A DNA stretch of 59,648 nt, from the IMG/VR virus record IMGVR_UViG_3300025018_000011, positions 1-59,648 of that record. The stretch is one strand, 5' to 3'. Below the pieces are notes generated by a model, which worked only from the letters and a program-made list of their open reading frames with translations, was not told where the DNA came from and made no database searches. The stretch comes from a virus (Duplodnaviria > Caudoviricetes). A program made the position numbers and the translations under genes. Shown here one piece after another: positions 1 through 59,648 of this stretch. How positions within the stretch are numbered: the first letter of the stretch is position 1; the number at the start of each line of letters is the position of its first letter.

Positions 1-127
1 GGAGCATTAGCCCAAGCTGTTGTTGCTTCTAATCTTCAATCAACATAAACTAATAAAGAAGTTCAATTCCATTGTCAAACAACTAAATGATATTTTCAAT
101 CACATATATTAGTTACTCAGGTTACTG
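1..127. repeat. 127-bp terminal direct repeat (circular assembly overlap), identical to 59522-59648
   Basis: Exact identity of both ends. The LamG gene reads in frame across the junction. Confidence 0.95.
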
Positions 128-1739
128 CTTTATAGTCAGTATTTAATGTTGTTCAAGTGAATTTTCAAGATGTAAATTGTATAAAATTTCAACTTGTAAT
201 ATTAAATTGCCATCAAGCTACTTTAGCTGTAGGGTCATTAGCTTGTGTATAATTTAATATTATCATCTTAGTAGTTCAGGTTGTAGATGTTTTTATCCAA
301 GCTCAAACTGTTAAATTAGATGTAATATTTGTATTTGGAAGTGTTATATACTGTGTTGTACCATTAAATGTATATTGCTTATGTTGTCCTGTTCTACTTA
401 AAGTAGGAGAGTTTACAAGAGTACCATTATTTCAAGCTCAAGAAGCATCATAGTAAGTAGTTCAAGAGGTATCTCAGCTTCCCCAAAATACCAGTCAGTC
501 TCTCAAATTTAATGGTAGTTGCTTTCTGAAAGGATAGAGGTATTTAATAGATGATAGTCTGTAGAGTTCTTTTACTTCATCGGCTGTTTTAGCTGTACTA
601 TAAGTTCTAACAAATAAATAATCTATTCAAGGAACTCAAGCGTTATCTGGATTTATTTCATTTCTTCAATTTATTGTAAGTGGTCACATAGTCATAGCTT
701 GAGCTGCTCAAGTTGCAGAAATATCTAAAACTCAGTTTACATAAATAGAATAATTAGTTCAATTTCTTACTCATACTATATGTTTATATGTTCAATCATT
801 TACTATTATTGTTCAAGTTATACTACTATTTGTAGTAACTGCCCTTGTCGTATTTGCAAAAACAATCTTTCAAGAACTAATAATTAATGGTACTTCAATA
901 GAAGAATTAGCAACTTGATTACATAATAAATATCAGTTAGTTATTGATGATGTTTTAATAAATAACTCATAAGTGAAAATAGTTGAAGATGGATATGTAA
1001 TTGTTGATTGTGAAATTATATGTCTGTTATTTGCTGAGAAATTTACTCATCTAGTTATTCAAAATATATCAGAAGAATTAAATGTTCATAAAGTATTTAC
1101 TCAATTATTTCAACCTATTACATCATTTGCATCTCAATTAAAATCATAGTAAGCTACTGCACTTGCTAGAATATTATCTGCTCAAGCTCATAGTTGTCTT
1201 ATAGAAGTTTTAAATATATTACTTCTCTCACTTTCACTCAGCTTATAATTATAAAAATATGTATTTCATAATTGTCAAAGATAACTACTTACTCAAAAGT
1301 TAAAGTTTGTAGCATCTTTACTATCGTGTGTTATTATTACTGTATTTACTTGATTGAGTATAATAGTTGTTGTTTGTGTTCAGTTTACATATACTGTTGC
1401 ATTTGTAAGTCCTGTTGTTGTAATAGCATTACCTGCACTTATAGCAACTAAACTTGTAGTTGTTACATATTGAAATATATTTTTAGTATTAGCTGTTGGT
1501 ATAATAGTAAAACAAATAGTTTGAATAGATGCTAAACTCGCTCTTGTTGCACTTGTTGTAGCTCAAAATACTGCATTCTGTTTTTGATAACCAAATATAC
1601 TTGTTCAATAAGTAGCATTAGTTACTGTTAAATTAGTTTTTGTTCAGTCGTTTACATCTAATCAGTTTCAATCAAAGATATATTGTCAGATTAAACCTGT
1701 TCATCTAGTTATAGAAGAAGACATTTTTTTATTTCTCAT
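1..1739 (-). CDS. Tail fibre/receptor-binding protein with LamG (concanavalin-like) domains, 5' part; 633 aa in total, continues across the origin to 59359
   Basis: Code 25 ORF MRNKKMSSSITRGTGLIGQYIFDGN..., with repeated LamG-like motifs (YYDFNGDAND, YSIYVNGVL, RTYSTAKTADEVKELY, VYVDGRL). Confidence 0.75.
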
Positions 1740-1765
1740 ATTATATTTTTAAGTTAAGAAATAAA

Positions 1766-4700
1766 TTAATATATAACTACCTCTAAATCTGAACCTGGTA
1801 ATGTAGAACCAACTAAAGTTACTACTACATATATTACATCATTCTCAACTAAGCTTCAATTATCTATTGATGTTCAAGTTGTTATATATATTCAGTTAGT
1901 TGCTCACTGTGCTGTTGTAATACTTATTGCCGTATCAGAAGTAAATATTGAATTAGCAACTGCCGTTCAATTCTTTCTAATATCTACTGAAACATTTGCT
2001 CAAGTGGGTAATGAGCTTAGCGATATTTTAACTCAAGCAATAGTTTGTATTCATTTAGCTAAAAATCTATCTATAATTCAAGTATATATTTGTCCTTGTA
2101 TTCAAGTTCTAAATATAGGATTAGAACCTCACCCACCTATGGCTCACCAAGTTGTTCAGTTATATGTATTCAATACATTATCTGTAGTGTTATATATTAC
2201 TAATCATTTAGCAGGAGTTGCAATAGCATTTCTTTGAGTAGTAGTCATTCTAGGAGGTAGAAATCATCTCGTAGTACTATTTATATCTAATAGTGCAGAT
2301 GCATTAGATATAGTTCATAATCCTAAAGCTCAATCCTTATTAAGTGTCATTTTAACTACATTCGATACATTGAAAATTAAATCACTTTCTAATCAAGTTC
2401 ATCTAGCAAATGAAGCTATATATCAACTTCTATTTCAAGCTCAATTTATAAATTCAACTATTCATAATAGGGTTCAATCAGCTTGTGTCGCTGTTCAGTG
2501 AACTAATTGTAATACTCAACAATCTGTTAATCATTTAATACTAAGATATTTTCTATTTACATGTGCTCAATATCAAGGAGTTGAAGTATTAATTCAAATA
2601 TTACTAAAAAAGTTTTTAACTCAACCAACAGTTTGTGCTCAACTAGTTTGTACGAACTCAGATAATAGTTTTGTAGTAGCTTCTCAAGATGCTCCGAATG
2701 TAGCAACGCTATCTATTCAATCAGTATGTCAACTTAAATTCCATTCTAAGTTATCTAGGACAGTGTGGTCTGTTGGATTGAAACCACTCACTGGAGATTG
2801 TCACATTCTATTTCATACTATATAACTAACTCATCAAGTAGCTATTCTACATTTACCTGCGTTAGTATCACCGTTAGATGTTACATAAGTTATACGAGAA
2901 TATATTACCCATTCAGTTGCTAAGTTTGCAAAGTTTCATAAGTTTAAACTTCTAGGGTCTTCTATTAATGCATTCCCTAAAGAAGTATGCGTAGCTTGTG
3001 GTTGTAATAATATAGTTCTAAATGATTGACTTTCTGCATCTGCAGTAGCTGGAACTAATATTTGATATATGTTGTACCATCTATTATTTATTCAATCAGT
3101 TAAAGCTCAAGTGGTAGCATTATTAACCTTTAAGAAACTTCAAGTTTCAAGAAATGGATATAATCAACCTTTCATAAACGTTACAGTGTTTGTTGCACCG
3201 ATATACATTTGTGTGTAACTTCATTCTATTAAAGCTGGTATAGTAGTATCTATATCTTCATCTCTTATCACTGCACTATCAAATCAAGGTGTAGTTGCTG
3301 CATTTGTAGCTGTGTTTTCAGTATATGTTCAACTAGTAAGTATTCAACCTGATACTCTATGAGTTCATATTTGACTATGTAATATTTGATGAGCCTTAGT
3401 ATCTAATAATCAGTGAACTTCTCTTAATGCAAAACTAGCTGCAGTACTTCAAGATACGAAACGAACATAAGCTGTCATTAAATCTCTGAAGTTCCAAGGC
3501 GTTGTTGACCAAGTAAAGTTAGTTCAATCTGTCGAATAAAGAAAATAATTAGCCGTTACATCTACGTGTGGTACACTTATCCAAGGACTTGTTAATGTTT
3601 TCTTAACTCATCTATAGTAATATGTAATAGTTCCAGATGGATGTGTTAACGTAGTTGTTCTATTAGTATGTGAATAAGTTACGGTAATATTTGTATTATC
3701 GGCAAAACCAGTTAATTGGTCTTGTGTCATTACATCAGTATTTACCCAATTAGCCCCATCTTTAATAAGTATGTCTGCTGTGGTTTCTGTAGTTGTAGCT
3801 ACATCATTAACTCCATCGAGGTTTAATCCTATAATGTCATTTCCATTTAAGTTTAAATCTCAAGTCATTGGAACTGTTCCATCTGCTAAGAAATCTCAAA
3901 ATCATAATCAATCAGCTCATTTAGCTGCCATTAAATCCCAGTCTGCGTGAGGTGGTGTGTTAGTTGTAATAGTATTAGCTACATAACTAGAACCATTATA
4001 ATACACTCATTCGTTTATTTGATATGTTCAAGCTACCCAAGGTCATTGCCATTGTACTGTACCTACTGTATTTCATATAGTATTTCCAACCGTATTTCAA
4101 ACAGTATTTCAATCTGTATTATTTAAAGTATTTCAAACTGTGTTACCTACAGTATTACCTGCAGTATTGCCTGCTGTATTATTTAAAGTATTGTTTAAAG
4201 TATTTCAAACTGTGTTTCAAATAGTATTTCCTACTGTATTCCCCACTGTGTTTCAAGCAGTATTTCATTCTTGAAATTCAATCTTAGCATCAACTATTGC
4301 AACTGTTGTTGCATCATCTTTTGTAAATATTAAATCATCTCATACTAGATCTCATGAAATTATTGATGATCAAGTTGTACCCTTAGTACCTATTCAATAA
4401 ATATTTTTCTTATCTATTGATGTCACTAACCCCCCTGCATTTACAGTTATTGTTGCTAGTAAATATGAAGCGTCTTCAGTTATTGATATATAATAATCTC
4501 AATCTTTTATGTGAACATAATTTATAGCATTAGGAACTAATGTTTTATTAGTTAATGCTAATGATGTATCTACATCGTTTATAACAACGTTAACATCATC
4601 TAGATAGTAAGTTCAACCTTTTATTATAACATCGCTTGTAGACAATTTAAATATATGTCATTGCTCTCATATAAAGTTCGAGTAATGATTAAATAAATCT

Positions 4701-4957
4701 ATTGAGCTAGCAAGAAATACTTGACTGTTTATAGTATGAAATATAGGATTGTCTCTATTTACTCAATAACAGAAAACAGAGGTACCTAATTTCCTGTGAA
4801 AGAAAATAGATTCCTCTTGTGAATTAACTCATGGTTCTATTATTAGATAACCAGTTTCTGAATCTGAAGCTACTCAAAGTTTTATTTCAACTTCTCAAGT
4901 AGCTGTATTTTGTAACTCTTCAGTTAGAAATGTTTTATAGTTCTTTTGTAGTTTCAT
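1766..4957 (-). CDS. Tail fibre protein, 1063 aa
   Basis: MKLQKNYKTFL...; WQGPWVAGTY..YNGSSY module; typical fibre motif [41 protein letters not shown]; tail-gene context. Confidence 0.8.
4064..4267 (-). repeat. 17 tandem 12-bp units encoding (G/N)NT(V/I/L/A/D)
   Basis: GNTAGNTVGNTVGNTIGNTVGNTLNNTL...; the Gly position is encoded interchangeably by TGA, GGA, GGT, GGC and GGG. Confidence 0.9.
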
Positions 4958-4969
4958 ATTAATATATTA

Positions 4970-7126
4970 TTAGAAATTCGTTATAATAATTCAAGGATTT
5001 CAATTAGCTCAATTAGTTCAATTAGGTCTTCATGAATATCAATTACTTAGTAATCATCAAGTTCATCATGAAATATTTATTGTAGAAGTATTTATATACG
5101 TATTTGAAAGTAAAAGTAAAATTACAACTCATCAATTTCAAGCTCATCATCATCACCCCCCTCATCAATTCGTATATGGGGATCATCCGTTTCAACCATT
5201 TCATCAAATAGCTTCTATCGTTCATAATGTTTGGATTATATTTGCTGATATAAATATATTACCTCAATTTCATCAAGCTCATCAACCTGCTCATCATGCT
5301 TCTGTTCATCAAGATTGATAACTATTTCATCAATTACCTCATGATGCTGTTCAACTAGATTTGATTGTTACTAGATCTATTAATCATAATATAATATATA
5401 ATAATATTAAATCATTACCTCATTGAAATACTGGTACTTGATTACTAATTCAAGCAATTGATACTGGATTAGTATTACCTCATCATTGTCAACCAGTTAC
5501 TCAATTAGAATTACTATATGAATTATAATTAGTTCATACTCATCATACAGATCATAATCAAAAACCTATTCATCATTTTCATCAACTTGCATATGTTGGT
5601 ATACTTCAAAGAGTTCAAGCATTTAATGCTGTAGCTCATACTCAACCTATAGTCCAAGTTCAATTTCATGTACCATTTCATCAATTGTTTCAGTTTCTTC
5701 TTATCGTTCAATTATTTGTTAATGTTCATCAAACAAATATTTTATATCAATTTGGGTTTAATACTATTCATGAATTAATTGTTAAATTATCGTAATACAT
5801 ATCTTTAGTTAAAGTTGTATTTACTGATATTGTAACATTTCAATCTATCTTAGATCAAGTTGGTACTTTAAAAATATTTCTCAATCAATATAATGATATA
5901 ATATTATTCATGTCTATTGATGTAGTTCATTTAGCTTTACCTATATATACTCTATTCTTTCTAAGACTTGTAGTTATTCATCAAGCTACTCATCATTCAA
6001 GAGATGAATCTAAATAGTAATCTGATCAATCTATAAGTCATGTATGGTTATTAGATATTTGATCTATATTTCATTTTATAAATTGTCATACTATTTTATT
6101 TTCAGTAGCTATTCATTTGAAATCAATTTTACTTTTATATCATGAATCTGCTTTATAAGCTTTATTATCTGATCCTAGATAGAAAACATTTCATTGTATT
6201 AAGTCTTCTCATACTTCAAATAATTGTGCTTTATCTACTTTTAAATCTAATTCTGTATCCATTTCTATTTGTGAATATACATTTAGATTATCTCTAGCTA
6301 CTTGCATATCTGTAAGCTCAATAAGATTATTTCATGAAAACATATCTCATATACCTGTCATAGCTACATATGAATCTCAATCCCATCTATATGATAATGA
6401 TTCACCTATTACTACATATAATATTCATAGTTCTCATACTACTGGAAATTCTCATATAGTTGCATATTCTTCTATTGCTGCAAATACTGCAGGTAAATAT
6501 TGAAATGGTATTTTTCATAATTCATCTAATGGTGCATAACCAGAAGCATTTAATAAGTCTTTAAATTTATGTTTTGTAATACTTGTTATATTTCATCATG
6601 CATCTACTACTATATCTGCTACTGGATATAATGTAGCATCATATGCTTGGCTTATAAAATAATCATTATTCTTAATGTATACATAATTAGTATCATTAGG
6701 ATCTAGAACTTTATCTTCTAATGGTACAGATGTGTCTACATCGTTTATAGTGATCAGAGTATTGTTTATGTAAAACTTACCACCTTTTATTATAACATCG
6801 CTCACAGACTTTTTAAATATGTATGGAGCTTGTTCTGAGTCTAGCATGTAGTTAAATATATCTACACTATTTGCTAGTACAATAGAACTACCAATTATAT
6901 GTTGTAATGGATTATCTCTATTAACTCAATATACGAATATAGAATTACCTACTACTCTATGATAGAATATAGTTTCTTCTTTTAAGTTTACTCATGGTTC
7001 AATTGTTACGAACCCTAAACTAGAAATAGGGGCAATAGAAAGTTTAATTTCTATTTCCCCTGTTGAAGTATTTTGTAGTGTTGCATTAAGTGTTCACTTA
7101 TATCATTTTTGTAATTTTAATTCCAT
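4970..7126 (-). CDS. Tail fibre/adhesin with glycine-rich C-terminus, 718 aa
   Basis: N-terminal ~190 aa paralogous to 1766..4957; YAPLDELGKIP motif; C-terminal GGNGG/GGGGGGAG runs. Confidence 0.78.
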
Positions 7127-7136
7127 ATCGTGTTTA

Positions 7137-7352
7137 TTAAACTATAGATGTAACTACTCAGTTTACAATTGTAATTGTTTTTTGTGGATAATTAGCACTT
7201 AAGAAAGTTCCACTAATAGCAGTAGCCGTTGCTTTATTATTTATTTGATTTTGTAATCCAGCAAGAAGAGAGTCCACTTCTGATTTAGAATAGAACTCTC
7301 AGTCATTAATTGGTATTATTCATCATGCATATGGATTTACTTTATTAGTCAT
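7137..7352 (-). CDS. Small tail-associated protein, 71 aa
   Basis: MTNKVNPY...YSKSEVDSLL...KTITIVNGVVTSIV*. Confidence 0.6.
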
Positions 7353-7357
7353 GTTAT

Positions 7358-8866
7358 TTATTTATAAGAATTAAATGCATCTGAAACTCATTTTAATATT
7401 ACTGGATCTATTACAGATTTATCTTGTATTGCTACATTTTGTGCAATAGTATATTGTCTATAATTATTCTCTGCTTTTGCATATATAGTATCTATAATCT
7501 CTTGGAATCACTTTCATTCTCTAATCATATTAAACATTTCACCTCTAAATATATTATATGATGGATGACCTCAAATAATTTGTTCAATAATTGCTGCTCT
7601 ATATTCAGGACTAGAGTCTTTATCATTGAATGAATTATTCCATGAATCAACTTTCTTTTGCATTTCTGCTCTATTAAATGTTCATGATAATTGTTCTTCA
7701 TTAGTTTTATCTAAATAATTATTATATTTTTCTTGAGCTAAAGCTTTAGTTAATCAAATCTCCTGTGCTAATTTTACAAATATTTGCCATTCTGTATCAT
7801 TCATATTATTCATTAGTAGATCAACTTTATCTTGTTCAGATAATCATTGTATCCCTGTGTTTTTTTGTGCTTCAGTTAATCATTGTGTTTGAGTAATTGC
7901 TGCACTAGTTGCTTCATTTACATTTGCTGCAAATCTATTAGCGATGTCTGATTCAACTTGTTGTCTCGCTCATTCAGATAATCATGCTCATTGTCCAGCT
8001 TGAGCTGCTGCTGCATTAGCTGCAATTGATTGAGTTCTCTTCATAGCATTTAGATTTTCTGCTATTGCTTTTTTAGATTCTTCAGTTTCTTTATCATACT
8101 TAGTAAATAATCATTGAGCTTGTGATTCTCTTAATGAAGCTCTTTCTTCTTTTTCTTTATTTTGTTTTTTTAATAATTCATTTTCTTTTTCAGCTGTTTC
8201 AGTTTTTATCTTATTTACTTTATCTGCTCAATCTTGTAATGATTTTTCATATCATAATTGTTCAGCTGTAAGTCTATCCATAGAGTCTGGCTCTTTACCA
8301 AGTTCATATAAGTTACTTTTAACTTGTCATGATTGAGTTGTATACTCTGCTGGATTAAGTGGTGTTGAATCACTTCATTTTATTGTCATTCATTTAGCAT
8401 TAAGTGCTTTCTCAACTGTATCGTATCAAAGTTTCTTAACTGCCTCCATTAATTTTACTTGATTTTTTGCATAATTTTTTGAATTATCAACTGATTTTAA
8501 TATTGATCCACTAGAATTAGAAGTAACTCATTGTTGAAATTGTTTAGCCTTAGCTATATTTAAATCTTGTTGAGCTGTATTAATTTTATTAAGATTAGAA
8601 ACTGTTTCAGTTTTACCAGTAAAAGTATTTATCCTTTTAACTGGAACTGGTCAAGATGCCTTATATTCATTAGCCTTAGCTATGTTAGCATTTTGTTGTG
8701 CCGTATTACCAGATGAAGTTCATAAGTTATTATTCACAGATCAACCTATAGTAATTTTATTTTGACGCATAGCTGCATCTACTTTAGCTTGTCAGTATTT
8801 AGATACTGCAGAATCATATCTAGCTTGTGTAGTTGTGCTACCTGTTGATGTAGTTGTAGTTGCCAT
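7358..8866 (-). CDS. Putative internal virion/ejection protein, 502 aa
   Basis: A/Q/T-rich coiled-coil ORF MATTTTSTGS..., located after the tail tube genes as in podoviruses. Confidence 0.55.
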
Positions 8867-8869
8867 TTA

Positions 8870-9829
8870 TTATTTATTACCAAGTAAACTATTTATTTCA
8901 TCTGAGTTTTTATATTTTAATAACTCTAACATTTTTATATTCTGATCATATGTTCATTTATAATCTTCTAGTCAAATAGCTTCTGCTATTTTTTTTCTAT
9001 TTTCAAATGTTCATTCTATTCATTTCATTCTTAAATTATCTGAAATAGATGAATCAAAGTTTCAAGATACTGCTGTCTTTGCTAATATTACCATTTGCCT
9101 AGCTTCATCTTTAGTTATTTCACCAGATTTCAACATAGATAATATATCTTGTTTAATTGGTTCTAATTCTTCTTTTGCTTTATCTAACTCTTTTCATGCT
9201 TGTTCTTTAGCATATCAATCATTTTTTTCTAATTCTCAAGTAAAAGAATTTCTTGTTTCTTTTTTATCTCATTCTAATTGTTGTTTATTAAAATCTTCTT
9301 GAGTAAATTCTTTATCTTCTTTTTTAATTTCCTCTTTAGTTTCTTCTCATCATGTAACTTTTATTGGAAATATATCTTTTTGATCTATTACATCTTTAGT
9401 TTCTTTTTTAACTTCTTCTTTAACTTCCTCTTTATCTCATTCTGGACTTATTCAAAAGTTTTTTAACATACCTGCCATGATAGGATGTTTATTCATCCAG
9501 TTTCATAATGTCTTACTTTTATCTAATATACTTTTTACTTGATCTTGTTTATCTAAAAAATCATCAGACTTCTTATTAAACTTATCTAGAAATCATTGTT
9601 TAGATTGTATATTAGTTCAATGTCATCATGTAACTACATTTGTAGTAAAATCAGTTGCAGTTCAAGCTATATCTCAAGCTATATCTGCTGAGTTAATTAC
9701 TCATTTAATTAAGCTCTTAGGGATTCATTGTCATAAGTCAGCAATAGCTATTCATGTTCATTTAATAAATTTTCAAACTCATGTTCATATTTTTCATGCT
9801 GTTGATTCTCAACTTTTCATTTCTGACAT
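8870..9829 (-). CDS. Putative internal virion protein with C-terminal DUF3597-like domain, 319 aa
   Basis: G/A-rich N-terminus, E/K-rich middle, C-terminus SISDNLRMKGIEGTFENRKKIAEAIGLEDYKGTYDQNIKMLELLK. Confidence 0.6.
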
Positions 9830-9834
9830 ATTTT

Positions 9835-11580
9835 TTAATTAGATAATAAAAATTCATTTATATAAGGTTTACTTGTTTTCGCTTGTATATAACTAGGTCA
9901 AAGAATAAATCTTGTTACTGAGCTATATGTGAATAGAAAATATCTTCAAGTTCTAAGAATCTTATTTTGTAATGAAGTTGTATTTCATGTATAAAAATTT
10001 GATTCTTCTATTCATAGTAGATTATCTATCTCTGCTCATCAATCTAAATTAGTATCAAAAGCATAATTTTTAAACTCTAATTTAAGATTATTTTTCATAG
10101 CTCATAGTTGATATGAGATATCTAAGTCTAAGTTTATTCTAATATCTCCTGTAAGTCAAAATAATGTTCTAATAAATATAGGCATCATTATTCTATTTGG
10201 TTCATTTAATATGAAATTTACTTCTTGTGAATAGTCTAATCATAAATCAGTATATCATTCTTCAGTAGCTACTCATCAAGAAATACATTTCTTTGGCGAA
10301 GTATAATTATAAAGTTTTGTTTCAAATTTATGAAGTAACCAATGTTGTAATTGTTTATCATATTGATATGTAACTGTTTGATTTCAGTTTATGTTATTAA
10401 AATTAATAAACCTATCATTTGTATCTGTAGTTATAACTCATCATTCAATACTTTCGAATAATCATCTAGCATTATATGTAACTTCTTTTTCTATAATATC
10501 ATATGTTGTAGAATTCAGAGTTACTATGTCTAGCATTCTTAAATAATTTTGTGAGTTAATTATATAGAATGTTCATCAAGTATATATAAAAGAATATTTA
10601 CTAAATAATCTCTCATCATAATTTGCTTGATATTCTAAGTATCATATTACTCAATCTGTATCAGTTGCTGGCGATATTATTTTATTAGTAAATCAATTAC
10701 AAAATAATATTTTTCATGCAGGGCATAGTTTATCTATACCATTCGCTTTGAATCTATCTTTTACATAGAACTGACAGTTATCATCAAATGTTTTTCTAGA
10801 GAATCTTATTGTGTTATCTGTTAATATAAAGAATGCACTATTGAATTCTACTATATCAGTTATTGCTGTTGTAATTATTAAATGACTGTAAGCTGGACTT
10901 AATCAATTTAATAATATCGTATATAATCATGCCGTTCATCACATTAGAACGCACTCTTTGTAGTCTGGGTATACATCATAGGCTGCAGCTGTAAGTGGTA
11001 GTTTACCCCTTGTATTAGTACCTAATATGTAAACATCACTTCATGTTTTATATAAGATCTTATTTGCTCATCAAGCTAATACTCAATCTTTAAAAAAGAT
11101 ATATTGATTTACTGCTACTCACGTTACATTACTTAATGTTAATTTAACAAATCAATCTCAATAAAATGCTAGGTCAGTACTTGGTGCTGCTACATTTGTA
11201 GGATTAGTTATAGTTCATGATACTACTTTTAATCATCAAGCATTAAATCATTTAACTAATTTCTTTGGAGAATTAGAATTTGTTGCAAATGGTCAAGCTA
11301 CTTCTGTAAGGGTTGTTCCATTGTCTGCATATAATTTTGATTGTGTCCCATTGTCTAGTAAATAATAGTCTGTTCAATTTGCAGTTATATGATCATGAGC
11401 TTCATATCAAGATACTATTGAATATGAAGTTAATCATAATCTTTTGTCTAAGAAAAAATTTTGATTATATATTCACTTATCTCATTCGTATGGTGGTTTA
11501 ACTGCTACACAATTAAACACTTTATCATAAATCTGATTAAGTGTTCATACTTCCATATTTAATGTTATATCTTTTTGCAT
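9835..11580 (-). CDS. Putative tail nozzle/tubular protein B-like, 581 aa
   Basis: Beta-rich open frame in code 25; size and position after capsid and adaptor. Confidence 0.55.
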
Positions 11581-11581
11581 A

Positions 11582-12205
11582 TTAGAAATAATTAGTTACT
11601 GGAATAAATTCAGTTGATTCACTTAATGAATCTATATCTTTAAGTTTATTAATTCTATTTGTATAATGCCCAAAGAAATCTACTTGTGTTTGTTCTCAAT
11701 CAAATAAATTAATTGGTGCTGCGTAATCATAAACTCATTTAAGAATTACTGGTATGAATTTATCTGGTAACGGTATTACACTAGTTCAATTTACATTATG
11801 TTGATACCATGTATATTGTTTAGTATAACTAATTCTAACTGAAGTTATGTTTTGAGCAGATCAACTTTTATCAGTAAGTAAAAAATATATGTTTTTATCT
11901 TCGAAATTAAAGTGGTCTAATTCTTTTAAGAAGTTAGCCATAGCATATAAGTCATTGTCATCTTGATCTTTAATCTCAATTATTTGATCAATAGGTTCAG
12001 TTGTTTGAAATCTTCTTCTTCAATTCTCATCTACATATACTATAACTTCTTCATTCTTTATTCTAGAAGACCAGTTACCCTCGTTATATATATCTTGTAT
12101 TACTAAATTAATATAATTTTCTAATGTTTCTGGTCAAGCTAAATCATTTCATCATCTAGTAAGAAAAAATGGATACAGTATCGCTTCTAATTGATTGTAT
12201 AGCAT
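11582..12205 (-). CDS. Putative head-tail adaptor/tail tubular protein A-like, 207 aa
   Basis: NYINLVIQDIYNEGNW and IPLPDKFIPVILKGVYDY patterns; directly after capsid. Confidence 0.6.
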
Positions 12206-12233
12206 ATTATTTTTGTTAATAAATATTTATTTT

Positions 12234-12261
12234 ATTATAATTATATATTTGTATAAATCAA
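12234..12261 (-). promoter_or_regulatory. Sigma70-like promoter TTGATT-N16-TATAAT for tail genes
   Basis: Consensus-like boxes between the capsid terminator and ATG 12205. Confidence 0.45.
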
Positions 12262-12270
12262 AAAAAGACT

Positions 12271-12301
12271 AAAAAAGAACAACGTTTATAGTTGTTCTTT
12301 T
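12271..12301 (-). terminator. Intrinsic terminator after major capsid gene
   Basis: aaaagaacaac-gtttata-gttgttctttt hairpin with U-tract. Confidence 0.7.
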
Positions 12302-12313
12302 ATTTTCTATATA

Positions 12314-13645
12314 CTAAAGACCAGAAGCTTTCATATATGAATTAGTGAATGTTTGACCTGCAAATATATTTGCCATCCACATTTCGATTGTAAATTCTTT
12401 AACATCATTAGTTACTACTGGTTGAGGAATAACTGCAAATCCATTAGAATTATAAGTTTTAACTACACCTGCTACATCTGGAGTATCGTACATTTTAGTT
12501 GTAAATGATACTAAGTGTTTAGGTAGAGCATATATTACTGATGTATCTGGGTATAATAGATTTAATGATTGATCTACTAACATTGAAACATTTTTAAAGA
12601 ATGGTGATGAGAATACTTTAATACCCCAATCAATTTCTTTTTCAACGAATTGTTGATAAACAACTCATGATTGTAATAGTTGAGATAATGCACTAATCAT
12701 TAATTCATTAGCAATGAATGTAGGTTGTTCACTACCTTGATATACTGGAGCTGTATTAGCTGAAGTAATGAAATCCATAACTGCTGCAACTTTAGCTGCA
12801 TCATTAGCTAAACCTGTTGACCAATCTCTAACTACAGTAGTTTCACCATTTGCAACTTTTTCTGCTAATAAAGTTTCTAACCCTTGAGTTTCTGCTTTAG
12901 CACCAGATACGTTTCTACCATAGTAGAATGTATATGCAAAGTTATTAATAGCTAAGTTAATAGTTTCTGATAATTTATTTTTTACTCTTCTTGAAGTATC
13001 AGCGAATAAATAAGTTGTATTTAATTCATCTTGAGTATATTCAAAATTTCAACCATATTTTTGGAAGTAAGTAGTAACTCTTAGTCCATCATCTTCTGAA
13101 GTACCTCTAGTTATTTTAGCTCCAGCCGTATGAGTTGAATATAAATATTTAACTGTATCACCTGCATCAACTGTAATAGCTGAATCTAAAGTTAAAGTTA
13201 AAGTATTGATTGCTGTAATTTCTCTAGTTGCTCTAACTCAGTTAACTGATCCTACAGCAGGTATAAATAATACAACATCACCAACTTCGAACCCTTTAAC
13301 ACTTTCCATTACAACTGAAGTAGCTGCTACTGAAACAGTAGTATCAACTGCTTGAGAGTAACCGAATGCACCAACTTCGTACCATTCTACTGATTTACCA
13401 TCTTTAGACATCATAGGTTTAATTCATCCACCGATATCTTTAAAGTTAATTGATTGAGCTTCTTCATAAGTAAGTGAATCACTTAAGATAGAATCTTTAT
13501 AATGGTTAGGTATACTAAAACCAAAATATGCCAACATTGGGAATTTTCTAACAATTGAAGATATTACTCTTAAATTTTTACCTAATACGTTTTCATCTAA
13601 ATATGATTGTACGCTAATAGGAGTTGTGTTTACTGCATTTCACAT
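12314..13645 (-). CDS. Major capsid protein (DUF5309/SU10-like), 443 aa
   Basis: After scaffold and followed by a terminator; KSVEWYE, TTYFQKYG, FYYGRN..ETQGL motifs; strongly biased codon use. Confidence 0.8.
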
Positions 13646-13665
13646 AAGCCTTTTTTATTATTTAA

Positions 13666-14310
13666 TTAAAATACTGGAGTGCTTCATTCTTTTTTCTTAC
13701 CCTCTATGTTAGGATTTCTTTTAGAGATATAAGAATCTATATCTGTAATAGCATCAACATCAGAATCTATTTTATCTTTTTCGATATCAGATCAATATAT
13801 ACCAGACCATATGTCAGATAGAATTGATTTAATTTTTCATTGAGATGCTTTATCTCAAGCTTTAGCTTTTTCATAGTTTCTCACCACAATCATGAGTTGT
13901 GGATCTTGCACTCATCCAAATGCTTCAAGCTCTGCATTTTTATAAACTAAATCAGATTTATCTAAATTTAGAGATTTGATTTTAGTTTGTAATGCTGCAA
14001 CTGATTCAGATAACTCTTTTACAAGTTCATCTTTCTTTTTGTTTTCAGATAAAAGTTTTTCAACTTCTACTTCTCAACCTCAAGATGATTTAACTTCATC
14101 AACTGCTGTTTGTATATCATCAGCATTATCTTCTAGTGAAGCTAGAATTTGATCAAGTTCATCTACTTCATCCTCTAAATCTGTTTTAGATTCATCTTCA
14201 GATGATTTTTGTTCTTCACCCATCATTTCCATATGTTCTTCTTTATTTTCTTCAGAAGAATCTATAGTTGGATCTAGTTTATTCTCATCATTCAACTCTT
14301 CTTTCAACAT
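13666..14310 (-). CDS. Capsid scaffolding protein, 214 aa
   Basis: Very acidic N-terminus, then coiled coil; immediately upstream of capsid; extends track ORF 14080..14310 through TGA. Confidence 0.7.
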
Positions 14311-14614
14311 ATTCGTTAGGATTAGTATTTAAATAAGTTAGTTCAGAGATTAATATTTGTATTCATTCATACTTAATTATATCTCAGTATTTTTTTTGTT
14401 CTATTAGCTGGTTTACTTCTGACCGATAAAAAGTTGATAATAACTTTATGATATCTTTCTCTGTATTTGCTAGTAATTTAGATAGAAGTTTTTTATCATC
14501 TATTCTATAAATTCAAGGGAACATTTTTCTAACTAATGTATACCCCTCTGTATCATTATATTTAACTTGTTTTTCTTTGTCAAAAAAAACTTTCTTTATT
14601 GTATCTAAAAACAT
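14279..14614 (-). CDS. Hypothetical protein, 111 aa
   Basis: MFLDTIKKVFFDK...; between portal and scaffold. Confidence 0.6.
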
Positions 14615-14625
14615 ATTTAGTTAGA

Positions 14626-16632
14626 TTAAATTATATTATCTAATGCTGATAAATCCTCTTCTGTTAATTGAGTTTCATCTACTGTTTGTGCTTGTTCTTC
14701 TTCTCAGTATTGGCTTTGTTTTTTGTAGTCAGATGCTTCATCTGGTACGAACTCTTGTTTATTTCAATAACTCTTATATCCTCATTGTCCTCAGTTATAT
14801 GATTGGTTATTATTATAAGCTTCTGATTTTGCTTTCTTTGCTGCTACTTCTTCATCAAGAAGTTTTTGACTAACATATGATTCTTTATATGATTGATCTT
14901 TAAAAATATTATCTATTTCAAAATCCATTCATAAAGTAGCTTTCATTAATTCTGGCAAGTTAACTTTATCTTGAGTATATTGTAATAAGTATTGTAGATT
15001 TTCTTTTAATGCTGCTCTTCTATTTTCTTGTTCTACTTTGTATAGAGCATCGAATGTAAATGTAATATTATCTTCATCGATTATATCTCTTACATCTTTA
15101 CCATTTACTGAAAATGAAATTATATTTTTTCATCCCTCATCCATTATATCTACTATAGAAATTTTTTTCTTTAATAATTCTGCTCTAGAGAAATACTTTA
15201 AGAACATTAACACCCAACTTCTTGCCATATTTCACATCATCATATTAATTGAATCAGTGATAGGTGTTAGTTTAGATTTATATTGGTTTAGTATTAAGTC
15301 TACTCAACCAGATACTCTTTCTGCTCTTCATTGTCATCCAAGTAAATATTGATTAACTCATGATCTTTGTTGACCAAACTCAGTCATTACTTGCATATAG
15401 TTTAATGGAGCAAAGTCTTTTGTTCAAAGTTCTAATCTACGAATTGAATTAGGTGCATTAACTTTTAATGCTCAGAATTTTTTAAATTCTATTTTACCAT
15501 TTCTTACGAATGGACTATTACCAACTACTTCATACATATCTGATAAAGACATTTTAGTATTATCTAAAAATGCATTCCACATTCAATTTAATACATGTTG
15601 TATCCCTCAGATTTTATCTGGTTCTCATTGTGCATTTCAAGTTCATGGTATTTCAGAATTTACAACTTCTCTTATCTCTCATACGTTATGAGTCTTTTCT
15701 CATTCGTATAGAATTATACCATTAACATAGTATGCTACTTCTGAAGAAGTATTGTATGTTACAAATTCATATGATGTAGAATCTTTATTTAAAAAATAGT
15801 TATTCATATCTCTTTCACTATCTACTTGTCTCATTGGTAAGTTAACATATCATTTACTTATAGTAGATTCTGTTCTCATCTTATTTATTAGTAATGGAGA
15901 TACATTACTTAAATCTTTAACTGTATTGCAGTTATAGAAACTGAATGGTTTTTGATCTCCATCCTTAGCTGTTTGAAGTACTTTATTTATAAGTGCATCT
16001 ATTTTTTTATAGTGTGCATCTTTTTCTTCATCAGTCATTGCTTCTTTTACTAATCTTTTAGACCGTAACATTCTTGCTTTTGTTCTTATTTCTTCACCAG
16101 TGATATAGGTTCTAATAACTTTAAATGGACTTTTATATAATCCAGTTGATCTATCATAGAATACATCGAATACTGAAATATATTCCATAGTAGGAGTTTT
16201 AATCTCAGTCTTTATATCTATTCATAATGAATCAAATTTTTCAACATTATTTTCTTTTAATAAGAAATCTCTAGAATAAGCTTTACCACATATTAATGCT
16301 TCCTTTGCTATAGATGATATAGTTCTTTTTCAAGATTGTCTAAAGTCAAATGCCTTACTACATGCGTCTCTTAATCATTTATCATCTATATTAAATTTAA
16401 ATCAGAAATCATATATACTTGCGAACATAGTATCAATTATAGATGCCACCAATGGGTAGTCTACATTTGATTGCCATGATTCTATTTCATTTATTCTTTC
16501 TAATACAAATCAAAGATATGTTTTATAATTATCTATGTATTTTGGGAACACATAATTTTCAAAAGATATAATAGTATTCTTAATTAATGTTTCTCTATCG
16601 AGTCTTTTTTGTTCTAATGTTTGCTTTTCCAT
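14626..16632 (-). CDS. Portal protein (P22/podovirus-like), 668 aa
   Basis: WQSNVDYPLVASIIDTM, AKEALICGK, EYISVFDVFYD; Q/E-rich tail; follows terminase. Confidence 0.85.
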
Positions 16633-16634
16633 AA

Positions 16635-18671
16635 TTAATAATAAGGATTATAAGATACTGTCTCTTCAATATTATATGAATAAACTTCTGCATTATCAAA
16701 TTCTTGTCAGTAAGTCTTCATTTCTTCTTTAGTTGTTAATCATAGTACTCATACTATATATGCAATTGCATAAGCTAAAGATAGAACTAGATCATCTTTT
16801 GTTTTTCATTTTCACTTGTAAAGTATAATACCAGATTTTCAACTAGATAATTTTTCAAAATTATTTAACTGTTCTAGTAAATGATACAAGTCTTCCTTAA
16901 TTTTTATTTGTCTTCACTTTAATGCATTTTCTAAGAATCATATTAATAATGTTTTAGACATTACCCAATATCATTTTTTGTTATGAGTTAATGAACCTTG
17001 TCAACTTGTCTTCATCCGAATATCTATTACTCAGTTCTTATCTAATTCAGACAATAGTTCTCATACTCATGATCTATCGCATACAGTAGTAGACTTAGGA
17101 AATTCAGTTTTTAGATTCTTTATATAATCTAATTGATATATATAGTCTGCATTCTCTAATTTAATACTTCTCTCTACTAATTGTGTATTAAGATTGAATA
17201 CAGTTATTCAAGCATTATCATCAAGTTTTGCTGGATCAAGTGAGATTATTCTATAATCATTCTTAGGTCATTCAGATAAATTAATAATATTTCATGAAAC
17301 TTGAAATACTTTCTTCTTATCAAATATAATACAATATCATTTTGCATATAATTCTTCAGTAGATTTATCTCTCATTTGAGCTTTAATTGTTTCTCTCATC
17401 ACTACTCTTTCTTGTTCTGGTAATCAAGTTCAAAGTAATTCATTATCATCAATAGTTACACGATATGATGCGATTAATGGATCTCATAGTTCTCATTGTA
17501 TTAATAATTGATACGCCCAATGGTCTATAGGTGTTTCTTCATTAGCCGTTGATATAATAAAGAATGATTCAGTTTCAAAGATTGCTCTTTGATAGAATGA
17601 TGTCCAGAATCTATTTGTTATACGAGTAGCTTCATCAATGATTGCATCATCACAAGCTATTCATTCTCATAGAGATTCTCATAGTTTTTTAGTTGTCTCT
17701 TGTAATATCGCATGTAGTGATACTACTTGTAATATATTTCAAGTTAATAAGCACTCTATTGTTAATGATGATTCATTAATTTTAAATACACGCTTTCTTC
17801 AAGGTATATCATATCATAAATCTCATATTAATGTTTTACAATATCTAAAATATGTAGTACCTATTTGATCTTTGTTAGGAACAAAGTATTTTATATCTCT
17901 AGGTCTAGTACCTCAAAATCACTTCTTAGGATTAAGTAAAGCTCTTATTGATATGTAAGCGGCATCAAATGTTTTACCGTTCGCCCTAGACGCTATAACT
18001 ACGTTTATTTTGTTCCAATTGATTAACACAGACTTAAACCAAGTAAATGTTTTAAACATTGCATGTTGTCTTAATAAATGTGTGTATGCATAATCTCTAT
18101 TAATATCGCCTATTTCTTTATTAATAAATCATTGTTTTATCTCTGCTTCGAGAACATCTTCTAAAGTATATGTTGTAACAAACGCTCTAGTGGTTCTATA
18201 GTAATTTGTTCTTGTTGAACCTTTTGTAAATTTAAATCAATACTCTCTTCATTTTCTTAAAAATCTTCAAGTAAAGAGAATTGTTTTAAACAGAGTATAT
18301 TGCAAATCAGAAATAAATCACTTCTTAACTGCTTCTTTAAAGTAGTGTGCGAGTGTAGTTGTTTCATCTGCTCATTCTTCTAAGATTGGCAAACTAATTC
18401 ATACTGTTCTTTTTCAAAGTAATTCTTGAAGTATTCATGATACTTCAAATGTCATCTTTTGAAAAGGTGCAAATGAATTATGATTTGCAATATCACTATC
18501 TATAACATATTTAAAATCTTGATCAACTGATGAGTTAACTATGAATTTATTTTTATTTACTAATACAGTATCATCAACAATAAATGAAGACATTATTTTA
18601 CAATAATCTTCATAAAAATATTTATTTACAGTATTGTGATAAAAATATTTATCTAGTTTTCAAATCAGCAT
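16635..18671 (-). CDS. terL: Terminase large subunit, 678 aa
   Basis: Walker A ASRANGKT, Walker B AIIDEA, nuclease motifs SLDPAKLDD, DRSGVGE, KDDLVLSLA. Confidence 0.9.
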
Positions 18672-18681
18672 TTATTGTTAA

Positions 18682-19032
18682 TTAAAAATTAAGCTTATCT
18701 CATTTAGCTGGAATATTATTAAATATAGCTACTTGAGTCTTTTTATCTGATAAGTCGAATCAATATATTTTTAATAACACTTTTGCTGCTTCTAATATAG
18801 TTTTAAAGTCTGGTGACTCATATCATTTATTATTTAATATATATGCTTTTTCTAATACATAATTTAATTTATCAGCTATGAATGACATATTCATTCATTT
18901 ATTTGATAATGCTTGAGCTAGCTCTTGCTTTAGCTCATTAAAGTTTTTTGGATCTAAAGGAACCACTTCGTTTAGAGGTGGTTCATTATTAGTTAAATCC
19001 TTTTTATTTTGTATTATTATTTGCTTATTCAT
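18682..19032 (-). CDS. Putative terminase small subunit, 116 aa
   Basis: Directly upstream of terL; helical ILEAAKVLLKIYG motif. Confidence 0.55.
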
Positions 19033-22000
19033 AATTAAATGGTTTATCTGACAATAATCATTTACTTGCTTTTGGAATTCTATTAGGTGCTAACTTCCTT
19101 TTTAGATTTTTTACTTTCCTTTTTGGCTTAAGTATAATAGTTCTTTTCCTTTGTTTTGCAAGTTCTCTTTTATTTCATCAAGCCTTTATTATATTAGTTC
19201 AAAATAATTCTGGCATCATCATTTCTATTTTAGCTTTTTGATATTCTTGCATTATAGGTGTTTTGAAATAATTAATAGCTCATCATTGAGGATATCCTCT
19301 CATTGATTCTCATACATAATTTCAAGGAGTATTAGATATATATCAAATTTTATTTGGTATGAAATCTTTTAATGGTTGAAATTGTTTTGAGAAGTTTGGT
19401 CTAGCATCATTAAATCATGCAGATTTTCAATTTGAAAATATTCTATTAGGATAATACTTTTTACTATATCATCATTTTGTTTGTTGAGAGTTAACTATGT
19501 CTTTTAAAATACTAGTAGCATCATATTCAACTGATTTAACTGAAGTATCATATATCCAGTTTGCAATAATTTTCTTAGTATTATAACTTAATCCTTCAAA
19601 TCTTTTATCATCTTTTAATAATCCATAACTCGCTTTATCCATTCACAACATTGCTGCTGCCTTTTTAGCTAACTTTGTTTTTGGATCTTGTGAACTATTT
19701 TCAATATCAATTAATGTTTTAATTATTAATTGTCATACTGTTTCATCGTTTCAATTAAATCATGCATTTAAAGTAGAGAACCTAGTTGTTAATACTCATA
19801 CTGAAGTATCTCATCTTTGTAGATTTCTTGTAGCTAAATATTCATTTGCTAACATTCTATTTGCTTCTTTAATTATTTTACTATCTCTATATGTATTTTC
19901 TAATTGAGAACTTAAATCTTTTTGATTATATTTCATTTCTAATTCTATAACTTTATGAACTGATGTTGCATCCATATTAAGGAAGTCAGCATGTTCCATT
20001 AAAGCTTGTCTCTTAATTACATTTTGTTGATATGTAGTTAACCATGGTTTACCTTGTTCATCATATTGTCATAATTCTTTTGTTAAAGCTTTAAACAATT
20101 TAGATTGTTTCGAATAAATAGCATATGCATTAATTTGTCCTGCTCAAATATTTCAACCGAACTCAGCTAGTGCTTGAAGTTTTAGAAATCATTTTGGATA
20201 TTCTGATGGTGCGTTAATTACTTTATCGAAATCTAATCACTCTAATTCCATTTTTCTTTTTAACTCAGTAACTACTACATCATCTAACATTGTTAGTCTT
20301 TGTACTGTAGTTTCATCACTATCTAAATCTCAATACTTATATAATCATCTACCTTTAATGTCTAGTTCTCTTGTGTAATCATATGCTACATCATTGTATA
20401 ATGTTGCAATAGCTTTTTGTTGGTCATCAGTTAGATCATCTGGATTTTTTCAAAGTAACTTTCAAAGATTATATTGATTTCAATCAATGTTTGTTATTCA
20501 CTTATTTGTCATAAGTTGTTTTAATCAATCTCTTTTATACGCTTCTTCTATTATCTTTTGAACTGCTCTTGATGTTACAGAGAATTCTCATGTTTCTAAT
20601 TTAAACCGATCAACAATCATATTTGAAACTGACATCATGAATCAAGTATTTTGAAAATTTGCGAATTGCATTCATTTCATTTTTTCTTCAAATATATCAT
20701 CTTCACTAGTATTACCTCATAATCACATTAATCATATATTTGTTTTATCTGTAATTGTTCAATATGAATCATTCATTGCTTCAAATCATATATATCTCAT
20801 ATAAGAATCATTCATACTATTGATAGAGTCTGCAATTGATTTAGCTGCCAACATTGTTGTTTCAACTATGTTTTCTGATTCATCTGCATGTTTGTATGCA
20901 TCAATAGCTCAAGCTAACATTTTTGGAACTACAGCTAAAGTTCTTGTATATCTTTTTAATAATTCATATGAAGTGTATTGTATTGCTTTAGATGTATCTC
21001 AAAATCTATTTGCTATCTCAGAACTTTCCATTATTTGTCATAATAAAATTTCTCTAGATACAAGTACGTTATTAAATGCTTTCATGAAATCCTCTGATGC
21101 TCATAGATCATTTGGATCTCTTTCATATTTTTCAGTCTTCATATATAGTCATAATGCATTATTTGACATGTAAAGAAGTGAACTATTGTAAGATAACCAG
21201 TTAGACATTTCTGATTTAAATCATTTAAAATCTCAATCTCTTAAATATTTTCATGCTCTTAAGAATGATAATTGATTGTCCACATATTGAGCTGTATTAT
21301 GAAATCACCATCCATTTAGATATCATACTGCTGACATAAATATTCTTGGCATAACATATTTTCATTCATCTCAATATATATCCATAGTATTCAATAATGT
21401 TTTTCTGTGTAATTGAGATGATGATACAACTCATCCTCAAGTCTTAGCATAGAATGTTCTAGTTTGAGTACTTATGAAATTCTTAATATCTTGCATATGC
21501 CACCCCATTGCAATTCTATCCTCTATAAACTTTGGTAAATCTTTTACTTCTATTCATATAGTATTTGTGAATTCTATTAATGCTGCTCTTTTACGTATTC
21601 ATTCTAATGGTGCATCCCAAAATGTTAATGGACTCATGAAAAAACTTTCTACATATTTTCAAAATCTATTGTAATCTTTTCAAGTGAACTCTGACATTTT
21701 ATCAAATGGTATAGTTATTAATCTTGATAGAGTATTCATTAATCAAGTTTGTGATATCTCACTATCATATCAAACTGATAATCTAATTAAATCTTCTGAT
21801 TCTAATAATCAATATTTTTTTAACATTGCTTCAGCTTCAGATAATTGATTTTTATGCATTGCTATTCTAGCCATGATTTGTACGTAGTTTGGTAATAATT
21901 GTACGAATCACATTATTTGTCATTTTTGATGAGTTAATGTTGATACTAATCAATATCAAAATAGATAATGTAGAGCATTGAAAGCATTAAAAATTCATTC

Positions 22001-25000
22001 TGTTTTACCTCATCTAACTGGGTATAGAGTATTTGTAAGTATAGATGCATCCCTATTTGATATTCAAGTAGTTTTTAATTTATCTAATAGATTAGTTCTA
22101 TTTAATAATCAATTAGTTCTTAATGCAAATGTATAATCTGATTTTACTGATTCAATTAAATCTTTAAATAATGTATCTGATTTAGTATCTATATATTCTT
22201 TTGCAATAGTAATTTCATTTAAACTTCATTTAGTTGTTGATTCTAATTTATTTATAATTACTAATGATGGTTCTATAATTTGTTCTCTATATTTTTGTAT
22301 AGCATCAGTGAATAGTTTATTAGATTTTCAATCAAATAATGGTAATCAACTTACTGAATCTACATTCATTCAACTAATTTCATCTAATATTTTATCAGTA
22401 TTTACTGTAAGAATATATCAGTCTGGAGTTTGTTTTATTGATGATGTAAATACTTTATCAATACTTTTCATAAATGGTTCAGCTTGATCTTTTCTTAAGT
22501 TAAATTCTTTTTTTAGTAGTTTACTAATAGCAACGAAATTATCTTTTAAATCCTTTCATAAACTTTTTGAAGCAAATTCATTAGTTAATTTAGATACCAT
22601 ATTAATTCTTTCCATAAGTAATGGATTATATTTATTTAGTATGTCTGCTAGTACTAATTTTCAAAATCATTTTCTAAGTGTAGCTAATTTACTATGTTGA
22701 TTTAATGTCTCTTCTAATGCATCTCTTGTTATCTCTGGACTAAAATCTATTCTAGGTATAAACTCTCATTGAACTTCAGTGAAATCTCTTATTGTATCAG
22801 AGTCTATCATTTTTGTAGTAAAGTCTTCTACTGTTTCACTTTGTTTCAATTCTATTTTTTCTATTTCTTCTTTTCTAATTTCAATTTGATTTACTATATC
22901 ATCAATTTCAGAATCAAGTCTTCATTCAGAATCATTTAAAATTAGATGTAACTCTTCTATCTCTTTATTGATAATTCAAATATCAGAAATACTTCTTTGT
23001 TCTTGTATATCTTTTGAATATTTATTCATAAATGTTTTTAGATTTTCTCTATTAGCAGCATCAGAATATTTAATAAATTCTATCTTTTCTTTTGCTAATA
23101 ATAAATCAACTATTTGTGAATTTCAATCAGACAATGCATATAATGCAAACATATTTCTAGTAGCGTAATCTTCTAATAATGCTTTATCAACTATTGATAT
23201 AGCTTCATGTCATTTTATTCAAGATTCTTTTAGAGTATTATACTCTGTTACTAATTTATTTAATGTATCGTTCTTATATCATTTAGATTCTTCTTTGAAA
23301 AAATTCTTTAAATCTAGTTTAGATTCTTTTTCTAAGTATCTTTTTCAATTTAATAGCTCTTTAGCTTTACTTACTATCTTATTTAAGAAGACTTTATCTT
23401 CTTCTTTTGCTACTTTTTTAATAGATATGTTATCAAGTATAAATCATAGATCATTTGTTATGTTTATCTTTTGAATATCTGGTATATATTTCTTAATAAA
23501 ATATTCATACAGATCTCATTTAATTCATAATTTTCATGAACTATATTTATTTAAAGTAAATTTATCTAGAAATGCTAATTTAGATATATCTCATTTATCT
23601 ATTACATCATTTGCTTTATATGATGTAGATAATGGTACAAATATTTCATCATGGAATTTTTTAAATCAAGCTCCAGATGGATCATCTATTACTAAGTTAT
23701 ATAAATCTCTTACCCAGTTGCTAGGGAACTCGCTCTTTCAAGACTTAGCAAAGTCTAATGCTATTTGTAATATTGAAGCTGCTTCTTGGTCAAATAAATC
23801 ATCTCATTCTTTAAATTTATATCTTCTTAAATCTAATGTAGATATCTCTTTTTTCCCATAATATATTGTTGATTCAATATTTTTATCTATATTTTTTAAT
23901 AATCTCATAGTTCTAATTCATGCAGATATTAATCATACACTTTTCTTAGCTTCTAATGAAACCATTCTTGCTCTATATAAATTATACTCTGGTTTAGTTT
24001 TGTTTACTTGTTTTGTTGTGATATGTTTATTTCTAATATTATTAAGCTTATCTAATAATTCTAGATTAGTTAATCATACTGGTTCTCATAGAGCTGCCTT
24101 AGCTAATACGTTTCATTTTTTAGAATGTGCTGATACCATAAATAAATGATCTCAGTCAAAGTCTCATTCTTTTTTAATGAATACTGCATATGGACTCATG
24201 ATAACACTATGTTTATCTATGCTTGAATATTTTTTATATAACTCAGAATCAACTGGTAATTTTTCTGCTAACTTTATTTTGTATACTCAAAGATTATATT
24301 TTGATGCTACTGGATATCTATAACCTACTATTTCAAAATCTTTATGTTTTATTTTTTCTCTTATTCTTAGATATTCATCACTATCTTTATCTAATTTAGA
24401 TAATTGTAAACGTAAATCATCTTCTATATCTTTTATGATTTTATTATCTTGAGAAAGTATTATCTCGCTATTTTTTAATAAAGGATCAACTTCTTGCATA
24501 AATACAGTTTCTCACTTTGTTGGTCATTTATTAATTAGTGTTTCTATACTTCATAAGAAATCATTAGAGTATGCTCATAATAATGTATCAGAATATGCTC
24601 CTACATCACTTTGGGCAGCTTTATAATTTGAAATGATATCTTGTATCTCTTGAGTAGTTTTATTCTTGTAAAGGGAATTAAACCTGTCTGTAGTTCAAAT
24701 TGGCTCTACTATAGTTTTAAAATATAATTCATCTATTTGTGACTTCATTATATTTGCTATAGCTTCTTGATGTTCTAATGGTAATCAATTAATTATTTGT
24801 AATGCTACTGATTGTTCTTCTTTTATTTCATGTGCATCAGATGAGGCATTTTTAAAGTCTTGTGTAGTAGTTCATTTAACTTCTCATATAGCTTTATATT
24901 CTCTTCAATTAATAATAATTGTTTTAGGTGAGCTATATTTTGTCATTTGTGAATCAAGCTTCAAAGATCATTCTCAAATAGCTACTGCATAGTTTTCCTC

Positions 25001-28000
25001 AACTCAATCTATAATAAATGAGCTTTTTGATTTATTAAATAAAGTTTTACCTCAATAAATTTTTCAATCTTTTAATCAATAGAAATGATCTTTAAACGCT
25101 GTAGTATCTTTTTTATCTAATCATTTAATCTCATTACGTAATCTCCATAAGTCTTTTGACGCCCATGATGTACCATCATTGAAATCTTTTAAGAATATAT
25201 TATCTAGATATGATTTAACTTCAGATATATTTTTTGGTAAACCAGACATTATGTCTTCATATATTTCTTTAGAAACCTCTCAGCTTATTGCATCTTTAAT
25301 TTCTTCTAAGTTATTACTTTCTTTAATTAAGGTTTTAAGTTTTTGTGTAAAATTATTTACTTCTTGTAAGATATAAGTTTTGATAGGAATATTTACATTA
25401 TCAAACGTATTGTAATTAGACATATTAAATGTTTCTCTTTTTGCTATAACATCTGCAGTCAATCATTCATATCATAATCAATCTCAATATATTTTTTGAT
25501 ATTCATCTTGTTTCGCTAAATAAGATTTTTTACTATCTCAAAAATTATATTTTTGTAAGTATGCATCCTTATCTCAGAATGTTCACATTATTGCTTCTCA
25601 TTTTTCTAATCAAAGTTCTTTTCTTATTTTATCTCTATATGGTGCTAGTATTTTTTTGAATTCTAATGTTTCAAATATTTTTCATTCTACATCTATGTTT
25701 CAAATTTTGTATGAAGCATTCTCTCATTCAATAGCATGAAATATTATATCTGCTTTTTGAACATCATTTAGTGCAATTAGTTCTTCTCAAGATGAAGTGT
25801 ATACTTTATTTTTTTCAAATACATCATCTATTAATTTACTAAGTAATAATGGAGACTTATCTGTAGTTGATACATTGATTGTTGATATTACATCAATTCA
25901 TGATATCTTAATAAATCATATTTTATCTCACATTATTTTTTTCATATCCTCTATCCTAATAACACGATCTTCATATATTCAATCTGTTGATGTAGATATA
26001 TTTTTCTTATAAGTTACCCATTTGTCAGTTTTTTTATCCTTAAATGAATATTGTTTTTCTGATTTAATTATGTTTTTAATCTTTATATTATTTTCTTTTA
26101 ATGCAATTCTTTTGAAACTTTCATATATATTAAAATCTTTTATAGCTAATTCTATTAACTCATCTTTTACATTAACTATCTTTAATCAGTCTATTGCTTT
26201 AATTTCTATGTCTTTTAATGTATCATTTAAAAACTTTCATATAATTTTTCAAAACTCTCATCTCTTTTTAGCTCATATTATTTCATCTGGATTATTTCAC
26301 GAATAATATAATGAGTTTATAAATTCTTTAAACTTCCCATTAGTTTCGAATAAATGATTAACATCTTTACTTGTTCATTCAAAATGTTTATTTAATCAAT
26401 CTAATATAATATTATCAGATGTATCATATATTCATTTCTTAGATGTCATTTCATTTATTAATACTCTTATCGGATTATTTTTTAATGTATATTCTTTTTC
26501 ATAAATTCAAGTTCATAGATTCATTTTAGCTACTATGTCTGATATTATTTTTTCTTCATCAACCCATATCGTATCTTTAAATTTACTATTGTTTAATGAA
26601 ATACTTGTTTTGATATGATTTCTAATTTTTTCAGAAACAGTTATATCATTCTCAAGTTCTTTTAATAAATCATATTTAGTTTGGAAGTCTTTAACTTCAA
26701 CTATTATTTTTATTCTAGCTACTGATTGTTCAAATTCATCTTGTGATAAAGAATTTTTTAATGCTATATTTTCATGCATTCTATCTAATTGATCTTGATA
26801 TGAAATTATATCTGATAATTTAGATTGTTTCTCATTCATAATCGCATTATCTACAATTGTATTTATTTTGTCATATATATCTTGACCATAAAAATAACTG
26901 TCTGTTTTTTTTCTAAATTCTTCTTCAGTCATTAATAGATTTTTTTCTACTTTAACTAATTGAGCTTCTTTAATAACTCTATCTTGTTTAATTTTATCTG
27001 TCAACTCTTTTGTGGATTTATAATTTCTTTCAGATTGTTTAAGATTATTAATTGTTTCTATTAATGTTTCTCTATTAACTTTATTCCTAAGCATTATTCT
27101 TTCAAAATCAGCAGTTATCAATTTATCAGTATGATCTATTTCAGATTGTTTTAATAAATCTTTCTTCTTTGCTAATTCTTGGAAAGCATTTTCATCTAGT
27201 AATATCTTTTTTAGATATTCCATTTTCATATCTTTATTACCTTTCAGTATTAATTTTTCTACAGCATTAAAGTTTTTTGATATTCTATGTGTAGCATTTT
27301 TAATAACTGTACCAATAAAAGGATTTGACTCATATCAGAAAAGCTTAACTATGTCTAGTACTAATTTTTCTATAGATGCAACTTTTTCTACTCATTCTCA
27401 TAGATTATCCTTTAAAAATAAAGACTCTCTTACTATTTGTTTTACTACTCAAACATCAATGTTTCAATCTAATCTTATTACATTTTGATATTTTCATGCT
27501 GATTCTATCGCATCTAATTTCATTACTCAATCAGTATAATCTATTTTTCAATCTATTACTTTAGAATTTTTTAATATATCTCTAAGTACTGTTATTGTTT
27601 TATTTGTATAATGCCCGAAGCTTTCTTTTCAAATAGATTCAAACATATATCCTATAGATGAATCTAATAATTTTTTTCATGGTAATAAATATTTAACTAT
27701 GTTTCTTCATTCAGATAAATCTAATGGGACATCCTCTACTTTTGATAATGGATCTCATTTTTTATATACTTCTGGAAGAGACCCATATGCGAAAACAAAT
27801 AATGAATCTTCATCTTTTACTGCTTGTTTAATAGCATCTATTGTTAAATTCTTATTTCATAAATTCATTTTAGATACATTGTCTCCAAAAATCTTTTGTA
27901 GTTCTTGCATTAAGAAATCCAGTTCTCATTCAATGTAATTTTTAGATGGAGTACTTACTATTCATTTACCATCAGAACTTTGAGATAATCAAGTTACTAA

Positions 28001-30688
28001 TTGTTTGAATTCAGTAGATAATCTTTGTGCGTTATATGATACATTATCAATTGGTAATTTTAATGTATTAGATAAATATTCTTCAGCATCTCTATATACT
28101 TGTTTACTTTTTTTAACAACATTACTTAATCCAGATTCTTTTATTAAATATGTTCAAGCGTCTTTTCTTATCTTTAATCAGTCTACTTCTTTTTTAGTTA
28201 AATCAATAAGTCATTCTTTATATAAATCTGCTGTAGTTTTTCATTTAGCTTGAGCTATTTTATCAAGATCATTTAGTGAGAACTTTAATTCTACTCATGA
28301 TAATGCATTAGTTACAGATACAGTTCATCTATATTTTAATGAACCATATCATTCATTTAATAAAGATATTTGTTCAGATATAGAATCATATAAGTCATCG
28401 TATATTTTTGGATTAGCCGTTTTGATATTTAATAAATCTTGTTTAAATTTATTTATAATATCAACTGGAACGTTTTTTAATTTAGATCATTCTAATAAAG
28501 AATCTCAAGTTACCCATTTATTTAAGTTATCTATTTTCTTTTCAAATGATGATAGATATAAATCTTTTGTTTTTTTATCTAAGTCTCAAAATAATCATTT
28601 TTCACCTGCGTTAAATAAATCATTTATTTCTTTTTGAACTAAAGTAAATGGATTACTAGTTTTTACTATATGTCAGTCTGCAGTAAATAATGTTTTAAGA
28701 TCATCTTTCTTCATTTTTTCTAGATTCGTTTTTACGAAATCATAGATCTCTCATTTATTAAAAAGACCATCAGCTACTTCTGGTTTTAAAGTTGTATTAT
28801 ATAATGGTATAACTTCATCTCTTAATAATTCTTTAGTTGTTTTTGTATCAAATGATTTTCAATTTCTAGTTATTCATTGTTCATTTAATACTCTTGTAAA
28901 TTCTGATACTGCGTTATCTCTTATTTTTTTAGAATCTCACCAGATAAAATCATTTAGTATATCATGTTTAGTATATGAACCTGCTTTTCATATTCATACA
29001 ATGTTAGCATCAAAAAATAAATCTGTGAACATATTAAATTCTTCTTGAGCTTTTGTACTTATTTCTCACATCGCCATATCGATTGCTGCATTTGGTGCTA
29101 TACCAGTTACTATTGATTCACCTGCAAACTTTCAAGCTCTTACTCATTGATTTAATGTAAATAAAGTTGATTGTCCTGCAATACTTCATTTTATTGCTGA
29201 TGATGCTTTATTTAATGCTCATACTTCTTTAATAAATTCAGCACCTAATTTCATTGCAGTTTTTTTTGCTACTCATCAAGCTTTTGATATTCAAGGTCAT
29301 ACTCATAGAGATAACATTGTATTTAATACATCTCAAGGATTATAATACATAGCATGTAAGAAAGTAGAACCAGTTATATTGTCTGCATTTATAATAGAAT
29401 TTCATACTCTTAGTGCAACCACATCATCTCTTGCTGATTGTGTTCAAAGGTTTAATGCTAAACCAGTTGCATTCATTGTACTTTCTATGAAATTATAAAC
29501 TCAATTTAAATTTCTTCAATCACTTATTGCATTTTTCATTTGTCTACTATTTATAGACATTTGTTGCATGTTATCAAAAATCTTTTTATGTTTTACATTT
29601 GCTTTGTCTTCTTCAGATAAAGAATTGAACGCATTTATTGCTGCTTGTTTTTCTATACTATCTGTATCAAGAGTATTTTTATTATTCTTTTTTAATATTA
29701 ACTCTTGTCTAAATTGATTAATATAAAATTTCTTCATTGATTCATTTAAAGTTTTATATTCTCAATTTATTCTAGTCTCATCTCAAGGCTCAGCTTCAGA
29801 TAATGCTGACAATCTTTTATATTCTAAGTCTGAAAATAACTCTATCATCGTATCTTTTTTAGATGAAAGAGATTTATCGGCTAGTTTATCTTTTAAAAAT
29901 GATTGATCTCATAAACGCATATCAACTTCTTCAGCTGCTGTTGTCATTAATTTTTGTTGTACCAATAAAGATCATTCGAATTTCTTTCATCAAATATTTG
30001 TAATATCTTCTCATTCAGATACTTCAATATTTTCTTTTGTATATCTTTCGAAATCTTTATATGAATCTTGTAATTCTTTTTGTTTTAATGCTATTGTTTG
30101 TCATTCTATTGTATTAAATTCATCTTGTTCTTTTTGTATCTTTTTTAATTGTGCTGCAGAATATTCTTGTTGAGCTAATAATGTAGCTTCTTCATCAGAT
30201 ATTCATTGTAATTTATATTTCTCTATAGAACTAACAAAAGAATTTAATGTAGTATATTTAGGATTATTTAAAATCTCTTTCTCTACATTTCAATATTTTT
30301 CTTGTAAAGAATTATATACAGCTTTCTTCTCATCATAATTTTGTTTAAATAAATCTCTATTTACTCATTTTTTATATTTAGTATCATCGATACTAAAAAG
30401 CCCTGTAGTATCTCATACCTTATCCATAAATCATTCTAATTTTTTTGGAGTAAGTATTTTTACTAAAGGTCACATTATTCATTTCGCTTTTTGTAATCAA
30501 GACTCTTCTTTAATAGCTTTAATGTTTAATGAATCATCTTCATTTAAATTAATGTATTCTTTTGGTTTAGAAATTGCTTGGTATAATTGTTGCCCACTCT
30601 TATATGTATTTTGTGAGAACTCTTGGAATCATTCTTTGACATCACCTACGACATCTTTAGCTTTATTAAATATATCTTCTACTGACAT
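19025..30688 (-). CDS. Giant (3,887 aa) putative virion protein containing a two-barrel (crAss-like) DNA-dependent RNA polymerase core
   Basis: All five minus-strand track fragments share one frame; no TAA/TAG found in the stretches read. Motifs NDGTSW..FKDHFYG..GGKTLF..EGSLK, then GYRYP and EGDFDGDHLF (24149-24166). Confidence 0.82.
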
Positions 30689-30888
30689 AATGTTTTTTTA
30701 AGTGATACTATGAACTGTCAGAATTTTGGATAAACATTATAGACTACTCATATTTCATTTAATATTGTTATTTCCTCATCCAGTGTTCAATAAACTAATA
30801 TTTTTATTCTGTAGATACTTAGAAATTTTCTTATTCTTGGTATCAATTTTAAGTATAATTGTTTATCATGAATTTTCAAATAATACAT
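30679..30888 (-). CDS. Hypothetical protein, 69 aa
   Basis: MYYLKIHDKQ...; overlaps the start of the giant ORF. Confidence 0.45.
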
Positions 30889-30987
30889 TGTTCTAAATAA
30901 TGTATTAATATGAACTCATCATTTAGTGCAAAGTAATTGCATAGATAAACTATATTTTTCTAATAATTCTTTATGTAGTCAATAAAA

Positions 30988-31075
30988 AATAATCCTATCA
31001 AATGAGGTGGTATAGGTATCGAATCAGTAATCTCTTAATACTTCTTCTATACTATTATCATTTGATAGGATTATT
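30988..31075. terminator. Long hairpin (perfect 18-bp inverted repeat plus inner stem); terminator or small RNA
   Basis: aataatcctatcaaatga / tcatttgataggattatt. Confidence 0.6.
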
Positions 31076-31089
31076 ATGTTTTTCATTTC

Positions 31090-31779
31090 TTACTCAGTTA
31101 TTTCTAATTTAGGAAATCTTTCCATAAGTTTTTCTTTTGCTTTTATTTCATCATTAGATCATTTATTTTTATAATATATGTAAATTATGAAGAAACATTT
31201 TAAACTTTTTTGTAGTCTTGCTTCAGTTATGGCTTGTATTTGTTCTATTAATTCTAGATCTCATTCATTTTCCATATCTAATCAATTGAATATATCTTCT
31301 ACTGTTTCTAACTTCACAGTATGAATTGTATTTATATTTTCATAACTGTATCATTCTCAAGTAAGTCATTTGAAATCAAATGCAGTAGTATTCTTTTTAT
31401 ATATTTCTTCAATTGTTATTTCTTCTTTATAATATTTAATAATACTTTCTTCAGTTATATTATCAAATAATTTATTTCATCCAGCTTCTAATAAGTATTT
31501 AGAAGCTAATCAATAAAGTTTACTTCATACAATCTTATTATGTTTCAAGAATGTTAATGCTTCTATTTTAATAGCATTTTTATTTACTGATTCCCATTGA
31601 GATAATGGATTTATTTTTGTAAATCATAATGTATGAACATATCTTATAGCATTTAAATAGAATTCTATTTTTTCTAAATTTCATACTGGATCATTATTGA
31701 AAAAAGAATCTAAAGTTTTTTTACCAAAATACTTTAATCTATAATCAGCAGCTATTTTAAAAACATTACTTGTATCCAT
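31090..31779 (-). CDS. Hypothetical protein, 229 aa
   Basis: Open frame MDTSNVFKIAAD... in code 25; upstream TTGACT-N16-TAATAT at 31811-31838. Confidence 0.7.
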
Positions 31780-31823
31780 TTTTTTAATTTAAAAATTAAA
31801 CCTTTCTTTTATATTATTTTTTC

Positions 31824-33680
31824 TTATGCATAAGTCAAATTATTTCATTCTCTTTTAATTTGCATGTCTGATTTAATATTTGTATACACTCAAGTATCTG
31901 TATCATAATTTAATTCTAACACTCATGTAAATCATTCACGGTTTTTAGTTATTATAAGTTCAGTTAATGCATCTTCTTTCATTTTATCTCTATGAACATG
32001 GATGATTTTATTTGGAACTTGCGCTATTGCTACTGCATCTTTAAACGATTCATCATCTGGCCTAGCTCATCAAATCTTTTTATAGTGTGCTACAAGCATA
32101 ATAAAAATATTATATACTCTACAGAATGAATTTATTTGTTGCATTATTTGTTCAAGCATTTCATCCTTTCTATCTTTTTTATCTACATCAAATTTAAAAT
32201 AATGTAGATGATCTATTATTATTACGTTAACTCATTTGTTAACAAAGTCTTGTATTAGTGCTTCCATTTTTGAAATGTGCATAACTCATGTAGTATTATT
32301 AACTACATCATAAATATTCTTATTATCTGATAAAAGATTTCATTTAGCTTCTGTTAATTCTATTTTTAATTGAGCTTGATTATCTATATCGTTTATCATA
32401 AATTTATATTTAGGATAATTAGTTAATCATTTTCTTTTCCTTGCTTTTCATACAGCGTAGTATAATTCCTCTTTACGCTTACTTTGTTGTCTGTCTTCTA
32501 ATGTAAACCTACCAACTTTAAATCATTGCCTAGAAACGTTATTAGATATGTTATTTACAAATGTTGATTTTCAACTTCATGTTAATCATCATACTACTAC
32601 TAATTCTCATCATAGGATATATCATAGTTTATTATCTAGTTCTTTATATCACCATGATATAGCTTTTGTTGGATCTGTATTTAATAATTCATCTAGTCAT
32701 TCATCTAGTAAAGATTGATAACTTCTTATCTCGTAATCTTTTTTAATCTTAGATTGTATGAATACTGAATCAGTAAATATTACTTCTATTGTTCATTCTC
32801 AATATCAACTAAGTTTTACAAAGTCATTTATATCTTTTACTCAATCTTCTTTACTTGCTAATAAAGATATATCAAATAATTTGTAATCTATATTGGCGAA
32901 TTTTTCTAATACCATTTTTCATGCTTCATCATTATCTGGGATTATATAAATCTCATATCAAGCATTAAACATTTTTTCTATTATCTCTATTCCATCATTA
33001 GATGATTTAAGTCATACTGTATTTGTGTAGTATTGACGAAGTGTATACCAGTCAAATAATCATTCAACTACTATGATTCTTTTGTCTGTCTTATTTATTC
33101 AGTGCATAAATACTCATTTACTAAGGGTATTTTTTTCTATCCTAAATCTTTGTTGTGCAGTTGGATCTGGATTTCTACTTTGTAAAGTAATATAATCTCA
33201 TTCAGTATTTGTTATAGGACTAGATATCCATCAGTTATTATTCCTAGAAAAATCTTTTATCTTATCATAGTCTATTGCTCTTGATGCTAAATATGAAATA
33301 TGTTCTACAGATAAAGGTTGTAAAGATTCCCATTTCTTTGTTATCCTATTAATAATCTCTTTATAATTTTCAGTTCTGCTTTCTTCCATTGTTTGTATTG
33401 AATTAATGTCTAACTTATAATGTTTACTAAACCACTCTAATGTTTGCTTATCATTAAATCAATGTAATTTCTTTACGAAGTCATATGGATTTCATGATGC
33501 TCTATGTTTATTTGGATTGAAATCATTTACTATATTTTCACTTAATGAAGCTTTCCATCAATTTGTTTCTTCTCAATGTTCCCATAAACATAATACATCT
33601 CATGAACGAGTAAATTTAATTCAAGTTAAACTTAATATACCCTCTATCGGTATTTTTTTTATTGTTTCGAATATTTCCAT
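31824..33680 (-). CDS. DNA primase-helicase (TOPRIM + DnaB-like), 618 aa
   Basis: TOPRIM VVEGLFD, PDNDEAG, KDIND; helicase GLTGSGKS, IIIDHLH, LVAH, ITKNREG. Confidence 0.92.
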
Positions 33681-34585
33681 TATTTAAATTTCTTAGGCTT
33701 TATAAATGTTAAGAATGTTGTTTTTAAATTTTTAATTTCTCTATTACTTCTAACACACCAATCTATCATTGTCTCTATTTTTGAAAATAATAGATCAGAT
33801 CAATCATATCATGTAGCTTCTGTTTGTTCATCAAACTCTTTTCTTCTTCTTTTTAATTCTTCTTTCCGATCATCTCAATAATATAATACCATTCTAGATT
33901 CTATTATTGTTCTTCAACAATCAAATACTTTAAAGTATTCTTCATCAGTCATTAGTTCATCTGGCATTGTTGCTGGCAACTTTTTTTTGAATCCCGATAA
34001 ATGAATTAATGCATGTTCTATAAAGTATTCCTCAATCTCTTTTAAATTTAACTTTGAAAAGTTTTGTTCGCTCATTATTTTTTTCTCTACTAATATAGAT
34101 AATAAATCTCTTATTGTTTTTGTTCAATGTTTTAAAGAACTAACAGGAGTTTTTATTTCTTTACTAGTAATAGAAGAAAAATCTTCAACAACCGTTTTTG
34201 TATTATTCTCTGTATTATTAAATGTATTATTATCTTTTAACTTTTGTTGTATAGGGTCTTTAATAAAAGTTAAAGGGGGTATATAACAAATGTTAAAGGG
34301 GGGTATATAACAAATGTTAAGTACCCTCTTTAATATTTCTTGAGTACCCTCCTTGTATATTATATTAGATTTTACAAATCATTTAGTTATTAAACTTTTA
34401 ATAACTAAAGATACTCTTGTAGTAGATATTCAAAAGAAATCTGCAAAATATTTATTTGACGCATAACATCATTTATCATTATCTAAACTATCTATTTCTA
34501 CAAAGAATATTTTTTCTTGTATAGTTAATTCTTTATTTAACCATATTTCTTTAGGTATCCATATTCATTTAAAATCTCTTTCCAT
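33680..34585 (-). CDS. Phage replication initiator/replisome organiser (N-terminal wHTH), 301 aa
   Basis: MERDFKGIWIPKEIWLNKELT..EIDSLDN..GCYASNKYFADFFGIS; internal iterons; TAATG-coupled to primase-helicase. Confidence 0.85.
34269..34320. repeat. Iteron-like tandem repeat, probable replication origin
   Basis: gttaaaggggg(g)tatataacaaat x2 plus a partial unit inside the initiator gene, as in lambda O-type origins. Confidence 0.65.
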
Positions 34586-34608
34586 ATTTAATTTTTAATC
34601 AAATAAAA

Positions 34609-34711
34609 AACACTAAGACGATTGTGAGACCCGTCTTAATGTTAGTGCTGTATGGTATTATTCTCTGATACTCTACCCAAAGGGTCTCACTACTTTAAGT
34701 AGAATATCAGA
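34609..34711 (-). ncRNA. Two-hairpin kissing-loop leader upstream of replication initiator
   Basis: Loops gtgagacc (34624-31) and ggtctcac (34683-90) are complementary; stem mismatches become G-U pairs on the minus strand. Confidence 0.6.
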
Positions 34712-34751
34712 ATATACATATATCAAAAAATGTTTTTCATACAACAAGAGC

Positions 34752-34829
34752 ATTCTATTCAGAATTTAATATATGTCAAATTCTTTATAAGTAAAAAGAA
34801 TTTGACTTCTTTTTATTATTTATTAGTAT
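34752..34829. promoter_or_regulatory. Divergent sigma70-like promoters: TTGACA-N16-TAGAAT (minus) and TTGACT-N16-TAGTAT (plus)
   Basis: Consensus-like boxes between the initiator and HU genes. Confidence 0.6.
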
Positions 34830-34857
34830 AAGGATACTTTATCCATAAAACAATTGT

Positions 34858-35151
34858 ATGAATATAAAAAGATTAATAGAGATAGTACACGATAGTTTTC
34901 CTCGTAATGAAAGAATTACTAAGAAACAAGTCTCTACTATTTTAGAGAGATTACTAGATACAATCTCAGATGAAATAATAAAAGAAAATACAGTAAATCT
35001 TTACTGATTCGGTTCTTTTACTATTTGATACAGACCTGCTAGACTTGGTATAAATCCCCAAACTCTAGAACCTTTACAATTACCTGCTTCTAAATCAATT
35101 AAATTTAAAGCATCCACTAGAACTAAAGAATCTCTTAATAAAAAGAATTAA
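34858..35151 (+). CDS. HU/IHF-family DNA-binding protein, 97 aa
   Basis: VNLYGFGSF..RPARLGINPQTLEPLQLPASKSIKFKAS; first G encoded by TGA. Confidence 0.92.
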
Positions 35152-35171
35152 TTTTTATTGAGCATATAAAG

Positions 35172-35207
35172 ATTTATTTAACACATACTTATTTATTTAA
35201 CACATAC
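35172..35207 (+). repeat. 17-bp direct repeat atttatttaacacatac x2
   Basis: Seen at 35172 and 35191, just upstream of ATG 35213. Confidence 0.7.
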
Positions 35208-35212
35208 AGAAT

Positions 35213-35776
35213 ATGACATGAAATAATATTCCAACTCTTACTCCAGAAGAACAATCTAAAAACATCGTCTTAGAGAGCTCTAATGAAAGTGTTGCTATAG
35301 ATAACACTGAATCACCTACTGAATCTTTACAAAGTGAAAATAATACCCTTAACGTTGAAGTGGCTAATTCTAATAAAAATTGATTATCTAATCTAGATCA
35401 ATCTACTAGAGAACTTACTGCTGAAGAACAAGCCATAGAAGTAGCTAAATCTGAAAAAGCTACTGCTGATTTTATCCAAAATTCATTCATACAAGAATGA
35501 GCTGATATTTCTGCAGACTTTAATAAATCTATTAAAAGAATGATAGATGTTAATATTCAAGATTCTATTATTAAATATCTTTCTTCTTACTTTAATGAAT
35601 CATTTATCTCAATGAACGATGCACTTAAAGCCTTAGAAAATAATAACCTACACTTAAACGTTCTTCCATCTAAACTTCAATTCTGAAAATATAAATTCAA
35701 AATTGAAATCCTCTCTAAAATAGATTCTAAAGAATTTAACATAGATATTAACGCTGATCTTAATATATCAGAATAA
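35213..35776 (+). CDS. Hypothetical acidic protein, 187 aa
   Basis: MTGNNIPTLTPEEQ...; open in code 25; followed by a hairpin at 35791-35816. Confidence 0.75.
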
Positions 35777-36084
35777 TATCATATAATATTAAAACATCCT
35801 CTCCAAGATGTTTTTTTATTTCCCCTATTTTATACTACTTGACATCTCATTCTACTTTTCTTCCAGCCCGTGAACTAAGTTAATCAATTGGCTTAACAAT
35901 GCAAAACCTATTTTTACTCAAATGTTGTATAATATAGTTTCATATAACATTTATCCCTAAAAAAATACCTCTCTTATCTAGTGTATTTAAAAAAAAATAT
36001 GAAACTTAGGTGGTGTACTTACCTTATACTATACTACTGGGTCATGTAGTACCCCTGCATCTACGCCAACTTCGACGTCTATTT

Positions 36085-36110
36085 AGGTGGTGGTTGGGGA
36101 GGTGGTGGTT
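36085..36110. promoter_or_regulatory. G-rich motif, copy 1 (tgg[t/c]tggggaggtgg)
   Basis: Also at 36925 and 37225. Confidence 0.5.
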
Positions 36111-36470
36111 TGTTTTATTTATTTGTTTTGTTTTATTTATTTATATGTGGTTTGTTTTTATTGTTTTGTTTTTTGTGTTTTGTTTTTATTGTTTTATTGT
36201 TTTTGTTTTTGTGTTTTTGTTGTTTGTTTTGTTGTATTTGATTGTTTTGTTTTTTGTGTTTTAATATATTGTTTTTTGGTTTTTGAATTGTTGTTTTTTG
36301 TTTTGTGTATACGGAATTTGGGGTTTTTGTTTTGTCGTTTAGTGAGTACAGTTTTTTGTTTTATGGTTTTTGGAATTGTCGTTTTTTGTTTTGTGTTAGG
36401 GTTTTTGTTTTGTAAGTAGTTGTTTGTTGTTGTTTTTTTGTTTTTATTTTGTTTTTTATATGTTTATATA
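36111..36470. other. T/G-rich low-complexity, strand-skewed non-coding tract
   Basis: Almost only T, G and some A on the + strand; C nearly absent. Confidence 0.85.
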
Positions 36471-36924
36471 TTGTTTATAGATATATTTATATAATCTATA
36501 ATGTATATAGTAGTAATTGTCTTATATGATAATACAGTGTTTTATCATATAAGACATTATATATATATTGGCGAAAGGAAACTATAGGAGTTTCTTTTCT
36601 GTTTGTCTGTGAGACAATCTCTTATCTTCCTTGTCTATGTTTAATAGATAATCTTTTAATAAGATTAATGAAATTTTCCCCCCTTTGTTTCTTTAATAGC
36701 ATTTTATACTTTGTGAAAGTATAACAAACATTGTGTTGTTCATTGCCACTGATAGTGTACGGCAAGTATTCGTGTCCCGTTATTAATCGCTTCTTATCCT
36801 ATCTGAGTACGGTTATGCTAGGCATCTATGTTTAGATACTTGTATTTTAGGTTTTGTTTTTATTTGGGGGAATTACCTATATATGATATAGATTTGGGGG
36901 AATTATTGTCCTAAGACAAAATTA

Positions 36925-36950
36925 AGGTGGTTGGTTGGGGAGGTGGTGGA
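36925..36950. promoter_or_regulatory. G-rich motif, copy 2
   Basis: Directly downstream (minus sense) of the terminator at 36957-36983. Confidence 0.5.
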
Positions 36951-36965
36951 TCTATTAAAAGAAGA

Positions 36966-37175
36966 CTATTGAAATCTTCTTTTAGATTCTTCTTTATGTA
37001 TTTCTTGAAATACTTTTTTAGTATCACAGATTAGTGGATAGATTCTTCATACAGAATAATCTTTTCACTTAACTGTTATTACTTGATTAGTGTTGTGTGA
37101 TAAATTCACACAAGCATTTAATCTATCAGCATCATTAATATTATCTGATAATATAAACATAATTAATTGTATCAT
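36966..37175 (-). CDS. Hypothetical protein, 69 aa
   Basis: MIQLIMFILSD...; ends in hairpin aaaagaaga/tcttctttt. Confidence 0.55.
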
Positions 37176-37224
37176 AGTTGTTAAATTAATATATAAAGCA
37201 CAACGCTTTACCATTTTTTTATTA

Positions 37225-37251
37225 AGGAGGTGGCTGGGGAGGTGGATGGTT
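37225..37251. promoter_or_regulatory. G-rich motif, copy 3
   Basis: Between the terminator at ~37254-37285 and ATG 37175. Confidence 0.5.
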
Positions 37252-37267
37252 AAAGAAAAGTAGAAGC

Positions 37268-37408
37268 CTAAGCTTCTATTCTTCTTACTACTTTATAATG
37301 TCTAGTGTGATTTAGTCTCTTAGAAGCTTCAGCTTCTTGTTGACTGTTTATTTTTCTAGCACTTTCAACTGTGCTTTTTTTAATGTTAAGTATTGTAAAT
37401 CAATTCAT
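37268..37408 (-). CDS. Small basic hypothetical protein, 46 aa
   Basis: Shares leader ATTTAATCTTTATGATTATG with the gene starting at 37868. Confidence 0.5.
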
Positions 37409-37451
37409 AATCATAAAGATTAAATAAGTAAAATAGTTTTGTAAAATATAA

Positions 37452-37476
37452 AGTGAGTAGGATTAACCTACTCACT
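37452..37476 (-). terminator. Intrinsic terminator
   Basis: agtgagtagg-attaa-cctactcact. Confidence 0.7.
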
Positions 37477-37478
37477 AA

Positions 37479-37868
37479 TTAAGCAATAACTTTAGTAACT
37501 CTCTTAACTCAATCAGCAGTTAACTTTCAAATTTTCACTGAGTGTTTACTTCAGTAAGCTTGGAAGACAACATTAGCGTCTGAGTCGAACGATTTAATTA
37601 CTCAAACATTTTTACCACTTTGTACTGACATAACATTGTATCATAATACACCTTTTCATTGTATTAAAGTAGAGCCATCTTTTTTATTTACTACCTTAAC
37701 ATTACTAGAAGCATTGATAAAGTCGTGTAAGATTGCAGCCTTTTGTTCTGGTTCTAATGAAGCATTAGAAGCTTTCAAGCTTTCATTTAAAGCTTTGCTT
37801 TCATTGATAGAATCAATTCTATCTGTAATCATATCTAATGAACCATCAACAATATGTAAATTTTCCAT
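37479..37868 (-). CDS. Hypothetical protein, 129 aa
   Basis: MENLHIVDGSL...; extends track ORF 37656..37910 through TGA. Confidence 0.7.
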
Positions 37869-38031
37869 AATCATAAAGATTAAATATATAAAGTGGATAA
37901 GGATATCCATAAGTATTTATAAAAAGACTGTTAGGTTTATCCTAATAGTCTTTATTATTAAAAGTCATTATCTTGTAGACTAAAAAAAAAGACTACCATT
38001 TATGGTAGGCTTTTTTATCTATTATTACTTA

Positions 38032-38346
38032 TTAGTATTTACTTATAGCTAGTCAGATTAATATTCATAAACTTAATATACTTGCATCCATGAGTATATT
38101 ATTCATGTTAGTTTGTTTATTAGTTTCTTTATTATATTCGTATACTTTTCTCTTAGCTATTCTTCTATAGCATCAACATGATTTAGTTATCTTGAAATGT
38201 GACATACTTACTTCTGACATATTTCAACAATCACATTGACATAAGAATCTTCTAACTGGGTATTTAGAATTAGGAAAATGCTTAGGTTCTGTTTCCTTTA
38301 ATACAGTTAAGTTACCAAATCTAAATCAAGGTTCTATTATTCTCAT
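38032..38346 (-). CDS. HNH-endonuclease-type N-terminal Zn finger fused to a hydrophobic C-terminus, 104 aa
   Basis: GFRFGNLTVL..FLCQCDCG..TKSCGC; no HNH core; ends ASILSLGILIGLAISKY. Confidence 0.7.
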
Positions 38347-38361
38347 AATTGATTACTTAAA

Positions 38362-38532
38362 TTATAAATCCATTGCTAATAACATTAATAATACTATTAT
38401 CACTGATCAAGATATAACTATTACTTTTTGGTATAATGTTAAACTACCAAAGTTTCTACAGTTAATTACTATTGAATGTATTACTACATATATCATAGCA
38501 AATCATAAGATTGCTAATTCTGTTTCACTCAT
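38362..38532 (-). CDS. Small two-TM membrane protein, 56 aa
   Basis: Two hydrophobic helices. Confidence 0.6.
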
Positions 38533-38556
38533 ATATTTTTAAATTATTTATATAAA

Positions 38557-39216
38557 TTAATTAAAGAATTTTGTTACATCAAATTTTTCTTTTACTTCTG
38601 TATCTTTTCATAAATCTTCTACACTATTTTTATTATATGTATTCATGAACTCTAATATTTCTTTAGACTCTGCTAAGATAACTTTAATAGTATCTAAATT
38701 TTTGTATTCAAATTTATCATTTAAGTTTCTTCTAAAGTTACTTAACCTATTAAGTTTAGAACAGATATCTGAACTAGATCTATTTAATACATCTATTAAT
38801 TCTTTTAGTTCTTTATCTAGTTTAACTATTGATTTAGTATTCTTGTCATCACTGAAATATTTTTCAGTCTCTATTGTATTATTTGTTTGTTCTATATTTC
38901 CAATAGTAGTTTTAGGTTTAGGTATTGTATTATATAAAGTTGATTGTAATGAATCAGTAAAGTCATTTGCTATATCTTTATTTAATATATCTGTAGCAGT
39001 TGTCTCTTTTGGGAAATGAGTTGATTCATTTACTAATCATTCTATACATGAATCATTCCATTCCCATTCTCATCAATCTTCTTTCATTTTGTAATATGAA
39101 GTTATTCTACTTATAGTCATTATAGTTCATAGATATTTATCTGCCTTTCATTTACTATTCATAAAATTAACTCTCTCGTTTACTATACGAACTTTATCTC
39201 ATACTTTGTATTTCAT
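38557..39216 (-). CDS. Hypothetical protein with N-terminal SH3-like motif, 219 aa
   Basis: MKYKVGDKVRIV..YLGTIMTI..EDGGEWEW. Confidence 0.7.
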
Positions 39217-39226
39217 TTGTTATTTA

Positions 39227-40072
39227 TTAAATTCTAAAGTTAAACTCTTCATCAATAGATGAATCTTTATATAAATTTCTTAATGTATTTATAACATTAA
39301 CATTCCATGAACTATCACTAGTTGCATAGACTTTCTCTCAATTCTGAAAACAATCTTTTAATCATAGATTAATTTTACCTCAACATGATAAGTATCATAC
39401 TGTGTAAATGTTACCTAAGTATTTATTGTTTAATGTTTTATATATAGCTTCTATTCAATGCTCTATAGTAGCGAACTCAACCTTGTCTCATCTGTCATTG
39501 TTACCTACATTACCTATGTTATTAGTAGTAAGTAACTCATTACCTAATGAGCTATCAGCTTTAGCTATAGCTATTACTAAGTATGGATCAATCTTATACT
39601 TCACTCATAGTTCTATGAATGTATTTATATGTCATGCTACTGCAGGATATTTACTAAGTAAGTACTCTGCTCTAGCTTTAGGTGTATCTCATATCAATGT
39701 AATATATGATTGAGACTTACCATCTTTGTTTACTAACCATTTTAATTCTCATTGTATATCAATAGTTATATCTTCACAGCTAACAGGTAAATCTTTGACT
39801 GTGTTAAGCTTTACACACTCTTGGTATATAGATATAGCATTAACTAATTTAGATTCTTCTAATCTCAAATTTGATAGCGTTTCATTACTAATCTTTATTT
39901 GTTCATTAGCATAATCTATATTATATGTTTTCTGTTTCTGTATCTTTAGCATATAATCTGCACTAGTATTGTAATATCCTACTAGTAATATAATGAAAGC
40001 TAATCATAAGTATGATAACTTTTCTTTATGCATATTAATATTACTCAATATTTCTAATATATAAAATTTCAT
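39227..40072 (-). CDS. Membrane-anchored lysozyme-fold (glucosaminidase/SLT-like) protein, ~281 aa
   Basis: N-terminal TM, coiled coil, then KYKIDPYLVIAIAKADSSLG..NNIGNV..FATIEHGI..VYATSDSSW; alternative start 40033. Confidence 0.65.
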
Positions 40073-40129
40073 ATATCTTTTTTTATTAAAATAAAATAAA
40101 CATATTAACTTACATCAATTAAGAAGTCA

Positions 40130-40480
40130 TTATTTTGTAGGCTTATTAATATTCTTTAGATGTTCTCTTAACATTATCTTTGTTTGTTCAGATACATATT
40201 TCTTTTTCTTATTTCATTTAATGAATCTAGTATCATTACCTTTAGATAACAAGTTATCTTTAACTACTAAGTCATAGTTATCTTTTAAATGTTGTTGTAA
40301 AACTAATTTAGTTTCATTACAACATATTCATTTCTTAATATCAAGTCAGAACTTAATCTTGTATTCCCTTGATGTTAAGTTATGACTATTGTATGCATGA
40401 CTTCATATTTTTTTAAATGACTTACCAAATATCTCACAGATAGGTAGTCACTTAGAATCATATTCTATTATTCATATCAT
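40130..40480 (-). CDS. Ros/MucR-like zinc-finger DNA-binding protein, 116 aa
   Basis: PICEIFGKSFKKIGSHAYNSHNLTSREYKIKFGL; NUMOD3-like SEQTK tail. Confidence 0.6.
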
Positions 40481-40482
40481 AA

Positions 40483-40896
40483 TTAAAATTTAGTTATAAT
40501 AATTTCTTCGAATGGTACTAATGTATTAGTACTATTCTTTTCCCTTAACATTAAGTTAACTGAAAACTTATATCTATCTTTGTATTCTGATACAACAGAT
40601 TTTATATGTGCATTAAATACATCTGCATTAGTTGTATAATCTTTAGATATTACATGTATAAATATATCTTCTTTTGATATTACATAAGTTCTTAGTTCTG
40701 CTAATTGCTTAGCTACTATATCATTAGTAAGATCAACTAGTTCTTTAACTATGAATATATTCATACATACTTTTCTATCCTTATCTGTTCAGAACTCTCT
40801 ATCTATATCTATTAAAGCTTTATCTTTAATATAATCTATAATAGTATGGATTCAATCTCTATAATAATTATAAATAATTCATTTTACTTTTTCCAT
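40483..40896 (-). CDS. Hypothetical protein, 137 aa
   Basis: Extends track ORF 40483..40764 upstream through TGA. Confidence 0.7.
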
Positions 40897-40906
40897 AATT
40901 GTTTAA

Positions 40907-41068
40907 TTAGAAACATAAACTATTGTATTCCTCTATTGTAACTGATATACCTATATGTTCTGACATAACTCTACAAGTATATACATCAGTAGATTTAATC
41001 ATAACAATTCATACCATGAATATCATTAGTACTATTAGTAATATAGATAACATAAATGAATCTCTCAT
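40907..41068 (-). CDS. Small membrane protein, 53 aa
   Basis: N-terminal hydrophobic helix. Confidence 0.55.
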
Positions 41069-41079
41069 ATTTATATAAG

Positions 41080-41286
41080 TTAATTATTATCTTCTTCTTT
41101 AATTGCTTTTTTAATATCTCAAATAGTATGTATTCATTGAGCTGTATTATCTAATGGTATAACATTTATGTCATCTGATAACATAGATGCTATTGGATTA
41201 GTAAAATATACTCATTTATAATTTCATCTGAAAGCTATCTCTTCAATAGTTCAGCTGTCTGTTTTAATTCAAAATTTTGTACTCAT
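41080..41286 (-). CDS. Hypothetical protein, 68 aa
   Basis: MSTKFGIK..PLDNTAQGIHTIGDI. Confidence 0.65.
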
Positions 41287-41297
41287 ATTTGTATTGG

Positions 41298-41903
41298 TTA
41301 ATTATTATCATAAGCTTCTTGGAACTCTTCTTCTGTGAATATAGATTGATGTCCTACCATCTCTTTGATATCATAGAATCATCCACATGACTCTTCATGT
41401 TCCCAATCATCATGAAATGTTTTACCGTCTATTTCTTTTACTTCTCTAGACTCTATTATAAATTCATATACATTTCATTGTAGATAATTATCTAGAGTTT
41501 CTATTTCAGAGTTAAGAACTCTTAAGCTTTTACTCTCTAGTGTTTCTCATTCATTAATTATTAATTCATCTGTAGCTTTTTTAATACTAACATATATGTA
41601 TCATAGATGTCAACTATCCCATCTACATCAGAATGGTGTAGTCCTTACTGACCATCAACTATGATCCATTAAGTATACTCTATGATAATAGATATCATCT
41701 ATTGTTAATCACTTATTTTTTAAGTGTTCTTCAAATGCTTCATCTATAGATTCACAATCATGAGATAGTTCCTCATCTCAACTAAATTTTCTATGTGCTG
41801 TAACTAATGTTCATATATTATCCCATTCTCTAGGAGACTCTGGACAATCATCATTGCATACAACTAACTTGTATTCAATTCAGTCTATTATTTTTTTTAT
41901 CAT
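41298..41903 (-). CDS. Conserved phage hypothetical protein, 201 aa
   Basis: PESPREWDNIG, YLMDHSG, RWDSGHLGYIY, YLQGNVY, ESCGGFY motifs. Confidence 0.8.
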
Positions 41904-41904
41904 A

Positions 41905-42264
41905 TTACCATGTTAAAGAAATAATGTATTCTACTTTATCTTTAATATATTTATCCTTATCTTTAATAAGAGATTCATAATCTTCTAAGCAATCTTCTTG
42001 TTCATCATCATCTCTATAAGATACATCTTCTTCAAATTGAAATGTTATATCTCATCAATCAAATTCATTGTATCATAATTCAACTGGTATCATTGATTCT
42101 TGTATAGAATAATCTATATCTCAAATATCTTTAGATCTTAGTTCTACATAGTATCATTTACTATTTACAAATCAAGTATAGAAATCTAATACTCATTCTT
42201 GTCTTACATATTCTGTAACCAATTCAGTTAGTAAGTCTATTGTATATTGTTTCATTTGTTCCAT
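41905..42264 (-). CDS. Acidic hypothetical protein, 119 aa
   Basis: Open frame, tightly packed with neighbours. Confidence 0.65.
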
Positions 42265-42270
42265 ATGTTT

Positions 42271-42594
42271 TTAATATCAAGTATAAATTGTTTTAATTGG
42301 TTCGTATAGATGGATACTGAATACAGAGTATCAAGGTATCTCATCTATCTTATTGATATGATCTGTAATTATTTTATATAATTCATTACATTCTTTATAT
42401 CATTTATATTTATTAAATATATCATCATAGTTTTGATACAATTCTTGATAATCATGATCATTAACTATTTGTATTTGTATTTCTTTTTCTACTTCATTTA
42501 CTTCTATATAAAAAGAAATCATATAGTTCTTATCTGATATTAATGGTCATTTAATAAATATTTTTTCTAAGTATACTGTCTTTATTTTTTCCAT
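42271..42594 (-). CDS. Hypothetical protein, 107 aa
   Basis: Open frame, tightly packed. Confidence 0.65.
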
Positions 42595-42832
42595 ATATAT
42601 ATATTATAAATATAAAACTGTTATCTTATCTTTCATATATTCTTCTAGTTTTGTATCACAATAATCAGAGTCCTCTTGTAAGAACTCTATTGTATTCTCT
42701 TGTCATAATTCATTAATACATTTAGTACATCAAAGACTCTTATACTAGATATCTCATCCATTTCACTATGAAATTCTTGTCAGTATTTTAAGTCTGATAA
42801 TGTTGCTATATCTGCTTGCATATTTTATTTAG

Positions 42833-43723
42833 TTAATAAATATTATCTATTAAATTAATAAAATAATTATCTATCTCATCTGATAGATATGATAGGTTCT
42901 CTTCTATATGTTCTGATCCCCAATGGAACTCATATGTATATCTATCCCATCTAGTGTTTATTGTAACATATATATTAGGTCATCCACAAGTTAATGTTAT
43001 CTCATGGATACTATAATCATTATCTGATTTATATGATTTAACCTCTAATGGTTCTTTATATTCATCTACGCTTTGTTGTATATCATCTTGGTTCTCTTCG
43101 TAATAAACTTCATCTAACCATTCTTCATAGCTTAATATATCATCAACATCAGTGTCTTCTGCTTGTTCTAATAACAAGTAATCTTTATATTGTTTTTGCA
43201 TTACTTCATCTTCATTTCAAGAGAAGCAATACTTCATATAGAATTGCATAGTACTTAATTCACTATAATCTTTTATCTCTTTAATAAATCATTCGAGATG
43301 TCTTTGTCATTCTGTTAATTTTAACTTATTATTTAATTGATTAGTTAATTGATTAGTTAATTCTTTTAGCTCATTGTATACATAATTATAATCTCTATAT
43401 GTTCAACTTAAAAGCATATATTCGAATCATGGATATAAGAATGCATCTCATGCATGAGCTGTATCAAATCAGATAAACTTATTATCTCAATAATCTTTAG
43501 TTAATCATTGTATCATTAAATCTTTTAGATTTCATTCATATGTTATTCATCAATGAACTTCTAATTCATTAGTATCTAAATCATCATATCATTCTTTAAG
43601 TAATGATACATATCAATTTAGATGTCATTTAAATCTAAAGATAATACAATCAAATCAATTTATATTTAATTCATATAAATCTTTTTCTGTTTTCATTATC
43701 TCTAATATTTCTTCTTTAGTCAT
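42833..43723 (-). CDS. Two-domain hypothetical protein (apparent fusion), 296 aa
   Basis: N-half GHLNGYV..EVHGGITY..GFDTAHAGD; C-half acidic with TCGGPNIY. Confidence 0.7.
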
Positions 43724-43964
43724 AAGTGTTTATACTTAGTAAAGTAAAATCAAATCAATCGAAGTCTCCTGTATCATATCACTTCTCTCATGCTTTATGA
43801 TGAAAGTAATGTGATGATATTAATTCAACAAGCTTACCATATATATTCTCATTTTCTTTACAATGTAATGGACATATATATGTAGCCTGTTTGTTTGTCA
43901 CTATATGTACTGAATGTGTTGAATCACTTGGATCATTATTCAGTAGTAGTATTTTCATTTGCAT
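43716..43964 (-). CDS. Hypothetical protein, 82 aa
   Basis: Open frame, overlaps next start. Confidence 0.55.
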
Positions 43965-43966
43965 AT

Positions 43967-44251
43967 TTAATTCTTTAATAAATATTCTAATGTATCTTTA
44001 GTTACTAATTTATTATTAGACTTCTCTATAAGAGTTATAACTTCTTGTAGTGCTACTTCATATCATCTAACATATCATGCTTCCCATATTAGATTCTCTT
44101 CTTCTCAATCTGGATCACATTTTTCTAATTCAAGAATATAATCATTAATATTATTTTTATGTTTCATATGATCATCTGGATAATCTTTATAAGATTCTCA
44201 AGAATATAATTCTTCAGCGAATCATTCTTTAATTTGTTTAAGTGTTTCCAT
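43967..44251 (-). CDS. Acidic hypothetical protein, 94 aa
   Basis: Open frame METLKQIKEG... Confidence 0.65.
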
Positions 44252-44260
44252 ATTTATTTA

Positions 44261-44587
44261 TTACATATCTAAAAATTCTTTTATAATATTTTTCTCAAGT
44301 TTCTTAGTTCATTTAAATATATCATCTACATTAGATGAGTCTATCATAAATCAACTATCTAAACAATTACAATATATATTATCCTGTAATAATTGCCTAT
44401 TCTTATTTGATATAAATAATTTTTCTACAGCTTCATATAATATATAATAGATTAATTTATTAGTAAGTGAAGCACCATTACATAGTTCTTCTATCTCACA
44501 ATCATAATAATCTATATCATATGCATCTGATATCTTATCTATATAAGCTTGATCCATTGATCAAATTTGCATGTCTCAATATCTCAT
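44261..44587 (-). CDS. Hypothetical protein, 108 aa
   Basis: Contains track ORF 44351..44557; IYCNCLDSGF. Confidence 0.7.
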
Positions 44588-44589
44588 AT

Positions 44590-44874
44590 TTATTTATAAT
44601 TATTTTTAATATACTTGTCATTCATTATTAGAATAAGTAATTGTTCTAATGTATATTCATTTCTTAAATAACATTCTCATAATTCAAAGTATCAATCTAC
44701 TTTAGATTTACTTCCAATATATGATATAGATATGTATTTAAGTTTACTTAACTCTATCTCTATTCATTTCTTATATTTAATACAATCATTAAATGCTTCA
44801 GTAATTAGATTATGTAAATCATATTTACAATCTATATCTTGTTCATATGGTCAATTAATTATTATTGTCTTCAT
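44590..44874 (-). CDS. Hypothetical protein, 94 aa
   Basis: Open frame MKTIIINGPY... Confidence 0.6.
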
Positions 44875-45060
44875 TTTGTTGTTGTTTAAATAATAAGCTA
44901 ATTAAATTATTTATCTCTGTTGATAAATATGCAATATCATTACTCTCATTATTAAATAGATTATCTAATTAGTCTAATATTTCTAAGAAGTAATCTGGTT
45001 CATCTAATAAGTCTTCATCTAAATAATATCAAAGAGGTTTAGATTCAAATTTTGGTGTCA

Positions 45061-45417
45061 TTATATTTTAGTTAATAATAAACTACTTGCTTCTAATTCA
45101 TAATGTAATATTATTAGAGCTAGTTCTTCTATAGAACTTACTCTAATGTCTTCAGTATTATGATCTAATATAATTGTATATCATTTATCATTAGAACATT
45201 TTAGATATGTAGTAACTTGTCCCCATTTATCATCAGAGTTTTCTATTAATTCTATAGTTATAGTTGTACTAACTTCATCAGTTAATGATGACATTAGATA
45301 TAACCAATTATTAATTTCTTCTCTATCGAATCATTCATTAATTAATCTTGATTCATCTATATCATACTCTGCCATATAGACATATATATCTTTTTTAATT
45401 TCTTTTAATCTATTCAT
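45061..45417 (-). CDS. Hypothetical protein, 118 aa
   Basis: Open frame; TAATG-coupled to a 30-aa ORF at 44969..45061. Confidence 0.65.
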
Positions 45418-45450
45418 AAGCTTAGTTTTAAATAATAAAAAAGGATACAG

Positions 45451-45594
45451 TTAAGTATCCATTAAGTTAATCATAATCTTTTTTGCTAAAGCAAATACAT
45501 GATTCTCCTTATCTTCAGACTCATTATAATTTTCTTCTTCTGATTCTAATATATAAACACATAGTAATTTAATATCTTTATTTATATCATTCAT
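45451..45594 (-). CDS. Small hypothetical protein, 47 aa
   Basis: Open frame ending in hairpin ggatac/gtatcc. Confidence 0.5.
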   Translation of the reverse strand: MNDINKDIKLLCVYILESEEENYNESEDKENHVFALAKKIMINLMDT

Positions 45595-45989
45595 TTTTTT
45601 ATTTTATATTTAAGTAAAGTATGTTTTTCTAAATCTTTATTTTCTTTGTATAGCTTTTCATTTATCTTAGATAAATAAATTAAATCTCTTACAGAGAAAT
45701 CTTCTGACTTAATTTTTCTAGGTTCTAATCAGAGTATCTGATTCATAGTCCATCATCTAGATAATTGTAATGATATCACTCATGGCTTTATTCAATATAC
45801 ATATCAGTAGTATGCATACCTTTCTCTACAATGCTTGCATCAATGATGGTTATCTATAGACTTCCTAGTCTTTATGACTAATGTTTTACACTTAGCACAT
45901 GTAACTAATATATGATTATCATCATATCTCTTCATTATAATGTGTCAGTTAATCATATATCACTCTTGATACTTTCATCTGTAGTCCAT
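45582..45989 (-). CDS. HNH-derived Zn-finger/HTH protein lacking the nuclease core, 135 aa
   Basis: VTCAKC..GCKHC followed directly by LQLSRGWTMNQIL. Confidence 0.6.
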
Positions 45990-45995
45990 ATAATA

Positions 45996-47408
45996 TTATT
46001 TTAATTTCCAAGCTGTTGGTTTAGACATAATCATTTGTACTCATTTACATTTATCTAATACATCATTAAGTATATTCTTACCTATTACTGCAGCTTCATC
46101 TATTAGTATTAAATCTAATCATAGAGTTCTTACGAATAGCATAGCTACTTCTATTTCAAGTAATAATTTATTACCTGTACTTAAGTCAGCATATTCTATT
46201 CAGTCTTTATTCATTATCTTAAATGTACTAGAGATATTTCATTCCTTAGATACTTTAAATAATTCTACATTCAATCATGTAGTTTTTATTTTCTCTTCAA
46301 GTAAATTAACAAATGCTTGATTAGCTTCTTTAATAGATTCAATCTTATCTTGTAAATCTAAATGATTAAAAGATCTTAATTGTTCTTTCTTAATATCTAA
46401 TTCCTTTTTATAAACTCATTGATCTCTTATAGATTGTTCATGTAATTCTTTAGCATCATACATTTCTTTAGGTGGTATATTTAAATCAATCTTAAATATT
46501 TCTGCAAGTTTAACATTATCAGTTTCACTAATTAATTCAACTGTATCTATTGTTTTAATTTTATTATTTAATCATTCAAGATTAGCTTTTAATTTATCTA
46601 TCTCTCATGCTAATGTTTTTCATTGTTCAGTAATTGTTAATAACTTGTTAGTATCTACTGGTATACTTTGATTACAAGTCTTACATATAGCTTTCTCATT
46701 AGATGTATAATCTAATCTAAGTTCAACTAACTGTCTTTCTTTATTAGTTATACTATTAGTTAATTGAGATATCTCTAATGTAAGTTTATTCTTCTCTGCG
46801 TTCTTAGTATAAACATCATTATTATATATGTTTTTTTTGTCTTGTAGAGTCTTTAAGGTTTGTTCGTATGTTTCTATAGCAACGAATCTTTTCTCTTCTA
46901 TAGGGAACAATAATCATTCAAGTCTTGTTATGTCTTGAAGTATTAATCATTCATTAGAATTAGCTATCTTTAATAGAGCTTCTGATTCTTTTAATAATCA
47001 ATCATGATATCATTCTATTTTATCTGACATATATAGATCATAGTTCAATCATAATAATTGTACTAGTAAATCTCTTTGTTCATTAGTACTCTTAGTACTT
47101 TTAAAGAATTCTCATACTTGTATCCATCTATATAATGGATTAGAACTAGGTCATCATATCCAAGTTCATTTCATTAATACTGCTTGTTTATCTATTCAGT
47201 CCTCAGTATATATTATTTGAGCTGTACCATTAGGATATTGTTTCTTACCTATTCATGGATACTTACTTGTATACATAGATAAGATAGTATTTAGGATAAC
47301 CGATTTTCAATATCAGTTATTTTTCTCTAATACATTAACTCATTCTTTAAATTTTTCTTCAAGATCTACTCAGAAATCTTGGTAACTAATCTTTACTTTT
47401 TTTATCAT
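45996..47408 (-). CDS. Rad50/SbcC-like ABC ATPase, 470 aa
   Basis: Walker A NGYGKS, coiled coil with CKTC hook, LSTG signature, Walker B ILIDEA. Confidence 0.85.
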
Positions 47409-47716
47409 AATTTAATATGTATATTAGATGTTAAAATATATCCAACAAATAATAAGCTAGGTAATATTATATCTAGCTTAATCATTGCATGGTCTCATTG
47501 ATAAGATAAACTATTACTTCAATCCTTATTGAATGTAGCCTTAATCTCTATATCTTCTATTCACTCTCAAGTAAATAAAAGAGTTAATACATCATCATAA
47601 TGTTTATGTAACTTCTCATAAGTCTTTACGCTTATTTCAAAATGACAAGTAACTATACTGTCATCTATGCTTTTTGTTTTAATGTCTTTTCCTTTAATGT
47701 AAATTATTTGTTCCAT
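47402..47716 (-). CDS. Hypothetical protein, 104 aa
   Basis: Open frame overlapping next start. Confidence 0.55.
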
Positions 47717-47728
47717 ATATTAATTATA

Positions 47729-47929
47729 TTATAAGTCTGTATCTTGTAATCTTAGTTTAAGATTTCTAAAGAATACTTTATTCTTAATAGTGCACTTACT
47801 TGTTAAATGAAAGTAATGACACTCACAACATTTATAGACATTATATTTTTTATGCTGTCTCTTAGTAAGATCTCTAGCTATTTGTTTAGCCCTCTTCCTG
47901 CATTCAAATTTCTTTTTCTCACAATTCAT
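47729..47929 (-). CDS. Small basic Zn-binding phage protein, 66 aa
   Basis: C..KKKF..A..VYKCCECHYFHLTSK. Confidence 0.75.
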   Translation of the reverse strand: MNCEKKKFECRKRAKQIARDLTKRQHKKYNVYKCCECHYFHLTSKCTIKNKVFFRNLKLRLQDTDL

Positions 47930-48032
47930 AATCTAGTATTATATTGCTACTACTGCAATTTGGACAGTAATTTAAATTATGTTTCGATGTTGTCTTTGTG
48001 TTACAATCATCACATACTATTATATTTAACAT
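47886..48032 (-). CDS. Zn-ribbon protein, 48 aa
   Basis: CDDC..CPNCSS. Confidence 0.55.
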
Positions 48033-48048
48033 ATAAAAATATTAGTTA

Positions 48049-48240
48049 TTAAAATCATTCCATAATATATCAATTAACTCTTAGTGTTTTATTATATGAA
48101 TCTAACTTTGGTAATCTTTTATTTATTATCTTAATGTTATTTTTTCTAATAAAATATCAAAAGAACTCTCTTTGATTATTTTCATTATTATCTAAATCTA
48201 TATGTTCTACATATTTTCATTTGTAATATATTTTAATCAT
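48049..48240 (-). CDS. Hypothetical protein, 63 aa
   Basis: Open frame MIKIYYKGK... Confidence 0.55.
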
Positions 48241-48242
48241 AT

Positions 48243-48617
48243 CTATTTTTCATTTAATATAATATCTATCATTCATGCTAGATCTACTTCTTCTCAAGAT
48301 TCTATTAACATCTCTAATGTTTTAGTTCAGAATGTTTTCTTAAATAGATTAACTGCTTTATCAAAGATTTTATGTTCTTCTGGTCAAGCAACTAATCATA
48401 TATTATTTAAGTTATATCTGAATGCTGGATAATTCTTTTTACTAAGTAAATGTGGGAAGCAAGATGGCATAACCATAGCAGGGTTTAATCTTTTTCAAGT
48501 AACCATACAATAGTAATTTCATCTAGATTCTAATTGTATAAATCTTCTTTTAAATAAATCCCACTCAGTTCAGAATTCATTTAAACGTTTTCTTTTCTTA
48601 TCTGATATTTGTTTCAT
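48243..48617 (-). CDS. HNH-fold (NinG/Rap-like) nuclease, 124 aa
   Basis: CMVTG..PHLLSKKNYPAFRYNLNNI..EEHKIFD. Confidence 0.6.
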
Positions 48618-49789
48618 TAGTTTCAAGTTAAGAATATTCATTCATAATTAGTAGCTCTTGATACGGCTACATATAATTGTTCCTTAGACATACTAGGTAT
48701 GTAATGAACTATAACACTATCTAATGATAATCACTGGCTCTTATGTATTGTAATAGCATATGCTAACTTAACTGGTAATTGAGTATAACTTCATACTGCA
48801 ACTTTTTCTCAATGTAAGTATTCATATTGTTCCCATGTCTCATTACATATATAAACTATCTCTCAAGTTCTATCTGATTTAAACTCTATAGTTCAATTGT
48901 TAATACTTGATATATATCATAAGTCTCAATTCATTAATCAATTCTTTAAATTCTTTGTTATCATTGCTCTACATCATTGTTTAAGCTTTAGATATTTTGG
49001 CGTTAATACATTCTTAATGTTGAATCTTCATACTACTTTAGAATGAAAGATTACTTCTCTACTTGATATATTATTAAATGCTTTATCATTAAATGCATCT
49101 ACCATATTATTATATGGCATTAAATGAACTGAATTATTCCATTGTTCAAATGTCCATCAAGTTCTTTGTAATCTATGTATAGCTCTAATGTTATTATTCT
49201 TTATGTCAGTTATTACTGATAATAGTCTTTCATCTTTTTGTCTAAATACTTCATTAAGATTTATATTAATAAATCATGAGTTCTTATATCAATGTGAATC
49301 AGTACACTTATCTCATCAATATAATGCTATTAACTTATCATAGTATTCTTTATCTTCTGGTTCTACTTTTTTATAAACTGGTGGTAGTTGATCAAAGTCT
49401 CATACTATTATTATTTGTATTCATCCAAATGGTAATCAGTTATCTACATAATATTCTATAATTGTTTTACAGAAATCAAACATATCTGGTCATACCATTG
49501 ATACCTCATCAAATACTATTGTATCTATTGATTCCCAATCTATTGCTTGTCTAGGTATATTCTTTAAATCTCCTGGATGTATTTTAAATGCAGAATGAAT
49601 TGTGGCTCATTCTATATTAATAGCTGCTATTCAAGTAGGTGCAACTACAACTACTTTCTTTCACAGTTTATCAAATTCGTCTATTAATTTCTTAGTAATA
49701 TATGTCTTACCTGTTCATGGTGATCAAGTAAGTAATATATTCTTTCATAATTTGGCTTCTCTTAAGAAGTCATCCTGTGTCATGTCCAT
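48617..49789 (-). CDS. Pif1/RecD-like SF1B helicase, 390 aa
   Basis: TGSPGTGKT, APTGIAA, TIHS, DEVSM, GDFDQLPPV, AYAITIHKSQG, LYVAVSRA. Confidence 0.93.
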
Positions 49790-49791
49790 CT

Positions 49792-50334
49792 CTATAGTTT
49801 TATATAATCAAAGGTATTACTTGTTTTAAAATCTAAACTAGATACTAATGGTATATATTCTCTAATGTCTTTATCTGGTGCAGCTACATGTATTCATCTA
49901 GCAAATTCCCGTCAACTTCATATAGATAATAAATCTTTTATATCTTCTATATATCACTTAGTTCATATTACTAATCATACATCTTTAGTTACAAATATCA
50001 TATCTATATCTACTTCTTTAATTCAAGATTCATCTCTTATTTTGTTAAATAAAAATAATGCAAAGTTATGATAATCTTTAAAGTCAGATGCCATTCTTAA
50101 ATCTTTAGCTTGAAATAAAAGTTCTACTGATTTAAGTACTCATTTTATTATATTTGAATGTATTGAATCTCCTGTAATAGCTATTACATATGGTTCATTT
50201 GCAATTCAATTAAATACTATTCATTTATTTAATTTACATATTTCATCATTAATCATTCTGTATCATCCGCTAGCTCTATTGTCTGCTACTATTTCAAATC
50301 AATCTTTACTTCTCTTGGCTATTATTGTTGTCAA
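49792..50334 (-). CDS. HslV/proteasome-beta-like Ntn peptidase, 180 aa (TTG start)
   Basis: MTTIIA..VADNRAS..CK..IAITGD..SIGSGREFARG..LDFKTS. Confidence 0.75.
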
Positions 50335-50905
50335 AATCTTTTAGTTTAAAAAATAATTCTCTTAATTCAACGAACACTTGAAAGTATTCATTTGGTACTT
50401 CTATCACCTTTAGTTTTCATTTACCTGCATATACAAGTAATCAATCTAATCCATTTAAATATTTGTATCACATAAGTTGAACAAAGTATTTAACTGAATG
50501 CATCTGTGTATTTTTATAATCAATATTCATATCTTTATTTAGTCTACCAACGTTTCATATAATATCTATGCTACCTTGTATCCCATCTTTAATAAACCTT
50601 TCTTCAAAGTGAATAGGGGTTATGTCATATAAGACATGAAACTTCATTATTTGTGGTGATACTTCATATGAACTTCAGTTTCTTTTAAAAAAATCTTCAG
50701 CATCTTTATGTACTATTTTACCATTATCACAAGCTTTTTCTACTTCTTGTGGATAAGCACGTTTAACATATTCAAATCATGGATCTTCTATTAATTTAAG
50801 AATAGTAGTAACTGATGGTATCCCATCTCAGTATCTATCCCATTCAAAATCTATTTTATCTTTCAATGTAAAGTTATGCTGTAAGCAAAAATCCTTTAAG
50901 TTCAT
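50306..50905 (-). CDS. PD-(D/E)xK (Cas4-like) exonuclease, 199 aa
   Basis: PSVTTIL, GKIVH, GSIDII, IDYKN, VQLMGY. Confidence 0.85.
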
Positions 50906-50914
50906 ATAAGTATA

Positions 50915-51214
50915 TTAGTCAATAATTATTAGTTCTGGATAATCGTAAAAACTCTCATCTTCTTTATATCATCATTCTGGTATTTCAGATAATGATATCA
51001 AATTAAAGTATATTCAGTTTTGTTTATATTCAATGTTATATTCTACTCATATAGAAATATTAGGTTGAGCTTCATTAGCTTTATAGAATTTAGAAATAAA
51101 TTTTCAATCCTCTAATTCTAGATGTAACATTTTAAAAGGTCATGCAGCATTAGATAATAATGTTCAATCCTTTTTCTTATCAGTAAATATTATTTGTTTT
51201 ATTTTTGTAATCAT
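50915..51214 (-). CDS. Hypothetical, possibly OB-fold protein, 99 aa
   Basis: Beta-rich with acidic tail, in recombination module. Confidence 0.55.
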
Positions 51215-51255
51215 TTGTTTATGTTATAAATAAAAAGGGGACTAATCCCCTTATG

Positions 51256-52344
51256 TTAAAATGGTACTTGATTTATTGTAACTTCATTACGAACTGCTTG
51301 AGTTTTAGGATTCTCAAATACTTCAGTAACATCAGTTTCTTGTATAGCTTCATCTATCATTCATTTAACTTCTTGATTAGTTTCAAATTGAAAATTAACT
51401 ATAGCATTAGTTCATTCTACTCTAACTGGTATTGGTGATTTCATTCATCCAAATCTTTCAATGAAGTATGCATCTCTAACTTCTTTAATGTATTGAACAT
51501 CATCTAAGTTATTTTTTCTCATTCATGTTAATCAATCAAATTTAAACTCAGCTATATTAAAATCTTTACCACTATAATTTTTAGTAACTAGATTTAAACT
51601 TAAGTCTAATTGATCTGGTGATACACTTTTTAATGTTTTACCTGTAGCATTATTCCAAGCTTTAACTCATTCAATATTAATTGAATGCATCAATGTACCA
51701 GATTCTGGAACAACTTGTTCTCAAGCTTTATAAGTAACTCCTAATGATGAGTTTTTTACATACATCATAAAGTAGTCTCAATCATATTGGCCTCAATTAA
51801 ATTGTCAGAATATAAGTGTTTGATCTTTTATCTCAGTAGATTTATATTTAGTATTATCAGCTTTCTTCCTCCATGTAAAGAATGGATTAATATTCCCATT
51901 GATATTAGGTGAAGTTAACATTGTAAATAAATCTTCTCTAGTAAAGAATTGGGGTTTGCTACTCATATTTTTAAATCATATTACATCAGTCTTTCTACTA
52001 TATTGTGAGTATTCATTAGTGTAAAAGAATTGAGTTACTTGTTCTCATTTCTCATTTGTTAATGTATCTCATAATTCATTTAGTAAAGTAACTTTACCAC
52101 TCATTACTTTAGCAACAGCTAGTAATCAGAATTTAAATGGTTCTATCATTTTATCTTCTAAAGTATGAGCTTCTTTTAACCTAAATAATCACGCCTTAGA
52201 CATGTCCATAATATCTCACTTAGAGTAATCTGGATTGTATATAGATACTTTATGTAATCAATCATAGACACTTGGTGTTCTTCAAGCAACTTGAGAACCT
52301 CTTTCCAACATTGATTCATCCATTTTCGCAATAGCGTTTTCCAT
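51256..52344 (-). CDS. Putative ssDNA-binding/annealing protein, 362 aa
   Basis: Acidic tail ending VPF*; next to exonuclease; terminator at 51233-51252. Confidence 0.55.
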
Positions 52345-52418
52345 AATATATAATATTATTAAATAAATATTCTAGCTTATAGTTTATAGTCATAGCCTAG
52401 CAGTCTGGACTTTATAAA

Positions 52419-52589
52419 TTAATTATCTAATATTGCGACTACTACTGCAATAACTATAAATGCAGGTATTAATACTGTTAAATATCATAATATAGCATGT
52501 CCCCAAATTGCAATTCATTTCTTAAAAGAATTATTTGAATTAGTCCATTGCCCCTCTATTGCATCTAATCTTTGTTCTACTGTCTTCAT
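52419..52589 (-). CDS. Small membrane protein, 56 aa
   Basis: NSNNSFKKGIAIWGHAILG plus TM helix. Confidence 0.65.
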
Positions 52590-52677
52590 ATAAAGAAGTT
52601 ATGTTATAAAAAGGTGTGGTATAACACCACGGTATTTTACACACCTTTTATTAAATAAAATTATCTTGTAGTGGATC

Positions 52678-53205
52678 TTATTGATTAATAAGTAATCTAG
52701 TTTTTTCAACTAACTCAATAGCTTCTTCATATCAATGTGCAAATCAAGCATAGCTTCATACTCATCATTCAAGATATCATACCCATGCTACTTGTTCTTC
52801 AGATATAGTAGATCAATTCAATCATCACTTCTTTCATCTGAATTTCTTCATCTCTATATATAAAGTATACACTCATAATTTTCATTCTAGATATATTGTA
52901 TAATCTGGAAATCAAGAACTAACTCATATAGCTTTCTTTTTGTTCATCATTATAACTATATTCATAGTTCATGATTGCCCAGATTCATTTGCTGTATGTG
53001 TATGCTTAATTCATTTTCAGTCTAACCGATTATGAAATATTTTACATATTTCATATTCAGTTAACTTCTCATTTGTTTTATTTATCTGATCCCTAATAGA
53101 TTTAGGTGAAGCTTTTTCCTTTATCTTAACTCAAGCTGTTTTAAATAATTGGTCAGCTTTTTCTTTTCAGAACATTTCTACTGATTGTTTATATCCGTAT
53201 GCCAT
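52678..53205 (-). CDS. VRR-NUC family nuclease/resolvase, 175 aa
   Basis: HTANE..GVSSGFPDY..YIEMK..SEEQVAW; promoter-like TTGCAA-N15-TATAAT at 53233-53259. Confidence 0.85.
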
Positions 53206-53278
53206 ATTAAGTAATTAATAAGTAGTATTTTCATTATAAGTAAAAGAAATTAATTGCAAATAAAAAAGATAGGTTTTC

Positions 53279-53989
53279 CTATCTATCATATTTTAACCTA
53301 TCTGTTCTTCAGTAGAAATATAAATCTAATGCCTTTTTAAAATAAAATGATTTAACCTCATGTCATTTTTCTATATATTTAATTAGAAATTGTTTTCACA
53401 TTTTTTCAACCTTTCATAAATCTTTACAATAATTAGTAATTTTTAATGTATAATTATTTTCTGGTTTAAATGTTCTGAATGTATTCCAGATAGCTCACAT
53501 ATTAATTAATTGTCTTAATGCATCTTGTGAACATTTTATTACCTTAGATGTATAGCTATCTATTAGATATCAATTCTTCCATACTAAATGATGTCATGAT
53601 CATTTAGTTGATTTAATAAAGTCTTTTATCTCTTGCTTAGTTAGAACTCAATCAGAGAATGCATTTATTGTGTCTCTGTTGAACTTTATAATTCATAGCC
53701 CATAGCAAGTACCTTTTACTAATCAATCAACGTTACAGACCTTTATACTAAAGTTTAATCATAGCTTTTCTTCTATAGTTGTTTTTGTTTGATTATATAA
53801 CTTATCAAATCTACCTCATTCTTTAGATGACCATATTGATAATGCTTCCCATGACTTTAATGTATTTAATAAAAAGTTGTTTTCTACTTGAATGTAATAA
53901 TCAAGTAAAAATATATGTGCTTGTCAGTATGCTATGCATCATTGACTAGAATACTTGTCTAATAATTGATTATATAATCCTATTTTCAT
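53279..53989 (-). CDS. Papain-fold cysteine peptidase-like protein, 236 aa
   Basis: YNQ......QGCIAYG ... GHHLVW..YLIDSY (Q, C, H, D order). Confidence 0.55.
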
Positions 53990-54228
53990 AATTGATTTTT
54001 AAAGAATAATTTTCTTTTTATTGTTTTAATAACTCAAGGGTTATTATAGATATATTGTAAATTATATTTATTGTGTTGTTCTTGAAGTATTGACGATTCA
54101 ATTTCTGCTTCTAATCAATCATGTAAAGCATATATCCTTTTAACAAGATAGTAATGTTTAATATGGTAATAAGTAGAAGTTATAGCTAATGCTACAATTA
54201 AGTTCAATAATTCGGATGGAATAACCAT
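53980..54228 (-). CDS. Small protein with N-terminal TM, 82 aa
   Basis: LLNLIVALAITSTYY. Confidence 0.55.
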
Positions 54229-54304
54229 GTGATATAATTATCAAATAAAATAATGCACAAACATTAGAACTTATTTATTATAATCTAATGTTCTATTAAT
54301 TCAA

Positions 54305-54562
54305 TTATTTCTCTCTTACGATTAAATTAAGTAATCATAATTCACAGTCTTGAATATCAATCTTTGATTTTATTGCATATTCTTTATTTACAAATGCTCA
54401 TATTCTTTTTCATTTATGATATGTAGATATTGAAAAACTAGTAGGGAAATTTATTTCTCAAAACTTTTCCATTTGAGTTTGTTCGTTTGCTTTTATTCAA
54501 CAATCAGAACATACTTGTTTAATAGTAGTTTTTAAATTATTACTATCTAATATTTCATTCAT
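54305..54562 (-). CDS. Hypothetical protein, 85 aa
   Basis: VCSDCGIKAN..ISTYHKG. Confidence 0.55.
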
Positions 54563-54572
54563 AGTTCTTTTA

Positions 54573-54764
54573 TTATAAATTACCAATTCCACTATTTCAA
54601 CCCTCTTCATTTAAAGCTTGTTCTAATTCACTATTCTCAATTAATAATTCATCTATAAGATGTTGCATATTATTAATTATACTTCTAGCTTGCACACTTA
54701 ATTCAGCTGTTTCAATAGCTTTTTCTATCTGTGCTTGATGTAATAGTATTTTTAGTTTTAACAT
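54573..54764 (-). CDS. Coiled-coil hypothetical protein, 63 aa
   Basis: Open frame. Confidence 0.55.
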
Positions 54765-54769
54765 ATATA

Positions 54770-55018
54770 TTATTGTAATTGGTTATCTATAAATTTATTT
54801 ATTTCTATTTCAACTTCCATAATAGCTTTATTTAAAGTATCTCTTAAACTTGTTTTAAATAATTTATCTACATTTTCTATTTTTCATAGTGAAAAACTAA
54901 TCATATTTTCTACGCCAACTGTAATTTTTATAAGTCATTGTTTTTCTATTTCTTCTTTAGCATTTAATAGTTCTATATAATAAGAACTTAAATACATAAA
55001 TCTTTCTTTTTTATTCAT
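54770..55018 (-). CDS. Hypothetical protein, 82 aa
   Basis: Open frame. Confidence 0.6.
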
Positions 55019-55036
55019 ATTCTTTTATTTAGTTAA

Positions 55037-55468
55037 TTATTCTTCAATTATAAATCATAAAGATTCTAAAAATACAGGTACTTGTGTTTTAGTTAATTTT
55101 TGAGTTCATCACTTACCATAGAAAGTAGTTTTATATAGGTCTGCTCCATATAGTTTTGCTTCATATAGGTTTGCTTCACTTAGGTTTGCTCCACTTAGGT
55201 CTGCTCCTCTTAGGTTTGCTTCACTTAGGTCTGCTCCACTTAGGTTTGCTTTATATAGGTTTGCTCTATATAGGTTTGCTCCACTTAGGTCTGCTCCTCT
55301 TAGGTTTGCTTCATATAGGTTTGCTCCTCTTAGGTTTGCTTCACTTAGGTTTGCTCCACTTAGGTTTGCTTCCTCTAAAGCCTCTTTTATATTATAATAT
55401 TTATATGATGTAAAAATTACATTTCAAAATATAGATTTAATTTGAAATTTTATTTCTTTTGTTTTCAT
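55037..55468 (-). CDS. Pentapeptide-repeat protein, 143 aa
   Basis: ~16 A(N/D)Lxx units ([25 protein letters not shown]) after QIKSIFGNVIF. Confidence 0.92.
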
Positions 55469-55486
55469 ATTCTTGTATTTAGTTAA

Positions 55487-55645
55487 TTAAAATTCTTTAT
55501 ATATCATAGTAATATAAACTTTACCTTTTTTAGTTATTTCATCTATAATCTCATCTATAGTTTTAGTATAACAAAAATCAGTATATTTAAATATTCGTCA
55601 TTCTACAATAATTTCATAACTAATGATGTATTTAATTTTTTCCAT
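55487..55645 (-). CDS. Hypothetical protein, 52 aa
   Basis: Open frame with shared AAGAATATG leader. Confidence 0.55.
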
Positions 55646-55651
55646 ATTCTT

Positions 55652-55861
55652 TTATTGAGTTAATAATATATAAAGTGTTTCTATGATAAGTATTAAATAT
55701 AAAAATATAAAATGTGATTTTGTATTTTCTTTAATATTTTCTGCAAACTCTTTTTTCAGAACCTCGTATTTACTATAATAAATACTATAAAAATTTTCCC
55801 TATCTTCTTCTTGTTCTTTTATTCTTTCATATTCTTTTAAGTCCATTGTTATTGTTTTCAT
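55652..55861 (-). CDS. Hypothetical protein with C-terminal TM, 69 aa
   Basis: Track ORF on the coding strand. Confidence 0.65.
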   Translation of the reverse strand: MKTITMDLKEYERIKEQEEDRENFYSIYYSKYEVLKKEFAENIKENTKSHFIFLYLILIIETLYILLTQ

Positions 55862-56045
55862 AGTTCTAAGTTATAAATATTAATTTATCTAATTAAGTTA
55901 TATAAGCTTAATATATTTAAATTATATATACTCATTACAATTATAAATTTAATTATATTTCACTCTGATATTATTCAGATTGTAGCTCACATAACAATGC
56001 ACATTGTGTACGATATTATTGTTTCTGGTGAAATATTTTATTTTA

Positions 56046-56237
56046 TTAAATATTAATCTTATATTTTTTATAAATCAATTCATTTAATAATAAATGAACT
56101 TTATCTAATGTATCGTGTTTTATAGCTTCTAACTCTTGTTCAGATACTTCTACTATAAAAGATACTCTTTCTAGTTTAACATTTCAATAAAGGCATTTTA
56201 ATGTATTCATTTCTCTATATATAGTTATCTCGTTCAT
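56046..56237 (-). CDS. Hypothetical protein, 63 aa
   Basis: Open frame. Confidence 0.5.
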
Positions 56238-56240
56238 AGC

Positions 56241-56519
56241 TTATTTTATTATATCTCTAAGATCAGATAAGAATTGTGCATCAATCTTTTTAGTTTCTTC
56301 TACGAAATCTCTAAGTTCAATTGATTCTTGCTTATTAGCTTTTATTCTTTTTAACATTGATAATATAGCTTTTTCTAATGTTGCAGGAAATGTTTGATTA
56401 CATATATATTCTTTACCTATCGTATCTTCTTTTGCTTTTTCTCCCTTGATCCCAATTTCTGATAATACATAACAGTATACATCCTGTTCTATTATAAAGT
56501 TTTTATATATTATTTTCAT
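56241..56519 (-). CDS. Hypothetical phage protein (DUF5405-like), 92 aa
   Basis: Track ORF; promoter-like TTGCAA-N15-TATAAT at 56549-56575. Confidence 0.65.
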   Translation of the reverse strand: MKIIYKNFIIEQDVYCYVLSEIGIKGEKAKEDTIGKEYICNQTFPATLEKAILSMLKRIKANKQESIELRDFVEETKKIDAQFLSDLRDIIK

Positions 56520-56590
56520 ATCTTTTTGTTATGCTTATAAGTAAATTCATTATATTAATAAATTTTTAATTGCAAATATTTTTACATAAT

Positions 56591-56624
56591 AAAAAAGAAT
56601 ACATCTTGTAGGTGTATTCTTTTT
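56591..56624 (-). terminator. Intrinsic terminator
   Basis: aaaaagaatacatc-ttgta-ggtgtattcttttt. Confidence 0.7.
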
Positions 56625-56787
56625 ATCTCATTATAGAATAATTAAAATCATTTAATAATGCATCAATTTGAAATTGAGTATTATATCTTAATGCAGGGAT
56701 TTCATTTTCTCTTCATTGTTGTTTCAGTTCCTTTTCTTTTTCTTTTTCCTTTTCAACTAATTCAAGAGATTGTCTTAGTAGTGTCAT
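56623..56787 (-). CDS. Small hypothetical protein, 54 aa
   Basis: Open frame with EK run. Confidence 0.45.
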
Positions 56788-56912
56788 AATTCTTCACATA
56801 TATTATAAATTCTAGTTGAAAATTTATCAATAAGTTTATCTTGTGTAGTATCATACTCACAAGCTAGAAAATCAATTGTATTTATTGCATGTTGTTCTAT
56901 TTCGTTTATCAT
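56775..56912 (-). CDS. Small hypothetical protein, 45 aa
   Basis: Open frame. Confidence 0.45.
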
Positions 56913-56915
56913 GAT

Positions 56916-57107
56916 CTAATTGTTAAGATATAACTCTCAATCAGTTAATAATTGGCATCTCACACGTTGTTTAATATCATCGACTACACTTATATCAAAC
57001 TTACTTTCAAGATAGCTTAAAGCTAAAGTTTCATCATTTAAAAAGTCTTCTTGTAATCCATTAATATCAAGTTCTCAAAATGAATTTTTTGATCAATGTT
57101 CTTTCAT
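56916..57107 (-). CDS. Small hypothetical protein, 63 aa
   Basis: Open frame. Confidence 0.5.
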
Positions 57108-57109
57108 AA

Positions 57110-57811
57110 TTATTTTGAATTAATAACTAAATCATCCTTTAATTTTAAACCTAGTTTATTTTGTAGTGTCTCCATTAATAAACTAATCTCTGCCATTTTA
57201 TTATGTATAATAGAAGTTTTATCTCATTCTTCTTTTCTAAACATTACATCTGCAACCTCTTTTACAAAAGCTTTAAATTCATTAGTACCAAAATTATTAT
57301 ATAACCATTTTCATAAATCTCAAATATTCGTTGTATATCATTTAAAGTTAATTAAATATTCTTGACTATATGTAGATAATCATAATGTTATTTTCTCATG
57401 AATAAAATCTTCTCTTCATGCTATATGATTATTTAATAATATATCCTTTAAGAAGTTTAATTTTTTTCTTGATGTTAACCACATCTCACTTTTAAATAAT
57501 CTAACTGCTTGTTCATCAGTTAATGTAGTGTTATTTAAATTCTCTCTAAGAAACTGGAAGTTATCTTTAGATATATCATTATGATTCTTTATCTCGTTTA
57601 AAATACTTGATAGAACCATATCATCATTATCTGAATGTTTTTCAAATACTTCAACTAATTTATCATATCTTTTATTGTTTCATCTTATAATTGGTATTAA
57701 TACAATTGTAGTTAAAAATATAAATATGAATAATAATATTAATGTTGTAAAAAAATCTGGATTAGATATCGCTTTGTCCACTAATGAATAATCTATATGT
57801 TGTCCTGTCAT
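57110..57811 (-). CDS. Single-TM membrane protein with soluble domain (holin candidate), 233 aa
   Basis: FFTTLILLFIFIFLTTIVLIPII then a helical domain; follows tail genes on the circular map; promoter-like TTGACT-N17-TAAAAT at 57897-57925. Confidence 0.5.
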
Positions 57812-58041
57812 GAATTATATTTATTACTGATTCTAAATTTTTTGATCTCCTTTTTGTTAAACGGTAAATCTCTTTTAAAATTCTTCGCTCATCAGTATTT
57901 TACTCATAAATAAAAGATTAGTCAAATTCCTTTATTATGTAAACTTATGTTATGTAAAAAGAACCGATCACATTCTTTTCTAGTTATTTCATATGGATAT
58001 TTATTACTATACATGAAGTCATGAATCAAGTATGCAATTAA

Positions 58042-58117
58042 AAAAGGATATAAGAACGGATGAGAAAGTACCCAGAGTAATCTGGGTATACTTCATCCAT
58101 TGCTTATAAATCCTTTT
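58042..58117 (-). terminator. Long bulged hairpin with U-tract; terminator or structured RNA
   Basis: aaaaggat..ggatga..tacccaga-gtaa-tctgggta..tcatcc..atcctttt. Confidence 0.55.
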
Positions 58118-58274
58118 GGTATTGTTATTAATTGTCATCTATAATAAAATTCAAATTCATTTAATAAAACAATATAATTGTTTGTTAGAAATTTTAATTT
58201 CATACTTAATCTATTACTAAATATTGTGCTTCAATAGTTTCTCACATAAATTCTCAAGCTTCACTAATTATATT

Positions 58275-58886
58275 TTATATTTTTCAAAATAAAGATTGTT
58301 CTATTGTCCATCATCTAGATAATCTTGAATATACATTTTGTGTTAATCATAATTTTTCAATCCAATATGAAATTGGTTTTCCTTTATAATTAACATTATT
58401 TTTTTTATTTCTACATTGTTCTTTTTGTGTTGTCCACCTACAATTAGTTTTACAATAATTTCAGTTATTATCTATTCTATCTATTGTTAAGTGTTCTTTA
58501 TATCACTCTTTCATATCCTCATAAAATCATTCAAAAGTTTCCCATTTTTTATCATAAGTAATTCATCTTCATCAATATCTATGGTAGTGTTGTTTATTTG
58601 GATTATTACATCTTTGTTTCATTAGAAACCATATATGATATATTTTAGAATTTGTTAGTCAATGTGTCTTGTTTTTCTTTCATCTTAAACATCAGCATCA
58701 TTTAGTATTTCAAATTCTTAAATCAGAAAGCCTATATTCTCAAACTTTTCAGCATTCACATAAACACTTAATATATCTTTTTGAAACAATATTTCATCAC
58801 TTAGTTTTAATTTTTCTTCATCATAAATCTTCTAAAACCTTAAGCAGTCAGTATTTATCTCACTTATTTACTTGTATGATCTTCAT
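58275..58886 (-). CDS. HNH homing endonuclease, 203 aa
   Basis: CLCECG..GCGC..THG..MKQRCNNP..YGGRGI..TIDRIDNNGNYCKTNCRW. Confidence 0.93.
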
Positions 58887-58928
58887 ATATTTTATTATGC
58901 TATAATATATATTATATTATATACATAT

Positions 58929-59348
58929 TTAAAATATTTCAAGGTATTCTGCTGGTATTATGTTTCAATCTAATCAAACATTCTGTTCATTTAGTAAAAA
59001 CTTTCACTCTGAAGTCTCAATCAAATCGCAATTAGAACGAATCCATTGTCTTGCTTCTTCTATTGTAGAGAAAGTATTTATATCGAAACTCGCACCTATC
59101 TTAACTACATTATTTAGAAATTCATTAACATCAATTCAGTTAGCTTCTAGCACTGCAAATCTTCTTAGATTTTTAATTCAAGGTATTACTTCTTTTGTAT
59201 ATCTGTCATCTGAAATAATACAGTCTTTAATACTTGTAATTCAAGCTGTTACATAATCTGAATATTGTTGGTCACAGAAATATGATAATGTATATCTACC
59301 TGCTCATTGGTTTAAATATGTAGGTCTATATGTTAAAAATTCTTTCAT
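58929..59348 (-). CDS. Hypothetical protein (possible tail-fibre chaperone), 139 aa
   Basis: Open frame directly after the LamG fibre gene. Confidence 0.65.
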
Positions 59349-59358
59349 AGTAAGTTAG

Positions 59359-59648
59359 TTATGAAGTAAATGTAGAATAGTAAAGTTGTTGTATTTCTGT
59401 TTGTGTAAGAGCTTTGTTATATATCATTGGATTTTCAATAATTCAATTAAAATAATCTATTCTTGTTCAAGGTGTATATTCATTAGTTCATATATTTGAC
59501 CTAACATTACTTGTATATACTGGAGCATTAGCCCAAGCTGTTGTTGCTTCTAATCTTCAATCAACATAAACTAATAAAGAAGTTCAATTCCATTGTCAAA
59601 CAACTAAATGATATTTTCAATCACATATATTAGTTACTCAGGTTACTG
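59359..59648 (-). CDS. 3' part of the LamG-domain tail protein (wraps through the origin)
   Basis: In frame with 1..1739 (1902 nt in total), ends ...YNKALTQTEIQQLYYSTFTS* (TAA). Confidence 0.75.

Follow-up and report, generated by a model that had tools for sequence, protein, structure and literature searches.

We report a giant phage gene that opens as one continuous frame when TGA is read as glycine, and whose 3,887-residue product is predicted, from sequence conservation and structural modelling, to represent a new phage family of RNA polymerases with two barrels in a single chain. By analogy with giant polymerase-bearing proteins of other phages, this polymerase is probably carried in the virus particle. 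The window, that is, the whole stretch of DNA analyzed (59,648 nt; IMG/VR record IMGVR_UViG_3300025018_000011), has identical 127-nt ends, which gives a unique genome length of 59,521 bp; the 59.5-kb phage genome is complete.

A Giant Open Reading Frame under Genetic Code 25

The giant gene spans 11,664 nt, which agrees with an earlier estimate, made by a sequence-only reading of the window, that it takes up a fifth of the genome.

19025..30688, minus strand: whole giant gene, ATG start, 3,887 codons plus TAA, with 211 TGA codons read as glycine

As that reading had also claimed, table 25 yields a single open reading frame: its only TAA or TAG is the terminal TAA, so that no internal stop separates the motifs described below, whereas the other five frames contain 41–390 of these codons. 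The base composition predicts ~312 TAA or TAG codons in 3,887 codons, and the log10 probability of finding none is about -141. A 95%-identical copy of the protein, also of 3,887 aa, was found elsewhere, and the giant proteins from five other contigs are collinear with it over their full length. That the frame might be an artefact of a permissive code choice or of misassembly, rather than one real gene, is therefore extremely improbable, as the stop counts and the homologue alignment already contradict it and nothing was found in its favour.

The expectation that standard annotation would overlook the gene also held. Under table 11, no ORF that overlaps the giant span reaches 100 aa except two of 117 aa and 238 aa, and the databases carry code-11 fragments of 70–575 aa; code-4 callers, in turn, insert tryptophan into the catalytic loop, and some giant proteins in the databases show W where the gene callers took TGA as Trp.

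Codon usage and alignment bear on the reading of TGA. Glycine in the giant protein is specified by 211 TGA and 42 GGN codons, alongside 13 TGG codons, and across 22 ORFs (12,905 codons) there are 760 TGA, 218 GGN, and 80 TGG codons, with TAA (20) and TAG (2) as stops. When six homologous giants were aligned, TGA columns paired with G in 658 of 3,265 cells, compared with a background of 2.8% G; the sum of G and TGA was steady at 250–315 per protein, while TGA alone ranged from 15 to 296. The Walker-A glycines are written as TGA at four of four positions in the primase-helicase and two of three in a Dda-like helicase, and the same holds for the two glycines of EGDFDGD; since the glycine of DxDGD occupies a universal position, its TGA codon serves as an elegant built-in check of the code. 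A search for tRNA genes in the genome returned none. Judged from these sequence comparisons, TGA encodes glycine (genetic code 25) and TAA and TAG are the only stops, with independent support from the glycine columns of the relatives and from universal motifs. The host must share this codon assignment, which suggests a member of the Gracilibacteria or Absconditabacteria.

Conserved Motifs and Predicted Fold of the Proposed Polymerase Core

The motifs cited in the sequence-only reading were all recovered at the positions given there, including 24149–24166 as residues 2175–2180.

25163–25180, minus strand: NDGTSW, residues 1837–1842
25076–25096, minus strand: FKDHFYG, residues 1865–1871
25037–25054, minus strand: GGKTLF, residues 1879–1884
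24959–24973, minus strand: EGSLK, residues 1906–1910
24311–24325, minus strand: GYRYP, residues 2122–2126
24311..24319, minus strand: R2124-Y-P2126 (R-x-P), 52 residues ahead of the Asp triad
24140–24169, minus strand: EGDFDGDHLF, residues 2174–2183
24149..24163, minus strand: D2176-F-D-G-D2180, candidate Mg-binding triad, with G2179 encoded by TGA

We next addressed the conservation of these motifs among relatives. There were 36 representatives at E ≤ 1e-3, of which 29 reached E ≤ 1e-10, and ~20 relatives had lengths of 3,176–4,516 aa. Counting only the rows that cover each motif, out of 29 aligned, D-x-D-x-D was kept in all 25, in keeping with the proposed conservation of DFDGD in homologues, and R-x-P in all 26; the lysines were equally constant (K1866 in 23/23, K1881 in 23/23, and K1910 in 24/24). 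The fourth position of the triad motif was G in 15 of the 25 rows, W in seven (TGA called Trp by the database), and A in three, with no I or V. No other blocks of the protein are as conserved as the two that contain these catalytic-type residues.

At the level of primary sequence, the protein gave no match to known families: searches of the giant protein against Pfam and PHROGs and a phmmer search of the PDB each returned zero matches, and a profile search of the PDB returned no polymerase, only irrelevant matches at E 0.3–2.1. We then turned to an AlphaFold2 model of residues 1700–2500 (protein residue = model residue + 1699), which had a pLDDT of 71.5 and a pTM of 0.73, with block means of 84–96 over most of the second barrel and a drop past residue ~2270. 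All 46 rows listed by Foldseek against the PDB were RNA polymerases. The best were QDE-1 (7y7p_A, E 8.3e-7) and phi14:2 gp66 (6vr4_A, E 2.4e-6), followed by P32 gp64 (E 3.8e-5), P74 gp62 (E 1.2e-3), and then beta-prime and other largest-subunit chains. Against BFVD, 20 matches at E ≤ 1e-3 were obtained (best 1.5e-10), with large proteins of uncultured crAss-like phages among the top ones. The global TM-scores were low (0.26–0.33 for the single-chain polymerases of the PDB, and no higher than 0.47 in BFVD), so the fold match rests on the local 3Di score of Foldseek; read at that level, the model agrees with the two-barrel RNA polymerase fold that had been put forward from the motifs.

The model suggests a core of ~700 residues (~1750–2450) in which a helical connector would join a lysine barrel bearing K1866, K1881, and K1910 to a second barrel that contains R2124-x-P and D2176-F-D-G-D2180, with a long helix after it where a bridge helix would stand.

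24809..25174, minus strand: first beta-rich block (AlphaFold2 strands), candidate lysine barrel (DPBB-B), residues ~1840–1960
24527..24778, minus strand: helical connector between the barrels, residues ~1971–2054 (model H272–299 to H335–355)
24131..24523, minus strand: second barrel block, candidate DPBB-A, residues ~2056–2186 (pLDDT 84–96 over model residues 351–470)
23888..23980, minus strand: 31-residue helix, candidate bridge helix, residues 2237–2267 (model H538–568)

The candidate DPBB-B, which carries K1866-D-H, K1881, and K1910, is more conserved than any other block of the protein, and the candidate DPBB-A shows a conservation peak at residues 2101–2200. Within the candidate bridge helix, R2241, A2247, K2248, G2252, A2256, R2259, and T2260 are invariant in six sequences.

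Comparison with Known Single-Chain and Giant Polymerases

The sequence-only reading had called the protein crAss-like, and the comparison with phi14:2 gp66 supported this in fold (Foldseek) but not in sequence, in motif position 4, or in genome background. The order of lysine barrel, connector, R-x-P, and DxDGD that had been claimed agrees with that of gp66, in which RIP at 1322 lies 39 residues ahead of DFDID at 1361; the gp66 paper describes a connector of ~140 residues between the barrels of both gp66 and QDE-1. In gp66 (6VR4) as in the giant protein, both barrels occur in one chain in the same order, and the core forms part of a very large protein that has no other recognizable domains. 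However, the giant protein is longer (3,887 aa vs. 2,180 aa), its core sits mid-chain, and ~60 residues separate the triad from the long helix, compared with ~170 in gp66. Membership in the gp66 sequence family was ruled out, as hhalign with a 6-sequence core profile gave a probability of 0.5% and aligned an unrelated region. The crAss-like signature, a DFDxD motif whose fourth position is Ile or Val, was likewise absent: this position is Gly (Ala in three relatives), compared with Ile in the DFDID of gp66. As the gp66 paper describes it, crAss-like phages all have Ile or Val here, a residue that locks the site in an inactive conformation, and the RNA polymerases studied before gp66 all had Gly. 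A Crassvirales genome background was also rejected by tblastn against 50,697 phage records, in which the terminase gave one weak match (Thermus phage phiFa, 23% identity) and none to Crassvirales, and the polymerase core gave no match. Code 25, moreover, sets this phage apart from the gp66 phage.

The top structural match in the PDB was QDE-1 of Neurospora crassa (7y7p_A, 777 aligned columns), a representative of the eukaryotic RNA-silencing polymerases. Like the giant protein, it is a single chain whose two barrels are joined by a connector, and its fourth motif position is Gly; however, identity was only ~10–11% with a TMq of 0.31, and QDE-1 is a cellular enzyme of ~900–1,400 residues rather than a phage giant protein. 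The virion RNA polymerase (vRNAP) of N4 (Schitoviridae) is comparable in size class, in a three-part plan with a central polymerase, and in the genome scale of its phage. As reported for N4, it is a 3,500-aa protein with a T7-like right-hand core at 1008–2104. A core of that type was ruled out here, there being no right-hand polymerase among the Foldseek matches listed, and the likeness to N4 vRNAP is one of architecture, without shared descent. P23-45 gp96, which is described as having an N-terminal polymerase and a remainder that is the tail tape measure, offers a case of a core fused to a giant virion protein. The giant protein resembles P23-45 gp96 and gp64 as a phage two-barrel single-chain enzyme, and the gp64 relatives P32 gp64 and P74 gp62 were matched by Foldseek; unlike in gp96, its core is central and its gene lies upstream of the terminase, away from tail genes.

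Flanking Regions and Gene Neighborhood

The core is flanked by two long regions without a family match.

25439..30688, minus strand: N-terminal region, residues 1 to ~1750
19028..23248, minus strand: C-terminal region, residues ~2481–3887

The N-terminal region consists mainly of helices, including a long helical segment at residues ~1187–1366, and is poorly conserved (0.10–0.30 per 50-residue block); an AlphaFold2 model of residues 545–1716 was unusable (pLDDT 42.6). The C-terminal region contains second-rank conserved blocks at ~2900–3350 and 3550–3800 and a basic tail. Neither a strongly hydrophobic segment (Kyte-Doolittle, window 19, threshold 1.4) nor a peptidoglycan-hydrolase domain (zero matches in Pfam and PHROGs) was found in the flanks, which thus bear no mark of an ejection protein.

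The giant gene lies between replication and packaging genes.

31824..33680, minus strand: primase-helicase, upstream neighbor (phrog_239, E 3.3e-50)
31090–31779 and 30679–31086: two small ORFs between the primase-helicase and the giant gene, the latter overlapping the start of the giant gene by 10 nt
16635..18671, minus strand: large terminase, downstream neighbor (phrog_2, E 2.6e-13)
14626–16632: portal-sized ORF of 668 aa after the terminase, with an acidic 214-aa ORF past it
12314–13645: weak major-head-protein match (phrog_14242, E 0.0057)

This arrangement recurs in related loci, where a primase-helicase was found in all three upstream ORFs tested (L001, L003, and L005) and a terminase in three of four downstream ORFs tested (L003, L004, and L006; E ≤ 1e-5), and the ORF sizes around the giant gene follow a like pattern in all five related loci. 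Among the genome ORFs of at least 400 aa there was no other polymerase match, and a DNA polymerase gene was not recognized in the genome; the scanned ORFs included no recognizable tape-measure or tail-tube gene, and the intergenic gaps no repeated promoter-like motif.

Proposed Role and Alternative Explanations

We proposed that the gene encodes a polypeptide of ~440 kDa whose central domain is a two-barrel, Mg-dependent RNA polymerase and which, by analogy, may be packaged and ejected with the DNA; we consider this account moderately likely. Its virion part is based on the size of the protein, the three-part layout, the conserved position before the terminase, and the lack of another recognizable polymerase gene. 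The sequence-only reading had likewise suggested a packaged, ejected polymerase with a putative late-operon position. The capsid would carry the giant protein, which would be ejected together with the DNA, as for N4 vRNAP, crAss-like gp66, and P23-45 gp96; the enzyme would copy phage DNA into RNA, and after ejection the first genes would be transcribed without the host polymerase. The N-terminal part of ~1,750 residues and the C-terminal part of ~1,400 residues may have roles in packaging, in ejection, and in regulating activity.

The evidence for the polymerase core (conservation, AlphaFold2, and Foldseek) would also fit an enzyme that is made by the host polymerase after infection and then performs middle or late transcription, as do T7 RNAP, SPbeta YonO, and P23-45 gp64, with the flanks fulfilling other intracellular tasks. 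The location of the giant gene directly after the replication genes, the Foldseek matches to the non-virion P32 gp64 and P74 gp62, and the unmarked flanks (Pfam, PHROGs, and hydrophobicity) are in line with such a role. However, the matched non-virion single-chain two-barrel enzymes have only ~590 residues (593 and 591), whereas polymerase-bearing giants of 2,180–5,002 residues are described in the papers on them as virion proteins, and the gene directly precedes the terminase in related loci (3/4) with the same ORF size pattern in five; we thus regard a purely intracellular enzyme as unlikely. Rather improbable, but compatible with the proposed virion polymerase, is a polyprotein that is translated once and then processed into a polymerase plus individual structural or ejection proteins, in which case "one giant enzyme" would misdescribe the mature products. 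Long, poorly conserved stretches do part the conserved blocks, and the N4 paper terms its vRNAP an "unprocessed polyprotein"; on the other hand, Pfam and PHROGs revealed no protease domain in the protein, and the relatives keep a single frame of 3,176–4,516 aa, with no split forms besides code-11 miscalls.

It is also conceivable, although very improbable, that the two-barrel domain uses RNA templates or makes primers, as a QDE-1-like enzyme or a replication primase, instead of transcribing genes. QDE-1 complexes were the top PDB matches, and the genome lacks a recognized DNA polymerase gene, but a primase-helicase is already encoded, the gp66 paper credits enzymes of the QDE-1 type with more robust transcription of single-stranded DNA than of RNA, and the size of the protein and the position of its gene would be left unexplained.

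Implications for Phages of Code-25 Bacteria

We tentatively suggest, as a possibility that falls somewhat short of the proposed virion polymerase itself, that a phage lineage of ~50–67 kb infecting TGA=Gly bacteria (Gracilibacteria or Absconditabacteria) employs an N4-style giant ejected protein as its sole encoded polymerase, with a two-barrel core replacing the T7-like one. If so, the phage programme would start without the polymerase of a very reduced host. The EGDFDGD loop, with both glycines written as TGA, would be makeable only in a code-25 cell, and with the canonical glycine in this loop an unlocking step of the crAss gp66 type would not be needed. Our literature search for transcription enzymes of phages of code-25 candidate-phyla bacteria found nothing, and this enzyme would be the first proposed for them. 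Giant polymerase-bearing phage proteins have so far been found in N4, in crAss-like phages, and in P23-45, three settings unrelated to one another, and each of these informed our view of how infection starts and how RNA polymerases evolved. The giant family would be a fourth setting, distinguished by its canonical DFDGD, by a polymerase placed centrally in a chain of ~4,000 residues, and by the lack of a sequence link to any of these three.

The giant reading frame

The sequence-only reading held that a single giant gene appears once TGA is read as glycine. Translation with table 25 confirmed one ORF at 19025..30688 on the minus strand, with 3,887 residues, an ATG start, and 211 in-frame TGA codons; its only TAA or TAG was the TAA that ends it. 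In the five remaining frames of this interval, such codons numbered 41-390, the expectation from base composition being approximately 312 per 3,887 codons. The motifs quoted in that reading were all found at the coordinates given, and its prediction that standard annotation would overlook the gene was borne out, as table-11 ORFs within the span did not exceed 238 aa. The two ends of the record carry an identical 127-nt direct repeat (window 1-127 and 59522-59648), and the virus record is listed as 100% complete with direct terminal repeats; thus, the giant gene occupies a fifth of a 59.5-kb genome, as had been claimed. The repeat may be genuinely terminal, or it may have arisen as an overlap in the assembly of a genome that is circular or permuted.

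TGA encodes glycine

Glycine in the giant gene was encoded by 211 TGA and 42 GGN codons, and TGG occurred 13 times. Five homologous giants encoded on other contigs were aligned with the window giant ORF, TGA being masked. In this six-giant alignment, TGA columns were paired with G in 658 of 3,265 cells (background G, 2.8%), and Trp was absent from their eight commonest partners. The sum of G and TGA per giant protein was steady at 250-315, whereas TGA alone varied from 15 to 296. The internal glycine of DFDGD was written as TGA, as were both glycines of the longer EGDFDGD, all four Walker A glycines of the primase-helicase, and two of the three in the Dda-like helicase. Across 22 window ORFs (12,905 codons), we counted 760 TGA, 218 GGN, and 80 TGG codons, with TAA (20) or TAG (2) as stops. 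Reading TGA as Trp would give the giant protein 224 Trp residues and place Trp inside the DxDGD and Walker A motifs, and this assignment was rejected: TGA encodes Gly, not Trp, in the window genome.

In the giant ORFs of the window and of five related loci on other contigs (L001, L003-L006), the share of glycine written as TGA tracked base composition, with total glycine approximately constant. TGA counts were 15 in L003 at 36% GC, 94-102 at 34-36% GC, and 211-296 at approximately 25-26% GC.

No tRNA gene was found in the window by ARAGORN, and an Rfam scan of the window gave no match. TGA was as frequent in replication genes as in structural genes; with no tRNA gene in the window, TGA decoding must therefore be supplied by the host. 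The code points to a host among the Gracilibacteria or Absconditabacteria. Clearly code-25 phages predicted for such hosts are already known (PMC10746230), and the term "RNA polymerase" does not occur in that paper.

Predicted fold of the core

An AlphaFold2 model of residues 1700-2500, built with a 29-row alignment, reached a pLDDT of 71.5 and a pTM of 0.73, with block-mean pLDDT of 84-96 over most of the second barrel. It contained the following elements.

Residues ~1840-1960: beta-rich block
Residues 1971-2054: helical stretch
Residues 2056-2186: second mixed block, with the Asp triad at its end
Residues 2237-2267: 31-residue helix

When this model was compared with the PDB using Foldseek, all 46 of the 46 matches listed were RNA polymerases, in line with the two-barrel fold that had been proposed. 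Three QDE-1 complexes (best E 8.3e-7) and gp66, the virion RNA polymerase of the crAss-like Cellulophaga phage phi14:2 (E 2.4e-6), ranked highest, followed by the phage enzymes P32 gp64 and P74 gp62, and then by bacterial and plastid beta-prime chains and the largest subunit of yeast Pol I. A weakness of this comparison is that global TM-scores for the PDB matches were low, at approximately 0.3. Against BFVD, 20 matches had E<=1e-3 (best 1.5e-10; TMq <=0.47), including large uncultured crAss-like phage proteins and entries named RNA-dependent RNA polymerase. At the sequence level, the whole giant protein matched nothing in Pfam or PHROGs (E<=1) or in the PDB by phmmer (E<=10), and the profile of alignment A1, searched against the PDB, returned three irrelevant matches only (E 0.3-2.1). 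We consider it very probable that the giant protein is a polymerase. From established knowledge of two-barrel polymerases, its three aspartates would coordinate Mg, the substrate would be contacted by lysines from the other barrel, and the product would be RNA made on a DNA template.

Conservation of the catalytic-type motifs

Conservation was counted in the 29-row family alignment, with the rows covering each site as denominators. The D-x-D-x-D pattern of DFDGD was kept in 25 of 25 rows, so the motif noticed in one sequence is conserved in its homologues. At its fourth position, 15 rows had G, 7 had W, and 3 had A, the W being the rendering of TGA by code-4 gene callers. R-x-P was kept in 26/26 rows, and the lysines K1866 (together with H1868), K1881, and K1910 in 23/23, 23/23, and 24/24, respectively. 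In the giant protein, RYP and DFDGD are separated by 52 residues, and the motif residues fall in its two most conserved blocks (1851-1950 and 2101-2200).

A family of giant proteins

A word-indexed search with residues 1780-2330 recovered a 95%-identical protein of 3,887 aa and three relatives of 4,196-4,516 aa. An exhaustive search of representatives with residues 1700-2500 yielded 36 proteins at E<=1e-3, 29 of them at E<=1e-10; 18 were giants of 3,176-4,461 aa, and the remaining pieces of 70-1,183 aa are leftovers of code-11 gene calling. In L003, a low-TGA relative, code-11 ORFs of 1,198, 835, and 526 aa lay within the giant frame. In public protein sets (P0015 and P0019-P0040), the family is present mostly as code-11 fragments of 70-575 aa or as code-4 giants, the latter carrying Trp at TGA positions, including the catalytic loop.

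Viral contigs gave no match when scanned with the single giant protein and one locus when scanned with alignment A1. Two scans of genome contigs returned nothing; their patterns contained G or W and were unable to match TGA-encoded Gly, and thus this result is hardly informative on prophages or hosts.

Pfam domains in the six relatives scanned were limited to DUF7831, present in two, and a single weak DUF4112 match. DUF7831 (approximately 115-130 residues) is present in some relatives and absent from the window giant protein. In P0007 (residues 2500-2616) and in the L004 homologue (L004:10007-12829), this domain forms an insertion that separates the Asp-triad barrel from the long helix; in P0004 (residues 1590-1705), it lies upstream of the core.

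Relationship to crAss-like polymerases

The likeness to crAss-like polymerases noted from the sequence held for domain order, which agrees with gp66 and the Neurospora crassa enzyme QDE-1, but not for family membership. The predicted core shares an inter-barrel connector and a triad in the second barrel with gp66 and QDE-1, as these are described in 10.1101/2020.03.07.982082. RIP precedes DFDID by 39 residues in gp66, and RYP precedes DFDGD by 52 in the giant protein. A core profile built from six sequences showed no similarity to gp66 in hhalign (probability 0.5%). According to the same paper, the fourth motif position is Ile or Val in all crAss-like phages and holds the loop in a shape unable to bind Mg; in contrast, this position is Gly or Ala in the giant-protein family. 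Among 50,697 phage records, the only match to the terminase was a weak one to a Thermus phage, and tblastn of the core gave none. Taken with the PDB sequence searches, which recovered no polymerase, these results indicated that the giant protein belongs to a family separate from the crAss-like enzymes, with a predicted mode of action like that of gp66 and QDE-1.

Gene neighbourhood

On the strand of the giant gene, its neighbours were as follows.

Upstream (-): replication initiator, primase-helicase, and two small ORFs
Downstream (-): large terminase, portal-sized ORF, and acidic scaffold-like ORF
Further downstream: weak major-head match, then tail-fibre-like proteins

Of the window ORFs scanned, none could be recognised as a tape measure, tail tube, DNA polymerase, or second RNA polymerase, and the other ORFs of at least 400 aa yielded no polymerase candidate by family match. 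A tape measure, as an alternative identity, was rejected for its wrong gene position and lack of tail-tube context.

The five related loci each carried a giant TGA-sense ORF of 3,979-4,471 aa. It was preceded by an ORF of approximately 580-590 aa in L001, L003, and L005, the loci with an upstream ORF listed. The next ORF had approximately 690-700 aa in each of the five loci, and in four of them a further one of approximately 640-690 aa came after it. PHROGs identified primase-helicase in 3/3 upstream ORFs tested and, at E<=1e-5, terminase in 3/4 downstream ORFs.

Scanned for terminators, the gap separating the giant gene from the terminase contained one palindrome, which lacks a T-run on the coding strand. 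For promoters, 9-mers common to intergenic gaps were counted from crude gene calls and two candidate words pursued; their counts (35 versus 26.6 in shuffled sequence, and 17 versus 13.5) were judged not above expectation, and their contexts were alignable only at hairpin-plus-T-run sites. Such short GC-containing hairpins with T-runs occur in small-gene intergenic gaps (37920-38031, 53190-53300, and 56550-56670, minus strand) and resemble intrinsic terminators; the sequence beside them yielded no promoter word in common.

Other features of the window

34858-36419 (+): main plus-strand ORF block of an otherwise almost wholly minus-strand genome
34858-35151 (+): HU-type DNA-binding protein at the start of this block (PF00216, E 3.9e-23)
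55085-55414: 15-nt tandem units within a 143-aa ORF (55037-55468, minus strand), giving a five-residue repeat protein
4056-4276: 12-nt tandem units in the 1,063-aa tail-fibre-like ORF, encoding (G/N)NT(V/A/L/I) repeats
4487-4583 and 6653-6749: 97-nt repeat, marking a similar N-terminal part in the 1,063-aa ORF and the next ORF (4970-7126)
8870-9829 (-): 319-aa structural-block ORF, whose C-terminal 60 residues match a PHROG L-alanyl-D-glutamate peptidase (E 2.2e-10)

Gaps of 200-280 nt lie on either side of the plus-strand block, and GC skew becomes positive at 36001-38000; the block may represent an origin or a region of divergent control. The 319-aa product is possibly a virion-borne cell-wall enzyme, judging from its peptidase-like C-terminus.

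Possible virion packaging

The sequence-only reading also suggested that the protein is carried in the virion. The argument is one of analogy, based on the protein's size, its three-part plan resembling that of the giant virion polymerase of coliphage N4, its conserved place by the packaging genes, and the lack of another recognised polymerase. PMC13492108 places the N4 domains at residues 1-919 (NTD), 1008-2104 (Pol), and 2123-3500 (CTD). Neither flank of the giant protein (1,750 residues on the N-terminal side and 1,400 on the C-terminal side) matched anything in Pfam, PHROGs, or the PDB by phmmer. For residues 545-1716, AlphaFold2 with six aligned rows gave an unusable model (pLDDT 42.6, pTM 0.26), and alignment A6, of an N-terminal fragment with full-length relatives, was dropped because the end of the fragment was stretched across their polymerase core. 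On balance, we lean slightly towards packaging, in which case the protein would, by analogy, be packed into the particle and then ejected.

Novelty of the family

The 23 RNAP-family alignments in Supplementary Data 3 of the paper on phage P23-45 (10.1101/2022.12.01.518664) could already include the giant-protein family. A single-chain two-barrel polymerase within a giant phage protein is of a known kind; as far as our literature searches reach, what is new is the family itself, together with the canonical form of its catalytic loop, the location of the core in the middle of a chain of approximately 4,000 residues, and the code-25 setting.

Follow-up and report, generated by a model that had tools for sequence, protein, structure and literature searches.

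Initiator synthesis in IncI-alpha, IncB and IncL/M plasmids is controlled through an upstream hairpin of the rep leader, the loop of which pairs with a distant complement. This complement adjoins the rep ribosome-binding site; its pairing depends on translation of a leader peptide and is blocked by an antisense RNA. In pT181 and pIP501 the controlled step is an intrinsic terminator in the rep leader, together with a countertranscript and an upstream segment which pairs with the 5' arm of the terminator. Termination in P4 is Rho-dependent, and between P1 and P7 the RNA and its targets have reportedly changed in a matched way. In the cited part of PMC4825925, the replication genes of P4 are described as blocked by premature termination, with a processed leader RNA pairing with two complementary sites of the same transcript. 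The guanidine-IV RNA (mepA), as far as the cited part of PMC11611296 goes, brings an upstream loop into kissing contact with the loop of a terminator hairpin. The contact interferes with closing of the terminator stem and so leads to read-through, and the mechanism proposed there includes steric strain exerted via the linker.

The locus analysed here lies in a phage DNA of 59,648 bp, referred to as the window. A sequence-only reading had described two hairpins with complementary loops ahead of a putative replication initiator gene and had interpreted them, by analogy with IncI/IncB plasmids, as a cis-regulatory switch on replication. The leader is read here, with a probability of roughly 0.55, as a kissing-loop-controlled attenuator of the replication operon.

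Genomic context of the leader

The window is a complete virus record with direct terminal repeats and about 26% G+C, and the presence of a large terminase subunit and a Dda-like helicase confirmed the phage context. Long frames open in it only with TGA as a sense codon. The table 11 reading was rejected, as no long ORF was obtained in the region, and the table 4 reading opens the frames yet places tryptophan where glycine is required, for example in the Walker A motif. This motif of the primase-helicase reads GGLTGSGKST only when TGA is translated as glycine (code 25). Since Walker A needs glycine at the TGA position, the phage belongs to a host which reads TGA as glycine. No tRNA or tmRNA was found in the window, and a primase-helicase search of viral contigs returned 0 relatives of the phage.

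The minus strand carries nearly all genes of the window. The leader occupies a 272-bp gap between divergent genes, with the minus-strand replication operon on one side and a plus-strand HU-like gene on the other. The first gene of the operon (33680-34585, minus strand) codes for 301 aa with 9 in-frame TGA codons read as glycine. It matched Pfam HTH_36 at 4e-7 and a PHROG replication initiation protein at 3e-15, which confirms that the gene downstream of the leader is a replication initiator. The second gene (31824-33680, minus strand) codes for a primase-helicase (DnaB_C 5.5e-19, Toprim_2, phrog_239 3e-50). One metatranscriptome run contained 27% of the sampled words, and its single contig of 253 nt corresponded to 34863-35115, covering the HU gene only. 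Candidate DNA sites near the leader are a palindrome at 34775-34806 and repeats at 36118-36493.

Anatomy of the leader

The promoter and both hairpins which had been described upstream of the ATG at 34585 were all found in place. The promoter-like site TTGACA-16-TAGAAT (34752-34779, minus strand) has 11 of 12 consensus matches and would start transcription near 34745. It is the best of 18 promoter-like sites in 33500-36000; as the number of sites is that expected from shuffles (17.7), only its quality and position count. The MFE fold gives HP1 (34664-34711, minus strand) 19 pairs and the centroid gives it 20; its stem includes G·U pairs and its 10-nt loop UAGUGAGACC lies at 34692-34683. A linker of about 19-20 nt (34644-34663, minus strand) leads to the second hairpin, and in the predicted fold its positions 34654-34647 can pair with 34745-34738. 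HP2 (34609-34643, minus strand) is a terminator-like hairpin of 13 bp with a 9-nt loop and a stability of -14.1 kcal/mol. The U-tract UUUUUUAUUU (34599-34610, minus strand) follows directly on its 3' side, and the distance from the end of HP2 to the initiator ATG is 23 nt. A possible leader ORF of 16 codons (34690-34740, minus strand), with its UAG stop inside the HP1 loop, has no conserved counterpart in relatives and its relevance is doubtful.

The loops of HP1 and HP2 are 100% complementary over 9 nt (GTGAGACCC/GGGTCTCAC), one nucleotide more than had been noticed earlier. The 5' partner of the loop-loop helix is the 9-nt segment GUGAGACCC of the HP1 loop (34682-34690, minus strand) and the 3' partner is the 9-nt segment GGGUCUCAC of the HP2 loop (34624-34632, minus strand), which is of the nnUCnnAC type. 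The 8-mer GGTCTCAC has exactly 2 copies in the 59,648 bases, both in the leader, and is thus unique to the leader in this genome; the expected number was 0.22, and two or more copies occurred in 0 of 100 shuffles. The match between the HP2 interior and the upstream leader was also better than that of shuffled interiors (p = 0.013).

The minus-strand leader RNA folded at -50.2 kcal/mol (z = -6.52, with 0 of 200 shuffles as good), as against -30.5 kcal/mol for the plus strand (z = -2.61, 2 of 200 shuffles as good). The plus-strand arms of HP1 are Watson-Crick complementary at only 79% and those of HP2 at 92%. The stem mismatches of the plus strand are G·U pairs on the minus strand, which accounts both for the uninterrupted minus-strand stems and for the difference in folding between the strands.

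The whole genome holds only 5 distinct coding-strand sites made of a hairpin plus U-tract; 4 of them stand just after gene ends and the fifth is HP2. The position of four of the five sites at gene ends indicates that signals of this form are in use in the phage. Second in strength among the five (-14.1 kcal/mol), HP2 has the largest loop and is the only one in a 5' leader. It has the form of an intrinsic terminator, a G+C-containing hairpin with a U-tract directly after it, as at the gene ends of the same genome. The earlier description of HP2 as terminator-like is in accordance with this form, from which it would be expected to terminate transcription.

Leaders of homologous initiators

DNA around initiator homologues was collected from viral, metagenome and genome collections and gave 206 distinct leaders of 200 nt. 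A strict terminator scan misses members with large loops, and the counts for the 206 leaders come from a later, broader scan. Most of the leaders have no structure of this kind. A U-tract hairpin within 70 nt of the ATG was present in 35 of 206, and these fell in two groups. The members of one group are simple terminators with 6-nt loops placed 42-50 nt upstream of the ATG, which are probably the terminators of the previous gene. The other group comprises 19 leaders in which the hairpin interior is at least 9 nt and the hairpin ends at most 30 nt from the ATG.

In 6 of these 19 large-interior leaders the interior matched the upstream sequence better than shuffled interiors did (p < 0.05). After removal of identical interiors, a match of at least 7 nt was found in the own leader for 15 of 17, compared to 51 of 272 non-cognate pairs (permutation p = 5e-5); for at least 8 nt the counts were 6 of 17 and 13 of 272. 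A two-hairpin detector with loops complementary over at least 8 nt picked out 8 of 172 leaders, compared with 8 among 860 dinucleotide-shuffled sequences, and at a threshold of 6 nt it gave little enrichment (46/172 against 170/860). The pairing letters differ among the leader groups and form several distinct pairs. Positions measured in 14 members place the upstream partner between -83 and -149, and its counterpart in the hairpin loop between -34 and -65. The ATG of members stands about 10-25 nt past the U-tract. The window leader has the features of this class: a promoter, a 5' hairpin, a U-tract hairpin at most 30 nt before the first gene, apical loops complementary over 6-9 nt (here 9), and a replication module (initiator, then primase-helicase) as the first genes downstream.

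The element in leader L193 belongs to a prophage-like locus of a Ruminococcus MAG. A MAFFT alignment of 13 diverse leaders (A1) was not in structural register and was excluded from counting; in a further alignment (A2) leader L094 is one column off. Among cultured phages, blastn with the subfamily motif described below and with the window leader gave no match. Six cultured phages carry homologous initiators; five of them have no leader, the initiator overlapping or abutting the upstream gene, and the sixth, Bacteroides phage C3_41T2LP, has a different branched fold before its initiator.

Covariation in a phage subfamily

Three leaders (L087, L092 and L094) have the loop tail and the linker in common. 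A scan of the viral collection with their pattern, in which the pairing letters were left free, gave 114 loci, of which 112 sites were examinable. Pairing HP1 arms were present at 35 of the 112. At a distance of 33-37 nt downstream, 32 of these 35 had the reverse complement (7-8 nt), which there lay in the apical loop of a hairpin with a U-tract; the other three were two identical sequences (L425 = L490), which pair via a U·G wobble, and one chance match without a second hairpin. The subfamily, one of Bacteroidota phages, contains at least 11 different 8-mers.

In a MAFFT alignment of 15 distinct members (A3), most rows of which had been pre-selected for complementarity, the loop-loop helix was 100% paired, with compensatory changes in 4 of 8 pairs and 0 one-sided changes. 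The covariation score of A3 was reached by 0 of 500 shuffles, a statistic inflated by sequence kinship. Sliding the partners reduced the pairing from 98.9% to 31.5-47.8%. A covariance model of HP1 and the apical stem only (R1) was run on the window, 199 initiator loci and 100 pattern loci. It found five members which had never been filtered for complementarity, and all five have complementary loops (L161 with 8 pairs, one of them U·G; L096 with 7; L356 with 8; L260 with 6; L413 with 8).

A second alignment (A4) of 25 rows was guided by R1, with the pseudoknot absent from the model; it takes in 4 of the 5 unfiltered matches, the wobble case and one non-member, most of its other rows being again pre-selected for complementarity. 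Its loop-loop helix is paired in every lettered cell; compensatory changes affect 5 of its 8 pairs, and two U·G occur. The compensatory pairs number 5 of 6 in HP1, 3 of 4 in the apical stem and 10 of 11 in the lower stem, and thus all four helices covary. None of five measures was reached by any of 500 shuffles, a result inflated by kinship as in A3; the slid controls (35-52% paired against 91.6% observed) and the five unfiltered members are the better controls.

The first genes behind the subfamily element code for an HTH_36 initiator (L478), a DnaD-like loader (L409), a DUF6291 protein (L394, L419, L421), a BT4734-type primase/helicase (L414) or a small ORF without assigned function. As these families are unrelated, the element heads replication modules generally and not one protein family, which argues against autoregulation by the encoded protein and for a mechanism at the level of RNA or polymerase.

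R1 gave no match on the window at E values up to 10. Judged by its sequence, the window is related to the subfamily in design and is not a member of its sequence family. In its HP1 loop a G-C closing pair is followed by 2 nt and then GUnnGAnn, as in the apical loop of the subfamily's terminator hairpin, and its HP2 loop (nnUCnnAC) is of the type found in the subfamily's HP1 loop, so that the loop types are swapped between the hairpins. The same swap was seen in L116. These are the only two such cases, and they suggest that the helix matters more than which hairpin bears which strand. The covariation check among leaders which the sequence-only reading had proposed showed that loop-loop complementarity is kept by compensatory change in the class and in one subfamily; the window's own leader has no close relative.

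RNA or DNA feature

Covariation alone cannot decide between RNA and DNA, since inverted protein half-sites would also stay reverse-complementary. An operator or origin made of two inverted sites for one protein would keep this relation on changing, and the leader does adjoin replication genes; a cruciform is a further form of the same proposal. That the feature acts at the DNA level in any of these ways is nevertheless extremely improbable on the following evidence. In 24 rows, counted without the non-member L468, the subfamily stems contain 48 G·U cells and 4 A·C cells, an excess which indicates sense-strand RNA and not a DNA palindrome. A U·G wobble also occurs in the kissing helix of three members (L425 = L490 and L161). 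The G·U and U·G cells would all be mismatched on the opposite strand or in duplex DNA, and the plus strand folds much worse. The supposed half-sites each lie in the loop of their own covarying hairpin, about 50-60 bp apart, and the motif stands before unrelated initiator families. Other candidates for DNA sites are available nearby in the palindrome at 34775-34806 and the repeats at 36118-36493.

In 21 of 24 subfamily members the motif TAnnTTTG, the Bacteroidota -7 box, ends 3-7 nt ahead of HP1, compared to 4 of 24 in a control window. This position makes HP1 the 5' end of the transcript in the subfamily and leaves no room for a leader ORF or peptide. An antisense promoter box was found in only 1 of 24 subfamily members, with none conserved, which argues against a classical countertranscript. 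The plus strand of the window has only 9-of-12 promoter-like sites, at chance frequency.

The earlier claim that the C-A mismatches of the plus strand are G-U pairs of the minus-strand RNA and point to selection at the RNA level agrees with the difference in folding (z = -6.5 for the minus strand, -2.6 for the plus strand) and with the 48 to 4 ratio in the subfamily stems. Compensatory changes in relatives, the G·U excess and the upstream promoter together support the two hairpins and their loop-loop pairing as a selected sense-strand RNA feature. This part of the earlier interpretation stood and the IncI/IncB model did not.

Function of the leader

A cis-regulatory role is the most likely reading of the leader, judging from its sequence and that of its relatives. 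As the proposed attenuator, it would form the structured 5' leader of the replication operon, comprising the initiator, the primase-helicase and downstream genes. A transcript from the promoter at 34779-34752 would contain HP1 first and then, 23 nt ahead of the start codon, HP2 and the U-tract. HP1 and HP2 would pair through their apical loops as a kissing helix of 8-9 bp, and this contact would set the read-through of RNA polymerase past HP2 into the replication genes. By analogy with guanidine-IV, the direction in which kissing gives read-through rather than a stop is slightly favoured.

The geometry was estimated by arithmetic. With 20 bp in HP1, 8-9 bp in the kissing helix and 13 bp in HP2, a coaxial stack would comprise about 41 bp and measure about 115 A at 2.8 A per pair, and the linker of 19-20 nt can span at most about 115-125 A. 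In the subfamily about 30-33 stacked layers face linkers of 12-18 nt. As the stack would stretch the linker almost fully, the kissing helix and a completely closed terminator stem may be incompatible. Their coexistence would be marginal in the window and in the subfamily, which fits mutual exclusion, and a bent complex could allow both. The duplex estimate for the kissing helix in the window is -18.8 kcal/mol. A helix of this strength and length (8-9 bp) should form without a ligand, which counts against a switch.

The main, still tentative alternative, of the P4 CI RNA or P1 c4 type, is that the leader is a trans-acting self-antisense regulator. Transcripts stopped at HP2 would be stable RNAs of about 100-145 nt with exposed loops, which would kiss the nascent-leader loops of other genome copies, pre-empt the intramolecular contact and raise termination, with dosage, timing or immunity control of the replication genes as the outcome. 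A promoter, two hairpins and a terminator are arranged here as in a small-RNA gene, the transcript begins with HP1 in 21 of 24 subfamily members, and an ATG only about 10-25 nt after the U-tract makes the genes dependent on read-through. The pairing letters vary at 5 of 8 positions in an address-like manner, near-identical leaders stand before different genes in different contigs, and the contig L444 has two copies with the same pairing letters in both; the cited part of PMC4825925 provides the P4 precedent of premature termination through a processed leader RNA. L444 is however the only two-copy locus seen, and the Rfam families C4 and IsrK gave no match. Both partners are present on one molecule, so that intramolecular pairing should win unless it is sterically barred, and the other helices vary as much as the kissing helix, so that drift explains the variation without selection for specificity. 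It is doubtful, taken as one joint proposal, that the terminated leader acts without protein as a 'sense-sense' RNA for copy number or immunity, in which the variable positions of the kissing helix are an address code for incompatibility or heteroimmunity groups. Read-through transcripts would then hold the kissing helix, terminated ones could not and would expose both loops, and the short RNAs would capture nascent-leader loops of other genome copies and force termination; the groups would span phages of several bacterial phyla, including those of hosts which read TGA as glycine.

The long kissing helix, which should form unaided, also bears on whether the leader switches at all. It could be a constitutive structural element, either a fixed partial terminator or insulator or an RNA-stability element, in which the kissing helix only compacts the fold and protects the 5' end of the mRNA or of a short RNA. 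All helices covary alike, and few conserved unpaired nucleotides are available for ligand binding outside the pattern-selected subfamily, as this would predict. It is unlikely all the same, because essential replication genes placed right behind a strong terminator, too close for a second promoter to fit in between, call for some route past it, and because constant placement before unrelated replication modules suggests regulation. Translational control of the IncI-alpha/IncB type, in which a pseudoknot or a pairing of the HP2 loop with the start region would gate the ribosome-binding site of the initiator, was evaluated in 14 members (L083 left out). The HP2 loop of the window pairs weakly with codons 2-4 (-6.8 kcal/mol, p = 0.05), p values of 0.05 or less were obtained in three members (window, L092, L085), and L085/L086 and L082/L083 have a second copy of the partner at the start region. 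The other 11 of 14 members have no such pairing, and it was rejected as a general feature. The conserved partner is the upstream loop, neither a leader peptide nor an antisense promoter is conserved, and the U-tract, which is conserved, would be needless for a purely translational switch. This mode of control is highly unlikely, and the term attenuator fits the leader better than that of an IncI-type translational pseudoknot.

With the kissing-loop-controlled attenuator as the preferred reading, a design which is kept through matched mutations in many unrelated phages probably serves as an RNA gate, so far uncatalogued, for replication genes. Leaders with Bacteroidota-type promoters contain the element, as do the prophage-like locus of the Ruminococcus MAG and the present phage of a host reading TGA as glycine. 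If the reading is true, many uncultured phages gate the entry into DNA replication by a small, protein-independent RNA device which is absent from RNA-family catalogues. Such a device would be compact (about 100-145 nt), modular across unrelated initiator families and freely reprogrammable in its 8-bp contact, and these properties would make it a testable model for the action of loop-loop contacts on intrinsic terminators. It might also determine phage-phage exclusion or the timing of replication. In annotation, the element would mark the start of the replication operon in phage genomes which are otherwise unannotatable.

Comparison with known systems

The Rfam check proposed by the sequence-only reading was carried out, and Rfam 15 gave no match in the window or in four motif-bearing loci. 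The best Rfam match, a plant miRNA hairpin, scored 21 bits against a gathering score of 90 and was rejected. The C4 and IsrK models gave no match at E values up to 10 in 34300-35000, at the gathering score in the whole window, or at E values up to 1 in six loci, four of which bear the motif. Literature searches, covering listings and the openings of abstracts, found no description of such an element. The cited part of PMC10690425 reports 10,006 candidate structured RNAs from IMG/VR, and the element may be among them.

The leader resembles those of IncI-alpha, IncB and IncL/M plasmids in that the loop of an upstream leader hairpin pairs with a distant complement. The IncI/IncB analogy was nevertheless not borne out. 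The partner in the window lies in the loop of the terminator-like HP2, at about -46, and not at the ribosome-binding site, and pairing with the start region is estimated at -6.8 kcal/mol against -18.8 kcal/mol for the kissing helix. In addition, neither a leader peptide nor an antisense promoter is conserved, the latter box being found in 1 of 24 subfamily members. With pT181 and pIP501 the leader shares an intrinsic terminator, here a predicted one, ahead of a replication gene. It differs from them in that the complementarity runs from loop to loop without including the stems, and again in the scarcity of antisense promoters (1/24).

The P4 CI RNA and the c4 RNAs of P1 and P7, within the scope of the cited part of PMC4825925, are alike in being sense-strand leader RNAs which pair within their own transcript ahead of replication genes. 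The P4 CI RNA is cut out of the transcript and has two flanking targets, seqA and seqC, whereas here the partners are the apical loops of adjacent hairpins, one of which has the form of an intrinsic terminator. Guanidine-IV, according to the cited part of PMC11611296, has as kissing partners an upstream hairpin loop and a terminator-hairpin loop, as in the window. Its kissing loop needs guanidine and conserved loop nucleotides and controls bacterial exporter genes. The window and its class, in contrast, have 8-9 Watson-Crick pairs with freely varying letters, no evident ligand pocket outside one subfamily, and phage replication genes downstream. The window leader does not belong to guanidine-IV, as there was no Rfam match and the downstream genes are replication genes and not a guanidine exporter or carboxylase. 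By the arrangement of their pairing partners, guanidine-IV and the P4 CI RNA would be closer working analogues of the leader than the IncI/IncB plasmids.

Terminator hairpin and variation among related leaders

In the subfamily of Bacteroidota-phage leaders the terminator hairpin has an internal loop, which was analysed in the 25-row model-guided alignment. The two sides of this loop, which lie in columns 70-73 and 105-108 and were left free by the subfamily search pattern, were mostly UGAA facing GGAU. Judged from these letters, the internal loop could form tandem G·A pairs, that is, a kink or a protein site. In the leaders L085/L086 and L082/L083 the word that partners the terminator-hairpin loop was present twice, one copy lying upstream and the other right at the ribosome-binding region or the start, so that the loop could switch between two partners. 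The subfamily leader was found in two copies on one 6.9-kb viral contig (L444:532-630 and L444:5411-5509); these are on the same strand, 4.9 kb apart, and their pairing letters are identical.

The cultured Bacteroides phage C3_41T2LP carries a 350-nt gap before an HTH gene (record 51361-51710). Within this gap are a promoter box of the Bacteroidota type and a branched fold; one internal loop of the fold shows 8 nt of complementarity to a segment located about 20 nt upstream of the ATG. A U-tract hairpin was absent from the gap.

Short ORF and divergent promoter-like sites of the window

The window leader includes a 16-codon ORF on the minus strand (34690-34740), reading MKNIFGYMYILIFYLK under code 25, whose start lies downstream of the predicted transcript start and whose UAG stop falls inside the loop of the first hairpin, HP1. 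This ORF showed no conservation in the relatives. Further upstream lies an inverted repeat of 12 bp with an 8-nt spacer (34775-34806). It overlaps two -35 boxes, one from each of the divergent promoter-like sites: TTGACA on the minus strand (34779-34774) and TTGACT on the plus strand (34802-34807). The scan classed this repeat as a terminator on the plus strand; an operator common to the replication operon and the HU-like gene is an equally possible reading. The RNA-library cover of the region was confined to the HU-like gene (34863-35115) and consisted of a single contig with a depth of 2.1, possibly due to DNA carry-over.

Genetic code and habitat

The coding sequence indicates that TGA is read as glycine (code 25) in the window phage, because the Walker A motif of the primase-helicase (31824-33680, minus strand) is correct only under this reading. 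In-frame TGA codons numbered 211 within a single ORF of 3,887 aa (19025-30688, minus strand), which shares the operon with the replication genes. DNA of the window was present in metagenome runs from groundwater, aquifer and hot-spring sources.

Candidate DNA-level replication sites

Close to the replication module, a non-coding stretch contains a block of about 375 bp (36118-36493) made up of degenerate T/G-rich tandem repeats with periods of 11, 14, 22, 29 and 45. The G+C skew reverses at this block and assemblies break at it; the block is a candidate origin or other DNA-level site. Within the initiator gene, two tandem 23-nt direct repeats (34308-34353), which are 74% alike, encode the duplicated peptide NICYIPP. 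By analogy with initiator genes in which the origin lies within the gene itself, these repeats could be iteron-like.
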